IMG/VR virus record: IMGVR_UViG_3300045988_172164
Source of the DNA: a virus
Length of the DNA: 49,190 nt
Strand: one strand, 5' to 3'
Shown: piece after piece, positions 1 through 49,190 of the stretch
Layout of the letters: every line of letters starts with the position of its first letter
Position numbering within the stretch: the stretch's first letter is position 1
Notes under the pieces: model-generated
The model's input: the letters and a program-made list of their open reading frames with translations, nothing else
What the model was told of the DNA's origin: nothing
Database searches by the model: none
Program-made: the position numbers and the translations under genes

Positions 1-36
1 CTACAATGTGCAACTGACCATAGAAGTCATTTGCTC
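1..36. repeat. terminal overlap: 36 nt identical to 49155..49190 (circular closure or assembly overlap)
   Basis: ctacaatgtgcaactgaccatagaagtcatttgctc is found at both ends of the window. A single reading frame is continuous across the joined ends. Confidence 0.9.
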
Positions 37-583
37 CCATCATAACCTCAAGGTCGCCGAATACGTTTTCACGCTCTGTCCACTTGGCATTGATAGCGTT
101 GGTGGAGAAATCATAAAGCAACTTATTCTTCAAAATCTGAGTCTTGTTAGCAGCAAGAGAGGCAAGAGCAGCTTCATCAAGCTTCTGAGCAAACTTGTAG
201 ATGTATTTCATCATCTTAGTTTCGAAGTCTTTCTGAATGCCAATCTCGTTGTTCATGTACATTGCAGGAGCAATTGTAAAGCCCCACGCATAAGTTGCGA
301 AAGTAATCTGCACCATCTTAGAAGTGTTTTCACTATCTGCAATGGTCAATGTACGGGTATTACCGATGGTAATATCAGCGTCATAGTCAATTACCGGAGT
401 CTCCAATACGTTACCGATTGAAGTCCTTGCTTTCGCTTTCAACTCCTCAGTGAGGATGCCAGTAGGGTCTTCGGACTGCACCATAAAAGCATTCAGCGCA
501 CCGTATCTACTGGGGCGATACTCAAACTTATCAAGGTTAGAGTTCGCACGAATGTTCTGGATACGTGTTAAAACTAAACTCAT
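1..583 (-). CDS. major capsid protein, N-terminal ~194 codons; the gene wraps the junction and continues at 48622..49154
   Basis: ATG at 583..581. The frame runs off position 1 and is in frame with the ORF ending at 48622 once the 36-bp overlap is collapsed, giving a joined product of ~371 aa. It lies directly downstream of a coiled-coil scaffold-like gene and upstream of a strong terminator. Its GC-richer codon usage resembles other presumably abundant products. Confidence 0.6.
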   Translation of the reverse strand, partial: MSLVLTRIQNIRANSNLDKFEYRPSRYGALNAFMVQSEDPTGILTEELKAKARTSIGNVLETPVIDYDADITIGNTRTLTIADSENTSKMVQITFATYAWGFTIAPAMYMNNEIGIQKDFETKMMKYIYKFAQKLDEAALASLAANKTQILKNKLLYDFSTNAINAKWTERENVFGDLEVMMGANDFYGQLHIV

Positions 584-679
584 AATTTAACTTTTTTAAT
601 TGTTAATACTTACGCTACTATGGTGCATTACCCTTTTACGCCTCATAGCGTTTTTGTTCTCTTCTTTAGGATGTGCCGT

Positions 680-1627
680 TTATTTAATAGGCAAACTTGC
701 CACATTATTTTCAGTTCTCAATTGCAAAGACTGATTAGCAAACTCTTGCGAGTCACGCGTCAAACCGTTTGCGAGCAGATGAGCCTCAATAGCTTTATCA
801 GCTTCAACTTGGCTCTTAATGCCTGATAAATCAAGTGTTCCGCCTGTTCCACCTGAGCCAGACCCAAAGCCACCTGTTCCTCCGCCTTGTTGCTGGCGAC
901 CTGTTTCGATAACATCTTTCAAAGAAGTTTCCATAACAAGCTCTTGCATCGTGTACGGATTGAGATTATTCTTAGGATTGTTAAGAATGTTACCGTCAGC
1001 TCCGCGGATAACAAGCTTTTTGCCACCTTGACCATCTTCGATAAAGTCCGGAGTACCCTTGGCCAATACCTCAGCTTTAGCTGCATTAAGCAGTGTCTTC
1101 TGAATAGGCTCAGTAATACCTGACTTGAACTTAAGACCAGCAATAGCAGCTTGGAAAGCATAATCTACATGCGTATTCTTAAGAGTAGTTTCAAACTCTG
1201 TCTTCTTAGAGTTGAATTCTGTTTCTTTTGTCTGGAGCTGAGTTTGAAGCTGAGTAACTTGTGCCTTAGCATCTTTCAACTGTTGACGCAAAGTTTCATC
1301 TCCAGCTCCTTTTTCAAGCTTAGACTGAAGCTCTGTAACTTGCACTTTAGCAGCATCAAGCTCAGCCTGAACTGTTTTTACAGACTCAGCTTTTGTCTTA
1401 TATTCACCAAGCACACGCTTTGCGTAGTCATAGCTCTTTTCACCGTCTTTTTTCTTGATACCGGTAATTCCAAGAATATCAGTATCATATTGCCCATGTA
1501 AAGCACCAATCTTAGTGCCAATTACAGTATTTTCGTCATTTTTCGACATTTCAGCAATGACAGTCAGCTGGGCATCTGAAAGACCAGCTAAAGCTGAATT
1601 TTGTCGTAGCATCTCAATTGTTAACAT
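680..1627 (-). CDS. head scaffolding protein (coiled-coil)
   Basis: 315 aa with a long Q/K/E/L-rich heptad region (VQVTELQSKLEK...QVTQLQTQLQTKETEF) and a Gly-rich tract. It sits between the portal-like and capsid genes. Confidence 0.55.
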   Translation of the reverse strand: MLTIEMLRQNSALAGLSDAQLTVIAEMSKNDENTVIGTKIGALHGQYDTDILGITGIKKKDGEKSYDYAKRVLGEYKTKAESVKTVQAELDAAKVQVTELQSKLEKGAGDETLRQQLKDAKAQVTQLQTQLQTKETEFNSKKTEFETTLKNTHVDYAFQAAIAGLKFKSGITEPIQKTLLNAAKAEVLAKGTPDFIEDGQGGKKLVIRGADGNILNNPKNNLNPYTMQELVMETSLKDVIETGRQQQGGGTGGFGSGSGGTGGTLDLSGIKSQVEADKAIEAHLLANGLTRDSQEFANQSLQLRTENNVASLPIK

Positions 1628-1645
1628 AGCTTTGTGATATTTTGT

Positions 1646-2110
1646 TTATTTATTTTTGACAACTAACTCTGCAGCATCTCCATAAGGGTCATGCAAGGCT
1701 TCCATGATTGTGTAGCCAAGGCCTTCGAAGTTCTTCTTAAAGAGTTGCCACTCTGCAAATGTGAACAACTGAGTAAATGGAGCAGACTCTTCTTTTCCGG
1801 TAAGCGGGTTAAATCTACGTCCGCGAACAAGTGACAAATGAACCATCTTCTCAGTACCTGCTTTAGGGACATAAGTAGATTTTTTGGTTTTTGCATTAGC
1901 GGCTTCTTTTTCTTCGATGACATCGTCAATATCAACCAAGAAAAGAGCCACATCATTAAGCTCATCCTGAAGCTCATCAGTCCAAGCTTTACCACCTTTT
2001 GTTTTCAGGGCTTCAAGCTTAGCTTTATGAGCAACAGCTTGTTTCTTATAGGCTTTTACTTCTTCAAGACTGTGTCCCTGTAGTTGCTGTAAGTCCATCT
2101 TTTGATACAT
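1646..2110 (-). CDS. hypothetical protein (head module)
   Basis: 154-aa ORF in the operon orientation between the portal and scaffold genes. It overlaps the portal stop by 47 nt, so the true start is uncertain. Confidence 0.45.
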   Translation of the reverse strand: MYQKMDLQQLQGHSLEEVKAYKKQAVAHKAKLEALKTKGGKAWTDELQDELNDVALFLVDIDDVIEEKEAANAKTKKSTYVPKAGTEKMVHLSLVRGRRFNPLTGKEESAPFTQLFTFAEWQLFKKNFEGLGYTIMEALHDPYGDAAELVVKNK

Positions 2111-3806
2111 ACTCTAAAAGTTTTTTGTTAATTATATCGATTTTTTCTCTCATTGGCTTGTTTGAAGCAAACTCAATTATGTTAATGTTCTCACGCTCGA
2201 ATTTTTCGACTAAAGTACTAAAATTTATTTTAAGTTTTACCAGATTTTCATCAATTAACTTTTTTTCATACAGTTTTAACACTTCGTCCAACGTTTTATG
2301 TGGATAAGGCTCCAACTGTTTCAAAATCAGCATCCTCTGAAGTACCAAAGGATTGTTGCGATACTCAACTTCAAGAATTTGTTGCGATATTGCATCTAGT
2401 TCTGAGTTGGACGCTCCATTCTCCTTTGCTTGTTTGTACTTAGAATATAGCTCAGTTACTGTGAAAACATAAAACTCTGTACCCCAGCTTACTGAAGACG
2501 ATATGAAAGCACCTCCATATCTGAGTTTGCAAACAGTATCTTCAACAAACTTCTGTGCCAACTCAAAATTGGTCTTAAGTGCATTAAGCACTGAAGTTTT
2601 ACTTTCAAAGTTAGCAGTTACTTGAGTCTCATTGATTGCTTCTTTCTCACTTACTGTACCTCCTGAACCAACTACTGAAATAACAATCTCATTTTTAAGT
2701 CTTGCACACTCATTGACGTTATAATCAAGTGAGTTTTTATCAATAGTGGTAATCTGAACTGGGTTACGCATGTCAGCTACACCCTCAGTCTGATTAGGGA
2801 TAGGCACTTCCAAGAATGAACCAGGTCCAGCTATTCGCTTTTCACTGCAGCAGGGGCATTTCTCCACAGTACCATCATTGAGTATTTTGTACTCACCTTT
2901 GGCATTGCGAAGAAAGCCTCCATCGCAGTAGTCACCAGTCTCATTATTCTCAAAATTACAGTCAGCCTCATAGGCACTGTAAATAGGATACGGAGCATAA
3001 AGGTCGAGGTGCTGTTTGGATAAGGCAAAAAATAGATACCAATCCAAGTTTGATAGCTCCTTGGTGATTGGGTTTTTCTTAAGGTCCTTGTTCTTCTCAT
3101 TGAGTTGCGTAGACCAAAAGAACCTAGCCGGGCAATATCCTAAATCATGTTGAGCTTCAGAAACTAATGACTGAATTTCATTCTTTTCGTCGAGTTGATA
3201 AACTCTTATAGAAGTATCATCAAATACAGCTATTCTATGTTCTGGCTGATTAAAAACAAGCCATTCAAACAAGTTTTCATCTTGCTTAGAAAGCTGGTAA
3301 TCGACTACAGCGTCAATTTCAAGCCAATAAAAATATGGCTCAGGGCGTGATGTAGTTTGTACTTGAGGAAGGTCAATTACTAAAATACTATTGGGCGATA
3401 CCTGCATTCGCTTCCATCCCATTGTCTTCCATACCTCTGGCTCGTTAAGATTGCTCTTACGATACAAAGCCCAGTCTTCTGCAAGCTCTGAGTCTGTAAA
3501 CTGATATGAGCTAGATGAGTTACGGCTATAGAAAACTCTTTCGAGCTCTCTATAGACGTCCTCAACTATAGCAGGTGTTGGCAACGGGAATTTGAACAGC
3601 TGCAAGAATATGTTGAACTTATCTTTTGGAAGCAGATGCTTTACCCAATCTAAGAATATGGTGGTAGGTTGGTTAATATCAGATACAGCAATATTCGTCT
3701 CAGTATGGAACCTAAGACGACGCTGCATATTTACAGCCTTCTGAATAACCTGTCTTTTAGACGGTTTTTGCAGAATTTGCTTTATCTGATTTAACTCTAA
3801 GGCCAT
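2064..3806 (-). CDS. portal protein (putative)
   Basis: 580 aa, at the expected size and position between large terminase and scaffold/capsid. No specific motif was verified. Confidence 0.55.
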   Translation of the reverse strand: MALELNQIKQILQKPSKRQVIQKAVNMQRRLRFHTETNIAVSDINQPTTIFLDWVKHLLPKDKFNIFLQLFKFPLPTPAIVEDVYRELERVFYSRNSSSSYQFTDSELAEDWALYRKSNLNEPEVWKTMGWKRMQVSPNSILVIDLPQVQTTSRPEPYFYWLEIDAVVDYQLSKQDENLFEWLVFNQPEHRIAVFDDTSIRVYQLDEKNEIQSLVSEAQHDLGYCPARFFWSTQLNEKNKDLKKNPITKELSNLDWYLFFALSKQHLDLYAPYPIYSAYEADCNFENNETGDYCDGGFLRNAKGEYKILNDGTVEKCPCCSEKRIAGPGSFLEVPIPNQTEGVADMRNPVQITTIDKNSLDYNVNECARLKNEIVISVVGSGGTVSEKEAINETQVTANFESKTSVLNALKTNFELAQKFVEDTVCKLRYGGAFISSSVSWGTEFYVFTVTELYSKYKQAKENGASNSELDAISQQILEVEYRNNPLVLQRMLILKQLEPYPHKTLDEVLKLYEKKLIDENLVKLKINFSTLVEKFERENINIIEFASNKPMREKIDIINKKLLEYVSKDGLTATTGTQS

Positions 3807-3969
3807 TTTCTTCGTCGTAATAATAATTGCTATCTTTTGGTAATTCCCATCCGCCGTTTAAGGCTGGGCTCATATCAAGCAATCGTTCTGCGTGTTGAAG
3901 GCCGAACTCTTGCTTGATATTATGCTTAGGCACAACCAGCGTTACCATTTGTTCTTTTTTCTTTCTCAT
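3757..3969 (-). CDS. hypothetical small protein
   Basis: 70-aa ORF in the operon orientation. It overlaps the portal start by 50 nt. Confidence 0.35.
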   Translation of the reverse strand: MRKKKEQMVTLVVPKHNIKQEFGLQHAERLLDMSPALNGGWELPKDSNYYYDEENGLRVKSDKANSAKTV

Positions 3970-3980
3970 AATTAAAGTTT

Positions 3981-4631
3981 TTAAGCTCCAGCGGAAGCTA
4001 CGTTAACCCAATCAGTGAGAGGATTAAAGTCCAAAGTTTCACGCTTGATAATGTAGAATTTATCACTCCAGTTAGGAACAAAAGACCAACTAATAGCATT
4101 GCTATCGGGCTCTTCGTATCCACCAAGTGACTTATCACCTACAAAGAAACTGTAGATAGGAATAGGCATGTACTTAGTAGGCTCATCGAGGTCATCTACC
4201 AAACAGCCAATATTACCATTTTCATCAATAAGATAAACACCGACATTTTCACACTGATACTGCTTCAACTGAGCAATAACTTTTTGGTTTTCCTGGTAAA
4301 TTATGCCTGTGAAATTTGTTGCTTCACGACCAATTGTAATAGGAATACCTCCGAGCGTCTGGTTTCCACCGCCGAATGTACGAGCCGCTCCAGCTTCTGT
4401 AGCAGGACTCTGAATATAAGGCGATACTGTCATCTTAGTACCATCAGCCGCAGAAAACAAAGCGGTAAACGATGCTTTCTTGGTCGGGTCTGTAACAGAA
4501 TTTAACTCTCCAGCAGTCTTATAGATACGCTGGAATGCAACTTTTTGCAACTGCCCCATGCTTTCTTTGCAATCATTAATTTCAAGGTCAGCAATATGTG
4601 CTGCAGCAGGGCATCCACAATTTAATCCCAT
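3981..4631 (-). CDS. putative abundant virion protein (possibly major tail/tube-like)
   Basis: 216-aa ORF immediately downstream of a TATATTTG promoter. Its GC-richer codon usage resembles the capsid and SSB genes. No diagnostic motif, so the function is inferred only. Confidence 0.35.
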   Translation of the reverse strand: MGLNCGCPAAAHIADLEINDCKESMGQLQKVAFQRIYKTAGELNSVTDPTKKASFTALFSAADGTKMTVSPYIQSPATEAGAARTFGGGNQTLGGIPITIGREATNFTGIIYQENQKVIAQLKQYQCENVGVYLIDENGNIGCLVDDLDEPTKYMPIPIYSFFVGDKSLGGYEEPDSNAISWSFVPNWSDKFYIIKRETLDFNPLTDWVNVASAGA

Positions 4632-4727
4632 TGTTCTTTATGTTTTTAATATTAATACTACCGAGCAGCTACCCTTAACTAGCATCGAATTACCTGTATT
4701 TGTTCAGAAATAAACTTCTTCACAACA

Positions 4728-4735
4728 CAAATATA
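4728..4735 (-). promoter_or_regulatory. -7 box TATATTTG (Bacteroidota type) upstream of 3981..4631
   Basis: The reverse complement of caaatata matches TAnnTTTG. It lies in a 420-bp AT-rich gap. Confidence 0.5.
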
Positions 4736-4798
4736 CTAATAAAAATTAAAAGCTGTATACTTTTTGACAATTTTTAACTAAAATATTTTTATTGTCTC

Positions 4799-4885
4799 AT
4801 TCTCGCATGATTTTTCTATTTTGATTATAATATCTTAAGGACAATATCTCGAAATGATTAGAAATTACGAGAATAATGCGAGAAT
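4799..4885. promoter_or_regulatory. 9-bp inverted pair ATTCTCGCA / TGCGAGAAT (GCGAGAAT boxes) separated by 69 nt
   Basis: 4799..4807 is the exact reverse complement of 4877..4885. Confidence 0.6.
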
Positions 4886-5050
4886 TTAATCTTTTGCACA
4901 TTTGTCACATAGAAGCTTTATTTTTCCATTCACTATAATTACTTTACCACAATCTTTTCTCAGCTCTTTTGTAGTCGGTTTATAGTGTATATAGTGATTT
5001 ATACAAGTACCACATTTATCACACGTGACTTCATATAGCTTTGTAATCAT
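4886..5050 (-). CDS. small zinc-ribbon protein (54 aa, below the ORF-track cutoff)
   Basis: Hand translation gives MITKLYEVTCDKCGTCINHYIHYKPTTKELRKDCGKVIIVNGKIKLLCDKCAKD. It has CxxCxxC and CxxC pairs. The ATG lies 4 nt after the terL stop. Confidence 0.4.
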   Translation of the reverse strand: MITKLYEVTCDKCGTCINHYIHYKPTTKELRKDCGKVIIVNGKIKLLCDKCAKD

Positions 5051-5053
5051 AAC

Positions 5054-6631
5054 TTAATTTCTTTGATGTATTTTACGTTTTCCACCTTTCCTACTATGCA
5101 TCTCCCATACACCAGTCAAGCAATCTGGAGCATCATCGTGTTGGTTTCTCTTCTTATTGTCTTTACGATATGACATAAGTGCATTGTAGAACTTAGGCCA
5201 CTTCTTATCCCAGCCTTCAGGGAACAGAATATCATTCTGAACTTGAGCTGAGGCTGTAAATATACGTGTTTTCTTATTTTCTGACTGCATAAATGTTCTG
5301 ATAGCGCACTTAAAGTTACGTAAATCAACTCGAAGTATCTTTTTGACATTTCTTGAGTAGCCTCGGCCACCATTATTTGACTCTATCAAGCAGTCAACGG
5401 TTTGGTTTCGTGCTAATAACTCAGCTTGTTTTGGCTCCGTTACTTCCATAGGAGCATCTGTAAACATTACATCTGTCACGTAAGCATATTCTGGTGTGTT
5501 TATGAAGCAAATAGAACACAAAAAGTCAGCTCCCGTGTCAGCTGTGTCAGTATAATTCCACTTTTGAAGTGCTTTATTGCCTGTTGGTAGCTCTTCTGGC
5601 CTATAAGTTCTAAACCCTTCATACATAAGACCCTCTTTTGGGGTTGGGTCTTGCATATACTGCGTATCAAACACTAACGGATTTATCTCACGCATCTTAT
5701 AGAGTTCTTCTAGTGTATGCTTCATTGGCCATAAGGCATGTTCTTCACCCGTTTCAGGGTCTGTTTGTATAACAGGCATTGAAAGTACAGTCCATTCATC
5801 AGGTTCTACATCTTGCAAATAGCCACACAAATCGTGTTCATGTAGTCTTTGCATAATAATTATGATTGGAGTATTGCGCGAGTTAGTACGATTACGAATT
5901 GTATTCTCAAAGCGCATGTTGATACGTTCACGGACAATATCGGACTCGGCATCTTCAGGCTTAATCGGGTCATCTATTACAATTGCGCCTTGGAAGATAT
6001 TAGTCGTAGCTCCTAGCATGCCAAGTACTTCATTGGTATGGTCATCAAACACAAAAATATCATTGCCGCCGTCCATTTTATCAATATCTGGGTCAATATC
6101 AACATTTCCTGCACCAAAGCCTGTTACTTGACCTTGCGTTGATACTGCATAAAGTTCACCGCCTGCTTTAGTTTTCCATCTTTTAGCTGACCCTTTCTCA
6201 GATGCAAGGGCCGAACTTGGAAAAAGTGCCTTATAAAGCTCTTCTTGCATGATATTTCGTATTGTCTCCGAATTATCATACACGAGTATATCTGAGTAAG
6301 ACAGATGCAAAAATCGGCACTTTGCATTTAATGCAAAGCAATAACTTATAAATGATTTGATAACAAGCTCAGTTTTACCATATCGAGGTGCTACGTTGAT
6401 TATAAGCCTTTTACATTTGCCATCTACTACATCTTGTAATGCCTCAAATATCCTCTTATGATGCTCTGCAACTATAAAAGAACGATGGTACTGGGCTTTG
6501 AACATTACCCGTGTATATTTTTCTAAAGATGATAGCAATTCTATTTTTAGAAGCTCTTTTGGGTTTACGGTTCCGCCATTAGAGGTGTCTATAGCTGATT
6601 GTTGCATCTCCTTTAATGATTTTATTGCCAT
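5054..6631 (-). CDS. terL: terminase large subunit
   Basis: 525 aa. Walker A is VAPRYGKTE and Walker B-like is AIVIDDP. The C-terminal nuclease-domain acidic residues and typical length are present. Confidence 0.9.
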   Translation of the reverse strand: MAIKSLKEMQQSAIDTSNGGTVNPKELLKIELLSSLEKYTRVMFKAQYHRSFIVAEHHKRIFEALQDVVDGKCKRLIINVAPRYGKTELVIKSFISYCFALNAKCRFLHLSYSDILVYDNSETIRNIMQEELYKALFPSSALASEKGSAKRWKTKAGGELYAVSTQGQVTGFGAGNVDIDPDIDKMDGGNDIFVFDDHTNEVLGMLGATTNIFQGAIVIDDPIKPEDAESDIVRERINMRFENTIRNRTNSRNTPIIIIMQRLHEHDLCGYLQDVEPDEWTVLSMPVIQTDPETGEEHALWPMKHTLEELYKMREINPLVFDTQYMQDPTPKEGLMYEGFRTYRPEELPTGNKALQKWNYTDTADTGADFLCSICFINTPEYAYVTDVMFTDAPMEVTEPKQAELLARNQTVDCLIESNNGGRGYSRNVKKILRVDLRNFKCAIRTFMQSENKKTRIFTASAQVQNDILFPEGWDKKWPKFYNALMSYRKDNKKRNQHDDAPDCLTGVWEMHSRKGGKRKIHQRN

Positions 6632-6676
6632 ATTATGCTATTTTATTAAATAGTTCGCGCGCGTATGTGCATTCTA

Positions 6677-7465
6677 TTATTTTAATAATGCTTCTCTAAT
6701 AACTATGTAGGCTTCTCTCGACACTGGCACATTAGGAAGAATACCAGTTTGTAGTTGTTGCTGTTCAGGCAGGTTCAGTTGCATTTGACCTTTGCCGAAT
6801 ATACGGTCCCAAAGCTTCTCAACTGTTTCTATATTGCCAAGTTTCATATCCTCTATAAGGCGCTTAATAACAGTTTTTATTACAACTGGTATTTTCTTGT
6901 TATTCATGAGAGCCTGAAGCTGACTTTCATTACAAGTCAATAAACACGCCAATAAATTAGCTGTATCTTGTTTTGAGAGCTGAACACTTAGATTTATATT
7001 GAGGCTAGTAAGTAGCTTAGTTATCTCAGGTCTTGTTGCTCCTTGAAGCTGAAGAAGCTGAGTTGTTTTGCCTGAGTATGTACCGCCTCTTTGAGCAATC
7101 TCAACTGGGTCAAGCGGAGTTACAGTTTGAGCCTCAATTGCTTCAATTGTTTCAATGTTTTTCTTATGTTCGGCCATTTTTTGAATTTGGGTTGTGGTCG
7201 ACAAGTCTTCTGCCTCATCTTGCGACAGTCCAAGCTCTTCTGCAAGGCTCTGTTTTTCTTCAATCTTTGCTTTTTCTCTGGCTAAGCGGCATTTCTCTAT
7301 ATATTTTATGCGCGCGAGCTCCTTTGCGTCCTTTTTAGCTTTGATAGATGCGGCCTCTTTAGCTATAGAAGCTTGAGTTGATGCAGAAGGACGATTAAGG
7401 CTTGGAGCCTGGGTCCTTGTTGGAAGTATAGAGCTAAGTTGCTCTTCTATTTTATTCTGTTTCAT
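6677..7465 (-). CDS. possible terminase small subunit / DNA-packaging accessory protein
   Basis: 262 aa, immediately upstream of terL, with a charged coiled-coil N-terminal half. The call rests on position only. Confidence 0.35.
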   Translation of the reverse strand: MKQNKIEEQLSSILPTRTQAPSLNRPSASTQASIAKEAASIKAKKDAKELARIKYIEKCRLAREKAKIEEKQSLAEELGLSQDEAEDLSTTTQIQKMAEHKKNIETIEAIEAQTVTPLDPVEIAQRGGTYSGKTTQLLQLQGATRPEITKLLTSLNINLSVQLSKQDTANLLACLLTCNESQLQALMNNKKIPVVIKTVIKRLIEDMKLGNIETVEKLWDRIFGKGQMQLNLPEQQQLQTGILPNVPVSREAYIVIREALLK

Positions 7466-8231
7466 ATTCTTTATTTAATCTATCTGTTATTTCTTTTTGC
7501 TTTTTTACTATTGCTTCTATATTTGCTTTTTTTGTAGCCTTAGCTTTTAATACTTCTTCAGCTTTTTTCCTACCTGCTGGAGTATTCTCTATAGCATCGA
7601 CTTTTTCGTAAGACCATAAAAATCCAGCCGCTGACTTTATATGGCCATTACAACACATGTTTATATTAGTTGCACTTATGTTTACAGCTTGTGCAGCTTC
7701 TTTTACGGAATTATATTCAGATATAAAAATTCCTGTCAGCATATCATACTTATATACTGGTCTTGATACTCTACCTCTGCGCTGCGGCTTACAGAACTGA
7801 GCCCATTTTTTATTGTTGGCTGTTACGTTATTTATCAAAGCATTATATAGGCAAAAAGCATAAGGCTTTTCTATTGAATTATTTACGAGCAGCAAAAAAT
7901 TGTAGCCCATTGGGTAATACGTTTTATTACTACTTATGAGGTTGTATTTAGCGCGCATTATTTCTTCATAATTGCCTTCAAACTTATTTTTTACCTCTAC
8001 AGTTATATATTCGCTGTTGATAAATGCTTGTCTCAGGTCTAAACCTTCTACTCTGTCGCTCATTATTTTCTGTACAAGTTTCTCTATTCCTTCGGCCACA
8101 GTCCATTCAAAGGTATGGCAAACCATAAGTTTGCTGTCATACTCGAATTCAACTGTAAAAACAGCCCAATTCATAGATAGGGTGCTTGCTGCTCCCACTA
8201 TATCTACCTTTATGCCACTTATTTCTACCAT
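7452..8231 (-). CDS. NUMOD1-type helix-turn-helix DNA-binding protein (no recognisable nuclease motif)
   Basis: VYKYDMLTGIFISEYNSVKEAAQAVNISATNINMCCNGHIKSAAGFLWSYE matches the NUMOD1 module seen in homing-endonuclease DNA-binding tails. It is the first gene after the promoter at 8247..8268. Confidence 0.55.
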   Translation of the reverse strand: MVEISGIKVDIVGAASTLSMNWAVFTVEFEYDSKLMVCHTFEWTVAEGIEKLVQKIMSDRVEGLDLRQAFINSEYITVEVKNKFEGNYEEIMRAKYNLISSNKTYYPMGYNFLLLVNNSIEKPYAFCLYNALINNVTANNKKWAQFCKPQRRGRVSRPVYKYDMLTGIFISEYNSVKEAAQAVNISATNINMCCNGHIKSAAGFLWSYEKVDAIENTPAGRKKAEEVLKAKATKKANIEAIVKKQKEITDRLNKEYETE

Positions 8232-8246
8232 AATTATTGTTTTTTA

Positions 8247-8268
8247 TTATTTTCGATATGCAAATATA
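8247..8268 (-). promoter_or_regulatory. promoter core TATATTTGCATATCGAAAATAA, 22 nt identical to 30556..30577
   Basis: The -7 box TATATTTG is at 8268..8261 on the minus strand. The identical 22-mer precedes the replication operon. Confidence 0.6.
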
Positions 8269-8291
8269 CTATATTTTTTCAAACTATAAAA

Positions 8292-8319
8292 ATTCTCGCA
8301 GCATTTTTTTTGCGAGAAT
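8292..8319. promoter_or_regulatory. hairpin / inverted GCGAGAAT boxes (ATTCTCGCA-N10-TGCGAGAAT)
   Basis: 9-bp perfect inverted repeat with a T-rich loop. A third copy of the box lies at 8329..8336. Confidence 0.6.
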
Positions 8320-8340
8320 GCAATTTTTGCGAGAATAGTT

Positions 8341-8626
8341 CCGTAACTGATTGATTTTCAACGTAAACAATGAGCGAGAATCGTAACTGATTGATAGTCA
8401 ATGAGTAAACAATGGAAACAATGGGAACAATGCTCTATATTCCTCTACCAAGTTACAATTAGTTGAATATATAATTATTCGTATTAAGTCTATAATAATA
8501 TATCTCAAAAATAAAAGATTTATATTTTTATTGTTTACATTGTTTATAAGTGGTCTATCTTATTGAAAATCAATTAGTTACGCGATAAACAATGATTGTT
8601 TACAATCGTTTCTCATTGTTTCTACC
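8341..8626. repeat. iteron/palindrome cassette A (AAACAATG / ATTGTTT repeats plus GTAACTGATTGAT arms around an AT-rich core)
   Basis: TAAACAATG occurs at 8364. TAAACAATGGAAACAATGGGAACAATG is at 8406..8432, and the inverted ATTGTTTACATTGTTTA at 8530..8546. The palindrome TAAACAATGATTGTTTA starts at 8586. GTAACTGATTGAT occurs twice, with an inverted copy ATCAATTAGTTAC. Confidence 0.8.
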
Positions 8627-8692
8627 ACTTTGCGAGAATGCCTGAAAAGAACGCTTTTGCGATTTTTGACTTGTAGCCACTTTGCGAGAATG
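8625..8692 (+). promoter_or_regulatory. two perfect 16-nt direct repeats CCACTTTGCGAGAATG, 52 bp apart
   Basis: 8625..8640 and 8677..8692 are identical. Each contains the GCGAGAAT box. Confidence 0.7.
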
Positions 8693-8740
8693 GAGACTGA
8701 ACTTTCAAAATTTTTCTGGATATTTGGATGAGTACCAGAA

Positions 8741-9000
8741 TATATAAGGGGGAGCCCCGGTGCCGCACAGCCAGGGGCCTAAATTTTTACAGTTGTTAAC
8801 AAATACGCCTCCGTGCCTCCGTCCTCTCTCGCGCGTTCTATCGCGTTTTGGCTTGGTGGCTGAGTGTTTATATGCCTAACTGGCTCAGAGCGCGATACGG
8901 AATGAATATGGATGCGAGGGCATGGTGCCTGAGTGCTAGGTACCACATTGCTCTCTGCCTGAAACCGGCTATCAGCCAGACAGCCAAACACCAACAAAGT
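8741..9000. ncRNA. GC-rich (~53% by hand count) structured non-coding island; candidate ncRNA, strand unknown
   Basis: No convincing ORF. Nested complementary segments are present: GCCCCGG/CC(A)GGGGC, TCGCGC/GCGCGA enclosing CTGAG/CTCAG, GGCA-TGG-TGCC and GGCT-ATC-AGCC. The flanks are ~28% GC. Confidence 0.3.
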
Positions 9001-9197
9001 TTAACGGACATTTAACATAATATAACATAGCAAAAGTGCCATATCTGAAGAATTTTTATATGGTACTAGCTACCTGCTACCAGCCCATTAAAAAGTGTTA
9101 AAACAACCAAGTAATTAACACAAATTTAACATGATAATTTTCCTATGTAAAAAGTTTAGCAGGTACCAAAAATAACTGAAAATTTTTATCCAAAAAC

Positions 9198-9228
9198 TTT
9201 CAGGTGTCGGAAATTATGTGTATATTTG
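9198..9228 (+). promoter_or_regulatory. early promoter P1 (TTTC-N19-TATATTTG)
   Basis: AAAAACTTTC, 19 nt, then TATATTTG. It is followed by the hairpin TAAGCT-GGAG-AGCTTA at 9240..9255. Confidence 0.6.
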
Positions 9229-9299
9229 CATATCAAAATTAAGCTGGAGAGCTTACTAAAGTTACTAACAAATTTTAACGAAAAAAGTTGCTTAAAAAC

Positions 9300-9330
9300 T
9301 TTCTGGTATCAAAATAAATTAGTACTTTAG
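9300..9330 (+). promoter_or_regulatory. early promoter P2 (TTTC-N19-TACTTTAG)
   Basis: AAAAACTTTC, 19 nt, then TACTTTAG. It is followed by the hairpin GAGCT-ACAG-AGCTC at 9342..9355. Confidence 0.55.
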
Positions 9331-9410
9331 CAATAACAAAAGAGCTACAGAGCTCAAAATGCTGGTTACAAAATTTAACACAATCACATTGAAATTTTAA
9401 CATAAAAAAT

Positions 9411-9441
9411 TTTCGTGGTTCGGAAAAAATGAGTAATTTAG
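9411..9441 (+). promoter_or_regulatory. early promoter P3 (TTTC-N19-TAATTTAG)
   Basis: AAAAATTTTC, 19 nt, then TAATTTAG, located 47 nt upstream of the ATG at 9488. Confidence 0.55.
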
Positions 9442-9487
9442 CAGTAGATAAAGAAACAATAAGTATAATAATTAAATAATAAACAGC

Positions 9488-9844
9488 ATGAAAGTAAACC
9501 GTAATTATCGTTTTGTCCTGACAGTTCTGGACAACGAACAGCTCAACGCAGGAAAAATCCGTATCGAGAACGACGCAGTATCTGGCGAGAGAATGTTTGC
9601 CAGCGAATGCCACTACTATGCCGAGAAAAATATCCTCGAGTGCATTAAGGACGCAGCAAAGCGCGACGACTTGGGCAGCTACTACGCTCACACTTACTGT
9701 ATCTACAAAGAGGACAAACCGAAGAAGGTGGTAACAGAGCACGAAGAAAACGGCAAAAAAATCACCGAGGAACAGCTCATTGACGGAGCCGCAATGTTAG
9801 TCGAGGTGATAACTGTAGACGAAGGCGGTGTGACTATCCGATAA
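9488..9844 (+). CDS. hypothetical early protein
   Basis: 118-aa ORF downstream of the tandem promoters, GC-richer than the genome average. Confidence 0.6.
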   Translation: MKVNRNYRFVLTVLDNEQLNAGKIRIENDAVSGERMFASECHYYAEKNILECIKDAAKRDDLGSYYAHTYCIYKEDKPKKVVTEHEENGKKITEEQLIDGAAMLVEVITVDEGGVTIR

Positions 9845-9857
9845 GGATAGCCGCCCA

Positions 9858-9911
9858 GCCCTCTCGGGAGAACTCCTAACAGGAGGCAGCAGTTCAACTC
9901 TGCTGGAGGGC
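9858..9911 (+). other. Y-shaped RNA structure element between early genes
   Basis: The outer helix GCCCTC (9858..9863) / GAGGGC (9906..9911) encloses two hairpins: CTCCT-AAC-AGGAG (9873..9885) and CAGCAG-TTCAACT-CTGCTG (9887..9905). Confidence 0.45.
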
Positions 9912-9940
9912 ACATAGTGTATAATTAAAACGGTAAACAA

Positions 9941-10324
9941 ATGGTTAAAACGTACTACCGGAATGAATATTCCGACAAACAGTGGAAAGCTTTGATTGAC
10001 GAGGCCGCGGAACTGGGTTGCCAGGTAACTTATGGCCGATATGGCGACCGTGCCGAGATTGACTCGACAGACCGAGAGAATGCCGTGCTCCAGAGCACTG
10101 GCAAGAGTGTTGATGACTGCGCGGCTCGAAGCTTCTGGGCGGAGCATATCCACCAGATGCTGCAGGAGAGCACAGACCTCAGAAGGTGGAAAGTGCAGCC
10201 CAAGAGATACCACAAAGGCTATTGCCCAACTATCTGCAAGAGTCAGAAGTCAGCAGAACATGAGCAGGAGCGCCTCGAGAGAATAACAGGCTTTGAGTGG
10301 ACAATAGTAGTAATACCGGAGTAG
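9941..10324 (+). CDS. hypothetical early protein
   Basis: 127-aa ORF with GC-rich codon usage. The opposite-strand ORFs across it look like shadows. Confidence 0.6.
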   Translation: MVKTYYRNEYSDKQWKALIDEAAELGCQVTYGRYGDRAEIDSTDRENAVLQSTGKSVDDCAARSFWAEHIHQMLQESTDLRRWKVQPKRYHKGYCPTICKSQKSAEHEQERLERITGFEWTIVVIPE

Positions 10325-10325
10325 T

Positions 10326-10967
10326 ATGAACAGCAAAAGAAAATACAAAGATATGGAAATCGAGGCAAAGAAAACGCCAAAATACCACGTCAGACCAATA
10401 GACGGTAAAATATGGGTGACCTTTGAGCGTGGAGTAGTCAGAGAATGTGCCGAGCGATGCGGTGTTAGCTGTGAATTTGCCGAGTGGGGCACGATAGCGC
10501 AGGCTTATAACGGCATCCACTCCAGACAAGGCATCGGCAATTCGTTTTTCTTTGATTCCGAAGTGGATGCAATCAAGTTTGCCGAATTGGTTAGCGAGGG
10601 CAACATAAGCGGGTATTTCGGTTTATATATGGCAAAAATCAAGGACGAGATTGACGCAAAAAAAACAGCGTATTGCCGAATGAGCCGACTATTCACCCGG
10701 CGCCCGAAACGCCGCCAGCGGCACGAATTCAAAATTTACAACATTATGGTAACATTGAAATTTACAGCAGAAAAAGCAAGCAAACAGCTTGTTATCATCC
10801 CTACCGTAGTCGTAGACTACTCAGACAAAGCAAAAAGGGCCACAATCGAACTGTTTTTCGGTTGGCTGAACGGAATGCTTGGCGTGTCTATAAGTTGGAC
10901 CCGCAAAGTCAAGAATAACGCCGCAAATGGTGTTTCAGATGAGGCAAATGTAGCTAACATTTTTTAA
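10326..10967 (+). CDS. hypothetical early protein
   Basis: 213-aa ORF starting 2 nt after the preceding stop. Confidence 0.6.
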   Translation: MNSKRKYKDMEIEAKKTPKYHVRPIDGKIWVTFERGVVRECAERCGVSCEFAEWGTIAQAYNGIHSRQGIGNSFFFDSEVDAIKFAELVSEGNISGYFGLYMAKIKDEIDAKKTAYCRMSRLFTRRPKRRQRHEFKIYNIMVTLKFTAEKASKQLVIIPTVVVDYSDKAKRATIELFFGWLNGMLGVSISWTRKVKNNAANGVSDEANVANIF

Positions 10968-10988
10968 CATAAAAATACTCAAAAACAG

Positions 10989-11019
10989 TGCTCTATATCA
11001 AAAATAAGTAGTATATTTA
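10989..11019 (+). promoter_or_regulatory. early promoter P4 (-7 box TATATTTA)
   Basis: ...AGTATATTTACATATG resembles P1. It is preceded by a TTTTTAACATAAAAA box and lies 55 nt upstream of the ATG at 11074. Confidence 0.5.
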
Positions 11020-11073
11020 CATATGAAACTTAAATAATAAACGTTTTAATAACAATTCAAAATTTACAGTATT

Positions 11074-12225
11074 ATGGCAACAAAAAAATTTGCTCAGATG
11101 GCAACCAAGAAGCTGAACGCCCTTATGGCAACAGCAAGTGATGAAGACAAGAAGGCTATCGAGGCCGTACTTGCAGCTCGTGAACAGGCTCAGACTCCTG
11201 CAGCCGCAGAGGAAGCCCCCGTAGCAGAGGAAACTCCGCTCACTCCCGAAGAAGAAGCAGCTATCGAGGCAGCTGAAGAAAATGGCGGACTTAACCCGCT
11301 CTACAATGGCAGTAAGGCAACTCAGGAGAAAAAGCCGAAGATGACCGACGAAGAGCGTCACACTTTAGCTGAAGAGCTGAAGAAGAACATCAATCATCGC
11401 TGTCAGGCAGTTCCATTCAACACCGCAGAATGGGTTGACGGTTATATTGCCGGAGTGATTGAGGAGAAGCGCAGCAACAAGGTGCTCTACGCAATTAAGA
11501 CTGATGATGGGCGCCGCATCGTTAAGGTGCATGACAGCAATCTCGTTCGTATTTTCGACGAGGTGGTTGAGCCGGAGAAGAAGGTCCGCACTCGCAAGGC
11601 GAAAGACGGTGACGTCGAGAAAGTTGAATGGACGCCGGAAGCAATCGCCACTGCCGTAAATGAGGTTATCGGCAACGTCGGCAAGGCGGTTAAATTCGAG
11701 AAGTACCGCACGACTGACCCGGAGACTGGCGAAGAGAAAATCGAGTACAACGAAGGCCGTATTGTGGCTATCGTGCCCGACAAGCGTGCTCAGCGACTTC
11801 TCTACCGCATTTCAGTTCCTGCTCCGATTGAGGGCAATCCGCTGGCAACCAAAATCATGCACAAGGTTGTTACTGCAGACCTCGAAATTGCTGAGGCATT
11901 TGATGCCGAAGGCGAAGAGCTCAACAAGAAGTATTGCGAGCGCCGTGAGGCCGCAGCTACTCGCACCCCGCTTACTCCTCAAGACCGTTTCGTAAAATGC
12001 GAAGAGGCTTTGAAGAAGGCCGAAGAGAAGTTGCAAAAAGCAACTGAAGAGCTGGAAGCCAAGAAGCAGCAGCTCGAGGATGCTCGCAAGGAGTTGGATG
12101 AATGGCTCGCAGGTCAGGGTGCTAGCCCTGCCGAGGCTCCAGCAAAAGAGACAGCCGAAGCTCCCGCCGAAGCTCCCGCCGAAGCTCCCGCTGAGGCAAC
12201 TGAAGAGACTGACCCACTTGCATAA
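11074..12225 (+). CDS. acidic early protein with low-complexity E/A/P termini and two SH3/Tudor-like internal repeats (inferred)
   Basis: 383 aa. It has an N-terminal duplicated MATKK motif, EEAPVAEETPLTPEEE, and a C-terminal (EAPA)x3. The internal segments GYIAGVIEEKRSNKVLYAIKTDDGRRIVKV and GRIVAIVPDKRAQRLLYRISV look duplicated. Confidence 0.65.
   Translation: MATKKFAQMATKKLNALMATASDEDKKAIEAVLAAREQAQTPAAAEEAPVAEETPLTPEEEAAIEAAEENGGLNPLYNGSKATQEKKPKMTDEERHTLAEELKKNINHRCQAVPFNTAEWVDGYIAGVIEEKRSNKVLYAIKTDDGRRIVKVHDSNLVRIFDEVVEPEKKVRTRKAKDGDVEKVEWTPEAIATAVNEVIGNVGKAVKFEKYRTTDPETGEEKIEYNEGRIVAIVPDKRAQRLLYRISVPAPIEGNPLATKIMHKVVTADLEIAEAFDAEGEELNKKYCERREAAATRTPLTPQDRFVKCEEALKKAEEKLQKATEELEAKKQQLEDARKELDEWLAGQGASPAEAPAKETAEAPAEAPAEAPAEATEETDPLA
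12157..12192 (+). repeat. 12-nt tandem repeat x3 (GAAGCTCCCGCC) encoding EAPA repeats
   Basis: Units are read directly at 12157, 12169 and 12181. The last unit has one substitution. Confidence 0.85.
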
Positions 12226-12252
12226 TCTACCGTTAGTTTCTCCCAACGAAGT

Positions 12253-12286
12253 CGCTCTACCGCTCAATGGTAGAGCGGCTTTTTTG
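12253..12286 (+). terminator. rho-independent terminator after 11074..12225
   Basis: CGCTCTACC-gctcaat-GGTAGAGCG followed by GCTTTTTTG. Confidence 0.8.
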
Positions 12287-12417
12287 TATACTTATGTTTG
12301 ACTACGGCACTGCTTTATGCATAAACAGCTTTAACGTCGTTGTCGTCGTGAATGTTAAAATATGTAAACGTTTAGAAACATACTTCTTTCGCGTTCTAGG
12401 ACACTTTTAGGCTTAAG

Positions 12418-12435
12418 ATGTATATTTATATGGGC
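12418..12435 (+). promoter_or_regulatory. promoter-like 18-mer ATGTATATTTATATGGGC (contains TATATTTA), plus orientation
   Basis: Exact reverse complement of 12625..12642. The core resembles the P4 -7 region. Confidence 0.45.
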
Positions 12436-12624
12436 CAACTCATTTGAACGCGATAGAGGTCAAAAGAAGTGTATCTAGCTATGAATTTTCATTGAGCCTA
12501 AAATATAAGATTTGATATGTGCACAGCATTATGATTTGTGAACTTTACAGCAGCGTGGATAACTGTTAAAATTGAGGTAAAAAGTTGACTTATTCTCGCG
12601 CGTTATAGGACACTTTTATTTTGA

Positions 12625-12642
12625 GCCCATATAAATATACAT
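12625..12642 (-). promoter_or_regulatory. same 18-mer in minus orientation (convergent with 12418..12435)
   Basis: GCCCATATAAATATACAT is the reverse complement of the 12418..12435 element. Confidence 0.45.
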
Positions 12643-12778
12643 TTTCAAAAAAAAATGAGGAGAGAATGAACGAGAGGCATAAAATTTCATATATTTTTAG
12701 GCTATCTTTATATATAAGATTCAAGCCATTGCAGCAATGAACCAGATGAAAAATTTTATGTTAAAAGTGTTAAAACAG

Positions 12779-12809
12779 TGTTCTATGTCAAATTTATTTA
12801 GTACTTTAG
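12779..12809 (+). promoter_or_regulatory. early promoter P5 (-7 box TACTTTAG)
   Basis: GTTAAAAGTGTTAAAACAGTGTT-N19-TACTTTAG has the same architecture as P2. Confidence 0.5.
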
Positions 12810-12842
12810 CCTATAAAAGAATAAAGATAAAACTGTTAAAAA

Positions 12843-13061
12843 GTGTTACATACTAGAGTAGTTGATTGCAGCTTGGCCCTATGGGTTAGGCAGCTTGAGC
12901 TTGAGTGCTCGAACTGCGTTGAGCGTATGCATAACGGCTTATGTGCCGGATGTCCACACCGGAGTCCTGCACTAATAGTAAAATTGGCCGAGAGAATATC
13001 CGCCACAACTGGACAGGAGAATGGCCAAGAGAATAACAGGAGAAACGTTGAACAATTTTAA
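12843..13061 (+). CDS. possible small zinc-knuckle protein (GTG start) or structured leader
   Basis: 72-codon ORF with CSNC-x8-CAGC. It begins ~25 nt downstream of the predicted P5 start site. The region is GC-rich like the other early genes. There is no ATG start, and it overlaps the 13021 ATG. Confidence 0.3.
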   Translation: MLHTRVVDCSLALWVRQLELECSNCVERMHNGLCAGCPHRSPALIVKLAERISATTGQENGQENNRRNVEQF

Positions 13062-13275
13062 TATAAAAAGCAATATGGAAAATATCGAACAAGAGAATAC
13101 CCAAGAGGTACAGCAAGAGAATAACTTGCTTGAAGGAGCTCAGCCTGTTGCTCTTTCAGAAGAAACAACAGAAATGCCACAAGCAGTTCAGCTAGTGCTA
13201 CCCAAAAAAGCTATAGATAATATAGCGGAAATTGAAAGGCGATATCGTGAAACAGTCGAGCGGGAGAATAGATGA
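13021..13275 (+). CDS. hypothetical acidic early protein (alternative start at 13075)
   Basis: 84-aa ORF. The internal Met at 13075 would remove the overlap with 12843..13061. Confidence 0.55.
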   Translation: MAKRITGETLNNFNIKSNMENIEQENTQEVQQENNLLEGAQPVALSEETTEMPQAVQLVLPKKAIDNIAEIERRYRETVERENR

Positions 13276-13748
13276 GCCAATTTAGACTTGATTACAGCCA
13301 AAAGCAAGAGATGCAAATTTCCAATGACGCATTTTTCTATTTGCTTGAGGAGGAAGAGCCGCTTGATGAAGAAAATCTTGAGGAAGCGCAGGAAATACTT
13401 GCAATGTTTCCTCATGGCTTCTATATAGAAGAGAATTGGAAAGCTGTTGAAGACTCAGACCTTATTGAATGCATCTTTGTTCCGTACGTTGAAGATGATA
13501 TGGACTTCGATGAATATCAAGAGCTTACAAAGTATATTCAACAGCAAATAAAATGGCTTGATGCCAATACCATTAGAGTGTGGTGGTATAATCTACAAAC
13601 AGGAGCAAGAGAATTGCGAGGCGATTTTAAGGTTTATACCAACAAATTCGGGCATAGGTGCTTTCATACAGGAAATCAAGACCAGGAATTTGAGGCAGGA
13701 AAAATGAGCCTGTATTTTCTGAAGCATTTTAAGAAGAAAAATAGCTAA
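13272..13748 (+). CDS. hypothetical acidic early protein
   Basis: 158-aa ORF with a 4-nt ATGA overlap with the previous gene. It is very acidic (LLEEEEPLDEENLEEAQE, VEDDMDFDEYQE). Confidence 0.6.
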   Translation: MSQFRLDYSQKQEMQISNDAFFYLLEEEEPLDEENLEEAQEILAMFPHGFYIEENWKAVEDSDLIECIFVPYVEDDMDFDEYQELTKYIQQQIKWLDANTIRVWWYNLQTGARELRGDFKVYTNKFGHRCFHTGNQDQEFEAGKMSLYFLKHFKKKNS

Positions 13749-13762
13749 TAGCCTAACAAGAG

Positions 13763-13805
13763 AAATATAGCGGGAGAATACATTGAGTAATTTCCCGCTA
13801 TATTT
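13763..13805. terminator. bidirectional terminator hairpin between convergent gene sets
   Basis: 13-bp perfect stem AAATATAGCGGGA / TCCCGCTATATTT with a 17-nt loop. There are A/T runs on both sides. Confidence 0.75.
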
Positions 13806-14515
13806 TATTCTTCCCGTATAACGAGAGAATAACCTAAAGCTCGCTTAGTTACAATCGATATTCTCTCATCCATTTTAAGATAATTTCGTAAATGGCATAT
13901 ATTTACATCTAAGCTGCGTTTATTCCAATAATTATTTTCTCCTCGCCATAGTCTTTGCATTATTACACTTGTTTGCAATACTTCACCCTCATACGCACAA
14001 AGCAAAGCAAGCAATTGAGTTTCTTTAGCAGGGAGCTTTATTTCAGTATTATCTATAGCAAGTGTATCATTGAGAACATCAAATCTGTAATTGCCTAATT
14101 GATAAGCATTTTGAATTGTTCTTGTCTTTATGCCACATCTTTTAAGAGCTATATTTATTTTGCGCACGAGTATTTCAAGATTATATGGCCTGATTATATA
14201 GTCATCTGCTCCTTCATCATAAGCTTCAATTATGAATTGGTATTTTGACAAATCAGAAACCATAATAACAGGTGTAGACTTATCTGCTTTGCGTAAAATT
14301 TTCAATAAAGATAAGTTGCCTATACCTACAGATTTATAATGACTTAAAATGCATAAATCGTAACCGCCGTTTTTTATCTTCCGCATTATATCTTCTCTGT
14401 TTGAAGTTATAACATCAAAACCGTAGAATATAAGGTAGTCAACCATTACGCTACAGTCTTCATCTTGATAAACAAGAATTTTTGGTTGTGATATAGCATC
14501 TTTAGAAGTTTTCAT
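13805..14515 (-). CDS. OmpR/PhoB-family response regulator (REC + winged-helix) with degenerate receiver
   Basis: The C-terminal Trans_reg_C signature is present: LPAKETQLLALLCAYEGEVLQTSVIMQRLW...RSLDVNICHLRNYL...IVTKRALGYSL. The N-terminal receiver fold has QDED, but YDLCILS sits where DLVLLD is expected, and RPY sits where KPF is expected. Confidence 0.8.
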   Translation of the reverse strand: MKTSKDAISQPKILVYQDEDCSVMVDYLIFYGFDVITSNREDIMRKIKNGGYDLCILSHYKSVGIGNLSLLKILRKADKSTPVIMVSDLSKYQFIIEAYDEGADDYIIRPYNLEILVRKINIALKRCGIKTRTIQNAYQLGNYRFDVLNDTLAIDNTEIKLPAKETQLLALLCAYEGEVLQTSVIMQRLWRGENNYWNKRSLDVNICHLRNYLKMDERISIVTKRALGYSLVIREE

Positions 14516-15372
14516 AAACCATCAATTTTATTTTTTAAGTCGTTAAACAGTATTTCGAACCAAAATGGATTTAACCTAAGCAGGTCGAAATAAGAATATA
14601 CGCCTTTACGGACTATCATAGAGGCATATTTTAATTCTTTTTCTGCTCTTACCTTATTATGCGTATTATAAGACGCAACAGCCTTATCTATGTTTATAAG
14701 ATAATTTGCATACTTTATTGACTTTTGGAGCTCTGCTTGTTCTGTATTCTGCTTGAAATAGTAAGGTATATCAGGCATTGCCCAGAATGTTTGTCCTTCG
14801 CCATATTCTTCACTTGCTCTATATAAAAAACCAGGACACTCTTTCATCGACTCTGGATATATCATTTTACAAATCCTAATCCTTCTTGGTATTAACGGAT
14901 TGATAAGAGTTGCTAATCTTTTATTTATATAAGTTGCATATTTCTCTACCATCCTAGTATGCTCAGCAGTAAGTAAAGTTATAAGCAACTTAAGATTATC
15001 ATTTCCTATAGGGTCACTAAGCCGTAAATAATCCTGATTAAAAGCCATTCGCTGTATGGTAATTCTATCTTCTTTAAGCTTTCTACGCTTTGTCTCTCGA
15101 GTTCTTTGCGCTTTTTTATAGGCTTCAATAATAGCAGGCTTACTGAAGAAATACTTACCGAATTTTCGCCAAGCATCGTCTCCATAGTAAGCCTCTATCA
15201 TTGCATTTTCTTCTGACTCAGATAATTCAGTATGCTCTTCTTCAAGTTCTATCTTTTCAATAGCTTCGTTTTGAGCTTCCTCAATTTCTTCATCATCGCC
15301 TTTTATTTCGCTGAGAAACTCAAGATATTCCTTATCTGTTAAGTCACCATATCTTTCTTCAATGTTTTCCAT
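14512..15372 (-). CDS. hypothetical protein (acidic N-terminus)
   Basis: 286-aa ORF with a 4-nt overlap with the downstream regulator gene. Confidence 0.6.
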   Translation of the reverse strand: MENIEERYGDLTDKEYLEFLSEIKGDDEEIEEAQNEAIEKIELEEEHTELSESEENAMIEAYYGDDAWRKFGKYFFSKPAIIEAYKKAQRTRETKRRKLKEDRITIQRMAFNQDYLRLSDPIGNDNLKLLITLLTAEHTRMVEKYATYINKRLATLINPLIPRRIRICKMIYPESMKECPGFLYRASEEYGEGQTFWAMPDIPYYFKQNTEQAELQKSIKYANYLINIDKAVASYNTHNKVRAEKELKYASMIVRKGVYSYFDLLRLNPFWFEILFNDLKNKIDGL

Positions 15373-15544
15373 GCCAGGTAAACAAATGCTTAATTATATC
15401 TTTGCCAACTGTCTTTTCAAGCATTCCAAAATAGGAAATTGCTAGCACCAATCTTGCTACTTTATGAAGCAGCCAAGAGGCAATATATACTGGAGCATAT
15501 ATTATTCCAAGGCATATCCATACGAATTTAGCTATCTTTTTCAT
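15359..15544 (-). CDS. small membrane protein
   Basis: 61 aa with two hydrophobic segments (FVWICLGIIYAPVYIASWLL, LVLAISYFGML). Confidence 0.45.
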   Translation of the reverse strand: MKKIAKFVWICLGIIYAPVYIASWLLHKVARLVLAISYFGMLEKTVGKDIIKHLFTWHGKH

Positions 15545-15918
15545 ATTTTTTTTACACTGATTGTTGATTTATTATCTCCCTTATTTGTTCCTTCATCTTC
15601 AGCTTGTTTTAGTTCAACACAGGTTCTATGAAAAGCTTCATCGCCTATTCCTTTAATAAAGGTTCTAAGCACAAAAGGATATTCACTCGTATCTATAGTT
15701 TTACCAACTACTTCAGCATAGAGAGCTGCAAGAACTTTAGGCTCAAACACTTTCTTTTCCTGAAGTCTATCTATAGGACCTCTTTTGAATTGAACACCTG
15801 GATGCTCATACGTTATCTTCGTACGAGTTAGTAATAAATCTTTAATCAAAGCCCCAATATGCTTTTCAAACTGAGGCATTTGTATCACATCAATTACCTT
15901 TAAGTCTGCTACTTTCAT
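15541..15918 (-). CDS. hypothetical protein
   Basis: 125-aa ORF within the operon. Confidence 0.55.
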   Translation of the reverse strand: MKVADLKVIDVIQMPQFEKHIGALIKDLLLTRTKITYEHPGVQFKRGPIDRLQEKKVFEPKVLAALYAEVVGKTIDTSEYPFVLRTFIKGIGDEAFHRTCVELKQAEDEGTNKGDNKSTISVKKI

Positions 15919-16600
15919 TTTCCAGTTTTTTAAGTTGTTCTTTATAGAAGTTTTCTTTCATATCCCAATGCCTCTCGTATATATGGAGGTCATGAGCAAA
16001 GTGGTAATATGTACCTATAGGCAAACCAAGTTCATCAGCTACTAACTGTTGAAGCTTAGTCCAGCAATACTGGTCATTGCAAAAGCCATAAACCAAATCA
16101 TTGCTTCGCATAGTTACACACATATCAAGAGTTTCGATGCCCGGCTTAATATCAAAGCCTACAGACAAAGTGCAAGGAGTATCATATTTATAATCATCCT
16201 TCTCTTTGCCATCAAAGATTGTAAACCAAGCTTGGCGAGTGTCTTTATTTTCTTTGAGCTGCTCAATGCACTTTGCTAGTTGCTTATTGCGCATCCATTG
16301 CCAACCATAGTTTGAATTGACTATGTTATCGCCTCCATGCATTTTATCCCATATAGGAGCAAACTTCTTAATCTCTGCTACGCTTCTATTGCCTGACATA
16401 TACCAGGCATATTCGCGTTCAGCATATCGTTTGTTGAATTTGCGCCATTCTGTTGTTATAATGCGCTGCTGAGGATTACGTAGATAAAAGCCAACATTGT
16501 AAACAGCCTTTGTTCCAACATTAGTTTTTATCCCTTGGCCTATAATAAAGTCGTATAGGTCCTCAAAAGCCTCAGTTGCATTTTTATATATTATGTTCAT
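15890..16600 (-). CDS. deoxycytidylate 5-hydroxymethyltransferase-like enzyme (T4 gp42 branch of thymidylate synthase superfamily)
   Basis: Its sequence blocks match the T4 gp42 sequence as I recall it: EREYAWYMS, NSNYGWQWM, DTPCTLS (catalytic Cys), MRSNDLVYGFCNDQYCW and HDLHIYERHW. Asp occupies the base-specificity position (CND, versus RND in gp42 and FNI in ThyA). Confidence 0.75.
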   Translation of the reverse strand: MNIIYKNATEAFEDLYDFIIGQGIKTNVGTKAVYNVGFYLRNPQQRIITTEWRKFNKRYAEREYAWYMSGNRSVAEIKKFAPIWDKMHGGDNIVNSNYGWQWMRNKQLAKCIEQLKENKDTRQAWFTIFDGKEKDDYKYDTPCTLSVGFDIKPGIETLDMCVTMRSNDLVYGFCNDQYCWTKLQQLVADELGLPIGTYYHFAHDLHIYERHWDMKENFYKEQLKKLENESSRLKGN

Positions 16601-16758
16601 GCTTCTTCATATTCAAAGTTTAACACTAGAGTTGCGCCATAATCATACCAGAGAACTTCTTCAAGCTCTTCTTTTGTATGGCAGTTATATCGATACATCT
16701 CAGCTTCTAAGTCAGCAGGACTATCTATTATAAGAGTATTTTCAGCTATCGTTGCCAT
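16597..16758 (-). CDS. hypothetical small acidic protein (start moved to internal ATG)
   Basis: The ATG at 16758 lies 1 nt after the upstream TGA stop. The longer 75-aa version would overlap the upstream gene by 65 nt. Confidence 0.4.
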   Translation of the reverse strand: MATIAENTLIIDSPADLEAEMYRYNCHTKEELEEVLWYDYGATLVLNFEYEEA

Positions 16759-16759
16759 A

Positions 16760-17218
16760 TCACTTAACAAGTTTATTCGTATTGCTATTGTAAACTCTAA
16801 ACAAAAGCTCTTCGGCTTCATCATTCATGGCTTTGCATATAGCTAATGCTTCTTCCATGGATAAATCTTTGAGCTCTTCATCATCGTCATTAAAAGCAAT
16901 TTCACCAGTTATTACTCTAATCTCAAACGAATTGGTTAAAGCAAATGTTTTAGCTGCATCAAGTGCTTGTATGCATATATAATGTACAGCATCCCAATAT
17001 ATGTATGATAAGGTATTTGAGCCATCTAGTATCTTGATATATAATTCTCTCAACTTCTCAGGCTTAAACATACCTCTCTCTTCCATTCTGGCCCATTCTT
17101 TAAGCCAATGCTTTCCATAGCCATTATACTTCTTAAATTCTTTGGTATAATGCTCTACAAATTTAAGAAACTGGTCTGTATAAATAACCTCTGGTATTTC
17201 TACTGCTTTCTTTTTCAT
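16760..17218 (-). CDS. hypothetical protein
   Basis: 152-aa ORF preceded by a 120-bp gap that contains an inverted repeat. Confidence 0.55.
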   Translation of the reverse strand: MKKKAVEIPEVIYTDQFLKFVEHYTKEFKKYNGYGKHWLKEWARMEERGMFKPEKLRELYIKILDGSNTLSYIYWDAVHYICIQALDAAKTFALTNSFEIRVITGEIAFNDDDEELKDLSMEEALAICKAMNDEAEELLFRVYNSNTNKLVK

Positions 17219-17233
17219 TGCTTAAGATTTATA

Positions 17234-17320
17234 TATTCTCATGCGCTCTAGAGCCCATGCGTTTTTCTGAATATATTTCTTTTGTTTCATACTTTGCACG
17301 TGATATTACGCATGAGAATA
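17234..17320. promoter_or_regulatory. 12-bp perfect inverted repeat TATTCTCATGCG / CGCATGAGAATA bracketing a -7-like box
   Basis: 17234..17245 is the reverse complement of 17309..17320. TATATTCA (minus strand, 17275..17268) lies between them. The half-site resembles the ATTCTCGCATG box at 4799. Confidence 0.55.
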
Positions 17321-17338
17321 ATGCATAAATCAATCCAT

Positions 17339-17833
17339 TTAATAACTTCCAGTCGAGCCCAGAGCTCCATCACCTCTTTCAGAGGAACGGCTGAAAAGCT
17401 CTGCTTCAGGTACTTCTTCAAGTCCTTCATAAGACACGGGCACAAGAATAAACTGCGCTATCTTCATACCTGGTTTAATATGAACTTTGGCTCTACCAAC
17501 ATTTACAACATGGATATGTATTTCTCCCTGATAGTCTTCATCAACAATTTTGGCACCGAGTATAACAATACTTTCAAATGCCTCTGCCTTTGGTGTTCTA
17601 CCAACTCCAAGGCATGCCCATTTAGAAGTTACTACACCGGATTTGTCAGCGGCCATAAGCATATAGCCCTCGGGAATTTCCATCTTAATACCAGACGGTA
17701 TAAGAACATCAGTTCCTGGATTGACTATAAAGCCTTTGTTACCGCCAAAATTTGGAACGAAGAAATCAATTCCAGCAGCTTTACCAGTTCCACGAACTGG
17801 AGACTTTACATTTCTTATTTTGCAGAATTTCAT
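17339..17833 (-). CDS. dut: dUTPase-family trimeric dNTP pyrophosphatase (dUTPase or dCTPase)
   Basis: The five dUTPase motifs are recognisable: AAGIDFF, IPSG, GAKIVDEDYQGEI, GMKIAQ and RGDGALGSTG. The start is placed at MKFCKIRN (17833), which aligns with the Dut N-terminus. The upstream 36 codons were judged spurious. Confidence 0.8.
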   Translation of the reverse strand: MKFCKIRNVKSPVRGTGKAAGIDFFVPNFGGNKGFIVNPGTDVLIPSGIKMEIPEGYMLMAADKSGVVTSKWACLGVGRTPKAEAFESIVILGAKIVDEDYQGEIHIHVVNVGRAKVHIKPGMKIAQFILVPVSYEGLEEVPEAELFSRSSERGDGALGSTGSY

Positions 17834-17978
17834 ATTACTTCTTTTTATTACTTGGTTTTTCTTTGTAGCCACTTGCGTAAATGGCTCTTGCTTGTTTCTC
17901 TGCTTGAGCTTTGGTAGGATAAACCTTACCATGAGTACCAAATTGGTAACCTCCTTTTACTTTATGTACTGGCATACT

Positions 17979-18365
17979 TCAGAATTTTATATTAAGCTTC
18001 ATAATCTCTCGAGCTGCAAGTGCCATTGCTTTTTGCATGTATTCTACAGCCTCTTTGTTCTTTCTACCGTACTCAGCTAATCCAGATTTTTCAAAAGCAT
18101 CAGCTATAATCATCTCGAGCTTATTCATACGATTATCGGTGTTGATACTGAACTTCTTAAGAAGTTCATGGTTGTACTCGTACTTAACACCACCATTTAC
18201 TGGAGTAACTTTGGCTATTTCTGCATGAGTTTGGCCATTCTTCTTTTCAGGAATTGTAATAACAATTTCCTGGTCTGTAGTCATGCACATATCTGTGCAC
18301 ATTTCCATTACTTCACCAAAATGGCGCTTAAACTCACGAGGAATTACTGAAATCAAACTTTTCAT
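17979..18365 (-). CDS. hypothetical protein
   Basis: 128-aa ORF within the operon. Confidence 0.55.
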   Translation of the reverse strand: MKSLISVIPREFKRHFGEVMEMCTDMCMTTDQEIVITIPEKKNGQTHAEIAKVTPVNGGVKYEYNHELLKKFSINTDNRMNKLEMIIADAFEKSGLAEYGRKNKEAVEYMQKAMALAAREIMKLNIKF

Positions 18366-18371
18366 ATCTTG

Positions 18372-19193
18372 TTACATTAAATCGTCATTGAATAAAGTTG
18401 GTTGTTCTGCTGGAGCTTTAGGAGCTTTTATGTCTCCGGGTTTGCGCTTCAATACCCAAAGAGTGTTGCGCGCCACATCAGGGAACATAGGAGCCATGAT
18501 ATTGGCAATGAGGTTTGAGTCATAATAGCTCTTAAGAGCCTCGAACATCTTTTTCTGCCAATCATTCATGAGAGGCTTGTAGTCCTTTATAGAAGCAAAT
18601 GTGCCAAACTTCTTTACAATAGTAAAGTGTTGAGACAGTATAGCTTCAAGCTCCCAATGGTCAAACTCTTGTACATCGACCCCGCGGCCATCACCAGAGT
18701 CATAGGTATGATTACCTGCTGCTCCTACTTCTGGGTCATAGTTAGGAGTTGAAAGGTAATAAGTAGCATTGTTATTGCCACACGCCTTGAAGTTCTCAAG
18801 AAATACATGAGCATTCTGTTTTCCTACATGCTCAAGCACCTCAAAGGTACATACCTTATCAGCATTGAATTTGCTGAAGTCCAAGTCATGTTTTACAAGG
18901 TCAGCTACATAGAAATGAGCCCAAGGCACATCCTGATATTTCTCGGCTGCTTCATTGATAGTCTTTTCACGAATATCAATGCCAATATACTCTTTCTGCT
19001 TGAACTTGTTTCGATACAATACTTCAAGCAAGTTAGCTGCTCCACAACCAAAGTCTACGATTGACTCACCGATTTTTGCTTCTTTGAGAATGTGCGTCCA
19101 ACGCAAGTAATGCGCAAACTGATCTCTGTGGAATACGTGACGCTCAAAGGCCTGGTCTGGTCTGAGGTCTGTTGTGTTATACACTTTTGCCAT
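18372..19193 (-). CDS. class I SAM-dependent methyltransferase (substrate unknown)
   Basis: Motif I is VDFGCGAANLLEVL, followed by the acidic post-I residue in IGIDI, and then FEVLEHV. I recognised no DNA-MTase motif IV (DPPY or PC). Confidence 0.7.
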   Translation of the reverse strand: MAKVYNTTDLRPDQAFERHVFHRDQFAHYLRWTHILKEAKIGESIVDFGCGAANLLEVLYRNKFKQKEYIGIDIREKTINEAAEKYQDVPWAHFYVADLVKHDLDFSKFNADKVCTFEVLEHVGKQNAHVFLENFKACGNNNATYYLSTPNYDPEVGAAGNHTYDSGDGRGVDVQEFDHWELEAILSQHFTIVKKFGTFASIKDYKPLMNDWQKKMFEALKSYYDSNLIANIMAPMFPDVARNTLWVLKRKPGDIKAPKAPAEQPTLFNDDLM

Positions 19194-19205
19194 AATTAAA
19201 ACTGT

Positions 19206-19496
19206 TTATTTATTGAAAATATCTTTATGCTCTTCCAGATAGTCATTCATAGAGCCCATATAAGCTACCGCATCAAGAAGATTATCCTCTTTATGTGCAT
19301 AAGCTTCACGTGATAACTTAAGAGCTATCATGGCTCTATACATGCCAGCAGTTGTTATTTGCTGGTCTTTAGGCGACATCAAATTATAAAGAACTGCTGC
19401 TCTTTCCATTGATGCTTGGAATGGCCCGTATTGGCGCTCTTTTTCTTCTGAACGCTCATTTACAATTTTGTTTGCTTGTTCTAATATGTTACTCAT
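19206..19496 (-). CDS. small helical protein of a widespread phage family; possible nucleotide pyrophosphohydrolase (weak)
   Basis: 96 aa with ANKIVNERSEEKERQYG...LKLSREAYAHKEDNLLDAVAYMG. The pattern recalls small phage proteins often found beside thymidylate-synthase-like genes, and also all-alpha NTP-PPase acidic pairs. Confidence 0.3.
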   Translation of the reverse strand: MSNILEQANKIVNERSEEKERQYGPFQASMERAAVLYNLMSPKDQQITTAGMYRAMIALKLSREAYAHKEDNLLDAVAYMGSMNDYLEEHKDIFNK

Positions 19497-19687
19497 ACCT
19501 TAAAGTTACTTATTATTTTGTCTTTTAACTCTTTGTTGTTCTCAAGCATTTCAACGAAAATATCTGCTGCAACATTTATGCTAAACTGCCTCATATCATC
19601 GTTATCTTTGAAATACTGAAGAAAAGCAATAATTTCTCTAAGCATCTCGTTGTTTTCTTTGAGCAGCTTTAGCATTTCTTCCATCAC
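19493..19687 (-). CDS. hypothetical small protein
   Basis: 64 aa with 4-nt overlaps on both sides. Confidence 0.5.
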   Translation of the reverse strand: MMEEMLKLLKENNEMLREIIAFLQYFKDNDDMRQFSINVAADIFVEMLENNKELKDKIISNFKV

Positions 19688-19923
19688 AACATAGATTTTA
19701 GTTCTGCTTTTAATCGTCTAGCATCTGCTCCTCTGAATGTTTGAGCGTTGGCTAAGAAGTATCTTGTAATATCTCCAGCTGTCTCAATTCCATATAGAGC
19801 TTCTGGGTCTGTTGTATCAAGCGTTAATAATGCCTCAAGATAAGGCACTGCTCCAAAGTATACATTCATCCAAGTTGACTTTATGTCTTTGGCTATTTGC
19901 TGAAATGTTCTTTTCTTGTCCAT
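19684..19923 (-). CDS. hypothetical protein
   Basis: 79 aa. It is the first gene after the promoter at 19949..19956. Confidence 0.55.
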   Translation of the reverse strand: MDKKRTFQQIAKDIKSTWMNVYFGAVPYLEALLTLDTTDPEALYGIETAGDITRYFLANAQTFRGADARRLKAELKSML

Positions 19924-19948
19924 CTTTCTATTCTTATTTTAGATTATG

Positions 19949-19956
19949 TAAATATA
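19949..19956 (-). promoter_or_regulatory. -7 box TATATTTA with upstream ATTCTCGG box
   Basis: The minus strand reads ttctATTCTCGGagaaaattagTATATTTACATAATCTAAAATAA. This resembles the 22-mer promoters at 8247 and 30556. Confidence 0.5.
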
Positions 19957-20307
19957 CTAATTTTCTCCGAGAATAGAAAATTTTTACTCATAAAAATTAC
20001 ATATTTAACACTTCTTAACTTGGCCACGCGTTATACATTTTCTGAATATTCCAACTGCAGCAACTCCTCGCAGTATTGAATAACCCGAATGTAATTATTA
20101 TACGCTGCTTGAATTATTATTTTCCGTTGAAGTATAGTGAGCTTATTCTTAAGAATATATTTGTTTATATTCATAGATAAAGCCTTATCATTACATCTCT
20201 TTTTGTCGTTTAACTCAATTGCTAATTGGGCATAGTGGATGCATTTTTTTATATCCTGAGCGCCGTATCTTTGTAATGGCTTCCATCTACTTGACTTTCT
20301 ATTGCTT

Positions 20308-20649
20308 TCATGCTTTTACTCTATTTAACGCTGTTACAAAATCTCGTTTCTCAGGAATAAGCCCATTATATACCCTCAGTTCATCCATTAACATTACAGA
20401 ATTGTAATGGTTTGGAAATGCTTTTTTAATTCTATAGGTTGTCTCTTTGCTGAGTATACCTTTTTCACCTTCGACGGCCATTTCTATATATCCAAGCTTT
20501 ACAAATTTGTATACATAAGCAGTCACTGAATTTCTACCGGGCTCATTGCCTAATAGCATTTCCTCTGAGCTGATAACATTTCCTACATTATCATTCACCA
20601 GCTTAATCATTCTAGAAAAAACCGGAATTGCTTTACCATTTCTTCCCAT
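20308..20649 (-). CDS. hypothetical protein (possible winged-helix)
   Basis: 113-aa ORF. The DNA-binding guess is weak. Confidence 0.5.
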   Translation of the reverse strand: MGRNGKAIPVFSRMIKLVNDNVGNVISSEEMLLGNEPGRNSVTAYVYKFVKLGYIEMAVEGEKGILSKETTYRIKKAFPNHYNSVMLMDELRVYNGLIPEKRDFVTALNRVKA

Positions 20650-20650
20650 A

Positions 20651-20866
20651 CTATACTTTTTTATATAATCCTTTTTCTATTTTTGCTATGATATTTATAG
20701 ATACTAATTCTTTTAACAACTTGTCAACTGTAGCATTTATGCACGCGAAATATTTTAAATTATTTACATACGTTCTACAAGCTTTTATCAGTTCTTTTCT
20801 GGAAATTACTTGCTTTTCTTCAAGCTTTTTGGCTATGATTTTTTTACATTCTTGCTTTGTAAACAT
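20651..20866 (-). CDS. small winged-helix-like protein (start moved to internal ATG)
   Basis: The ATG at 20866 lies 1 nt after the SNF2 TAG stop. The C-terminus is VDKLLKELVSINIIAKIEKGLYKKV. The longer version would overlap SNF2 by 104 nt. Confidence 0.45.
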   Translation of the reverse strand: MFTKQECKKIIAKKLEEKQVISRKELIKACRTYVNNLKYFACINATVDKLLKELVSINIIAKIEKGLYKKV

Positions 20867-20867
20867 A

Positions 20868-22310
20868 CTACATGAATTTTTTATATTTGTCAATTTTTGC
20901 TTTAATACTATCCATAAGAGCATTCTGCTTTCTGTCTTTTGCTTTAAGTGCTCTGATAACGTCTTCATCATGAGTGCCTTGCAATATCAAGTGGTTAATT
21001 ACTACATGATTTTGTTGACCTTGACGGTATAATCGAGCATTGAATTGTTGATACAGCTCTAAGCTCCATGTCTGTCCAAACCAAACTATTATGCTGCCTC
21101 CTGCTTGAAGATTAAGTCCATGGCCTGCTGATGCCGGATGCGCGAGCATAACTTGTATTTTGCCTGCATTCCAGTCTTCAATATCTTTATTGGTTTTAAG
21201 CTCTCTTGGCTTATATGCTTTAAGATGCTTCATTATTCTATCGCGGTCAAATTGATAAGTCCATGCAACTAATACAGATTGGCCATTTGCATCCTCGATT
21301 ATTTCCTTAAGAGCATCTAGCTTTATATCATGAATTGGAAACACGTTTCTTTCTTCATCGTATATTGCACCATTGGCAAATTGTAATAGTTTATTCGAAA
21401 GAGCTGCTGCATTAACAACATTAACTTCAACAGGCTTTTCTACCATTACAGAATTGCCATTTTCATCCTCTTCTTCTACCGTCTCAACAGTATTTATGAG
21501 GTCAAGCACTTTGTTCTTTTCGAAGTCATCATATTGCTTTTTTAAGTCATCAGGCATCCTAAGCTTTATATAGTTATCTGTCCTGAATGGCATTTCAAGA
21601 TAATCATCAGCTTTCATGCTTATGCAAATATCCTCTATTTTCTTATGAATGAGCTTCTCTGAGTCATCCATAAGATTATAAGAATAGACAACATGCCCAT
21701 TAGTTTGACCTGGCCGGAAATATCTTTTTCTGTATCTGGATATTGTCTTTTCAAGGCGCTCGCCTCTATCCATAAGGTATATTTGAGGCCACAAGTCAAT
21801 AAGTCCATTAGGTGCCGGAGTGCCAGTTAGTCCAACTAAGCGCTTAAGATAAGGTCTTGCTCCACGCAAAGCCTTAAAACGTTCAGACTTATAAGACTTA
21901 AAGCTGCTAAGCTCATCAACTACTACCATATCAAATGGCAATTTACCTCCGCCATACATAGCACATAGCCATGCAACATTATCTCTTGATATAATATAGA
22001 CATCAGCTTTTGTTTCTGTTATAGCATGTATACGCTGTTTCTGAGTGCCAATGATTTTTGAAAAGCGCAAATGCTTTAAGTGGTCCCACTTTTCAGCTTC
22101 TTCTTGCCATACAGACTCAGCAACTCTTTTTGGCGCTATGACTAATACTGAATTTATTTCCAGATAGTCAAACATCAAATAGTTTATAGCAGTAAGAGTT
22201 GATACCGTTTTGCCAAGCCCGAGGTCAAGAAATACACCACAGTATGGATGAGTAATTATGAACTCTACTGTTGCTCGCTGATAGCCATGCATGTTTTTTT
22301 CTGTTAGCAT
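20868..22310 (-). CDS. SNF2-family DNA-dependent ATPase/helicase
   Basis: Motif I is LGLGKT, motif II is VVVDELS, and motif VI-like is RLYRQGQ. Confidence 0.85.
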   Translation of the reverse strand: MLTEKNMHGYQRATVEFIITHPYCGVFLDLGLGKTVSTLTAINYLMFDYLEINSVLVIAPKRVAESVWQEEAEKWDHLKHLRFSKIIGTQKQRIHAITETKADVYIISRDNVAWLCAMYGGGKLPFDMVVVDELSSFKSYKSERFKALRGARPYLKRLVGLTGTPAPNGLIDLWPQIYLMDRGERLEKTISRYRKRYFRPGQTNGHVVYSYNLMDDSEKLIHKKIEDICISMKADDYLEMPFRTDNYIKLRMPDDLKKQYDDFEKNKVLDLINTVETVEEEDENGNSVMVEKPVEVNVVNAAALSNKLLQFANGAIYDEERNVFPIHDIKLDALKEIIEDANGQSVLVAWTYQFDRDRIMKHLKAYKPRELKTNKDIEDWNAGKIQVMLAHPASAGHGLNLQAGGSIIVWFGQTWSLELYQQFNARLYRQGQQNHVVINHLILQGTHDEDVIRALKAKDRKQNALMDSIKAKIDKYKKFM

Positions 22311-22744
22311 TTTGAAAACCTCCCATCTTTACAATGAAGTTTTGCATGCTCAGCTTGCGAACTTAAAACTTCTAAGTTATCAATAGAGTTATTTCTAGGA
22401 TTGCCGTCTTTATGGTGTACTACTTCACCTTTCTTAAGTGGTCTTCCTATTACTTCTTCCGCTAGTATTCTATGTGCATGAGTTCCAAATATCTTAGGAT
22501 AACTGTGCTCTTTTCCAGTATTATTCCTAAGATGACCTTCTCTAACAGCTAACCTTGTTTCAAAGTTATCCATTCTAGTAGGATTTAAGTCCTCATTCAT
22601 CTTAGTCATTTTTATGCTTAAATGCTCTTTAGCACAAGTTCTGCTGCAAAAGAAATGAGTAATGCCAGGCTTTATCATACTTTTATATCGTATGAATTGC
22701 TTTCCGCATTTTTCACAAGCTAATAATATCTTTTCGCCTCTCAT
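22304..22744 (-). CDS. HNH homing endonuclease with N-terminal zinc ribbon
   Basis: VVHHKDGNPRNNSIDNLEVLSSQAEHAKLH, plus CEKCGKQF...CSRTC. Confidence 0.85.
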   Translation of the reverse strand: MRGEKILLACEKCGKQFIRYKSMIKPGITHFFCSRTCAKEHLSIKMTKMNEDLNPTRMDNFETRLAVREGHLRNNTGKEHSYPKIFGTHAHRILAEEVIGRPLKKGEVVHHKDGNPRNNSIDNLEVLSSQAEHAKLHCKDGRFSKC

Positions 22745-23040
22745 TGTTTATTTAGCATTATATCTTCTACGAAATTTATCACACTTTCAATTGAGTCAAC
22801 TACTTCGACTCTGAAGCCAAGAGCTCTAAGCTTTTTATGCATATAGGCTTGTATACGTCTTGGCTTTTGGCCTGTGGTCTTAGTTTCCACAAATGCCATT
22901 TTATGGTTAGGAAATAAGCAGAGCCTATCAGGTAGACCTATTAGTTGGTCACATAATAGCTTTATGCACATGCCATTATTTATTTTAACAAGCTCTACTA
23001 ATTTCCGTTCTACTAGCTTCTCACTATCTATTTGCTTCAT
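22741..23040 (-). CDS. VRR-NUC domain nuclease
   Basis: LPDRLCLF...AFVETKT carries the D...ExK pattern in a ~100-aa protein. Its position next to SNF2 is typical. Confidence 0.75.
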   Translation of the reverse strand: MKQIDSEKLVERKLVELVKINNGMCIKLLCDQLIGLPDRLCLFPNHKMAFVETKTTGQKPRRIQAYMHKKLRALGFRVEVVDSIESVINFVEDIMLNKQ

Positions 23041-23225
23041 CCTCTAATCATATAAATGTTATATTCGCATAAATCTATATTAAATTCTACACGGTCAACA
23101 TAAAAGCATTGCCCGGAAAATTTAACGCGCATTCCCTTCTGCGGTATGCAGTTTATATTTTTAGAGGCTACAAGCTTATTGTCATGAAGGCCAGTGCCAG
23201 TTTTCCTATAAAAATTTACTATCAT
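23037..23225 (-). CDS. hypothetical small protein
   Basis: 62 aa with 4-nt overlaps with its neighbours. Confidence 0.45.
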   Translation of the reverse strand: MIVNFYRKTGTGLHDNKLVASKNINCIPQKGMRVKFSGQCFYVDRVEFNIDLCEYNIYMIRG

Positions 23226-25624
23226 AACAAGCTATCTTTACGTTTGTAATACTTTTGTTTACCGTATATGGAGAAATTCTTTGTTGAGTTTATATATTCC
23301 CAGTCGCTTAGTGACTTAAGAATTTCATTTATCTCACGCGTTTTATATCTATCCATATCCGTTTTATCTTTGCCAAGACATTCACACCATATCTCTGCTA
23401 CGCACACAAAGTCCTTTTGAATTGTTCCGTTTTGTGATAATGGGTCTTCAAGCCATCTTCTTCTGTCATAAAGGTCCATTTCACTCCAGTTGTCTGGGTA
23501 TTTTCTATTAAGGAACTCTTCAATAATACCTTTGCGCTCATCTGACTCTGAATGCTTATGCTGCTCAATCTTAGCAATCTTATCTTCTTCACCTGTCATA
23601 TACAGAGGCTCTCCTGCGTTATATAAAACATAAGCTTCAGCCCATATTTGGTCAACTATTTCATCTGTAAGGTCGTCGATTACTGACTTCTTTACAAATT
23701 CTGGCCTTACATCTATAGGCAAAAAGCGTCTGTTTCCTGTTGGGTCACGTAAGAAGTCATCCTTATTAGTAGTACCGAAAAATACGCATTGACGTTTGTA
23801 AGTTTCTACTGTTCTACCATAAGCAGGTCTAAACTGGTCTTCGCGCTTTGATATAAAGTGCTTAATAGTTTCAACTTCTGCTTTTTTCAAACCAGAGAGC
23901 TCTGCCATTTCAATTATCCACGCTCCTTGCAGTTGTTCAAATGACTCCTTGCCTTGTACTGTCGTAAACGTGTCTGAAAACCAGTATTTGCCGAGCTTTT
24001 TAATAAATGTACTTTTGTATGTTTCTTGCGGGCCAACCAATATAAGTGCCGTGTCGAATTTCGTACCTGGCACAAGTACTCTGGCAACGGCTGCACAAAG
24101 AGACTTTCTGATGGCAGCTCTAGTATATAAGTTATCATCTGCTCCAAAGTAATCTATTAGCAAAGTATCTATTCTCTTAATACCGTCCCAGTTAAGTTCT
24201 TTTAAGTACTCTACTATTGGATGGAATTTTTTCTTTTCAATTTCGAGTGCCATCGCATCATCAACTTTCTGGCTTGCGACAATACCATATACACACTCAA
24301 TATAGTTGCGAACACCAGAATAATCAACATCACGCACAGGCTCAGGAGCAGATATGCTACGCCATGGCATAGACCTCGTAATATAGACTTTATTGTCGAA
24401 TGTATTGCGCTTAAACGCATTTTTAATGAATTGGTCATTTTGTATTATTATATTTAAGTTATTGGCTGAATTTTCAAAGTCTCCTTTAGTATTTGCATCA
24501 AGCTGAGACATCCAATCACTATCTGTTTGCTCTTCTGCTTCTTGAATAGCTTCTTCAGCAAATTCGAATTTAGCTTCTGCAAACTTCTCATCTGCAATAT
24601 GCTTCTTAGTCAATGGGTCTTTAGATGCAAATTCTTCCATTGCCTTAAAGCTCTTTTTATCCTTATCTTCTTTCTCTTTGCCTGTATCTAAATGGCCGAA
24701 CTTATGAATGCGTACAAGGTCAAAGGCATTGCACAACCTACCTCCAGCTGGGTCTGTTCCATGATGTGAATAGGCAAATTTATCATCATAGACTATTAAG
24801 CCCGCAGCTGTAGAACCATTTATATATGTATATCTGCCTTCTCCTGCTGGAGTATAAACATCTTGCAAAAAAGTCTCAATAGCTTCTTGAATTGAGTATG
24901 TACGGCAGAATAAGCCAATGATACCTTTTTTATTTTCAGGGTCTTCTTGCTTTTTAATTGCTTGTAATATAGTATCAGTACTATTTGAAGCAGTTGGCCA
25001 TTCACTCGTATCATGCCAATCATTATATAAGCTTAGTATATAATCGGCCTCAAGGAATGGTCCGTCTTGAAATTCAAAATAGTACTCTGCATCTGAAGAT
25101 ACAGACGGCCAAAACATAAGCCTATTCACATCAAAAGTTGACTGGTCAAACAAATCAATGTTTAGGTCCCCGGCGACTTTTCTTGCTATGGCTTGATATT
25201 CCTCTTGTGATACTTCTCTATCTAATGGAATTATCAATCTATGCCTTGGTTTTGTGGCGCTCGACTTATGAGTTGAGTGTATAACTGCTGCGCATCCAAA
25301 TAGCATTGTGAAATCCCACCAAAAATTTTCATGTGAAAAGTCCACATCCAAAGTAAGAAGTTGGCGGTATAAAACATTAGTTTTATCACGTCTGCCATTT
25401 GTGAGAAATCCTCCCACAAAGCCGCCAACATCTTTTATCTTGCTTTGCTCCTCCTTAGTGGCATTCATGAACTGCTTATATGTTTCAGCAGTTACCACTG
25501 GAGTAGATAGCTTTTGTACTAGAGCATTCCAAGTAATTTTGGTATTTTTCCATATCTTACTTGAAACGCTCATTCCAATAGCTATGCTAAGATTTTCATC
25601 ATATTCTAATTTACCTACTTGCAT
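23222..25624 (-). CDS. bifunctional AEP primase-polymerase / VirE(D5)-type helicase
   Basis: The N-terminal AEP motifs are LTLDVDF (DxD) and IHSTHKS (sxH). The C-terminal VirE-like block is LVGPQETYKSTF...IIEMAELSG...FFGTTN...DPTGNRRFLPI. Confidence 0.8.
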   Translation of the reverse strand: MQVGKLEYDENLSIAIGMSVSSKIWKNTKITWNALVQKLSTPVVTAETYKQFMNATKEEQSKIKDVGGFVGGFLTNGRRDKTNVLYRQLLTLDVDFSHENFWWDFTMLFGCAAVIHSTHKSSATKPRHRLIIPLDREVSQEEYQAIARKVAGDLNIDLFDQSTFDVNRLMFWPSVSSDAEYYFEFQDGPFLEADYILSLYNDWHDTSEWPTASNSTDTILQAIKKQEDPENKKGIIGLFCRTYSIQEAIETFLQDVYTPAGEGRYTYINGSTAAGLIVYDDKFAYSHHGTDPAGGRLCNAFDLVRIHKFGHLDTGKEKEDKDKKSFKAMEEFASKDPLTKKHIADEKFAEAKFEFAEEAIQEAEEQTDSDWMSQLDANTKGDFENSANNLNIIIQNDQFIKNAFKRNTFDNKVYITRSMPWRSISAPEPVRDVDYSGVRNYIECVYGIVASQKVDDAMALEIEKKKFHPIVEYLKELNWDGIKRIDTLLIDYFGADDNLYTRAAIRKSLCAAVARVLVPGTKFDTALILVGPQETYKSTFIKKLGKYWFSDTFTTVQGKESFEQLQGAWIIEMAELSGLKKAEVETIKHFISKREDQFRPAYGRTVETYKRQCVFFGTTNKDDFLRDPTGNRRFLPIDVRPEFVKKSVIDDLTDEIVDQIWAEAYVLYNAGEPLYMTGEEDKIAKIEQHKHSESDERKGIIEEFLNRKYPDNWSEMDLYDRRRWLEDPLSQNGTIQKDFVCVAEIWCECLGKDKTDMDRYKTREINEILKSLSDWEYINSTKNFSIYGKQKYYKRKDSLL

Positions 25625-25638
25625 AATAAATCATAATA

Positions 25639-27615
25639 CTAATCTTTCAAATAGAATGGCGTAGTATAGCCATCGGCTCTCAATGGAAGGTCAGATGCCC
25701 ACTCAGGAGGAGTGCCCATAATTCTTGCCATTTCCTCATAATATACTTGCGCATTCTCTTCTGGAACTTCAACAAGGCATTCATCGTGAATATGGCATAC
25801 TGGATAATAACCTGCACTCTCGAGTTGAAGCATAGAACTACCAAGCAAATCACGAGCTATTGCCTGTACTATGTTCTCTGTTAGTTTACCACCATAAGTA
25901 TCTATTTCTCCCCATTGCTTAGTCTCTTGTACAACTCCTTGATAGCATAATACTCGAGTTGGCATTGTAGACCTGCCTATTTTCTTATCTTTGAACCGTG
26001 GCCCATAGTAGAATAACTTTCTACCAGAAGGCAATTGAATTGTCATAAATTCACCGTCACAGTCAAAGATTATTTTTCTGCATGTACATGAAACTGGTCT
26101 TTGGTAACGAACAGCTTCTTTTGAAGCTTCATCAATTTCCTTCCACATATCTACAATTGCAGGATTTGCCATGCGCCACTTGCGTACCAGGCTCATCATT
26201 TCAGTGTCTGATAAACCCATTCGCTCACCACCCATTCGCTTAAGTGCTCCTAATGAGCCTTCATAACCAAGTGCAAGCTCTGAGATTTTTGATTTGTCGC
26301 GGAGTACTGAGCCTTTGGTAATTGATGAAATGGGCACATTAAACATCTTTGCGCCTGTTGCTTCATAAATCTTACCATCACCTCTAAATACATCCATGCG
26401 CCATTTTTCATTAGCAAGCCAAGATATAACTCGTGCCTCAATGGCTGAGAAGTCTGCAACGCTAAATACTTTGCCTTTTGGAGCAATAAGTGCTGTTCTT
26501 ACAAGTTGCGAAAGAATATCTGCAACATCATCATACATCATCTCAACTGTTTCCCAATCACGAGCTCTGATTAGCTCACGCGGTACTTCAATATGTGATA
26601 TGTGGTTTTTTGATAAGTTCTGCAACTGCAATAATCTACCTGCCCATCTACCAGTTCTATTTGCACCATAGAATTGGAATGTACCTCTAACTCTATGGTC
26701 TTTCATAGCGCAGTTGAGCATAGCATAATACTTCTTAATCGAAGTTTTTGATAGCTTTTTACGTATATTGAGCAACTCAATTACGTCTGGATAATCTGCA
26801 AACTCTTTAAGTAAGTCAGGCATTGTTTCTTTTGAAAGTGACAATACAGCATTGCCTGTTTTCTTTTCTATCCATTGTCGAATTTGTACAGGTGAATTTG
26901 GATTTTCAAGGCCTGTTAACTGCTGAGCATGCTGAGTTAATATAGAAGTATAAGTATTATCTACTGCAATAGCAGACTCTGCTAACTCCATATCCACCAA
27001 AATACCTCTATCATTGATATTCTGGTCAAGCACGTACATTTCTCGCTCAATCTTTGGAATGATATAAGACTCTAATCTATGAAATATCTCGCGCTCAGCC
27101 AAGACATCATATTTATTATACTCTTTATACATTTCCCACTTCTCAGGAGCATGTTCTGGATAATTGCGTGTACGCATTCCATTAACTCGAGTTGCTTTGC
27201 ATGGGCATGAGAAGTACTTAATAAGCGCTTTACCAGTATCGAGCTTCTTATCTGTAAGATTAAGAGCCTTTGATACTCCATCCAATGAAAGTGGTAAACC
27301 ACAATATGCAGCTTTTACTGAAGTACAATACCACTGTTCTGCTGGAACATTATAACCTACTCGCTTAAAACTAAGTCGCTCAAATACTGCATTATGAGCA
27401 ACTTTTATGCACTCTGGGTCAAGCAATGCTTCTTCAAACTCTTCAGGCATTTCTTCGCCTTGAGCTAAATCAACAATGTTAACTGGTCCATCATCTAATG
27501 CATATCCTATAATCAGTATCTCAAAGTCTGGTGACTCTATATATTTATAGGCACCAGAGTCTTTAATATCTACTGAGGAAAATGTTTCGACGTCTATAAA
27601 AAGATATTTCGCCAT
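25639..27615 (-). CDS. family A DNA polymerase with 3'-5' exonuclease domain
   Basis: Exo I is FIDVETFS. Motif A is VADFSAIEARV, motif B is KISELALGYEGS, and motif C is HIHDECLVEV. Confidence 0.9.
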   Translation of the reverse strand: MAKYLFIDVETFSSVDIKDSGAYKYIESPDFEILIIGYALDDGPVNIVDLAQGEEMPEEFEEALLDPECIKVAHNAVFERLSFKRVGYNVPAEQWYCTSVKAAYCGLPLSLDGVSKALNLTDKKLDTGKALIKYFSCPCKATRVNGMRTRNYPEHAPEKWEMYKEYNKYDVLAEREIFHRLESYIIPKIEREMYVLDQNINDRGILVDMELAESAIAVDNTYTSILTQHAQQLTGLENPNSPVQIRQWIEKKTGNAVLSLSKETMPDLLKEFADYPDVIELLNIRKKLSKTSIKKYYAMLNCAMKDHRVRGTFQFYGANRTGRWAGRLLQLQNLSKNHISHIEVPRELIRARDWETVEMMYDDVADILSQLVRTALIAPKGKVFSVADFSAIEARVISWLANEKWRMDVFRGDGKIYEATGAKMFNVPISSITKGSVLRDKSKISELALGYEGSLGALKRMGGERMGLSDTEMMSLVRKWRMANPAIVDMWKEIDEASKEAVRYQRPVSCTCRKIIFDCDGEFMTIQLPSGRKLFYYGPRFKDKKIGRSTMPTRVLCYQGVVQETKQWGEIDTYGGKLTENIVQAIARDLLGSSMLQLESAGYYPVCHIHDECLVEVPEENAQVYYEEMARIMGTPPEWASDLPLRADGYTTPFYLKD

Positions 27616-27644
27616 TATTTCTTAATTTGATATTATAAAATTAG

Positions 27645-27725
27645 GAGTATAGGCGGGACTCGAACCCGCATAACAGGCACACAAACCAATGGTGCTCTGT
27701 GGTTTTACCATTAAACTACTATACT
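27645..27725 (-). tRNA. tRNA-like gene with canonical acceptor, D and T arms but a 28-nt anticodon arm (anticodon not assignable)
   Basis: The minus strand reads AGTATAG-TA-GTTT-AATGGTA-AAAC-C-[ACAGAGCACCATTGGTTTGTGTGCCTGT]-TAT-GCGGG-TTCGAGT-CCCGC-CTATACT-C. U8, A14, GG18/19 and TTCGA are present. The bracketed arm folds as ACAG(A)GCAC / GTGC-CTGT with the 11-nt loop CATTGGTTTGT. Confidence 0.6.
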
Positions 27726-27744
27726 TGCTGATGCAGAGAGGAAA

Positions 27745-28293
27745 TCACATCAGTTCATCATCCCATTCGTTCTCACCTCCGAAGTCCTCTTCAGCAGTAG
27801 AACCACCGGCCAACATCTCACCATCTTCGAGCTTCTGAAGATTATTCAGCCCAGCTGCGATGCCTTTGGATGAAACATTGAAGGCATAGAAGTTGATTGA
27901 TGCACGACCGTAGCAACCGCTGTAGAACTCCTCTTTCTCCATGATAGGGTTGAGGTCTTTGTCCACGATGCTTGGCTTGCGCCGGCTATTGGCATTGATG
28001 AAGTACATACCTTCGAATGCTGGGTCATCGCCTCGCTCGTCATCGCCATCGCGCAGAGGCAACTTGAGGTTTGAAGGTATCTTGCCGTTCTTGTCTGCGA
28101 GCTTGGCTTTGCCTGCCTGCTTAGCTGCCTCGATAGCTTTGTTAATCTTTTCGATGGTCTTTGCATCATCCTTTGGGATAAGAATGCAGATATTGTACTT
28201 AGGTGTATCGCCCTCGTTCATAGCCGTAGGCTCGAACACGTTCACGTAGCAAAATCTTACTTTGCCGGTTACAACTTTTGTTGAATTTTCCAT
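27745..28293 (-). CDS. phage SSB-like protein (DUF2815-type)
   Basis: 182 aa with N-terminal VVTGKVRFCYVNVFEP and an acidic tail EEDFGGENEWDDELM. It is paired with the adjacent Cas4-like nuclease, as in the known DUF2800/DUF2815/PolA module. Confidence 0.7.
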   Translation of the reverse strand: MENSTKVVTGKVRFCYVNVFEPTAMNEGDTPKYNICILIPKDDAKTIEKINKAIEAAKQAGKAKLADKNGKIPSNLKLPLRDGDDERGDDPAFEGMYFINANSRRKPSIVDKDLNPIMEKEEFYSGCYGRASINFYAFNVSSKGIAAGLNNLQKLEDGEMLAGGSTAEEDFGGENEWDDELM

Positions 28294-28326
28294 TTTTACT
28301 TAATTTTAATTGTTATACTTGAGTTG

Positions 28327-29565
28327 TTATGCTTCTTCTGCGAAGTCTAGTTGTGCTTGATTATAACCCATCGCTGGTCTCTTGTCTTCAAGCGGTACAA
28401 GAGTAGGTTTGCCTTGAGGTTTTACAACCACATCAGATAGAATTTCTTCAAAGCGCTTTTTGCCTACTATCTTCTCAATAGAAGTAATTGGCTTAAGCTT
28501 CATGTTGAAAATCTCATCTTCTGATAGCTCAGGGCAACGAGCAAAGATTGCATTTGAGGCTTGGTCTTCATCAACCCACTTGCGTCTGCTTATACCCTCA
28601 ACTAGCTTAAGACCTGGCCATTGCTTATTCTCTTCTATAGCTTTTTTCTGCGCATATTCTGCAATAGAATTAGCCCATTCTACAAGCTTAGGAGTACGGC
28701 GAACAATATCAGCAATCTCATCGTCTGTAAGAAGTGCTGGCTCTGCAAACTCATGCTGAGCTATTTCAAGCTGTTGTTCATACAACTTTCTACACTGATT
28801 ACGAACAGCACAAAATCTGCACCAATCTCCAGCATTAAGTTCGCCTTCACCATTGAATGCAAGTTGTGCTTTTGGCTTAAGTTCTTCTTCAGCCCATCTG
28901 CGAAGCTCTTCTACAGATATTTGCCATGAAGATATATTGTTAATACGTGGCTGTACAATTGTCAATCGTACCTCAGATATATCATACATAGTATCATATT
29001 TCTGCAGCGCCCCAAGGCCATAAAGCATAAGCTGTTTATTCCATTCAGCATATACTGGAACTCCTTTTCCGTATTTCAAATCAATAACTTCCATGAGGTT
29101 GTCATTGATAATGACACAGTCAGCTGTTCCAAAGCTCTCTGGTATAAAGTCCGTCAAATCGAGTTTCTGCTCAATTTCCATTACAGCTAAAGGATTAGCT
29201 GTCTTAGCTTCTGCTAATTGAGCTGCGCAATAGTCTGTATAAGTCGGAACTACATCAAGCATTTCCTCATTAAACAGCTCATTTGCCATTATCTCTTCAA
29301 GACGCTGGTCAAAGTCTTGCTCACTAATATCAAGCAAAGTATCACGTCTAATATAAAGCTCTGAGAGCTCATGAGCCAACGTGCCTTCTTGTGCATATAC
29401 AGAGCTTTTCTTTTCTCCATATTCATCTTCAAGCTTTGCGGATGGAGTACAATTAAGCCATCTTCCAGCTCCAGAAGCCGAGAGGAGTGCATGACTCCTC
29501 TGGCTATGCTTCTGTGGTTTAGTGCTAGTTGTTTGCTGCTTCATAGTACTCTCCATGTTTATCAT
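28327..29565 (-). CDS. PD-(D/E)XK Cas4/RecB-like exonuclease (DUF2800-type) with Fe-S cysteine cluster
   Basis: DCVII...EVIDLKYGKG is the nuclease core. The cysteines are WLNC...CRFCAVRNQC (C-xn-C-x2-C-x5-C). Confidence 0.75.
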   Translation of the reverse strand: MINMESTMKQQTTSTKPQKHSQRSHALLSASGAGRWLNCTPSAKLEDEYGEKKSSVYAQEGTLAHELSELYIRRDTLLDISEQDFDQRLEEIMANELFNEEMLDVVPTYTDYCAAQLAEAKTANPLAVMEIEQKLDLTDFIPESFGTADCVIINDNLMEVIDLKYGKGVPVYAEWNKQLMLYGLGALQKYDTMYDISEVRLTIVQPRINNISSWQISVEELRRWAEEELKPKAQLAFNGEGELNAGDWCRFCAVRNQCRKLYEQQLEIAQHEFAEPALLTDDEIADIVRRTPKLVEWANSIAEYAQKKAIEENKQWPGLKLVEGISRRKWVDEDQASNAIFARCPELSEDEIFNMKLKPITSIEKIVGKKRFEEILSDVVVKPQGKPTLVPLEDKRPAMGYNQAQLDFAEEA

Positions 29566-29707
29566 ATCCTACTGTTACCTCGGCTGCTCCAGACTTTGTA
29601 ATAAATCTGGCCATGGATGAAAGTAAAGCTGAGCATGTTGCGCGCAATGCAGGATTTTGTTTACGGAACTTGATTGCTGCTTGTTGCAGTTTCTTTTTAT
29701 TTGCCAT
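29525..29707 (-). CDS. hypothetical small basic protein
   Basis: 60-aa ORF that overlaps the start of the nuclease gene by 41 nt. Confidence 0.4.
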   Translation of the reverse strand: MANKKKLQQAAIKFRKQNPALRATCSALLSSMARFITKSGAAEVTVGYDKHGEYYEAANN

Positions 29708-30132
29708 TACAGTGACTCTAAGAAGTTAAACATTTCATCATACTTGGCCGGGTCAAGCTTTGTTACACTCGGAGCACCGAGCTCACTGAGTTTCTGCTTA
29801 ATTACGTCGCGGTGCTCATTCACCTTCTTTGCAAGCATTGCCCGCACATCCTCTATGCTCTTAGAGGCAGAAGAAGCAGCCTGAGCAGCAGGTGCTCCAG
29901 GAGCAGGAGTAGCAGCGGGCTTTGTCGGGGCAGGTGCTGCAGCTGGAGCTTGAGGCTTTGGGGCTGGAGCGGGCGTTGGCTGAGGAGCCGGTTTAGCAGG
30001 TGCTACAGGAGCAGGTTTCTGAGCTGGAGCAGCAACAGAAGTAGCCACATTACCAAGCAACGACTTGATGAAGTTCTGTGTATTTTCTGACAGGTTTACA
30101 CTAACCTCTACGGAAATTTTAATTGCTTCCAT
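29707..30132 (-). CDS. hypothetical protein with long Pro/Ala-rich linker
   Basis: 141 aa with central PAPVAPAKPAPQPTPAPAPKPQAPAAAPAPTKPAATPAPGAPAA. It forms a local GC-rich patch. Confidence 0.55.
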   Translation of the reverse strand: MEAIKISVEVSVNLSENTQNFIKSLLGNVATSVAAPAQKPAPVAPAKPAPQPTPAPAPKPQAPAAAPAPTKPAATPAPGAPAAQAASSASKSIEDVRAMLAKKVNEHRDVIKQKLSELGAPSVTKLDPAKYDEMFNFLESL

Positions 30133-30532
30133 TTTCGTAAGTTTTAATGAAATTATCTAAATAGTTAATAAACTCGTGCATTGTCATATCAGGCACATTT
30201 GAAATTTTCTGCTCTATAAGATTATTATTCTTATATATAGATACAAACACACCTTTATAATTCAGCTTGACTTTATAATCGCCTTTCAGCATTGTAAGAC
30301 AACCGTCTTCTGACGAACCTTTCCAAGTACCTGCTGAAAACAGGTCAGTTACTAACACGCCTATATGAGAGGCTAATGTTTCAATCTGCTTAATATCCAA
30401 ATCTGTTTCACCTTTTAATACTCGGTCAAAGGCTTGTTTCGGATATTTAACAGTAGGAAATAGCACCTTTGCTAAATCTTCTGTATTCAGCTTATAGTGC
30501 TCAATTACGCTGTTAATGTTAAACTGTTCCAT
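30119..30532 (-). CDS. putative helix-turn-helix regulator, first gene of replication operon
   Basis: 137 aa. The N-terminus LNTEDLAKVLFPTVKYPKQAFDRVLKGE resembles an XRE-like HTH, though weakly. It follows the promoter at 30556..30577. Confidence 0.4.
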   Translation of the reverse strand: MEQFNINSVIEHYKLNTEDLAKVLFPTVKYPKQAFDRVLKGETDLDIKQIETLASHIGVLVTDLFSAGTWKGSSEDGCLTMLKGDYKVKLNYKGVFVSIYKNNNLIEQKISNVPDMTMHEFINYLDNFIKTYENGSN

Positions 30533-30555
30533 ATTTCTGGTTGAATTTTATTATC

Positions 30556-30577
30556 TTATTTTCGATATGCAAATATA
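30556..30577 (-). promoter_or_regulatory. promoter core TATATTTGCATATCGAAAATAA, 22 nt identical to 8247..8268
   Basis: The identity was read directly. A TCGAGAAT box lies just upstream at 30584..30591. Confidence 0.6.
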
Positions 30578-30694
30578 CAAATTATTCTCGAAAGAAAAAA
30601 ATTTTTCCTATATTTTTTGAGAATTTTCTTGTTAAAAAACATTAAACAGCAATTTTGCATTTCCGGCGCTGCAATTCTATATAAATAAAGGCTG

Positions 30695-30909
30695 TAAACA
30701 ATGGAAACAATAGAAACAAAGCCTCGTATATTTCTAACCTAATTTCTTAAATTCCGATTAACTCTATGGTTAATCAATATCTAGATTAGCGTAATATAAA
30801 AGATTTATATTTCTATTGTTTACATTGTTTACAGCATATCTAAGTGATTGATTTTGAGCACTTTAGAGCATAAACAATGGATTGTTTCTATTGTTTACCA
30901 TCGTTTACC
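30695..30909. repeat. iteron/palindrome cassette B, paralog of 8341..8626
   Basis: TAAACAATGGAAACAATAGAAACAAA is at 30695..30720. The near-identical 36-mer ATAAAAGATTTATATTTCTATTGTTTACATTGTTTA ends at 30831. TAAACAATGGATTGTTTCTATTGTTTACCATCGTTTACC is at 30871..30909. Confidence 0.8.
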
Positions 30910-31543
30910 GCTTTATGTATATGTATTCACAGTTCATAATTTCTGTGTTCGGGTTTTCACTTACTATATCTACTTGCCTGCTTTTAACTTTATTGGTTTT
31001 CCACAAGAAACCTAAAAAGCGCTTATACGTAACTGTCTCCACTACTTTTAATGACTCTCTATTATTGATTTGTAGCTTTACAGTATCTCGTCTTAAATCT
31101 ACACAGCCCTTTACATCTGTCCATTTAGACTTGTAATCAAAACACTTCAGCGTATCTACTTGATTTGTAGTGGCATCAATTCTTATAGAGTCTTGTAGTT
31201 TGGCAGATAAAGTGCTTATAGTTTCATACTGAGAGGTAATTATCTTCTGTAAATCAGACTTTCCTGCTTTTAGCTGTTCAATGAGCTTTAGGTCTTCACT
31301 TCTATATCGCTTATATTCCTTAAGCGTTAACTCAAGTTCAGATACTCGCACAGCATTGAGACTATCAGATACTTTATATTTCTGACTTTCAGACATTACA
31401 AACTCTTTTTCTGTAAGCAATATATCTTGATTGCTTTTGAGCCTAGCATTTTCTTCCTTTAAGCTGTGTATTTTGCTGAAGGCAAATACTAGTGCTATAA
31501 CAGCTACAGCTATTATAACTATTTTTATGATTATCTTTTTCAT
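30905..31543 (-). CDS. membrane-anchored coiled-coil protein, candidate spanin-like lysis component
   Basis: 212 aa with the N-terminal TM helix IIIKIVIIAVAVIALVFAF, followed by a coiled coil. It lies downstream of the holin and amidase. Confidence 0.4.
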   Translation of the reverse strand: MKKIIIKIVIIAVAVIALVFAFSKIHSLKEENARLKSNQDILLTEKEFVMSESQKYKVSDSLNAVRVSELELTLKEYKRYRSEDLKLIEQLKAGKSDLQKIITSQYETISTLSAKLQDSIRIDATTNQVDTLKCFDYKSKWTDVKGCVDLRRDTVKLQINNRESLKVVETVTYKRFLGFLWKTNKVKSRQVDIVSENPNTEIMNCEYIYIKR

Positions 31544-31552
31544 GCTTTAATT

Positions 31553-31570
31553 ATTCTCGCGTATTCTCGC
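31553..31570 (-). promoter_or_regulatory. two ATTCTCGC boxes in tandem with 10-bp phasing
   Basis: ATTCTCGCGTATTCTCGC lies 10 nt upstream of the ATG at 31543. Confidence 0.55.
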
Positions 31571-31604
31571 ATTAAGTTAATTATTACTTAGTATTACCTA
31601 ATCT

Positions 31605-31655
31605 ATAATATAAAAGCCATTCTCGGAATAATTTCTTATATGCGAGAATGGCTTT
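31605..31655 (-). terminator. rho-independent terminator after the endolysin gene (stem contains a GCGAGAAT box)
   Basis: 13-bp perfect stem AAAGCCATTCTCG (31613..31625) / CGAGAATGGCTTT (31643..31655). It is followed on the minus strand by TTTTATATTAT. Confidence 0.7.
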
Positions 31656-31663
31656 AATCAGTT

Positions 31664-32107
31664 TTAGAGGTCTTTATACTCATGCTTTGCATCAAAGCTA
31701 GGACAAGCCTTTGCAGCAAATTCTCTGTGTCCATGTATGGTCGCATTTGGATATTTTGCTTTAAGTTCTTTGAGCAGTTTGAGCAAAGATTGCTTTTGAG
31801 CGTCAGTGCGCGTATCTTTTGGAGCTAGTTGCCCATTTGGTAAACGCTTATGAGCATCACATCCTCCAACGTAGCAAATACCAATAGAATTTGCATTCTG
31901 ACCCGAGCAATGAGCGCCAATTATACTTTCATCTCTGCCTTTATGAATAGAGCCATCGAGCTCAATTACATAATGGTAACCAATATCTTTCCAATGATTG
32001 CCATTAACATGCCAATCTCGAATAGTTTCGGTTTTGACGTCTTTTTCTTCAGGCGTTGCAGAGCAATGCACTATGAGTTTATTGATTTTTCTCATTGTCT
32101 TTGTCAT
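31664..32107 (-). CDS. N-acetylmuramoyl-L-alanine amidase (Amidase_2/PGRP-type endolysin)
   Basis: LIVHCSATPE, IGYHYVI, and GHREFAAKACPSF carrying the zinc-ligand and catalytic pattern of T7-lysozyme-like amidases. Confidence 0.85.
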   Translation of the reverse strand: MTKTMRKINKLIVHCSATPEEKDVKTETIRDWHVNGNHWKDIGYHYVIELDGSIHKGRDESIIGAHCSGQNANSIGICYVGGCDAHKRLPNGQLAPKDTRTDAQKQSLLKLLKELKAKYPNATIHGHREFAAKACPSFDAKHEYKDL

Positions 32108-32564
32108 TTAAGGCGATTATTTTTGTTATCTCATTAAGTATTTCGTGGCCTTGCTCTGCAGTGGCTGCTTGTACAATTTTCTTTACTATATCAGGCACAT
32201 CAGCTGCATGAGCCTTTTTGCGCTTACTGTTCTCCACAACAGATTTACCCTCAATGTAGATTACAGCTATAGTACACAGAATTGTAGCAAACGGTACTAT
32301 ATAGAATGATAACAAGCTTCCCAGTATATCAAACATAAGAGCGAAAAGCATTAGCCTTACATAGTCGCCTATTTTTGTAACAGTTCTACGAAAACCATGC
32401 GACATAAGTGCTTGGCCTAATGCTTTTGCTGTAGTTGTTCCACTCCAGAAGTCCACGATACTACTGACCGCCATGAAAAACCAGCAAACTAAGATTATTC
32501 CGACTCTAACTGCTATGAAAAACATGAGTGCGTCGATATTCTTGGCTTCAATGAGTTCTAGCAT
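32079..32564 (-). CDS. holin (phage_holin_4-like)
   Basis: 161 aa with several TM segments and a DFWSGTTTAKALGQALMSHGFRRTVTKI block. It lies directly upstream of the amidase. Confidence 0.65.
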   Translation of the reverse strand: MLELIEAKNIDALMFFIAVRVGIILVCWFFMAVSSIVDFWSGTTTAKALGQALMSHGFRRTVTKIGDYVRLMLFALMFDILGSLLSFYIVPFATILCTIAVIYIEGKSVVENSKRKKAHAADVPDIVKKIVQAATAEQGHEILNEITKIIALNDKDNEKNQ

Positions 32565-32565
32565 A

Positions 32566-33111
32566 TCAGATGAATTTTTCCCAGTTAATACTTATGGCTT
32601 TACCAATTGCATCAGCAGTCCATCTACAGAATATCATGCCTTCATAGCCATCAGGGTCATTTGCTACTTTATAAGCAGCTCTGAGGCATGATGCTTCATC
32701 CTTAAGAGGGTCAGGATAAAGGTCTGCATAGTACATATTAGCAAGATAAGTTACATCTCCATTTGTAACTTTGCTAGGAATGCTCAGGCCTAAACTTTCA
32801 ATAGACTTCTTGACCTGTGCGGCAGTCCATGAATGGCTTTGGCCATTTGCATTTTCCATCATCTTGCTCACATGCTCTGCAAGAGCGTCAGTAAAATGGT
32901 AGCCATGCTTTTTGACATACTCTGAATATCCTTTTGCGGACATAAGAGCATTGGCTGTTTGCTCATAAGGCAAATCAAATTTAACCTTATGTTCACCGTG
33001 CGGAGTAGCTATTCTGCTTTCTACTACCACATCCTCATCATCTTCGTGCTCCTTATCATGATGGTCGCACGAGTGATGCTTTATTATGATACATCTTAAT
33101 CTATATCCCAT
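32566..33111 (-). CDS. hypothetical protein with His/acidic-rich N-terminus
   Basis: 181-aa ORF with KHHSCDHHDKEHEDDED. Confidence 0.55.
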   Translation of the reverse strand: MGYRLRCIIIKHHSCDHHDKEHEDDEDVVVESRIATPHGEHKVKFDLPYEQTANALMSAKGYSEYVKKHGYHFTDALAEHVSKMMENANGQSHSWTAAQVKKSIESLGLSIPSKVTNGDVTYLANMYYADLYPDPLKDEASCLRAAYKVANDPDGYEGMIFCRWTADAIGKAISINWEKFI

Positions 33112-33112
33112 A

Positions 33113-33601
33113 TTAGCTCATTTTCTTTATGAAGTCAGACATCATTTTCTTCAGCTCATCTACTGAGCCTTTAACACCAGTTACGGTTTCCTCAATAGCA
33201 CTAAAGCGCTTTTCGGTTTCCTGTTTCTCCTTGTATACAGGATTGAGCTCTGCAAGCAGAGAAGATGACTTCTCAAGTACTTCTTTCTGATGGTCTACTG
33301 AGGCCAATATCTGTTCGGCAGTATTCTTCATAGCCTCAATTTCACTTGCCAAGCTCATCTTATCTGTAGACAAAATAAGATTACCTGCATAAGTGACTGA
33401 AAGATTTTCAGGAATTACATAAGTTGCGGTCTTCCCATTTGCCTCAATGGTAATATCAATTACCATTTCAGTTTTGCCAGTTTTCTGGTTCATTTCCATA
33501 CGAGGAAACGGCACCTGAGCTGCTTTGCCTTGCGTAAGGCTCAAATCCTGCTTGTTAAGAATGTATACAGGATAATTCTGCTTAATATCTTTGAATAACA
33601 T
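33113..33601 (-). CDS. hypothetical protein
   Basis: 162-aa ORF with a coiled-coil C-terminal half. Confidence 0.55.
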   Translation of the reverse strand: MLFKDIKQNYPVYILNKQDLSLTQGKAAQVPFPRMEMNQKTGKTEMVIDITIEANGKTATYVIPENLSVTYAGNLILSTDKMSLASEIEAMKNTAEQILASVDHQKEVLEKSSSLLAELNPVYKEKQETEKRFSAIEETVTGVKGSVDELKKMMSDFIKKMS

Positions 33602-33627
33602 AGCTTTATATTTTAGTTGATTAAATG

Positions 33628-33678
33628 CAAAAAGAGAGTGCCTAAGAAGGTTTCTAGAAAACCCCTCAGGTACTCTCT
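33628..33678 (-). terminator. terminator hairpin after 33685..34098
   Basis: On the minus strand, the AGAGAGT...ACTCTCT stem is followed by TTTTTG. Confidence 0.55.
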
Positions 33679-33684
33679 AATTAT

Positions 33685-34098
33685 TTACGCAGTAGTCGGG
33701 ATAGTTACAGTCAGAGAACTATTGATTGCATAGCAGTTGGATTTACCGCATACTATTTTAATCAAGCCCTGAGTCATTCCGAGCTGGTTGATAGTGACAG
33801 ATGCAGGAAGTGTCGTTATACCCTGGAATGCAACCATAAAGCGCTCATTGATTACCTGCGTCTCAGCCTGGCATTTGCAAGCATTAGGCGTAGTAATTGT
33901 GATGGTTGCTACTATAGGCACGAATACCGTTGTTCCATTAAGAACAGGTGTTTCATTCCTATAAGTAACAGTCGCAAATGGCTGATTGGTAGAAGTTGCG
34001 CAAACGCAACGGCACAGTTTCTCCTTGAATGTGGCCAAGAACGCGGCTTGATTTGCCACAGGAGCAGCGGCTAAGCCTACTGGCGATAATGTAACCAT
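33685..34098 (-). CDS. hypothetical Cys-containing beta-rich protein (GC-rich cassette)
   Basis: 137 aa with CRCVC, CKC and VCGKSNC. The local GC is clearly above that of its neighbours. Confidence 0.55.
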   Translation of the reverse strand: MVTLSPVGLAAAPVANQAAFLATFKEKLCRCVCATSTNQPFATVTYRNETPVLNGTTVFVPIVATITITTPNACKCQAETQVINERFMVAFQGITTLPASVTINQLGMTQGLIKIVCGKSNCYAINSSLTVTIPTTA

Positions 34099-34124
34099 AA
34101 TCTTTACAGTTTAATGGTTAAACA

Positions 34125-35000
34125 TTACTGGCCACAGCCGCATCCACAGTTATTCCAGTTATTACCGCATCCGCAATTGCCTCCGAGACGATTCAGCAGC
34201 AGATTGTTCTGGCGCTCCTGGGACAACTGGAACTTGAGGTCCTGAATTTGCAGAGACTTCTCATCGCTCCAGTGATTGTTAAGAGTGTCAATGATACGCT
34301 GGGTATTGGCATTTGCGTTGTTGATAATATCACAGGTCTGGCGCTGAGTCTCATAAGACGTTGCGGCAAAGCCCTGGGTGATTGCAGAGCCAAGGTCGCG
34401 CTGGCCATTGCGGAGTTCGCCAGTGTCTTTGCAATTCTGAAGCTGAATATCAGCACGGAAGTCTGCAATCTGGCGCTGAGTCTGGCAGCAGCAGTTCTGG
34501 AGAGCCTGGATGACGTTGCAGTCACCGAGGTTAACTGCATTGATAACACGCTCAGCAGAGAAGCCAACCTGGCCAGCAACCTGCTGGATAGCAGCCTGAA
34601 CATCGCAGCAGCACTTCTGAATAGTGTTGAAGTCGATATTGAGGGTCTGTGCAAGCTGGCTGATAGCAAATGCATTACCCTGAACGGCAGACTTAATACA
34701 GTCAGCATTCGAGGTGTCCTGCAACTGAGTGCGGATAGCATTGAGCTGAGCCTGAGTTTCGATACCCTGAGTGGCGGTACCAGCGCCATCTCCATTGCCC
34801 CATCCGAAACCTCCGTTGCGGAATAACGCGAGGAACATGATGTACGCAAAAGGATTGTTCATCCAATTGTTGTTATTCATCACGGCGGCCATCGGGCCCC
34901 AATCGTCTCTGCGGTTATTACCTGCCAGAATGGCTGCTGCTAGAGCATTGTCATTGTCGCCTCTGTCGCAACAATAAATTTTTTCTACTGTTTCTCCCAT
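34125..35000 (-). CDS. hypothetical Cys/Gln/Asn-rich protein with CCC motifs
   Basis: 291 aa with YCCDRGD, KCCCDVQAAIQQ, NCCCQTQRQIADF and a C-terminal NCGCGNNWNNCGCGCGQ. The long opposite-strand and alternate-frame ORFs here are shadows. Confidence 0.6.
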   Translation of the reverse strand: MGETVEKIYCCDRGDNDNALAAAILAGNNRRDDWGPMAAVMNNNNWMNNPFAYIMFLALFRNGGFGWGNGDGAGTATQGIETQAQLNAIRTQLQDTSNADCIKSAVQGNAFAISQLAQTLNIDFNTIQKCCCDVQAAIQQVAGQVGFSAERVINAVNLGDCNVIQALQNCCCQTQRQIADFRADIQLQNCKDTGELRNGQRDLGSAITQGFAATSYETQRQTCDIINNANANTQRIIDTLNNHWSDEKSLQIQDLKFQLSQERQNNLLLNRLGGNCGCGNNWNNCGCGCGQ

Positions 35001-35079
35001 AATTTGAAGAATTTAGAAAGTTAATAAAAAATGTTAATTATAATATATTGAATACCTCTCTAGAAAAGGTATAAAGTAT

Positions 35080-36726
35080 TTAGCTTATTAAAAGTAGCTC
35101 ATTTGTAAAAATTTCTCCCATTTTTTCTTGACCAAATGTACTTGGGTGGCCATTAGTTCCATTATCTGAACAAATTGCCTGAAGCGATTTTGGAGAAGTA
35201 TTCATTTTATTCCATAGATTTATTACTGGAATATTCCACGTATTGTGCAAAATATTAAAGCAATGTTCCACGCCATTATAATTATAAGCGCTATCTATAA
35301 CTAAGACCATTCTTTGATTTACGCCCAACTTGTACATTTTATCCATTAAATACAGCATAGCTCCCAGAAACGAGGTTCTATGTTGTTCAAAAGAGCTACC
35401 GTCAGAATATCTCCAGTTTTTTAAATCAAAAGCATTCCAATCGTCAGCTGTAAAATTTGTATTATTCGGTCCTGTGGCAAATACCCACAGAGATGTATCT
35501 GCATTTTCTTCTGTAAAAATATTTTCCCATGTTCTATAATAATTATTATAATTATTACTGCCAGGAACCCAATTTTTTCCATCTATAGGCTCAGGATTTT
35601 TTGAAATTTCTATTTTAGTTTTTCCTATATTCTTAGCATTTACATATTCTGCTTTTGATAAACACGTTGAGCCATATGTTAAAGGAATCAAGGTATCACC
35701 AGATTTAACAGCATGTATCGCTTGTCCAGGTACTACAGCCGGTATTATTTCAAAACCAAGGTTTTCAGATGCAATCTTTGCATATGCTTTTTCTGCTGTA
35801 CTTCCATAAGCAGTGGATGTTCCAATAATACATATCTTTTTTCCTTTCCACTGATTATTAGTGTTTATTTTTTTCAATAAAGAATTTATGCCGACATCTA
35901 ATTGGTTTGCACTCACAGAACCAGAAATCAGCTTTGTTCCAGGAATAGAATTATCTGACACGTCTTCACTGCCAATGCTGCTAAAACACAAATGGCTTGT
36001 TGGGTAAAATCCTCTATGACCATATTCATCATTTGTCATTGCTATATTAATAACGGCAAAATCAAAATCTACATCAGGAGTAATAAGATTATCTCTACCA
36101 TACATATTAGTATCATCTGCGTATACACATTTTGCTGATGGGCTTACGTCGCCTTTATAGTATCTAATATAACTTCCATATAAATATGGTTTCCAATCAG
36201 GACATTTATATTTTGTGTTCCGCAATGGTTTTAAAATAAGCCCTTTATATGTTGACGAAGCGTCATTAATAAACAATTCATGGTTTGGTGAATCTAAAGA
36301 AATAAAAGGTATTTCTCTAACAGTTGCAAATTTTTGCCTTACGCCTTTATATATTTCACTAGTAATTACTTTTTGACTAATAGTTTTATTATCAGAATTA
36401 CCTAATTCTTGTGAATACTCAACAATTATATAATTTGTCCATGCTCCTTCTGTGTCGTTGCATAACAAAGCAAGAGCTGTATTTTTTAATTCGAACCCAT
36501 CAAAATTGCTATATATTCCAGGCTGTGTAGCTAAATAGAATACTGGCCCGTCGGGATTACCTGGGCTAGTTGCCGGTGTGGCAATACCGACAAATGTAGC
36601 ATTTTCTCCAACAGTATTTACAACGCTGTTGAGAGTATTTTGTAATACGGCGCCAGTAATTTCCTGATTGCCATTTGTTTTTATAATACCGGCTATTGCT
36701 GCTTTTAACGTAGTCCAATTTGCCAT
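35080..36726 (-). CDS. tail fiber/spike protein with SGNH(GDSL)-like esterase domain (putative)
   Basis: 548 aa with KICIIGTSTAYGS (block I-like), VFATGPNNTN (block III-like) and NGTNGHPSTFGQ (block V-like). It lies in the distal tail module. Confidence 0.45.
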   Translation of the reverse strand: MANWTTLKAAIAGIIKTNGNQEITGAVLQNTLNSVVNTVGENATFVGIATPATSPGNPDGPVFYLATQPGIYSNFDGFELKNTALALLCNDTEGAWTNYIIVEYSQELGNSDNKTISQKVITSEIYKGVRQKFATVREIPFISLDSPNHELFINDASSTYKGLILKPLRNTKYKCPDWKPYLYGSYIRYYKGDVSPSAKCVYADDTNMYGRDNLITPDVDFDFAVINIAMTNDEYGHRGFYPTSHLCFSSIGSEDVSDNSIPGTKLISGSVSANQLDVGINSLLKKINTNNQWKGKKICIIGTSTAYGSTAEKAYAKIASENLGFEIIPAVVPGQAIHAVKSGDTLIPLTYGSTCLSKAEYVNAKNIGKTKIEISKNPEPIDGKNWVPGSNNYNNYYRTWENIFTEENADTSLWVFATGPNNTNFTADDWNAFDLKNWRYSDGSSFEQHRTSFLGAMLYLMDKMYKLGVNQRMVLVIDSAYNYNGVEHCFNILHNTWNIPVINLWNKMNTSPKSLQAICSDNGTNGHPSTFGQEKMGEIFTNELLLIS

Positions 36727-36728
36727 AA

Positions 36729-37142
36729 TTAATTAGTTTTAGCGTCTAAAAGGAGGTAAGATTCTTCTCTTTTGTTGAGCATAAGTTGCATAGAATATTC
36801 GGGTGAATCAAACGCGCACCCTATATAATCATCTTGTATATTAACCTCTTGAATATGATAAATAGACCTGGCCCCATTTTCATTTTTAATGCGCACACAA
36901 CCGCTAAAAAATTTTTCTTCATTTGCAGCGTCTATGATAGTATCTATTTCGTTTTGGCTATTTAAGACTTTATATATCATAGTGTCAGAGTCTTCTTTTC
37001 CGCTGGGGGTAGAAGATATATCAATGACATAAGGTATATACCCTTGTAAGCCTATAGCTAACCGGGCCAAAGCTGTTGAGCTAGCACTACCTTGTTCAGA
37101 TATGGAACGCTGCATAAATTTATTTAATTCACTTCTGTTCAT
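36729..37142 (-). CDS. hypothetical tail-module protein
   Basis: 137-aa ORF, tightly packed with its neighbours. Confidence 0.5.
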   Translation of the reverse strand: MNRSELNKFMQRSISEQGSASSTALARLAIGLQGYIPYVIDISSTPSGKEDSDTMIYKVLNSQNEIDTIIDAANEEKFFSGCVRIKNENGARSIYHIQEVNIQDDYIGCAFDSPEYSMQLMLNKREESYLLLDAKTN

Positions 37143-37145
37143 TTT

Positions 37146-38000
37146 TTATTCTATGTTAAAATCGTTATTAAAATCGCTATTAAAATCTCCACCAGCAAGT
37201 TCCGGAGTATAACCTCCTATATTAGCTATAACTGTGTCTGTTTCAAATTCACACTCAACTGATGCTAAGTCGCCTTGGTCTTCCCAATCTGGCTCCATAT
37301 TAAATGTGGTCAAATCATAGGTTTGTAGCTTGCTTGTAATTTGTTTACTTTCGCAAAGTCTTACAATTCTAAGAGCATCACACAGATATTCTGGGGCTAT
37401 AAAGGTGAATTTATATATCTTCTTGCTTACTTGGCTTTCAATGAATGTATAACCCATTCTATCAGTTGCTTCTTCTTCAAAGTCATATTCAGGTTTACCT
37501 ACTTGTGTATTAAGATAACACCTAAATTTGAAATTATCAGAAAAATCTACTATGCCATTTTTAAGCTCAAAATTATACGAGTTGTAGTATTCAATAAGAA
37601 GATAATCATCTACTTTGTTACAGACTGTGAATACATCTGAGTATATAGTTCCAAGGTCAGGTATGTGTATCGCTAAATAGTATCGACCTTCGTGCTTTAT
37701 TCCAATTACTGGAAGAGTTCCAGGATATTTAAGAAGCTTGAAGCCAGTATATGGCTTAATAACTAAGCCATTTTCTTTCATATTAGTAGTAATATCCGTG
37801 TATTTACCAGTATTAAAGTCATATAATCTGACCCAACTTACTGATGTTCCACTTGCAAGAACTACTTGAAATGGCAATAACATATTCTTATAGGTTATAA
37901 GCTGATAAACCTGATCATACGCATAGTCTTTACGATGATTTTGCAATGCAATATTATCGTAAAACGGCAATGGTGATATGTTATTATTTACTAACTTCAT
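37146..38000 (-). CDS. hypothetical tail/baseplate protein
   Basis: 284-aa ORF downstream of the large tail protein. Confidence 0.5.
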   Translation of the reverse strand: MKLVNNNISPLPFYDNIALQNHRKDYAYDQVYQLITYKNMLLPFQVVLASGTSVSWVRLYDFNTGKYTDITTNMKENGLVIKPYTGFKLLKYPGTLPVIGIKHEGRYYLAIHIPDLGTIYSDVFTVCNKVDDYLLIEYYNSYNFELKNGIVDFSDNFKFRCYLNTQVGKPEYDFEEEATDRMGYTFIESQVSKKIYKFTFIAPEYLCDALRIVRLCESKQITSKLQTYDLTTFNMEPDWEDQGDLASVECEFETDTVIANIGGYTPELAGGDFNSDFNNDFNIE

Positions 38001-38063
38001 ACTGTGAATATACTAAAAATTTCTATAATAAGAAAAATTCTTAACAAAATTTAACTCATATTT

Positions 38064-40574
38064 TTATTGAGGCGAATATGCTAATTTTACTTTTGCTGTA
38101 CGCGTATTCATGTTTACAGAATATTCGTCTATCTTACCATTTCCTATATTAGTTTTAATAAGTTCCAACTCGTCTAAATCCTCTTCAATAGGAAATTCTA
38201 CAGTATGTTTTATGCACATTTTTATAGCATTTACATGTAATTTCCGTGTTACGTTGCATTCTATACTACGGGCTGGCATATCGTACATGTAGAACCTCGC
38301 TAAATAAGCCCAAGCAGCATACCAATTTTGTGCTATAGCATCATAACTATCTCCATTTTCATCTATAAGCTGAGTTTCTATAATCGGTAATTCGTAAGAT
38401 GAGCCGTTTTTTATAGGGCATAGTAGCGTGAAACCATCATCGGAAAAGTTAGCTGGATTAAACAGCATGTAGTCTACATCAGATGAAAACTGACTTATAT
38501 GTATTTCCTCATTTTTATCCTTCTGTATGTAATTAGACTTCACGTCCACAGTTAAGTTACCAAACAAATCAGTTACATCATCCATCCAGCCGAATTCGTA
38601 CCGCTGATTAAGGTCAGATTTATCATATTCTATTTCAGATTGAAAATAAGTCAATAGTTTTTTATTGAATTGGTCTATAAGCTTAGTAAAATCAAGTTGA
38701 ACATTACTGTTACTAGAATACGAGCCTCCTCTTATAAAAAAGCTTATATGCTCAACTTTGAATTTACCATTTTCTATATACCAGTAGCATCTAAAGCAAT
38801 CACGGAGCATTTCCATAAGGTCTTTAAATGATATTTCTGCTTTTTGTGCTGCTTGGTCATATTCACCTTTAAGTATATTTGTTTTCTGCGTAATAAATAC
38901 ATAAAATCTATCCATGCTAATAGGCACAGTAGTATCATACAAAAAACGACTATACTCAGCAGTAGCTTCGTGTTTAAGAGTCGGGTCAATCTTATTAAGT
39001 AAAGCCTTTATAACAGCTGCTATAGAATAGCTGTCTCTAAGTGTATATTGCTTTCTTAATTTCTTTTCAAGCTGCTCGTGGGCAATACTATATACATACC
39101 AAAGTGAGGCATTTGCCCATGAATTTCTACTAATAGGCAGTGGCCTACCAAGACCCGTGCTAGTAGGAATAAACCGGTTAGTAAAATACTGACCATAATC
39201 GTTTAAGCCATATCTTGTTGGTTCGTCTACTGCTCTAGAAGTGCAGAAAAATAATCCGCCTTTTAAGCCAATACATCTTTTATAATTTCTATTGTCGGTT
39301 ACAAAATCATTAGATGGTAAAACATATGTATTTTTTGTTCCTTCAGAGTCTGTAATCGTATCTACATCACACAATAAACGCTGATATATATGATATACAA
39401 ATGGACTTTCTATGGTGAATTTATCTGCAGAATTGTTTACATTTATCATGACAATATCTTCACGACCTATGTATTTATTATTCGCATCAGATGTTGCCCA
39501 CTGTTTTTCGGACTGGTATAGCAGCACATTATCAGAATTTCTATATATGCGTATCCAATACATAGGCGGTATATAACTACCATCTACTTGCTCCATTTTG
39601 CACGTATACCCGTTCCAACAACTCCAGTGTCCATTTGTGCCAGCATATACCCCATTAACATCAGAAATGCCGGCTTCTTTTACATAAAATTCATTTCCCG
39701 CTTTTATATAAGAAAAATAGTATTTATTTATTAGAGCATCATGGTTATCAATAGCTTCATTCACGTCATCTTCCCAGTATATACCACCGAAGAAATTAGA
39801 TATAGAATTAGCTCCACGAACATATACCTGCATAAGTGAACGTTTATGTAGATTTATACGCGTAATAGCCGGGGTGAGTTTTATAAGGTCATAAGTATTT
39901 TCATACTTATTCATAACCTCACCATAATCATCTATAGCAGTAGTTTTTAGCTCACATTTCTTTTTATCATAATCAAGTTTACAATCTATTTTGTTAAACT
40001 CGCCTTTATAATACTCAATCCATTTTCCAGAAATTCTATTATACTTGTCAATAATAAATATGAGCTGGTCTTCTAGGCTTGAATTAGCCACAAGCTCATA
40101 ATCTTGGCCAAATAAGTTTATTTTACCATCAAGTGATATTCTGAAAAATTCTTGGCCACTTTCCTTTGCATATTTCTTGCTAAGTTCCTTATAGTGAGGA
40201 TTTACAGTAGAAAGAATATATACAAAGTTAGTATTCTTTTTTGCCACAAAATTTGCGTCATTTGTAGAAAATCTTAATGCAAAGTATACAGCATTACTTG
40301 GAACTTGAATAACCGTATTATTCAGTCTAGAAATTAAACTCATAGACCTAATAAGTGTGTGTGTTTCATCATAGAAGAAAATAGCATTACTGTTATCTAA
40401 AGAAATAAGATTTATAAATATGTACTTCTTATCATGCAGGTTATTTAGAGTACTAGCGTATTGGGTTGAATTACCGACTATTATATTACCAGTAAAGGAG
40501 TCAATAGTTTGATAACTATTGAAAAATATATTAGCGGTGGAACCAACATAGAAATTATATTTAGGAGGTATCAT
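38064..40574 (-). CDS. large distal tail protein
   Basis: 836 aa, immediately after the tape measure gene. The call rests on position only. Confidence 0.5.
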   Translation of the reverse strand: MIPPKYNFYVGSTANIFFNSYQTIDSFTGNIIVGNSTQYASTLNNLHDKKYIFINLISLDNSNAIFFYDETHTLIRSMSLISRLNNTVIQVPSNAVYFALRFSTNDANFVAKKNTNFVYILSTVNPHYKELSKKYAKESGQEFFRISLDGKINLFGQDYELVANSSLEDQLIFIIDKYNRISGKWIEYYKGEFNKIDCKLDYDKKKCELKTTAIDDYGEVMNKYENTYDLIKLTPAITRINLHKRSLMQVYVRGANSISNFFGGIYWEDDVNEAIDNHDALINKYYFSYIKAGNEFYVKEAGISDVNGVYAGTNGHWSCWNGYTCKMEQVDGSYIPPMYWIRIYRNSDNVLLYQSEKQWATSDANNKYIGREDIVMINVNNSADKFTIESPFVYHIYQRLLCDVDTITDSEGTKNTYVLPSNDFVTDNRNYKRCIGLKGGLFFCTSRAVDEPTRYGLNDYGQYFTNRFIPTSTGLGRPLPISRNSWANASLWYVYSIAHEQLEKKLRKQYTLRDSYSIAAVIKALLNKIDPTLKHEATAEYSRFLYDTTVPISMDRFYVFITQKTNILKGEYDQAAQKAEISFKDLMEMLRDCFRCYWYIENGKFKVEHISFFIRGGSYSSNSNVQLDFTKLIDQFNKKLLTYFQSEIEYDKSDLNQRYEFGWMDDVTDLFGNLTVDVKSNYIQKDKNEEIHISQFSSDVDYMLFNPANFSDDGFTLLCPIKNGSSYELPIIETQLIDENGDSYDAIAQNWYAAWAYLARFYMYDMPARSIECNVTRKLHVNAIKMCIKHTVEFPIEEDLDELELIKTNIGNGKIDEYSVNMNTRTAKVKLAYSPQ

Positions 40575-40581
40575 AAGCTTT

Positions 40582-43500
40582 TTAATTTTTAATTATACGT
40601 TTAACATTTCTGTGCTGCATTACGACTGTACCATTTGGCATAGTATAATACCTTGTTTCATTTTGTTGTCTTATACTTCTCACGTCATCTTCAAGTTTGG
40701 AAAGGTCTATGTTGCCATTAGCATTCAAAGATATATTTAACCCATCTGAACCGTCAAATGCTTTCAGATATTTATCTTCAAATGTACCTTTATTAAAACT
40801 ATCAATGACATCAGGTAGTATTTTACGATACTTTCTTGTTTTATGCTTATTTATGATAGCAAGTGCTTCACCGCCTTCAGCTCTCATTCTCTTGCCTTTT
40901 TTATTACTTGTTCCCAGGTCAATATCATCACCAGATGCATGAGAGCCTCCTTCCAAGAACTCAAGACCACCTTCACCATATTCTTCAGATTGGCTTGCAG
41001 TTACTTGTTTTGCTTTAATCTTAGCTACCGCAAATGAAGTCCACATTGTAGCAATGGCCGCTAATGCAAGAGCTGGACCTACAATAGGTATTGAGGAGAA
41101 TGAGCTCCATAAGTTAGCAGATGCTGTAATAAGTGAAGATGCTTGAATTACAGTATTAAGAGTCTCTTGACGTTTTTGAGCGGCTTCAAGCATTTTTTGT
41201 TTTTCTTGCTGTCTTTTCTTTTCTTGCTCAAGTTCTTTTTTAGCTGTAGCTACATTATTAGCATAGCCGTTATTACGAGCTTCAACTTCCGCGTCATAGG
41301 CTTTTTGTGCAGCTTCTACTCGTTTCTCTGCAAGTTCAACTTGCTTTTCAGCTAATTCAACTTCAGCATCTAATATAGCCTGGAACTGTTCAAGCACTAT
41401 ATTAACAGCATCTTTTAATGCATCAATCTGGTCATCATCAAAGCCAAGCTTCTCTAATAGACTACCACCAAGACCTTTTTTACCTATATTAGAAATAAAG
41501 TCATCAAGTTCAGACAACTCTCTATCAATACCTTTTACAGTAGATTTTGCTGCATCTATTTGAGCTTGGCTCCAATCAAGTCCACCAGACTCAGCAAGTT
41601 CTATCTGCTTTTCCAATCTAGCTTTTTCCTGTTCAAGCTTAAATCGAGTTATTTCTGTCTCACTTCGCTTTATTTCATTAAATATAGCTTTATCTAAAGC
41701 TTGCTGCTCATCAAAACCTTTCATCTTAAATGAGCCTTTTATTTGAGCTGCAGATTTATCAAATTGAGCATTTATCACAGAGCTACTTACTTGCTTAGCA
41801 GCAGGTTTAGCAGCATTTTCAGCTAATGCTAATTGCCTACGTACTTCATTTTGTTGTAGCAGTAATTGCAACTCTTCCTCTGTGCCTTTTTTTACAAGTT
41901 CAAGCTGATTTTCAATATCACGCTCTCTGGCCCTGAGTATTTGCTTATCATAATCAGCATATAACTTAAGTTTTTTCTTATTAAACTCAATAAGTATTTC
42001 TTCCTCAGACCTTGCACGCTTATCTCCAGCTGCTAATAATTTAGCATTTGTTAATATTACTAATTGATATTCTGCTTCAAGATTTTGTCTCATTAATTCT
42101 CTTTCTTCTACCAATGAGGCTTCCATCTGAGAAGCATCTCGAGTAACAATCACATCAGTAGTAGTAATAGCTGCATCATCATATGAATAGAATGATGATG
42201 CGTCTAATCCTGTCTGAGTTTCGCGCTGAAGTCTAAGAGAATTAGCAGCCTGTTCTCTTTGTATTTGCTCTAATTGAAGTGCTAAAGCTTTAAGATTATT
42301 TGCTATAGTATTATTTATCCAAGCATTCTGCTGTGCTATTTGTCTCTTTTGGTCTTCAGTAAGTTTCTTATATTTGCCATCTACATTTCGTACGTATTCA
42401 TCATTCTTACGAAGCATTTCCCTGAGCTTATTATTCTCATTCTGTACTTCATCAGCTGCTGTTTTACGTCTTTTAGCAAATTCATCTTTCTGTAAAGCCG
42501 TTATACTCTCTTCATATTCTTTTTGTGCCTTTATGCTATTTTGGTTAATAATACTAGTAAGGTCACGTGGTTCTCTTGTACGTGTCCTAGTTTTTGTCTT
42601 CTTATGAGGTTCATCAACACCTGCAGCATTAAGTTCAGCTTTAGCAGCAGCTTCATAGCCAGCTGCCAAATCAAAATATGCGTCACCTGTTTTTTCAGCA
42701 GCCGTAGCTTCATCATTCAAATCCTTAATTCGTTGCTGCTTAAAGCTTTCAGCAGACACTTGGTCTGCTACTTGCAGATTAGCTTGGGGAACATATCCAG
42801 TTTGAGGGTCACCTGCCCTAAGAGACGTTTGCACAAACCAATTCTTAAATTGGTCCCAACCGGATGTGCCTTTAGCAGCTTCTGTTTCGGCTTTATTTCT
42901 TGCAACTAATGCTTTTTCATATTGCTCAGCTGCAAGCTTCTGAGCTGCTGCAGCTTTTGCTCTAAGTTTAAGAGCATTAACAACAGCTTCAGTATTATTT
43001 ACAAAGATGTTCTCAGCATCAGTTACATCATTAACAGCGACGCCAAGTTTATCAAATTCTGACTTGTTATCTTTAATCCACTGATTTTTTTCAGCCGTGG
43101 TTTTAAGATTTTTCCATTCTTGCTGTAATTGCTTAAGCGATACTATATTATCACCATAACTTGCATTTGTGCTTTCTAGTTCTTTAGCTATATTATCAAG
43201 AGCTTCAGTTGTAGAAATAACAGCATTTTTGGCCTTGAACAAATTGCCTATCCATTCAATGATTTGGCCACCAAACATTGAGAATACAGTAAGTAAAATT
43301 ACTAATGCGGTATTCCAGCCAAACAAAGCCTTAACAATAGACTTTGTCACATTTACTGTAGCTTTACCTTCTGCTTGAAGAGCTTTATTTTGAGCGCGCA
43401 AACGGTTAATCTCATCAACAACCATAGGAATGTTGTTTGAGATACCTAAGAAGAATGTATTAAGTGAAACTGCAGCTGCAGGAAGTTCTCGAACTACCTG

Positions 43501-44517
43501 AGATACTGATATTCCTAAACCATCCCATGTTTTCTGATAATGGCCTACAGATAATCTATAGTTACCAGTTGCTTCTTGTAACTTAATCATCTGCTGGTAT
43601 ATTGCAGCAGTTTCAGTCTCAAGCTTTTTACCGCTATCTGCAGCTTCTCTTTCAGCCTGAGACATCTGATTAAGCTTTATTTTATTCAGCTCATACTGCG
43701 CTGAAAGTCTATTATACGACCCTTCTGCAGAAGCTGCTATTGTTGCTTGAAGTTGAGCAACTCTATTTGCTTCTTTTATTTGAGTTGAATACAGCTTTAA
43801 TTGCTGATTTTCTTCAGACTGTGCATAAGCTAATTTCTGTTGTGCCTGAGCTATAGGGTCAATAGTAGCTTGTTGCTGCTTTCTAGAAGAAGTCAGCTCA
43901 GATATTTTTCTTTTTAATTCTGTAAGTCGCTTGCCTTCATCTGATTGCAAATAAGCTAACCTCTGCTCAGCTTTTTCAACTTCAGATAAAGTTTGAATAT
44001 GCGGCTTCATGGTATCATCAAGAGCCTTAATTTGATTTTTAAGGTTGATAATATCATTCAAAAGCTGTTGGCCCATTTGGCTATCTGCTCTTTCTGCATC
44101 TGTAAGAGACTTATATAATGACACAGCTTCTTTTAAATCGGATTTAAGCCTATCATAAGACGATACAGCTTGTTGCAAATAGCGCTGCTGTTCTACAGTA
44201 GTTCTATTTGCATCTGCTGTTTGAGCTTTAAGCCATGCTATCTGTTTACCAGTATCTGATATAGCAAGCTTAAGCTCGTTCTGTGCCCGTTCAAGCCTTG
44301 ATGTAGAAGCTGTGGCTTCATCAATGCTTTTACGCCCATCACTTGTAGCTCCACTAACAGACTTAAGAGCGTGCACAACTCTATCTGCGCCTGCTCTTAT
44401 AGCATTCACCATGACTTCATACTGCTGATTGAGCTCTCCTAATTGCTTTACAAGTTTTTCAATAGAGTCATCCGGCTGTATTATGTCACTATATTTTATT
44501 TTATCGTCTTCAGCCAT
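40582..44517 (-). CDS. tail tape measure protein
   Basis: 1311 aa, overwhelmingly coiled-coil, with internal hydrophobic segments (TALVILLTVFSMFGG, IVGPALALAAIATMWTSFAV). It is the largest gene in the tail module. Confidence 0.8.
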   Translation of the reverse strand: MAEDDKIKYSDIIQPDDSIEKLVKQLGELNQQYEVMVNAIRAGADRVVHALKSVSGATSDGRKSIDEATASTSRLERAQNELKLAISDTGKQIAWLKAQTADANRTTVEQQRYLQQAVSSYDRLKSDLKEAVSLYKSLTDAERADSQMGQQLLNDIINLKNQIKALDDTMKPHIQTLSEVEKAEQRLAYLQSDEGKRLTELKRKISELTSSRKQQQATIDPIAQAQQKLAYAQSEENQQLKLYSTQIKEANRVAQLQATIAASAEGSYNRLSAQYELNKIKLNQMSQAEREAADSGKKLETETAAIYQQMIKLQEATGNYRLSVGHYQKTWDGLGISVSQVVRELPAAAVSLNTFFLGISNNIPMVVDEINRLRAQNKALQAEGKATVNVTKSIVKALFGWNTALVILLTVFSMFGGQIIEWIGNLFKAKNAVISTTEALDNIAKELESTNASYGDNIVSLKQLQQEWKNLKTTAEKNQWIKDNKSEFDKLGVAVNDVTDAENIFVNNTEAVVNALKLRAKAAAAQKLAAEQYEKALVARNKAETEAAKGTSGWDQFKNWFVQTSLRAGDPQTGYVPQANLQVADQVSAESFKQQRIKDLNDEATAAEKTGDAYFDLAAGYEAAAKAELNAAGVDEPHKKTKTRTRTREPRDLTSIINQNSIKAQKEYEESITALQKDEFAKRRKTAADEVQNENNKLREMLRKNDEYVRNVDGKYKKLTEDQKRQIAQQNAWINNTIANNLKALALQLEQIQREQAANSLRLQRETQTGLDASSFYSYDDAAITTTDVIVTRDASQMEASLVEERELMRQNLEAEYQLVILTNAKLLAAGDKRARSEEEILIEFNKKKLKLYADYDKQILRARERDIENQLELVKKGTEEELQLLLQQNEVRRQLALAENAAKPAAKQVSSSVINAQFDKSAAQIKGSFKMKGFDEQQALDKAIFNEIKRSETEITRFKLEQEKARLEKQIELAESGGLDWSQAQIDAAKSTVKGIDRELSELDDFISNIGKKGLGGSLLEKLGFDDDQIDALKDAVNIVLEQFQAILDAEVELAEKQVELAEKRVEAAQKAYDAEVEARNNGYANNVATAKKELEQEKKRQQEKQKMLEAAQKRQETLNTVIQASSLITASANLWSSFSSIPIVGPALALAAIATMWTSFAVAKIKAKQVTASQSEEYGEGGLEFLEGGSHASGDDIDLGTSNKKGKRMRAEGGEALAIINKHKTRKYRKILPDVIDSFNKGTFEDKYLKAFDGSDGLNISLNANGNIDLSKLEDDVRSIRQQNETRYYTMPNGTVVMQHRNVKRIIKN

Positions 44518-44519
44518 AA

Positions 44520-45296
44520 TTATTTCTTACGTTTATTACGTTTCAAACTCTTTGCCTCAGCTTCTGCTTGAGCTTTTATATTATCGATAGCATTATAGAA
44601 TTGAAGCACTGTCATCTTTCTAGCATCTATGCTTGTTTTTTGAGCTATAAGTAAACAAGTACTTTCAAACTGCTTATCATATTTAACCTCAGCAGACTCA
44701 CTTCCTATATACGTTTTTGGTGTATGCATATTAAGCATCATTATATCTATAGCCTCAATTTGCTCTGAGTTATCAGTATCATTTATAACTGAGTCTAATA
44801 CAAGAAGTGTTCTAGCTTTAAGCTTGTCATAAGCTTCTTTTTCCTTTGGATTTACAAAATCGCCTGGAAAGTATATTTCTAGTTCACTTGTGACTTTTTT
44901 TTTAAGCCACAAAAGAAAATCTATGACTTTAGAATGCTTAATCTCTTTAAGGTCCTGAAGTAGTTTTTTAAGCCCATCATCTGACAAATCATTAACTTCT
45001 TTTCCGTCCACACTATGTATAAGAGCAGCAAAAGCTAAATACTTTGGTGATATTTCACTGTTTACCATGTAGATATTCTGCCGCATATTTTGCAATTCCT
45101 GCAAAGCCTTTCTATTATTATTTGATTTTATATACTTTGCTATCTTTACTATATGAGCATCAATATCATCTGCATCTGACCCAATGCCTGAGTCAATAAG
45201 CAGATATTTATTGTATTTTTGAAAATTTATGATTGGCATTTCATCTATGCTATCATAAACCCGCACAATTTTCTTATTTATAAGTAGGCTTTTCAT
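44520..45296 (-). CDS. hypothetical protein (possible tail assembly chaperone by position)
   Basis: 258 aa, directly upstream of the tape measure gene. Confidence 0.4.
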   Translation of the reverse strand: MKSLLINKKIVRVYDSIDEMPIINFQKYNKYLLIDSGIGSDADDIDAHIVKIAKYIKSNNNRKALQELQNMRQNIYMVNSEISPKYLAFAALIHSVDGKEVNDLSDDGLKKLLQDLKEIKHSKVIDFLLWLKKKVTSELEIYFPGDFVNPKEKEAYDKLKARTLLVLDSVINDTDNSEQIEAIDIMMLNMHTPKTYIGSESAEVKYDKQFESTCLLIAQKTSIDARKMTVLQFYNAIDNIKAQAEAEAKSLKRNKRKK

Positions 45297-45565
45297 ATCA
45301 AAATTCGCGTTATAGGGGTTGATATTATTGGAATAAATAAGATATTCATCTCTCTAAAGAAAATAGCGAGAATGACAGCGAGAATGAGCGACGTCCAAAA
45401 ACTTAAGCAAAAATCACAATCGAATAATTGAGAAATTAGCTTAGGTGCTTTGGCAATTATATTGTCTCTTATACCTAATTTTCCAATCAGCAATATGACG
45501 AATGCTGCTGCTAAGGCTATATATATTAAAGCTGAAAGCAATGTTATAAAATATATCGTTGACAT
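45293..45565 (-). CDS. small polytopic membrane protein inside the tail module
   Basis: 90 aa with three hydrophobic helices and a CDFCLSFW motif. Confidence 0.5.
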   Translation of the reverse strand: MSTIYFITLLSALIYIALAAAFVILLIGKLGIRDNIIAKAPKLISQLFDCDFCLSFWTSLILAVILAIFFREMNILFIPIISTPITRILI

Positions 45566-46179
45566 AATTCTCTAGTTGTTAAAGTGAACTCAATTCTAAT
45601 TCCTGCATAAGGGTACATAAAGAATTGTTTATCAATATCTTGTATGCCTTCTCCTTTATAAGTATAGTTGTTATATATTTTTTCTATAGAGTACCCTTTA
45701 TATATGTTCTCAAAGCGCTCGTATATATCATTGATAACGAATTTACCTGTAGTTGTAATAATACCAGGGGTTGTTAATATTCGTATTATTTCATCTTTAA
45801 TTTCCTCAGTATGAAGTACTGTTTCATCATCATAGATACTGCTTAAATCATACCAGAATATAATGGCCCCGCTGAAAGTATACTGAGGCAAAGATTGCAC
45901 TACTTGAGTAATTTTTTGTGGGTCATATATATCAAACCATGAAAAGTTACCAAAGTTATCATTGGGCAAAAGTGATACATATTCTCCATTACCATTGTAT
46001 GATGCTGGATATATGAATTTATTGCCATCGGGCCTGTGCTCTACAAGCTTGTAAGCTCTTCCAAATGCACAATTAAGCCACTTAAGCTTTTCCATAAGCG
46101 ACTTTTGCACATCCTGCAATACCTTATCAAGTAGTACAGGATTATCTTTATATCTTATTTGTACAGAACTTTCTTTCAT
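45544..46179 (-). CDS. hypothetical virion protein (neck/tail)
   Basis: 211-aa ORF in the structural operon. Confidence 0.5.
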   Translation of the reverse strand: MKESSVQIRYKDNPVLLDKVLQDVQKSLMEKLKWLNCAFGRAYKLVEHRPDGNKFIYPASYNGNGEYVSLLPNDNFGNFSWFDIYDPQKITQVVQSLPQYTFSGAIIFWYDLSSIYDDETVLHTEEIKDEIIRILTTPGIITTTGKFVINDIYERFENIYKGYSIEKIYNNYTYKGEGIQDIDKQFFMYPYAGIRIEFTLTTRELCQRYIL

Positions 46180-46643
46180 TATCTTATGACTCTTTTTAAC
46201 CGTTTAACAAGCTCTTTTCTTATGTGGGAGCGGATTATTCTTGTAAAGTTTTTATCTGTCAGCCTGAATATTTCTTCTCCATATTTTTCAACAAGGTATT
46301 GAGTTTTTTCATCGCTTGCTGTTATATAAAATCCTTCTGAGTCAAAAACTACAAACATGGAATTGTGAAATTCACCTGTATCTCTTAATGTAACCCGAGT
46401 TGTCGGTTGGCCTTTCCTCTTTTTGTTTTTTATAGTTTTAGGTGCATAAGGCATATAATCCATAATCTTTTCACCTCGGCCGTTGATACCTCTACGATAC
46501 AGCTGGTCATCCGCTATTGCAGATACTATCACGTCCTCTTTATCACGAATAATATCTTCCAATAGTATAGGCAGACTATCTTTAAATGCTCTCAGGCGAT
46601 ATTCAAGATTGCGAAGCGTCGTATTATACCTTTTTACAGCCAT
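46179..46643 (-). CDS. hypothetical head-tail joining protein (HK97 gp10-like by size and position, weak)
   Basis: 154-aa ORF with a 1-nt overlap with the next gene. Confidence 0.4.
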   Translation of the reverse strand: MAVKRYNTTLRNLEYRLRAFKDSLPILLEDIIRDKEDVIVSAIADDQLYRRGINGRGEKIMDYMPYAPKTIKNKKRKGQPTTRVTLRDTGEFHNSMFVVFDSEGFYITASDEKTQYLVEKYGEEIFRLTDKNFTRIIRSHIRKELVKRLKRVIR

Positions 46644-46644
46644 A

Positions 46645-48522
46645 CTATATAGTTCTATATTTTATACCGTTATTTTTACAAGGAAGACAGACTCTGTCTA
46701 TTCCTTCAGTACTAAGCTTAATTGCTTTAAATGCCATATCGAGTTGATAACTAAGACCTGATTTTTTCATAGATGAAGAGTCACCATCAACTTCATATAG
46801 AATATCAAGTCTAGAAGCATTTATTGAATGCCTATTTGTACGCGCATTGGCATTATAGGCAAATTCACGGAGCATATCCACCGCTACTTGTTTTGCTATA
46901 ACATCCTGAAATAGCATTCGCTGCTCAATTATAAAGTCTGTAATATCACAGCTTATTGTTATTTCAAGATTTAAACCATAGTTGTTATCATAAGTATATT
47001 GGTTGTTTTCAACGTCCCACAAATGTGGTTCTTCTTCTATCTCAACCAATTCCTCGTTAACAAAAAACGGGTGTACTTCTATATATTTAGACCAAGCCAT
47101 CCAAGCTAATAGCTCTTTACGTGAGCATGAACCACACGGCTCTTTAGACCAGTCTTTATCCTTTCTTATAGCTTGGCTGCCTTCTGGAAGTTCAGATTGA
47201 AAATAGCACAAATACCAGCTACCACCGGCGTCATTATCTTCACTTTGATAAGGCAAATACACATCATTAAGTGAAAACCATTCTGTGCTGTTTTTACGTA
47301 TCTTATTAAGTTTTATTACCTTAATAGGCACATTCATGCTAGAATGCATAAGATATAAAGTATATTCACCAGGCTCTGTAAATTGTAAACCTATTTTATT
47401 GATTTTTGTAGTTACGCCTTTTGCTCTTACAGGCACAACCTCAAAGCCAACTAGATTTTTTTTGTTTTTTACAACATCTACTAAACGGCCAGTACCGTCA
47501 AATAGAGTTCTGTTTTCGCACAAAGCCTTATATGTACCTTGTGCAATTTTTTCATTACAATATCTAGCAATAGCTTTTTGAATACTAGCTTTAGTTTTAC
47601 TTTCAAGCCATTCAGAAAATGGATTAGTTTCGGCCCAGTACTCAGATTCTAACCTATCTAATTCATCTAATGCTATAATACTTAGGTCATCAAAATATAT
47701 CGTGGCTTCTTTTTCTACTTTTATGTTGCCTGTGATAAAAGCTGTATCGTAGTATTCATATTCAGGAACATTTACTACAAACTTATATAATCTATATTCT
47801 TCGGTGCAATATAAATAATCAGAATATGTAAAAACAGCACTGCCTCCATCATTAGAACAATAAGATAGTCCGAGTTTAAACATTTTATTTCGCTGATTAC
47901 CGGGAATGCTACCGTAATCAGCAAGCTTTGCATATACGCTTATTTCATAATTACCGCCTCTAGTTATTTTTATTTTTTCAGTTTGTAGCCTAGTATTTGA
48001 AGAAGTAAGTCTTATTGCATGTTTACCAGAATGGCTATTTCCCGAAACTATAACTTTTGAACTCTGAATAGAATTATAGCCACTTTTTAAATTAAAGAAC
48101 TTAGCCTGTGTAGAGTCGGTGGTTACATCACTAATTAGTGTCTGGTGCACACCGTTGCTGTATACTTCTTGCTGTTCTATATCAGTAAATTCTTCGAATG
48201 AAGCATTTTTTACAAGGTTAATTCTACACGGGGCTACTCCTTTACACAGCTTTATCGCTTTAAATAATCTATTATCATATTTTACTACATTACCTTTAGA
48301 ATATGATTTTTCTGCATCATATTCCTCAAAAGTCGTATTCTTAAAATCTGGAGCAATACAAGACATATTCTGCAAGGTCAGCAGTGGGTGAATTTGCTGA
48401 AAGTATAAGCCACTTTCGCTCGCAGTTAAAGCATCAGATATTTTTAAGTCTGATGTGTCATAATTTTGCTCCCACCCTATTAGATGAAGCAGCTTTTCTT
48501 GTATATCTAGAGCTCTAACCAT
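46645..48522 (-). CDS. virion structural protein with an inserted CBM4/9-like beta-sandwich segment (putative)
   Basis: 625 aa. INLVKNASFEEF...GKHAIRLTS...IYFDDLSI resembles carbohydrate-binding-module signatures. It is the first gene after the capsid terminator. Confidence 0.4.
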   Translation of the reverse strand: MVRALDIQEKLLHLIGWEQNYDTSDLKISDALTASESGLYFQQIHPLLTLQNMSCIAPDFKNTTFEEYDAEKSYSKGNVVKYDNRLFKAIKLCKGVAPCRINLVKNASFEEFTDIEQQEVYSNGVHQTLISDVTTDSTQAKFFNLKSGYNSIQSSKVIVSGNSHSGKHAIRLTSSNTRLQTEKIKITRGGNYEISVYAKLADYGSIPGNQRNKMFKLGLSYCSNDGGSAVFTYSDYLYCTEEYRLYKFVVNVPEYEYYDTAFITGNIKVEKEATIYFDDLSIIALDELDRLESEYWAETNPFSEWLESKTKASIQKAIARYCNEKIAQGTYKALCENRTLFDGTGRLVDVVKNKKNLVGFEVVPVRAKGVTTKINKIGLQFTEPGEYTLYLMHSSMNVPIKVIKLNKIRKNSTEWFSLNDVYLPYQSEDNDAGGSWYLCYFQSELPEGSQAIRKDKDWSKEPCGSCSRKELLAWMAWSKYIEVHPFFVNEELVEIEEEPHLWDVENNQYTYDNNYGLNLEITISCDITDFIIEQRMLFQDVIAKQVAVDMLREFAYNANARTNRHSINASRLDILYEVDGDSSSMKKSGLSYQLDMAFKAIKLSTEGIDRVCLPCKNNGIKYRTI

Positions 48523-48540
48523 AGTTTCTATTATTTATTG

Positions 48541-48583
48541 AAAAACAGGAGGCCACTGAAGTAATTTACCTCAGCGCCTCCTG
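48541..48583 (-). terminator. rho-independent terminator after the capsid gene
   Basis: On the minus strand, CAGGAGGC...GCCTCCTG (8-bp GC-rich stem with possible inner pairing) is followed by TTTTTC. Confidence 0.75.
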
Positions 48584-48621
48584 CCAAAGCTAATAACAAC
48601 TCAAAGATTTGCTATTAAGTA

Positions 48622-49190
48622 TTATGCACCAGCGGCCGCCTTGGTATTAACCGGATTTTCTTCCGTGTTAACAACTACTACAGGCTTAGCATAGATAGCA
48701 TCTTCACTTGAAACATTGAATGCCAAGATAGGACTAGGCAATGTAGCAGCATTACTATTGTAAGCAGTAAGGAATGCAACATCTACAGCAAAGCCATAGT
48801 GCTCCTTGCGAGTGCGGGTCATATCTGCGGTAGCAGCTCCTGCGATAGCATTGTAGTCGCCTACAGAGTCGTAGAAGTATGTACCAACAGGCATGTTAAG
48901 CAAAGGCAGAGTTGCGATACCCCACTCATGACCATCGCCAGACACAGTGCCAAGCAAGCAGTCGCGCTCGAAACGAGTCAACATACCGAGTGAACCAGCA
49001 TTTACTGCATAACCCTGAGCATACTTGCCTTCAGAAGCAGCGATGTTGTTAGTAAGGTGAACAATCTTGTTGCCAAACTCATTCTGCTTGTTTACAGCAT
49101 TGTAAAGTCCATGCTGCTCAAGTTTACGCATAATTGACTCAACACCAGGGTCACCTACAATGTGCAACTGACCATAGAAGTCATTTGCTC
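48622..49190 (-). CDS. major capsid protein, C-terminal part (last 36 nt duplicate positions 1..36)
   Basis: The frame is continuous with 1..583 across the junction (…GQLHIVGDPGVES…). The ORF-track 'M' at 49167 is a TTG inside the gene. Confidence 0.6.
   Translation of the reverse strand, partial: ANDFYGQLHIVGDPGVESIMRKLEQHGLYNAVNKQNEFGNKIVHLTNNIAASEGKYAQGYAVNAGSLGMLTRFERDCLLGTVSGDGHEWGIATLPLLNMPVGTYFYDSVGDYNAIAGAATADMTRTRKEHYGFAVDVAFLTAYNSNAATLPSPILAFNVSSEDAIYAKPVVVVNTEENPVNTKAAAGA

Follow-up and report, generated by a model that had tools for sequence, protein, structure and literature searches.

A phage gene whose product is built like an OmpR/PhoB-type response regulator raises two questions: whether the protein can still receive a phosphoryl signal, and on which DNA it acts. 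We analyzed the gene within its window, a viral sequence of 49,190 nucleotides. The genome closed on itself through a 36-bp terminal overlap (49,154 unique bp), and because its ends overlap in this way the whole genome was inspected.

Both halves of the protein scored above the Pfam cut-offs: Response_reg (PF00072) covered residues 37-120 (35.0 bits; cut-off, 30.2) and Trans_reg_C (PF00486) covered residues 157-231 (54.8 bits; cut-off, 26.2). The AlphaFold2 (AF2) model of the monomer (mean pLDDT 85) had the two parts that characterize the OmpR/PhoB family, a CheY-like (beta-alpha)5 receiver at the N-terminus (beta1, residues 12-16; beta3, 54-57; beta4, 83-87; beta5, 105-108) followed by a winged-helix Trans_reg_C domain at the C-terminus. 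This agreed with the first-pass annotation, which had read a receiver fold and a winged helix in the two halves. The recognition helix comprised approximately residues 196-213 (YWNKRSLDVNICHLRNYL). In Foldseek searches, the full-length model matched the OmpR/PhoB regulators RpaA, KdpE, PrrA, and PmrA, DNA-bound structures among them, and it matched isolated receiver domains with TM scores of 0.87-0.89 (rmsd 1.7-1.9 A).

The receiver fold was retained, and the phosphorylation pocket was altered. In HMMER pairwise alignments with RegX3, PrrA, DrrD, and FTN_1452, the last residue of DLCILS58 fell on the acceptor Asp, R109-P-Y matched K-P-F, S87 corresponded to the Thr/Ser site, and Q17-D18 stood at the acidic pair. 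Because beta3, beta4, and beta5 end at residues 57, 87, and 108 in the AF2 model, Ser58, Ser87, and Arg109 occupy the canonical pocket positions. Canonical regulators have the acceptor Asp at the C-terminal end of beta3, a Mg2+-binding DD pair after beta1, a Lys after beta5, and a Thr or Ser at the end of beta4. Here, the acceptor was Ser58, the pair was Gln17-Asp18, and the Lys was Arg109, so the active site had lost three of its five conserved residues (acceptor, Lys, and the first acid of the pair); the beta4 site was Ser87, which was invariant. These pairwise alignments and the structure prediction, the latter a check that the first-pass annotation had proposed, gave Ser, not Asp, at the acceptor position, and the first-pass reading of Arg for the Lys of KPF held as well. 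In the alignments, the canonical Glu115 was Ile in this phage.

The absence of a histidine kinase, also claimed at first pass, was confirmed for the closed genome: neither HisKA nor HATPase_c was found in the 40 scanned ORFs of at least 125 aa, a set that included every ORF of at least 200 aa as well as the one that crosses the circular junction. Kinases of other types were not detected among these ORFs either. No cognate histidine kinase was therefore found near the gene or elsewhere in the genome, and a host kinase could still act on the protein. An Rfam scan of the whole 49-kb sequence gave one tRNA as its only match.

The regulator had 465 relatives in IMG/VR, and the family was seen only on phage contigs (approximately 50 kb). 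No homologue above 31% identity (the best match) was found among 185,579 GTDB genomes when alignment A1 of the family was the query. GenBank phages contained no close homologue (all <35% identity, many on host-contaminated records), and the only related isolate, Bacteroides phage BF503P2, was without the gene. Scans of IMG/VR with two distant members (P0125 and P0127) led back, by way of a peptide pattern in common, only to the large group at 53% identity, and a profile search based on distant members also ended in this clade (at least 52% identity). Syntenic orthologues were 40-98% identical, and the position of the locus was unchanged even in phages whose regulators were 40-62% identical. 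Cysteines C21, C55, C173, and C207 were conserved in the family.

Residues of the pocket varied within this family. Among 120 close homologues, position 58 was Ser in 86, Gly in 31, and Asp in 4; position 109 was Arg in 117 and Lys in 4, and Q17 was invariant. Among representatives at 50% identity, the first position of the DD pair was Gln almost throughout, the second was D, A, V, R, S, T, K, or N, and the Lys site was R, K, I, or A. On a neighbor-joining tree of 77 representatives, rooted with canonical RprY-like regulators (root states: D at the acceptor, K at the Lys site, and D at the second DD position), the acceptor required at least 15 changes, the Lys site at least 21, and the second DD position at least 27. 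The beta3-alpha3 loop was without its usual Pro and Gly. Outside these positions, S87, D104, D105, Y106, P110, E114, L116, and R126 were invariant or nearly so. Since close relatives have Gly, or even Asp and Lys, at these sites, Ser58 is not the defining lesion; judged by its residues, the whole family is one of pseudo-receivers rather than a single mutant. The regulator is probably non-phosphorylatable, a reading that the evolution of the family supports, and residual phosphorylation may occur in some members because a few close relatives (P0071 and P0074) keep both Asp58 and Lys109.

The receiver was under strong purifying selection: across approximately 1,400 pairs, dN/dS was 0.07 in the receiver and 0.14 in the DNA-binding domain. 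Free change at the catalytic positions together with this selection indicates that the pseudo-receiver is functional. A captured host regulator that has lost its function and is drifting would explain the degenerate catalytic residues and a Pfam receiver score barely over the cut-off, but this explanation was effectively refuted by the selection analysis. Hundreds of phage contigs across the 40-98% identity range also carried the gene uninterrupted, with its length and location unchanged.

Signal control by the host, with a histidine kinase acting on another residue or a Ser/Thr kinase acting on Ser58 or another site, is very improbable. In its favor, neither Ser87 nor Tyr106, the aromatic switch residue, varies, a few relatives retain Asp58 and Lys109, and Ser58 could in principle be a Ser/Thr kinase target; in other bacteria, OmpR-family regulators are known to undergo Ser/Thr phosphorylation. 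However, position 58 alternates among Ser, Gly, and Asp in orthologues that are highly conserved elsewhere, and a Gly residue offers no site for phosphorylation. The loss of the first metal-binding acid across the family, the variable second acid, the degenerate beta3-alpha3 loop, and the lack of any detected phage kinase also argue against it.

A domain counts as a pseudo-receiver when it is recognized computationally as a receiver but one or more of its five conserved active-site residues are missing; in the aspartate-less subset, the acceptor Asp is missing (PMC12632262). With three of five residues changed, acceptor included, the phage protein falls within that subset, and its sequence makes it an atypical aspartate-less regulator of the kind known from HP1021, HP1043, and ChxR. 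Many atypical regulators dimerize and act without phosphorylation, and HP1043 dimerizes without it (PMC12632262); for HP1021, activity is reported to be phosphorylation-independent in the work of Schar et al. 2005 as cited in PMC8266642. HP1021 and HP1043 (HsrA) are Helicobacter pylori orphans that, like the phage regulator, combine a receiver with a winged helix, a non-canonical phosphorylation site, and no cognate kinase, and the HP1043 structure (2hqr) ranked 19 among the Foldseek matches of the phage model. They differ in being chromosomal, essential or global bacterial regulators, and HP1021 is a Cys-based redox switch and oriC binder. In sequence, they were not specially close to the phage protein, whose best matches were the canonical RegX3 and PrrA. 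ChxR of Chlamydia trachomatis is likewise an atypical OmpR/PhoB regulator without the acceptor Asp, but it is chromosomal, and its acceptor position is Glu, whereas the phage family has Ser or Gly. As cited in PMC12632262, ChxR forms constitutive homodimers and binds direct repeats, and the title of a paper cited there calls its dimer interface unique within the subfamily.

Viral proteins with receiver and/or OmpR-type DNA-binding domains have been recorded (PHROG 731; BFVD entries such as 'Response regulator [Siphoviridae sp. ctiV651]' and a CtrA-like protein of Roseobacter phage RDJL Phi 2). These viral proteins were at most 23-27% identical to the phage regulator, most of them are receiver-only or giant-virus kinase fusions, and PHROG 731 carries no functional label. 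A literature search with set phrases such as 'phage-encoded response regulator' found no paper.

The best-scoring curated family was RprY of Bacteroidota (NCBIfam NF051850; 143.7 bits vs. 88 bits for the next family), which is likely the lineage from which the phage regulator came; because the score was far under the family cut-off of 370, the phage protein is not itself an RprY. RprY is a host gene, and RprY-like representatives keep the canonical E/D-D, D, T, and K, unlike the phage gene product. In Porphyromonas, the partner kinase of RprY, RprX, has been lost (PMC6032018). Such an origin would fit a host-directed regulator or decoy that binds host promoters, or forms inactive heterodimers through the alpha4-beta5-alpha5 face, and so rewires a host regulon. 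The helix backbone NYFNxRSxDVxIxxLRKYLK is common to the phage protein and its nearest canonical representatives (EDDTYK type), and the dimer-face residues D104, D105, Y106, P110, and L116 are conserved. We consider this explanation unlikely, although it retains some weight: identity to canonical host-type regulators was only approximately 30-35%, the recognition helix has N205, C207, and H208 in place of Y, T, and K in RprY-like representatives, and the phage genome itself contains a strongly enriched, phased, promoter-associated box. A limited look at the literature found no published RprY binding motif for comparison.

A Bacteroidota phage had been proposed at first pass, and the context is indeed of Bacteroidota type because of a 73% DNA match to phage BF503P2, the RprY-like best family hit, and TAnnTTTG-type promoters. 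The ORF map likewise bore out the proposed gene order. The regulator gene was the last of the leftward replication/nucleotide operon, overlapping the ORF upstream of it, and was convergent with the plus-strand ORF 13272..13748. In related phages, too, it was always the last gene of this operon. An inverted repeat between the convergent genes likely forms a hairpin that would act as a bidirectional terminator (Table 1). In each of the eight related loci for which a gene map was read, the 286-aa ORF likewise lay upstream of the regulator gene. This neighbor was rejected as a hidden kinase or partner: neither Pfam nor PHROG matched it, and its AF2 model (mean pLDDT 75; C-terminal half confident) matched no PDB fold at E < 1 and showed no kinase-like fold.

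The top-enriched 8-mer of the whole genome, TGCGAGAAT / GCGAGAAT, was found 14 times (1.2 expected), with 12 of the 14 GCGAGAAT copies intergenic, and it is our best candidate for the target of the regulator. Boxes lay upstream of, or within, the consensus promoter of the clade, and the promoters of this genome include those at 8266 and 30575; the packaging-operon promoter had its -7 element 23 nt downstream of the box at 8292. Across 216 distinct GCGAGAAT sites, 6-13% had a same-strand partner (at least 6 of 8 bases) at +/-11-12 bp, compared with no more than 2% at almost every other offset (+8 and +18 gave approximately 5%), and no inverted partner was found at short range. Many boxes were single copies. 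The phased repeat of a phage-specific box that the first-pass annotation had pointed out was recovered as two exact ATTCTCGC copies. In 11 regulator-carrying loci with an RSLDV-type recognition helix, GCGAGAAT was observed 89 times (7.0 expected), whereas in 11 relatives without the regulator it was observed 6 times (6.9 expected); the corresponding enrichment of TGCGAGAAT was 12.8-fold vs. 0.9-fold, a contrast confounded by phylogeny because all box-bearing carriers form one clade. The two most distant carriers (L287 and L288) were without the box and without a dispersed replacement motif, and their enriched k-mers were tandem arrays with 29-bp and 18-bp periods.

Table 1. Coordinates of the regulator gene, its neighbors, and the candidate control elements in the window
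Feature	Position	Strand	Remarks
Regulator gene	13805..14515	-	236 aa, ATG start; OmpR/PhoB-type atypical response regulator
Pseudo-receiver domain, residues 10-126	14138..14488	-	Alignments, AF2, Foldseek, dN/dS 0.07
Winged-helix DNA-binding domain, residues 137-233	13817..14107	-	Pfam, AF2, helix comparison
Gln17 and Asp18 codons	14462..14467	-	Acidic (DD) metal-binding pair, first acid lost
Ser58 codon AGT	14342..14344	-	Phospho-acceptor position; one step from Gly (GGT), two from Asp (GAT)
Arg109 codon AGG	14189..14191	-	Replaces the conserved Lys after beta5
286-aa ORF	14512..15372	-	Directly upstream; overlaps the regulator gene by 4 bp (ATGA)
Inverted repeat ATAGCGGGA ... TCCCGCTAT	13767-13801		Between convergent genes; read from the sequence; absent from the automated terminator scan
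Boxes at 4799 and 4878	4799..4885	4799 -; 4878 +	7/8 copy at 4867 gives a tandem pair 11 bp apart
Six exact GCGAGAAT boxes	8292..8691	8292 -; 8312, 8329, 8374, 8632, 8684 +	Divergent control region
Single exact box	12592..12599	-	Intergenic, plus-strand module
Replication-operon promoter core TATTTGCATATCG	30563..30591	-	7/8 box TCGAGAAT 6 nt upstream of the -7 element
Tandem boxes, two exact ATTCTCGC copies 10 bp apart	31553..31570	-	Candidate operator; 9 nt separate its end from the downstream DUF6549 start codon (gene, 30905-31543)
Tandem exact boxes 12 bp apart	45366..45385	+	Inside ORF 45293-45565

Several boxes were hairpin arms, one of them in a terminator-like hairpin (31616-31652), and a conserved inverted pair stood approximately 77 bp apart; in this genome both arms of that pair carried the same change, which points to base pairing rather than protein recognition. 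A hairpin-type box pair follows dUTPase, at 17235-17319. Other repeats were poorer candidates. The iteron-like AAACAATG repeats were rejected as the target: they do not track the regulator because their clusters also occur in three phages lacking it (L178, L182, and L184), and AAACAAT iteron clusters were likewise present in phages without the regulator. The TTTAACA box, named at first pass, showed weak enrichment (28 found vs. 16.6 expected) and is a weaker candidate only. The TTTAACAC motif was enriched 3.5-fold in carriers and 1.1-fold in relatives without the regulator, a weaker version of the box pattern.

The iterons bear on a further explanation, in which the protein, like HP1021 at Helicobacter oriC, would control replication initiation or a switch of replication mode, with transcription not the main target. 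The gene lies within the replication/nucleotide operon, HP1021 does bind oriC (PMC8266642), and the six boxes of the divergent control region are beside AAACAATG repeats that flank an AT-rich core (8365-8621), a structure of which a second copy is present at 30696-30905. This second region was without an exact box, however, and boxes also occurred far away, at 4799-4885, 12592, 31553-31570, and 45366. Because iteron clusters occur in relatives lacking the regulator, the phage origin works without it, and we regard a primary role at the origin as rather doubtful.

The reading that we prefer, at a probability of roughly 0.55, is that the protein is a kinase-independent transcription factor of the OmpR/PhoB family whose receiver is now an aspartate-less pseudo-receiver. 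It would be made from the distal end of the replication/nucleotide operon and, because it is encoded there, would accumulate only after the operon has been expressed. With the metal site, acceptor, and Lys degenerate and no kinase encoded, the receiver would act without phosphotransfer and would be kept as a structural module, most likely for dimerization through the conserved alpha4-beta5-alpha5 face; dimerization is assumed from the conserved residues, as the model is that of a monomer, and the Ile in place of Glu115 counts against it. OmpR/PhoB-type proteins recognize direct repeats approximately one helical turn apart as head-to-tail dimers, and a dimer of the phage protein would set its two winged helices on DNA in this arrangement. 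The most likely targets would be the phage's own TGCGAGAAT(R) boxes, in or beside promoters and often in tandem 11-12 bp apart. The protein could then serve as a concentration-timed switch, positive or negative, on phage transcription units, among them packaging, a lysis-associated gene, and its own operon.

In a bolder and distinctly speculative version of this transcription-factor reading, a large and uncultured clade of approximately 50-kb gut phages of Bacteroidota type would have the regulator as its master timing switch. Kinase-free, the protein would read TGCGAGAAT boxes by their position relative to one shared core promoter, with activity set by dosage and not by phosphorylation. Boxes placed upstream of the -33 region would turn on the packaging and late units, and boxes in or next to the spacer would turn off the early units and the replication operon to which the gene itself belongs. 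Control might also come from the 286-aa protein, which is always adjacent and translationally coupled; if so, pseudo-receivers would have a new mode of control.

The atypical-regulator kind itself was already known; what is new is a large, strongly conserved family, seen on phage contigs only, that probably controls transcription without a kinase. Several percent of all receiver domains are pseudo-receivers, and how the bacterial ones are switched has been called a mystery (PMC12632262). The phage family offers a compact natural test case, with hundreds of orthologues on small phage genomes, no kinase, and an acceptor position that toggles naturally among Asp, Gly, and Ser. Its likely targets are on the same 49-kb DNA, so that the full regulon could be read from one binding experiment. 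The finding would add a transcription-control element to the abundant uncultured human-gut phages related to Bacteroides phage BF503P2, in which a host signaling protein would have been repurposed by a virus as a signal-independent regulator.

The ORF at 13805..14515 (minus strand, ATG start) encodes a 236-aa protein in which both domains of an OmpR/PhoB-type regulator scored above their Pfam cut-offs: Response_reg at residues 37-120 (35.0 bits, cut-off 30.2) and Trans_reg_C at residues 157-231 (54.8 bits, cut-off 26.2). Because the Response_reg match began at profile position 28, the N-terminus, where the acidic pair usually lies, was left unaligned. An AlphaFold2 model built from 26 family sequences (mean pLDDT 85) placed strands beta1, beta3, beta4, and beta5 at residues 12-16, 54-57, 83-87, and 105-108, followed by the winged helix, and its Foldseek matches were full-length OmpR/PhoB regulators and also receiver domains, the latter at TM 0.87-0.89. 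The receiver and winged-helix architecture read by the first-pass annotation was thus confirmed. Active-site residues were placed by HMMER alignment to the solved structures RegX3, PrrA, DrrD, and FTN_1452; given the modelled strand limits, they lie at the ends of strands making up the canonical pocket. Both substitutions noticed earlier held: Ser58 occupies the acceptor position, directly after modelled beta3, and Arg109-Pro-Tyr aligns with the conserved Lys-Pro-Phe. The first metal-binding acid, which had gone unremarked, was also lost. The claim that the genome encodes no histidine kinase agreed with our scan, in which HisKA and HATPase_c were found in none of 40 window ORFs, including all those of at least 200 aa.

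With acceptor, first acid, Lys, and kinase all missing, the protein is not a canonical two-component regulator. Its top curated NCBIfam family was the Bacteroidota regulator RprY, of which it is not a member (143.7 bits, cut-off 370). By the definitions of a 2025 review (PMC12632262), it is an atypical response regulator with an aspartate-less pseudo-receiver, matching HP1021, HP1043, and ChxR in architecture and, by analogy, probably in mechanism; in looser usage, the class also takes in GlnR and RitR.

Across the 120 nearest clusters, position 58 was Ser (86), Gly (31), or Asp (4), position 109 was Arg (117) or Lys (4), and Gln17 was invariant. The window codon for Ser58, AGT, is a single step from Gly GGT. 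Farther out in the family, at least eight residue types occupied the second acidic position, and the Lys site held R, K, I, or A. Parsimony on a rough neighbor-joining tree (77 representatives, rooted with canonical relatives) gave Asp, Lys, and Asp as root states of the acceptor, Lys site, and second acid, with at least 15, 21, and 27 changes, respectively. The direction of this result is clear. Residues S87, D104, D105, Y106, P110, E114, L116, and R126 were invariant or nearly so, and dN/dS was 0.07 in the receiver and 0.14 in the DNA-binding domain (approximately 1,400 sequence pairs); this selection analysis effectively excludes a decaying relic. The receiver appears dead for phosphotransfer catalysis and is alive as a protein domain. 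In the simplest reading, phosphotransfer was lost early in the family, with the metal-site Gln, and the acceptor was free to vary afterwards. Persisting phosphorylation control, through another residue or a Ser/Thr kinase, is very improbable, as the interchange of Ser, Gly, and Asp counts against it. Judging from other atypical OmpR-family regulators (PMC12632262), the receiver fold was most likely retained for dimerization through the alpha4-beta5-alpha5 face.

A search of 5.8 billion proteins returned 420 clusters at E ≤ 1e-10; the matches listed were 59-98% identical to the regulator, many of them on contigs of 45-58 kb. IMG/VR held 465 relatives. Among 1.84 billion 50%-identity representatives, 35 matched at E ≤ 1e-30, nearly all with a Tyr-Gln motif after beta1, and canonical RprY-like proteins (E/D-D, D, T, and K intact) first appeared at approximately 34% identity. 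Descent from RprY-type proteins is part of one alternative, in which the protein would be a host-directed regulator or decoy; we consider such a host-directed role unlikely. A GTDB scan (185,579 species, one genome each) found nothing above 31% identity and, because it rests on peptide patterns, rules out close members of the family though not every distant one. The GenBank phage collection had no record of a close homolog. As far as these sequences go, the family appears only on phage contigs. Database labels for relatives were "response regulator [Caudoviricetes sp.]," "DNA-binding response OmpR family regulator," and "DNA-binding response regulator rprY"; PHROG 731 contains virus receiver-containing proteins annotated with unknown function, and BFVD holds a few such viral entries (15-27% identity). 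A literature search for fixed wordings like "phage-encoded response regulator" found no paper.

Gene maps were read for eight related loci (L001-L003 and L284-L288; members 40-62% identical), all of them syntenic phage contigs of approximately 47-57 kb. The regulator gene came last or nearly last in the replication module, following an ORF of approximately 290 aa, except that an 85-aa ORF intervened in L285; in L288, three more genes followed on the same strand. Bacteroides phage BF503P2 and ten IMG/VR relatives had the approximately 290-aa ORF (30-44% identity) without the regulator gene, which is therefore an addition defining one large clade. In distant relatives, the module that converges on the regulator gene carried long tandem arrays (L286 11246-11370 and 13690-14830; L287 11887-12140; L288 13895-14310) with periods of 29, 29, and 18 bp, respectively; the window had no such long arrays.

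The two ends of the window overlap by 36 bp (1-36 = 49155-49190), which closes the assembly into a circle of 49,154 unique bp; a 371-aa capsid-like ORF crosses the junction. Pfam identified terminase, scaffold, family A DNA polymerase, VapE-like primase/helicase, SNF2 helicase, DUF2800 nuclease, Enc34-type single-strand-binding protein, thymidylate-synthase-like enzyme, dUTPase, methyltransferase, holin, amidase, and two HNH-type endonucleases. In GenBank, BF503P2, whose host is B. fragilis, was the sole phage to match at the DNA level (73%, part of the polymerase gene), and window promoters contained the Bacteroidota-type TAnnTTTG element. As previously described, the regulator gene ends the leftward replication/nucleotide operon and converges on plus-strand ORF 13272..13748 (ORF map); the inverted repeat at their junction was read as a putative hairpin. 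This position at the operon end would set regulator dosage. The gene overlaps by 4 bp the 286-aa ORF before it, whose product gave no match in Pfam, PHROG, or PDB fold searches. Conservation of this product extends through the entire phage group, relatives without the regulator gene (non-carriers) among them, and where a regulator gene exists, the two genes are translationally coupled.

Elsewhere, homing-endonuclease-type genes (7452-8231 and 22304-22744, minus strand; NUMOD/I-HmuI-like, HNH_3) adjoin the terminase and helicase genes, and a terminase-region ORF of L284 (18381-20717) has an intein domain. The nucleotide module (15890-16600, 17339-17941, and 18372-19193, minus strand) encodes thymidylate-synthase-like, dUTPase/dCTP-deaminase-like, and methyltransferase proteins. 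Coordinates recorded together with this module were L004 34973-35779 and 37853-38533 and L284 5033-6034; the homologs in BF503P2 are annotated deoxycytidylate 5-hydroxymethyltransferase, one relative has an HMUDK_hel domain, and phages of this type may carry modified DNA bases. A tRNA-like gene (27644-27725, minus strand; Rfam tRNA, 46.4 bits) has an unusually long anticodon arm and a four-base "ccat" anticodon with no amino acid assigned by ARAGORN; it may contain an intron or be an unusual tRNA in some other way.

GCGAGAAT exceeded its expected count more strongly than any other 8-mer of the genome (14 observed; 1.2 expected from a third-order Markov model), with 12 of 14 copies intergenic. 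OmpR/PhoB-type dimers use head-to-tail sites at one-turn phasing, the arrangement that direct pairs of this 8-mer show. The phased direct repeat reported at 31553-31570 was indeed present, as two copies 10 bp apart. PMC2275107 provides an 11-nt direct-repeat site as an example for this class. Across 216 distinct sites in related phages, the extended consensus was T-GCGAGAAT-R, and 6-13% of sites had a direct partner (at least 6/8 bases, same strand) at ±11-12 bp, compared with approximately 5% at +8 and +18 and ≤2% at nearly all other offsets; no inverted partner was found at short range. Exact boxes next to each other stood 10-12 bp apart less often than 52-56 bp apart or, as inverted pairs, approximately 77 bp apart. 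Box totals were 89 (7.0 expected) in 11 regulator carriers with an RSLDV-type recognition helix, 6 (6.9 expected) in 11 non-carriers, and 3 (1.1 expected) in two carriers with diverged helices, in which a search found no replacement motif. Because all phages bearing the box make up a single clade, a correlation with the regulator is expected of any clade-specific motif; TTTAACAC showed a weaker version of this correlation (3.5-fold vs. 1.1-fold). The box is a tentative candidate for the regulator's site.

The strong clade consensus promoter was ...TA-TATTTGCATATCG, and copies of the box matching at 7/8 bases sit within the promoter spacer in relatives. The tandem pair ends 9 nt upstream of the DUF6549 start codon, just after the holin-amidase pair; the order is lysis pair, terminator-like hairpin (31616-31652), tandem pair, and DUF6549 gene, whose product has an N-terminal hydrophobic segment and may be an additional lysis component. 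Some boxes are hairpin arms, a further reason for keeping the operator assignment tentative: the 31616-31652 stem comprises GCGAGAAT and a 7/8 copy, and others belong to a conserved inverted 11-nt arm pair after the dUTPase gene (17235-17319; arms approximately 77 bp apart in one reading and approximately 55-65 nt apart in another). These arms read ATTCTCATGCG / CGCATGAGAAT in the window and ATTCTCGCGCG / CGCGCGAGAAT elsewhere; the same change in both is compensatory and so favors base pairing, which suggests an RNA or DNA stem.

Two near-duplicate regions of approximately 350 bp (8240-8625 and 30550-30910), each upstream of a leftward operon, share the promoter core TATTTGCATATCG, and each has triple AAACAATGG direct repeats (period 9) and an AT-rich core between inverted CATTGTTT clusters. 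Iteron-like AAACAATG repeats border the cores (8365-8621 and 30696-30905), and the regions look like origins or operator/iteron arrays. The AAACAATG repeats and similar clusters also occur in non-carriers; the repeats do not track the regulator and are the poorer candidate for its target. A role in replication through origin binding, as for HP1021, seems distinctly unlikely. Within an otherwise A+T-rich control region, a G+C-rich stretch (8740-9000) has two GCGAGAAT boxes on its upstream side and the plus-strand module on its downstream side. Rfam returned no match for it, and none of its ORFs was convincing; it is possibly a non-coding RNA or packaging site.

Positions of regulator residues, candidate boxes, and neighboring features (window coordinates unless a locus or residue is named).
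Feature	Position	Strand	Remark
Acidic pair	Q17-D18		HMMER alignments to solved structures
Acceptor Asp position	S58, in DLCILS		HMMER alignments to solved structures
Thr/Ser site	S87		HMMER alignments to solved structures
Aromatic switch residue	Y106		HMMER alignments to solved structures
K-P-F	R109-P-Y		HMMER alignments to solved structures
Box pair	4867/4878		11 bp apart
Box pair	31553/31563		10 bp apart
Box pair	45366/45378		12 bp apart
Exact box, packaging operon	8292		23 nt upstream of -7 element
7/8 box, replication operon	30584		6 nt upstream of -7 element
Inverted repeat, regulator gene/ORF 13272..13748 junction	13767-13801		Read from sequence; absent from terminator-scan list
286-aa protein gene	14512-15372	-	Acidic N-terminal region; helical C-terminal domain, confidently modelled
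Amidase gene	31664-32107		Pfam
Holin gene	32079-32564		Pfam
Post-dUTPase arm element, relatives	L001 7306-7390; L284 7026-7101; L285 5703-5787; L286 7612-7696

We favor, with a probability of approximately 0.55, a kinase-independent OmpR-type transcription factor, probably a dimer, which would act on the phage's own promoter-associated candidate boxes. Within this composite, a functional DNA-binding regulator with a pseudo-receiver is highly probable, and TGCGAGAAT as its site is possible, if doubtful. The identity of the regulator is unsurprising to a specialist. Its family, seen in these searches on phage contigs only, belongs to a known atypical class, bears an unusually clear evolutionary mark of lost phosphotransfer, and would be a convenient system for the question of pseudo-receiver control.

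What the first reader, a model, noticed from the sequence alone, without database searches (positions are those of the whole stretch)
15890..19496. T4 gp42-like dCMP hydroxymethylase island predicts non-canonical (5hmC-type or further modified) virion DNA
ORF 15890..16600 carries the blocks I remember from T4 gp42: EREYAWYMS, NSNYGWQWM, catalytic Cys in DTPCTLS, MRSNDLVYGFCNDQYCW and HDLHIYERHW. At the base-specificity position, ThyA has Asn (PFNIAS) and gp42 has Asp179 (RND). This ORF has Asp (CND), which argues for cytosine rather than uracil.

The same leftward operon carries three other relevant genes:
- A dUTPase-fold enzyme at 17339..17833 could act as a dUTPase or a dCTPase.
- A small helical ERxxxYG...KEDNLLD protein at 19206..19496 might be a nucleotide pyrophosphatase.
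- A class I SAM methyltransferase at 18372..19193 has no recognisable DNA-MTase motif IV.

These are interleaved with seven ORFs of no recognisable function (14512..15918, 16597..17218, 17979..18365, 19493..19923). I could not recognise a dNMP kinase or a glycosyltransferase. If hmC is made, its downstream processing could therefore be unconventional. The methyltransferase and the unknown ORFs are candidates for a new decoration step.
Basis: partly seen in the sequence, partly recalled or inferred. Interest (0 to 1): 0.72.

Follow-up and report, generated by a model that had tools for sequence, protein, structure and literature searches.

The report
Phage cytosine-modifying gene cluster with methyltransferase
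A common gut Bacteroides-type phage carries an enzyme predicted to make 5-hydroxymethyl-dCMP, and beside it an uncharacterised methyltransferase that accompanies this enzyme type in many unrelated phages, which points to an undescribed way of chemically altering the cytosines of phage DNA.

Summary
ORF 15890-16600 (-) is a thymidylate-synthase-fold enzyme, closest in the PDB to MilA and T4 gp42. It has every residue linked to dCMP hydroxymethylation: catalytic Cys, Asp at ThyA-N177, Asp three residues before the Cys (ThyA-L143), Thr at H147, Glu58, and Ser167/Arg126 (deoxyribose type). It keeps Asp169, so it is not a 5-hydroxy-dCMP synthase.

The new result concerns the class I SAM methyltransferase at 18372-19193. 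It is not a bystander. Its family lies within 3 kb of a TS-like gene with the same signature in 15 of 17 distinct locus types. A dCTPase-type enzyme (MazG-like or dUTPase-fold) is usually there too, often with a dNMP kinase and a dCMP deaminase.

- One member, Stenotrophomonas phage AXL3, has DNA that resists all 35 tested restriction enzymes with G/C in their sites.
- SAM-recycling genes flank the methyltransferase in two lineages.
- The methyltransferase has Hen1-like DFGCG / ExxEH / H motifs and no DNA-methyltransferase motifs.

DUF6378 (19206-19496) is a frequent methyltransferase neighbour but shows no MazG-like fold. The other unknown ORFs are specific to this phage clade. The chemical product is unproven, and near-absence of GATC argues against blanket protection from restriction.

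The parts
15890..16600 (-). Thymidylate-synthase-fold enzyme, predicted dCMP 5-hydroxymethylase (gp42-type)
   Evidence: Pfam PF00303 1.9e-25. Best PDB matches are MilA at 1.8e-17 and T4 gp42 at 4.9e-16; the best ThyA scores 3.6e-12. Residues in ThyA numbering: E58, W80, Y94, R126, D at Cys-3 (L143 equivalent), C146, T147, S167, N168, D169, G173, D177, H207, Y209. Cultured B. fragilis phage homologues at 60% identity are annotated deoxycytidylate 5-hydroxymethyltransferase.
17339..17833 (-). Trimeric dUTPase-fold nucleotide pyrophosphatase. It sits in the module slot that a MazG-like NTP pyrophosphatase fills in other lineages.
   Evidence: Pfam dUTPase 5.3e-16 and phrog_135 3.5e-29. It is the best-conserved protein of the 17 operon proteins compared across relatives, about 96% identical in 80 loci. 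A dUTPase-fold gene also lies in the module in L086 and L105, where other lineages have MazG/PRA-PH.
18372..19193 (-). Class I SAM-dependent methyltransferase of an uncharacterised family with a Hen1-like motif pattern; candidate second step of the base modification
   Evidence: Only generic methyltransferase Pfam models match. The best PDB sequence matches are bacterial and plant Hen1 methyltransferase domains at 6e-5. The AF2 model has pLDDT 87, and Foldseek finds only generic class I methyltransferases (TM about 0.5) among the 50 best matches shown, none of them a DNA methyltransferase. D47-F-G-C-G51, E118, E121, H122, H162, R23, R31 and R242 are near-invariant in 112 representatives clustered at 50% identity. 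It is linked to a TS-like gene in 15 of 17 locus types.
19206..19496 (-). DUF6378 four-helix protein lying directly upstream of the methyltransferase gene (12 bp apart here; abutting or overlapping it in several sister modules); possible methyltransferase partner, function unknown
   Evidence: Pfam DUF6378 4.5e-11. It lies directly upstream of the methyltransferase in the window clade and in L089-L096 and L103. AF2 pLDDT is 87. There is no PDB structural neighbour and no similarity to MazG profiles. The domain is widespread in phages.
14512..15918 (-). Three ORFs of unknown function (14512-15372, 15359-15544, 15541-15918), specific to this phage clade
   Evidence: No Pfam, PHROG or NCBIfam match for the two submitted (14512-15372, 15541-15918); the 61-aa ORF 15359-15544 was not submitted. 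They are kept in the 80 close relatives, and two of them in BF486P2 at 44% identity. They are absent from the modules of other lineages.
16597..17218 (-). Two ORFs of unknown function (16597-16824, 16760-17218) between the dUTPase and the TS-like gene
   Evidence: No family match for 16760-17218; the 75-aa ORF 16597-16824 was not submitted. 16760-17218 is kept in the clade and at 39% identity in BF486P2. 16597-16824 is variable.
17979..18365 (-). ORF of unknown function in a variable slot between the methyltransferase and the dUTPase
   Evidence: About 57% identical in relatives. Most relatives carry an extra 154-aa nucleotidyltransferase-like gene here. L103 and L044 carry a SAM-synthetase-like gene instead.
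19493..19923 (-). Two small ORFs (19493-19687, 19684-19923) upstream of DUF6378
   Evidence: 19684-19923 matches phrog_13953, of unknown function, at 2.5e-23. 19493-19687 is present in only some relatives.
25639..27615 (-). Family A DNA polymerase, which would have to accept the modified dCTP analogue
   Evidence: phrog_17 DNA polymerase 2.8e-135. Relatives carry PF00476. Its role with modified nucleotides is inferred, not tested.

Best explanation
The island is a pre-replicative cytosine-replacement module of a roughly 50-kb Bacteroides-type siphophage.

**Step 1 (inferred).** The dUTPase-fold enzyme (17339-17833) hydrolyses dUTP, and possibly dCTP, to monophosphates.

**Step 2 (well supported by sequence).** The TS-like enzyme (15890-16600) uses methylene-tetrahydrofolate to convert dCMP into 5-hydroxymethyl-dCMP. 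The Asp at the N177 position selects cytosine. The acidic residue three positions before the catalytic Cys admits water, so the product is hydroxymethyl rather than methyl.

**Step 3 (inferred).** Host kinases raise it to the triphosphate, since no phage kinase was recognised here. Sister modules in other phages do carry a dNMP kinase. The phage family A polymerase then incorporates it.

**Step 4 (linkage shown, chemistry speculative).** The SAM-dependent methyltransferase (18372-19193), perhaps assisted by DUF6378 (19206-19496), acts in the same pathway. This is a high-flux methylation of the modified nucleotide or of the modified DNA. The most economical candidate is O-methylation of the new 5-CH2OH group, giving 5-methoxymethylcytosine.
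For: **TS-like enzyme**
- Pfam PF00303. PDB ranking is MilA, then gp42, then ThyA.
- The residue signature matches gp42 (MRSNDxxxGFxND, D-x-x-C-T). It differs from Xp12 (5mC), which has N at Cys-3, P147 and S168. It differs from RB69 gp48 (5hoC), which has N169.
- S167 and R126 indicate a deoxyribose substrate (with criteria).

**Role other than thymidylate supply**
- Sister phages carrying the same methyltransferase plus TS-like pair also encode ThyX (L086; AXL3 gp50).

**Methyltransferase linkage**
- The pair is kept in 80 of 80 close relatives wherever sequence is available.
- The methyltransferase family is found next to a TS-like gene with D(-3)/D169/D177 in L086, L089-L096, MW202510, AXL3/PW916, MW202621, L104, L105 and L108-L110.
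- L104 combines the window-type methyltransferase (65% identity) with the AXL3-type TS. The two genes therefore stay together even when their subfamilies reassort.
- Only 5 of 50,697 GenBank phage records hold the methyltransferase, and all 5 have the module. TS homologues occur in about 4% of records.

**High flux**
- SAH hydrolase and MetK flank the methyltransferase in L087.
- A SAM-synthetase-N-domain protein follows it in L103 and L044.

**Experimental hint**
- AXL3 DNA is cut by only 2 of 37 enzymes, both with AT-only sites.

**O-methyltransferase-like chemistry**
- DFGCG, E118-x-x-E121-H122 and H162 are near-invariant. They mirror the SAM motif and the four Mg/Mn ligands of HEN1. Hen1 proteins are the best PDB sequence matches.
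- There is no DPPY or PC motif, and no DNA methyltransferase among the 50 best fold matches shown.
Against: - No measurement of DNA chemistry exists for this phage or any close relative.
- The residue rules are correlations drawn from a limited set of tested enzymes.
- No dNMP kinase is recognisable in the window. T4 needs one for hm-dCMP.
- Cultured cousins (BF486P2 group) have the TS-like gene without the methyltransferase or DUF6378, so the methyltransferase is not required for the TS-like enzyme to be useful.
- One large phage contig has the methyltransferase with no TS-like gene within 10 kb.
- The Hen1 resemblance is weak: 26.6 bits against a family cutoff of 340; PDB E=6e-5. In Hen1 the metal binds a ribose 2',3'-diol, which 5hm-dC lacks.
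- Structure search shows cap guanine-N7 and small-molecule N- and C-methyltransferases as equally good neighbours.
- GATC is almost absent (2 observed, about 102 expected). The DNA is therefore not immune to all sequence-specific nucleases.
Confidence: 0.55

Rival explanations
1. Plain 5hmC genome. The TS-like enzyme makes 5hm-dCMP and the DNA carries undecorated 5-hydroxymethylcytosine. The methyltransferase serves another purpose, such as Hen1-like 2'-O-methylation of RNA 3' ends, cap-like or tRNA methylation, or methylation of a metabolite. It merely sits in the early-gene nucleotide-metabolism block.
For: - Hen1 and cap guanine-N7 methyltransferases are the nearest characterised relatives by sequence and fold.
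- BF486P2-type phages manage with the TS-like gene alone.
- L087 has the methyltransferase without a nearby TS-like gene.
Against: - The methyltransferase is adjacent to a hydroxymethylase-type TS in 15 of 17 locus types from phages of Bacteroidota-like, Xanthomonadaceae and other hosts. Gene order is shuffled and subfamilies are reassorted.
- No RNA-repair partners (Pnkp, ligase) are present.
- Flanking SAM-recycling genes imply stoichiometric rather than catalytic-scale methylation.
Confidence: 0.22
2. 5-methylcytosine genome of the Xp12 type. The TS-like enzyme reductively methylates dCMP, and the surrounding genes (pyrophosphatase, and deaminase in sister modules) are the known 5mC module, in which a deaminase turns 5m-dCTP into dTTP.
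For: - Asp at N177 alone also fits dCMP methylases.
- TS-homologue, deaminase and PRA-PH neighbourhoods are reported for 5mC phages. Sister modules have the same three genes.
Against: - Every methyltransferase-linked TS-like protein has Asp at Cys-3 and Thr (one Asn, in L090) at 147, as gp42 and MilA do. Xp12 has Asn at Cys-3 and Pro at 147.
- No DHFR gene lies next to it, unlike in Xp12.
- ThyX co-occurs in L086 and AXL3, so thymidylate need not come through 5mC.
Confidence: 0.1
3. Ordinary nucleotide-supply genes. The TS-like protein is a divergent thymidylate synthase, the dUTPase is a plain dUTPase, and virion DNA is canonical.
For: - Source annotations call homologues 'thymidylate synthase'.
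- dUTPase plus TS is a common phage pair.
- Strong GATC avoidance is typical of phages with unprotected DNA.
Against: - Asp rather than Asn at position 177, Thr at 147 and Asp at the L143 equivalent. These are the positions that separated modified from unmodified contigs experimentally.
- All NCBIfam thymidylate-synthase equivalog scores are far below cutoff, at most 75 bits against 108-576.
- ThyX co-occurs in sister modules.
Confidence: 0.06
4. 5-hydroxycytosine pathway. The TS-like enzyme is a flavin- and O2-dependent 5-hydroxy-dCMP synthase, and the methyltransferase makes 5-methoxycytosine.
For: - TS homologues with D177 and an acidic L143 equivalent can be 5hoC synthases.
- A hydroxyl directly on the ring would be a good O-methyl acceptor.
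Against: - The diagnostic D169N change is absent in the window protein and in all 16 methyltransferase-linked TS-likes. RB69 gp48 has it.
- Glu58 and Trp80, which are replaced in RB69 gp48, are kept here.
- The reaction needs O2, and the cultured cousins infect the anaerobe Bacteroides fragilis.
Confidence: 0.03

Closest known systems
T4 hydroxymethylcytosine pathway (gp56 dCTPase/dUTPase, gp42 dCMP hydroxymethylase, gp1 dNMP kinase, alpha/beta-glucosyltransferases)
   Same: - A TS-fold enzyme with the gp42 active-site signature.
- A nucleotide pyrophosphatase in the same operon.
- Action at the nucleotide-pool stage.
- Sister modules add a dNMP kinase.
   Different: - Only about 30% identical to gp42.
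- The pyrophosphatase here has the trimeric dUTPase fold and showed no similarity to gp56.
- No kinase and no glycosyltransferase in the window.
- A SAM methyltransferase sits where T4 has none in its pathway.
Xp12-type 5-methylcytosine module (TS homologue, dCMP-family deaminase, PRA-PH/MazG)
   Same: The same gene set of pyrophosphatase, deaminase and D177 TS homologue occurs in the sister modules L089-L093, AXL3, MW202510 and L104-L110.
   Different: - The TS-likes here carry Asp at Cys-3 and Thr147. Xp12 has Asn and Pro.
- No DHFR is adjacent.
- The extra SAM methyltransferase is not mentioned in the text passages retrieved by term search from the two MetaGPA papers; their figures and domain lists were not read.
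5-hydroxymethylcytosine carbamoyltransferase pathway (MetaGPA, eLife 2021)
   Same: The concept matches: a D177 TS homologue makes 5hmC, and a second enzyme transfers a small group to the hydroxymethyl oxygen.
   Different: The second enzyme here is a class I SAM methyltransferase, not a carbamoyltransferase. Neither its product nor its substrate is known.
Hen1 / HEN1 RNA 3'-terminal 2'-O-methyltransferases
   Same: - The best sequence matches among solved structures.
- A shared DFGCG SAM motif, an ExxEH motif and a downstream His. In HEN1 these bind Mg/Mn and the acceptor hydroxyls.
- A shared STPN motif after strand 5.
   Different: - The score is far below the family threshold (26.6 against 340 bits).
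- There are no Hen1 N-terminal or RNA-binding domains and no Pnkp partner.
- A family-specific N-terminal HRDxxxHxxRW motif and C-terminal APxFPxxxRNxxW motif are present.
- The genomic context is pyrimidine deoxynucleotide metabolism.
Bacteroides fragilis phages BF486P2 / BF503P1-P4 (GenBank OP172667-72)
   Same: These are the closest cultured relatives: portal 77%, helicase 75%, TS-like 60% and dUTPase 55% identical. The TS-like gene is annotated deoxycytidylate 5-hydroxymethyltransferase. They show the same GATC avoidance.
   Different: They lack the methyltransferase and DUF6378. Instead they carry a second, degenerate TS-like paralogue just upstream of dut, where the window has the methyltransferase and one unknown ORF.

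Membership tests
Thymidylate synthase superfamily (Pfam PF00303) | Profile match above the curated threshold over most of the domain | tested here: met
   90 bits against a cutoff of 24.3, residues 25-233 on profile positions 20-232 of 266.
dCMP hydroxymethylase (T4 gp42 type) | Catalytic Cys (ThyA C146) and general-base Glu (ThyA E58 / gp42 E60) | tested here: met
   C143 in DTPCT aligns with C146, and the E of AEREYAW aligns with E58.
dCMP hydroxymethylase (T4 gp42 type) | Asp in place of ThyA N177 (cytosine specificity) | tested here: met
   The Asp of 'FCND' lies in the N177 / gp42 D179 column.
dCMP hydroxymethylase (T4 gp42 type) | Acidic residue at the ThyA L143 equivalent, three residues before the Cys (water access, hydroxymethyl product) | tested here: met
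   D-T-P-C here, against D-F-M-C in gp42, D-V-A-C in MilA, L-A-P-C in ThyA and N-V-P-C in Xp12. MAFFT gap placement is ambiguous, so the fixed offset from the Cys was used, as the source paper implies.
dCMP hydroxymethylase (T4 gp42 type) | Deoxyribose-type pocket (Ser at ThyA 167, Arg at ThyA 126'), as opposed to the Ala/Lys of the CMP-specific MilA | tested here: met
   S167 and R126 are present.
dCMP hydroxymethylase (T4 gp42 type) | Enzyme converts dCMP and CH2-THF to 5hm-dCMP | not testable with these tools
   Needs an expression or in vitro assay.
5-hydroxy-dCMP synthase (RB69 gp48 type) | Asn in place of ThyA D169 | tested here: not met
   The window has Asp (MRSND); RB69 gp48 has Asn (MRSQN).
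dCMP methyltransferase (Xp12 type, 5mC) | D177 with a non-acidic residue at the L143 equivalent; usually accompanied by DHFR | tested here: not met
   The window has Asp at Cys-3; Xp12 has Asn. A DHFR gene lies two genes from the Xp12 TS, beyond the dCMP deaminase. None was found in the window.
Canonical thymidylate synthase ThyA | Asn177, His147, Leu143; score above the NCBIfam equivalog cutoffs | tested here: not met
   The window has D, T and D at these positions. The best NCBIfam thymidylate-synthase score is 75 bits against a cutoff of 327.
Trimeric dUTPase | Pfam PF00692 match and the five dUTPase motifs | tested here: met
   59 bits against a cutoff of 22. Read directly from the sequence: AAGIDF, DKSG (Arg to Lys in motif 2), VDEDYQGE, KIAQF, RGDGALGSTG. 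It falls below the NCBIfam dut cutoffs (79.7 against 102.6). dCTPase activity cannot be judged from sequence.
Hen1 RNA 2'-O-methyltransferase | Family-level profile score | tested here: not met
   TIGR04074 scores 26.6 bits against a cutoff of 340 and matches only the methyltransferase core.
Hen1 RNA 2'-O-methyltransferase | DFGCG SAM loop and the four metal ligands E-x-x-E-H ... H | tested here: inconclusive
   The pattern is present and near-invariant: D47FGCG51, E118, E121, H122, H162, matching the HEN1 description. Equivalence of the last His was not checked on a structure.
DNA methyltransferases (amino N6A/N4C, or C5) | Motif IV (D/N/S)PP(Y/F/W), or the catalytic Pro-Cys motif | tested here: not met
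   Neither motif is in the sequence or among the conserved columns. No DNA methyltransferase appears among the 50 best Foldseek matches shown.
MazG-like all-alpha NTP pyrophosphatase (proposed for DUF6378) | Profile or fold similarity to MazG / PRA-PH | tested here: not met
   No Pfam MazG or PRA-PH hit. hhalign against the module MazG-like proteins gives probability 0.2%. Foldseek against the PDB gives a best E of 2.5. BFVD returns mainly DUF6378 proteins, plus some unnamed or differently named entries.

The most novel reading that the evidence does not exclude
Abundant human-gut Bacteroides-type phages, and unrelated phages such as Stenotrophomonas phage AXL3, would replace cytosine by a base not yet described in DNA. 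This would be a SAM-methylated derivative of 5-hydroxymethylcytosine, most simply 5-methoxymethylcytosine. It would be made by a gp42-type hydroxymethylase plus a new Hen1-like, metal-dependent O-methyltransferase family acting on the nucleotide pool or on DNA. Some phages would bring their own SAM synthetase and SAH hydrolase to pay for it.
Probability: 0.2. Interest if true: 0.82.

Novelty: new variant of a known kind. Interest (0 to 1): 0.62.

Why it matters
Pyrimidine hypermodifications decide whether phage DNA survives restriction and CRISPR nucleases. They affect how viromes are sequenced, and they have supplied enzymes for epigenome mapping. The known decorations of 5hmC are sugars and a carbamoyl group.

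This module points to a SAM-dependent step coupled to a gp42-type hydroxymethylase. Its methyltransferase family has 142 clusters at 50% identity (E≤1e-30) and its function is unknown. The phage clade carrying it recurs often in public assemblies: single 90%-identity clusters hold hundreds to thousands of member sequences, and the HMP-style sample IDs and the Bacteroides fragilis host of the cultured cousins suggest a gut habitat.

A cultured member, AXL3, has DNA with an unexplained resistance to every G/C-site restriction enzyme tested. This gives an immediate experimental handle, so the identity of the AXL3 modification becomes directly testable.

If only the hydroxymethylase part holds, the finding is still a routine but useful prediction that this phage clade carries 5hmC-type DNA.

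Tried and rejected
1. **Phage dNMP kinase or glycosyltransferase in the window.** Pfam, PHROG and NCBIfam scans of the operon ORFs and of the other non-overlapping ORFs of 100 aa or more found none. The one Walker-A-like string, in 6677-7465, lies in a helical protein just upstream of the large terminase gene and has no PDB match. It was rejected as a kinase.
2. **DUF6378 as a MazG-like pyrophosphatase.** Rejected.
3. **Domain fusions of the methyltransferase family as a clue to the substrate.** Ten longer representatives showed no second Pfam domain. None contained TS, kinase, pyrophosphatase or DUF6378 segments.
4. **Structure search for a specific methyltransferase neighbour.** It returned only the generic Rossmann core (TM about 0.5), so no substrate call is possible.
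5. **A TS-like gene on the 193-kb contig that has the methyltransferase flanked by SAH hydrolase and MetK.** None lies within 10 kb either side, and the rest of the contig could not be fetched.
6. **Literature.** No paper in the library mentions methoxymethylcytosine, a function for DUF6378, or this methyltransferase in TS-homologue modules. No chemical identification of the AXL3 or PW916 modification was found.
7. **Megablast of the island against GenBank phages.** No match.
8. **The unknown ORFs as module members.** Rejected because they do not recur outside the clade and its B. fragilis phage cousins.
9. **The trimeric dUTPase compared with T4 gp56.** No detectable similarity.

Full report
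**What the window is**

The 49.2-kb window is almost a whole genome of a siphovirus-type phage. It encodes a portal, large terminase, major head protein, tape measure, family A DNA polymerase, primase-helicase, SNF2 helicase, Gp2.5-like SSB and exonuclease. It has no nucleotide-level match in GenBank phages. Its proteins are closest to the cultured Bacteroides fragilis phages BF486P2 and BF503P1-P4, with portal 77% and SNF2 helicase 75% identical. Very similar contigs of 48-53 kb recur in many public assemblies. Eighty IMG/VR loci carry the TS-like protein at 86-96% identity.

**The observation**

- 15890-16600 matches PF00303 at 1.9e-25.
- 17339-17833 matches the dUTPase family at 5.3e-16.
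- 18372-19193 matches only generic class I methyltransferase models.
- 19206-19496 is DUF6378.

The genes are tightly packed and co-directional from the SNF2 helicase down to an OmpR-type regulator.

**What the TS-like enzyme is**

Among solved structures it scores best against the CMP hydroxymethylase MilA (1.8e-17) and T4 gp42 (4.9e-16). The best thymidylate synthase scores 3.6e-12, and E. coli ThyA about 2.4e-7. It fails all NCBIfam thymidylate-synthase equivalogs by a wide margin.

Published work supplies residue rules in ThyA numbering:
- N177D gives cytosine specificity.
- An acidic residue at L143 goes with hydroxymethyl rather than methyl products.
- D169N marks the flavin- and O2-dependent 5-hydroxy-dCMP synthases.
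- H147 and N177 were the two positions that best separated experimentally modified from unmodified contigs.
- Ser167 and Arg126' mark deoxyribose-specific enzymes, against Ala/Lys in CMP-specific MilA.

I aligned the window protein with E. coli ThyA, T4 gp42 (5hmC), RB69 gp48 (5hoC) and the Xp12 enzyme (5mC). The window protein has E58, W80, Y94, R126, D at Cys-3, C146, T147, S167, N168, D169, G173, D177, H207 and Y209. Its 'MRSNDxxxGFxND' string is the same as in gp42. Xp12 has N at Cys-3, P147 and S168. RB69 gp48 has N169 and has lost E58 and W80. One caveat applies. The aligner places a gap just before the Cys, so I read the L143 equivalent by its fixed offset from the Cys. This reproduces the assignments of the source paper for gp42, RB69 and MilA.

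By all sequence criteria, then, this is a dCMP 5-hydroxymethylase. The GenBank annotators of the BF486P2 group reached the same name for the 60%-identical homologue.

**The methyltransferase is part of the module**

This is the main new result. Within the clade, the TS-like gene, dUTPase, methyltransferase and DUF6378 are all retained wherever the contig covers them. The methyltransferase family is strikingly conserved outside the clade, at 68-75% identity. I followed it into other contexts.

| Locus | Gene order or content |
|---|---|
| L086, a different 46-kb phage | dCMP deaminase, ThyX, DUF3310, unknown, methyltransferase, two small ORFs, dUTPase, TS-like |
| Five further IMG/VR locus types (L089-L096) | DUF6378, methyltransferase, small ORF, MazG-like pyrophosphatase, with or without dCMP deaminase, TS-like |

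Only five of 50,697 GenBank phage records contain a homologue (27-32% identity), and all five show the same neighbourhood:
- Podovirus MW202510 has methyltransferase, NTP-PPase, thymidylate kinase, 'pyrimidine hmase', deaminase and DNA polymerase.
- Stenotrophomonas phage AXL3 (two records), its relative PW916 and siphovirus MW202621 have methyltransferase, NTP-PPase, a P-loop kinase, TS-like and deaminase. In PW916 and MW202621 the kinase ORF is unannotated and was found by phmmer.

A scan of one genome per species gave eight more contigs:
- L108-L110 repeat the AXL3 order.
- L105 has methyltransferase, TS, dUTPase.
- L104 has TS, methyltransferase, kinase, NTP-PPase, deaminase. It pairs a window-type methyltransferase (65% identity) with an AXL3-type TS.

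The two genes thus stay adjacent although gene order, partner enzymes and even subfamilies change. That is the signature of functional coupling rather than shared descent.

In all, 15 of 17 distinct locus types with enough flanking sequence have a TS-like gene within 3 kb of the methyltransferase. The exceptions are L107, where the slot holds an HNH gene and masked bases, and the L087 contig. All 16 methyltransferase-linked TS-likes examined have D at Cys-3, D169, D177, S167 and R126, and T147 in all but one, which has N. TS homologues occur in only about 4% of GenBank phage records, so chance does not explain this.

**Flux and chemistry of the methyltransferase**

On the 193-kb phage-like contig L087, the methyltransferase (71% identical) lies between an S-adenosylhomocysteine hydrolase and a full-length SAM synthetase. 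In two members of the window's own clade (L103, L044), a 268-aa protein with the SAM-synthetase N-terminal domain follows the methyltransferase (Pfam 7.1e-11). Phages that bring SAM-regenerating enzymes next to one methyltransferase are paying for stoichiometric methylation. That fits one methyl group per modified base.

The family is sizeable. It has 142 clusters at 50% identity with E≤1e-30 and 477 with E≤1e-10. Across 112 full-length representatives, several residues are almost invariant: D47-F-G-C-G51, E118, E121, H122, S148-T-P150, N161-H162, E176 and the arginines R23, R31 and R242.

The best sequence matches among solved structures are bacterial and plant Hen1 methyltransferase domains (6e-5). 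HEN1 uses a DFGCG SAM loop, and Glu-x-x-Glu-His plus a downstream His bind the Mg/Mn ion that holds the acceptor hydroxyls. The same pattern, with similar spacing, is present here.

The AF2 model is confident (pLDDT 87). Foldseek, however, returns only the generic Rossmann core (TM about 0.5). Its neighbours are small-molecule N-, C- and O-methyltransferases, a Trm112-activated enzyme and mRNA cap guanine-N7 methyltransferases, with no DNA methyltransferase among the 50 best matches shown. The sequence has no DPPY-type or Pro-Cys motif.

My reading is a metal-dependent methyl transfer to an oxygen of a phosphorylated nucleotide-like substrate. The only new hydroxyl the module creates is the 5-CH2OH of 5hm-dCMP, which makes 5-methoxymethylcytosine the simplest product. 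This last step is inference. The Hen1 resemblance is far below family threshold, and Hen1's metal binds a ribose diol that 5hm-dC lacks. No paper in the library mentions such a base.

**Experimental hint**

The AXL3 paper reports that its DNA was cut by only 2 of 37 restriction enzymes, TasI and Tru1I, whose sites contain only A/T. All 35 enzymes with G or C in their sites failed. The authors concluded that G/C bases are altered in an unknown way. They read gp27-gp31 as a thymidylate pathway, although the phage also has ThyX. Under the present analysis, gp28 is a hydroxymethylase-type TS and gp31 is the methyltransferase of this family. I found no later identification of the modification.

**The other genes**

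- **DUF6378.** It sits directly upstream of the methyltransferase (a 12-bp gap in the window; abutting or overlapping in several sister modules) in the window clade and in L089-L096 and L103. It is absent from the AXL3-type, L086, L104 and L105 modules. Its model is a confident four-helix protein with no PDB neighbour. It does not resemble the MazG-like proteins of sister modules. The domain is widespread in phages and is sometimes fused to other proteins, including one annotated as an N6-adenine methyltransferase. A role as methyltransferase partner is possible. A pyrophosphatase role is not supported.
- **The dUTPase-fold protein.** It has the five dUTPase motifs, with Lys for Arg in motif 2. 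It lies in the module where a MazG/PRA-PH enzyme lies in other lineages. Whether it also hydrolyses dCTP cannot be told from sequence.
- **The eight unknown ORFs.** The five submitted to the family libraries have no informative match, the only hit being phrog_13953 (unknown function) for 19684-19923; the three shortest were not submitted. They recur only in the clade or in BF486P2, so comparative evidence does not implicate them.
- **Kinase.** No dNMP kinase was recognised in the window. Sister modules have one. Either host kinases suffice or one of the unknowns does the job.

**Evidence that tempers the claim**

- GATC occurs twice in 49 kb against about 102 expected. It is equally depleted in the clade, in BF486P2 and in L087, but not in L086, AXL3 or the spring-water phages. 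Whatever the DNA chemistry, it has not removed selection by a GATC-directed nuclease in this host range.
- The cultured BF486P2 group carries the TS-like gene without the methyltransferase.
- Nothing here measures nucleosides.

**Verdict**

- The hydroxymethylase call is well supported: a new member of a known kind, about 0.75.
- Modified cytosine in virion DNA is likely, about 0.65.
- The methyltransferase belonging to the same pathway is more likely than not, about 0.55-0.6.
- The specific product is a guess, about 0.2.

The module as a whole is best described as a new variant of the known TS-homologue-based pyrimidine modification systems. A cultured test case, AXL3, is available.

Noticed in passing
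window, whole; GATC only at 19121 and 37913: GATC is almost absent: 2 observed against about 102 expected from a Markov model. GATATC (1 against 19) and GAATTC (4 against 17) are also low. The same GATC depletion is seen in clade relatives, in BF486P2 (which also has CTAG 0 against 27) and in the L087 large-phage contig. It is not seen in L086, AXL3 or MW202510/MW202621.
   Followed up: partly
window 13805-14515 (-): A phage-encoded OmpR/RprY-type response regulator (Trans_reg_C 9.7e-15, Response_reg 1.7e-8) lies at the end of the operon. Aligned with PhoB, the phospho-acceptor Asp53 position holds Ser/His ('CILSH') and the conserved Lys is Arg. It looks like a phosphorylation-independent pseudo-receiver. 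It is kept in the clade at 53-98% identity.
   Followed up: partly
window 27644-27725 (-): ARAGORN reports an 82-nt tRNA-like gene between the DNA polymerase and SSB genes. It has an unassignable four-base anticodon call, 'ccat'.
   Followed up: no
window 10001-12000 (+ strand ORFs 10326-10967, 11074-12225): A block on the opposite strand has markedly higher G+C (0.48 against about 0.37 elsewhere) and positive GC and AT skew. Its ORFs have no useful family match. It may be a recently acquired cassette.
   Followed up: no
L001 (BF486P2) 6168-6929: The cultured cousin has a second TS-like paralogue just upstream of dut, where the window has the methyltransferase and one unknown ORF. It keeps the Cys, D at Cys-3, D169 and D177. 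It has lost E58 (Leu in the table; the local alignment is ambiguous), W80 (Lys) and G173 (Leu), so it may be non-catalytic or do something different.
   Followed up: partly
L087/L088/L102 (ENA 192.8-kb contig), locus L102 8557-12021: A large phage-like contig has the methyltransferase sandwiched between S-adenosylhomocysteine hydrolase (467 aa) and SAM synthetase (419 aa). It shares DUF6549 with the window (30905-31543). No TS-like gene lies within 10 kb either side.
   Followed up: partly
L103 7855-9115 and L044; L006 7663-8121: The slot between the methyltransferase and the dUTPase is variable. Most clade members carry a 154-aa gene with a minimal nucleotidyltransferase motif (GT...DIDI), which the window lacks. 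L103 and L044 additionally carry a short (268-aa) SAM-synthetase-like gene.
   Followed up: partly
window 22304-22744 (-) and 7452-8231 (-): An HNH endonuclease (HNH_3, 3.4e-14) sits between the SNF2 helicase and the primase-helicase. A protein with NUMOD1 and I-HmuI-like NUMOD domains sits two genes upstream of the large terminase gene, beyond ORF 6677-7465. Both look like homing-endonuclease-type insertions. L107 has an HNH gene exactly where the TS-like gene is expected.
   Followed up: no
L103 6203-6658: A clade relative carries a pyrimidine-dimer DNA glycosylase (Pyr_excise, 5.8e-9) just upstream of DUF6378. The window has no equivalent there.
   Followed up: no
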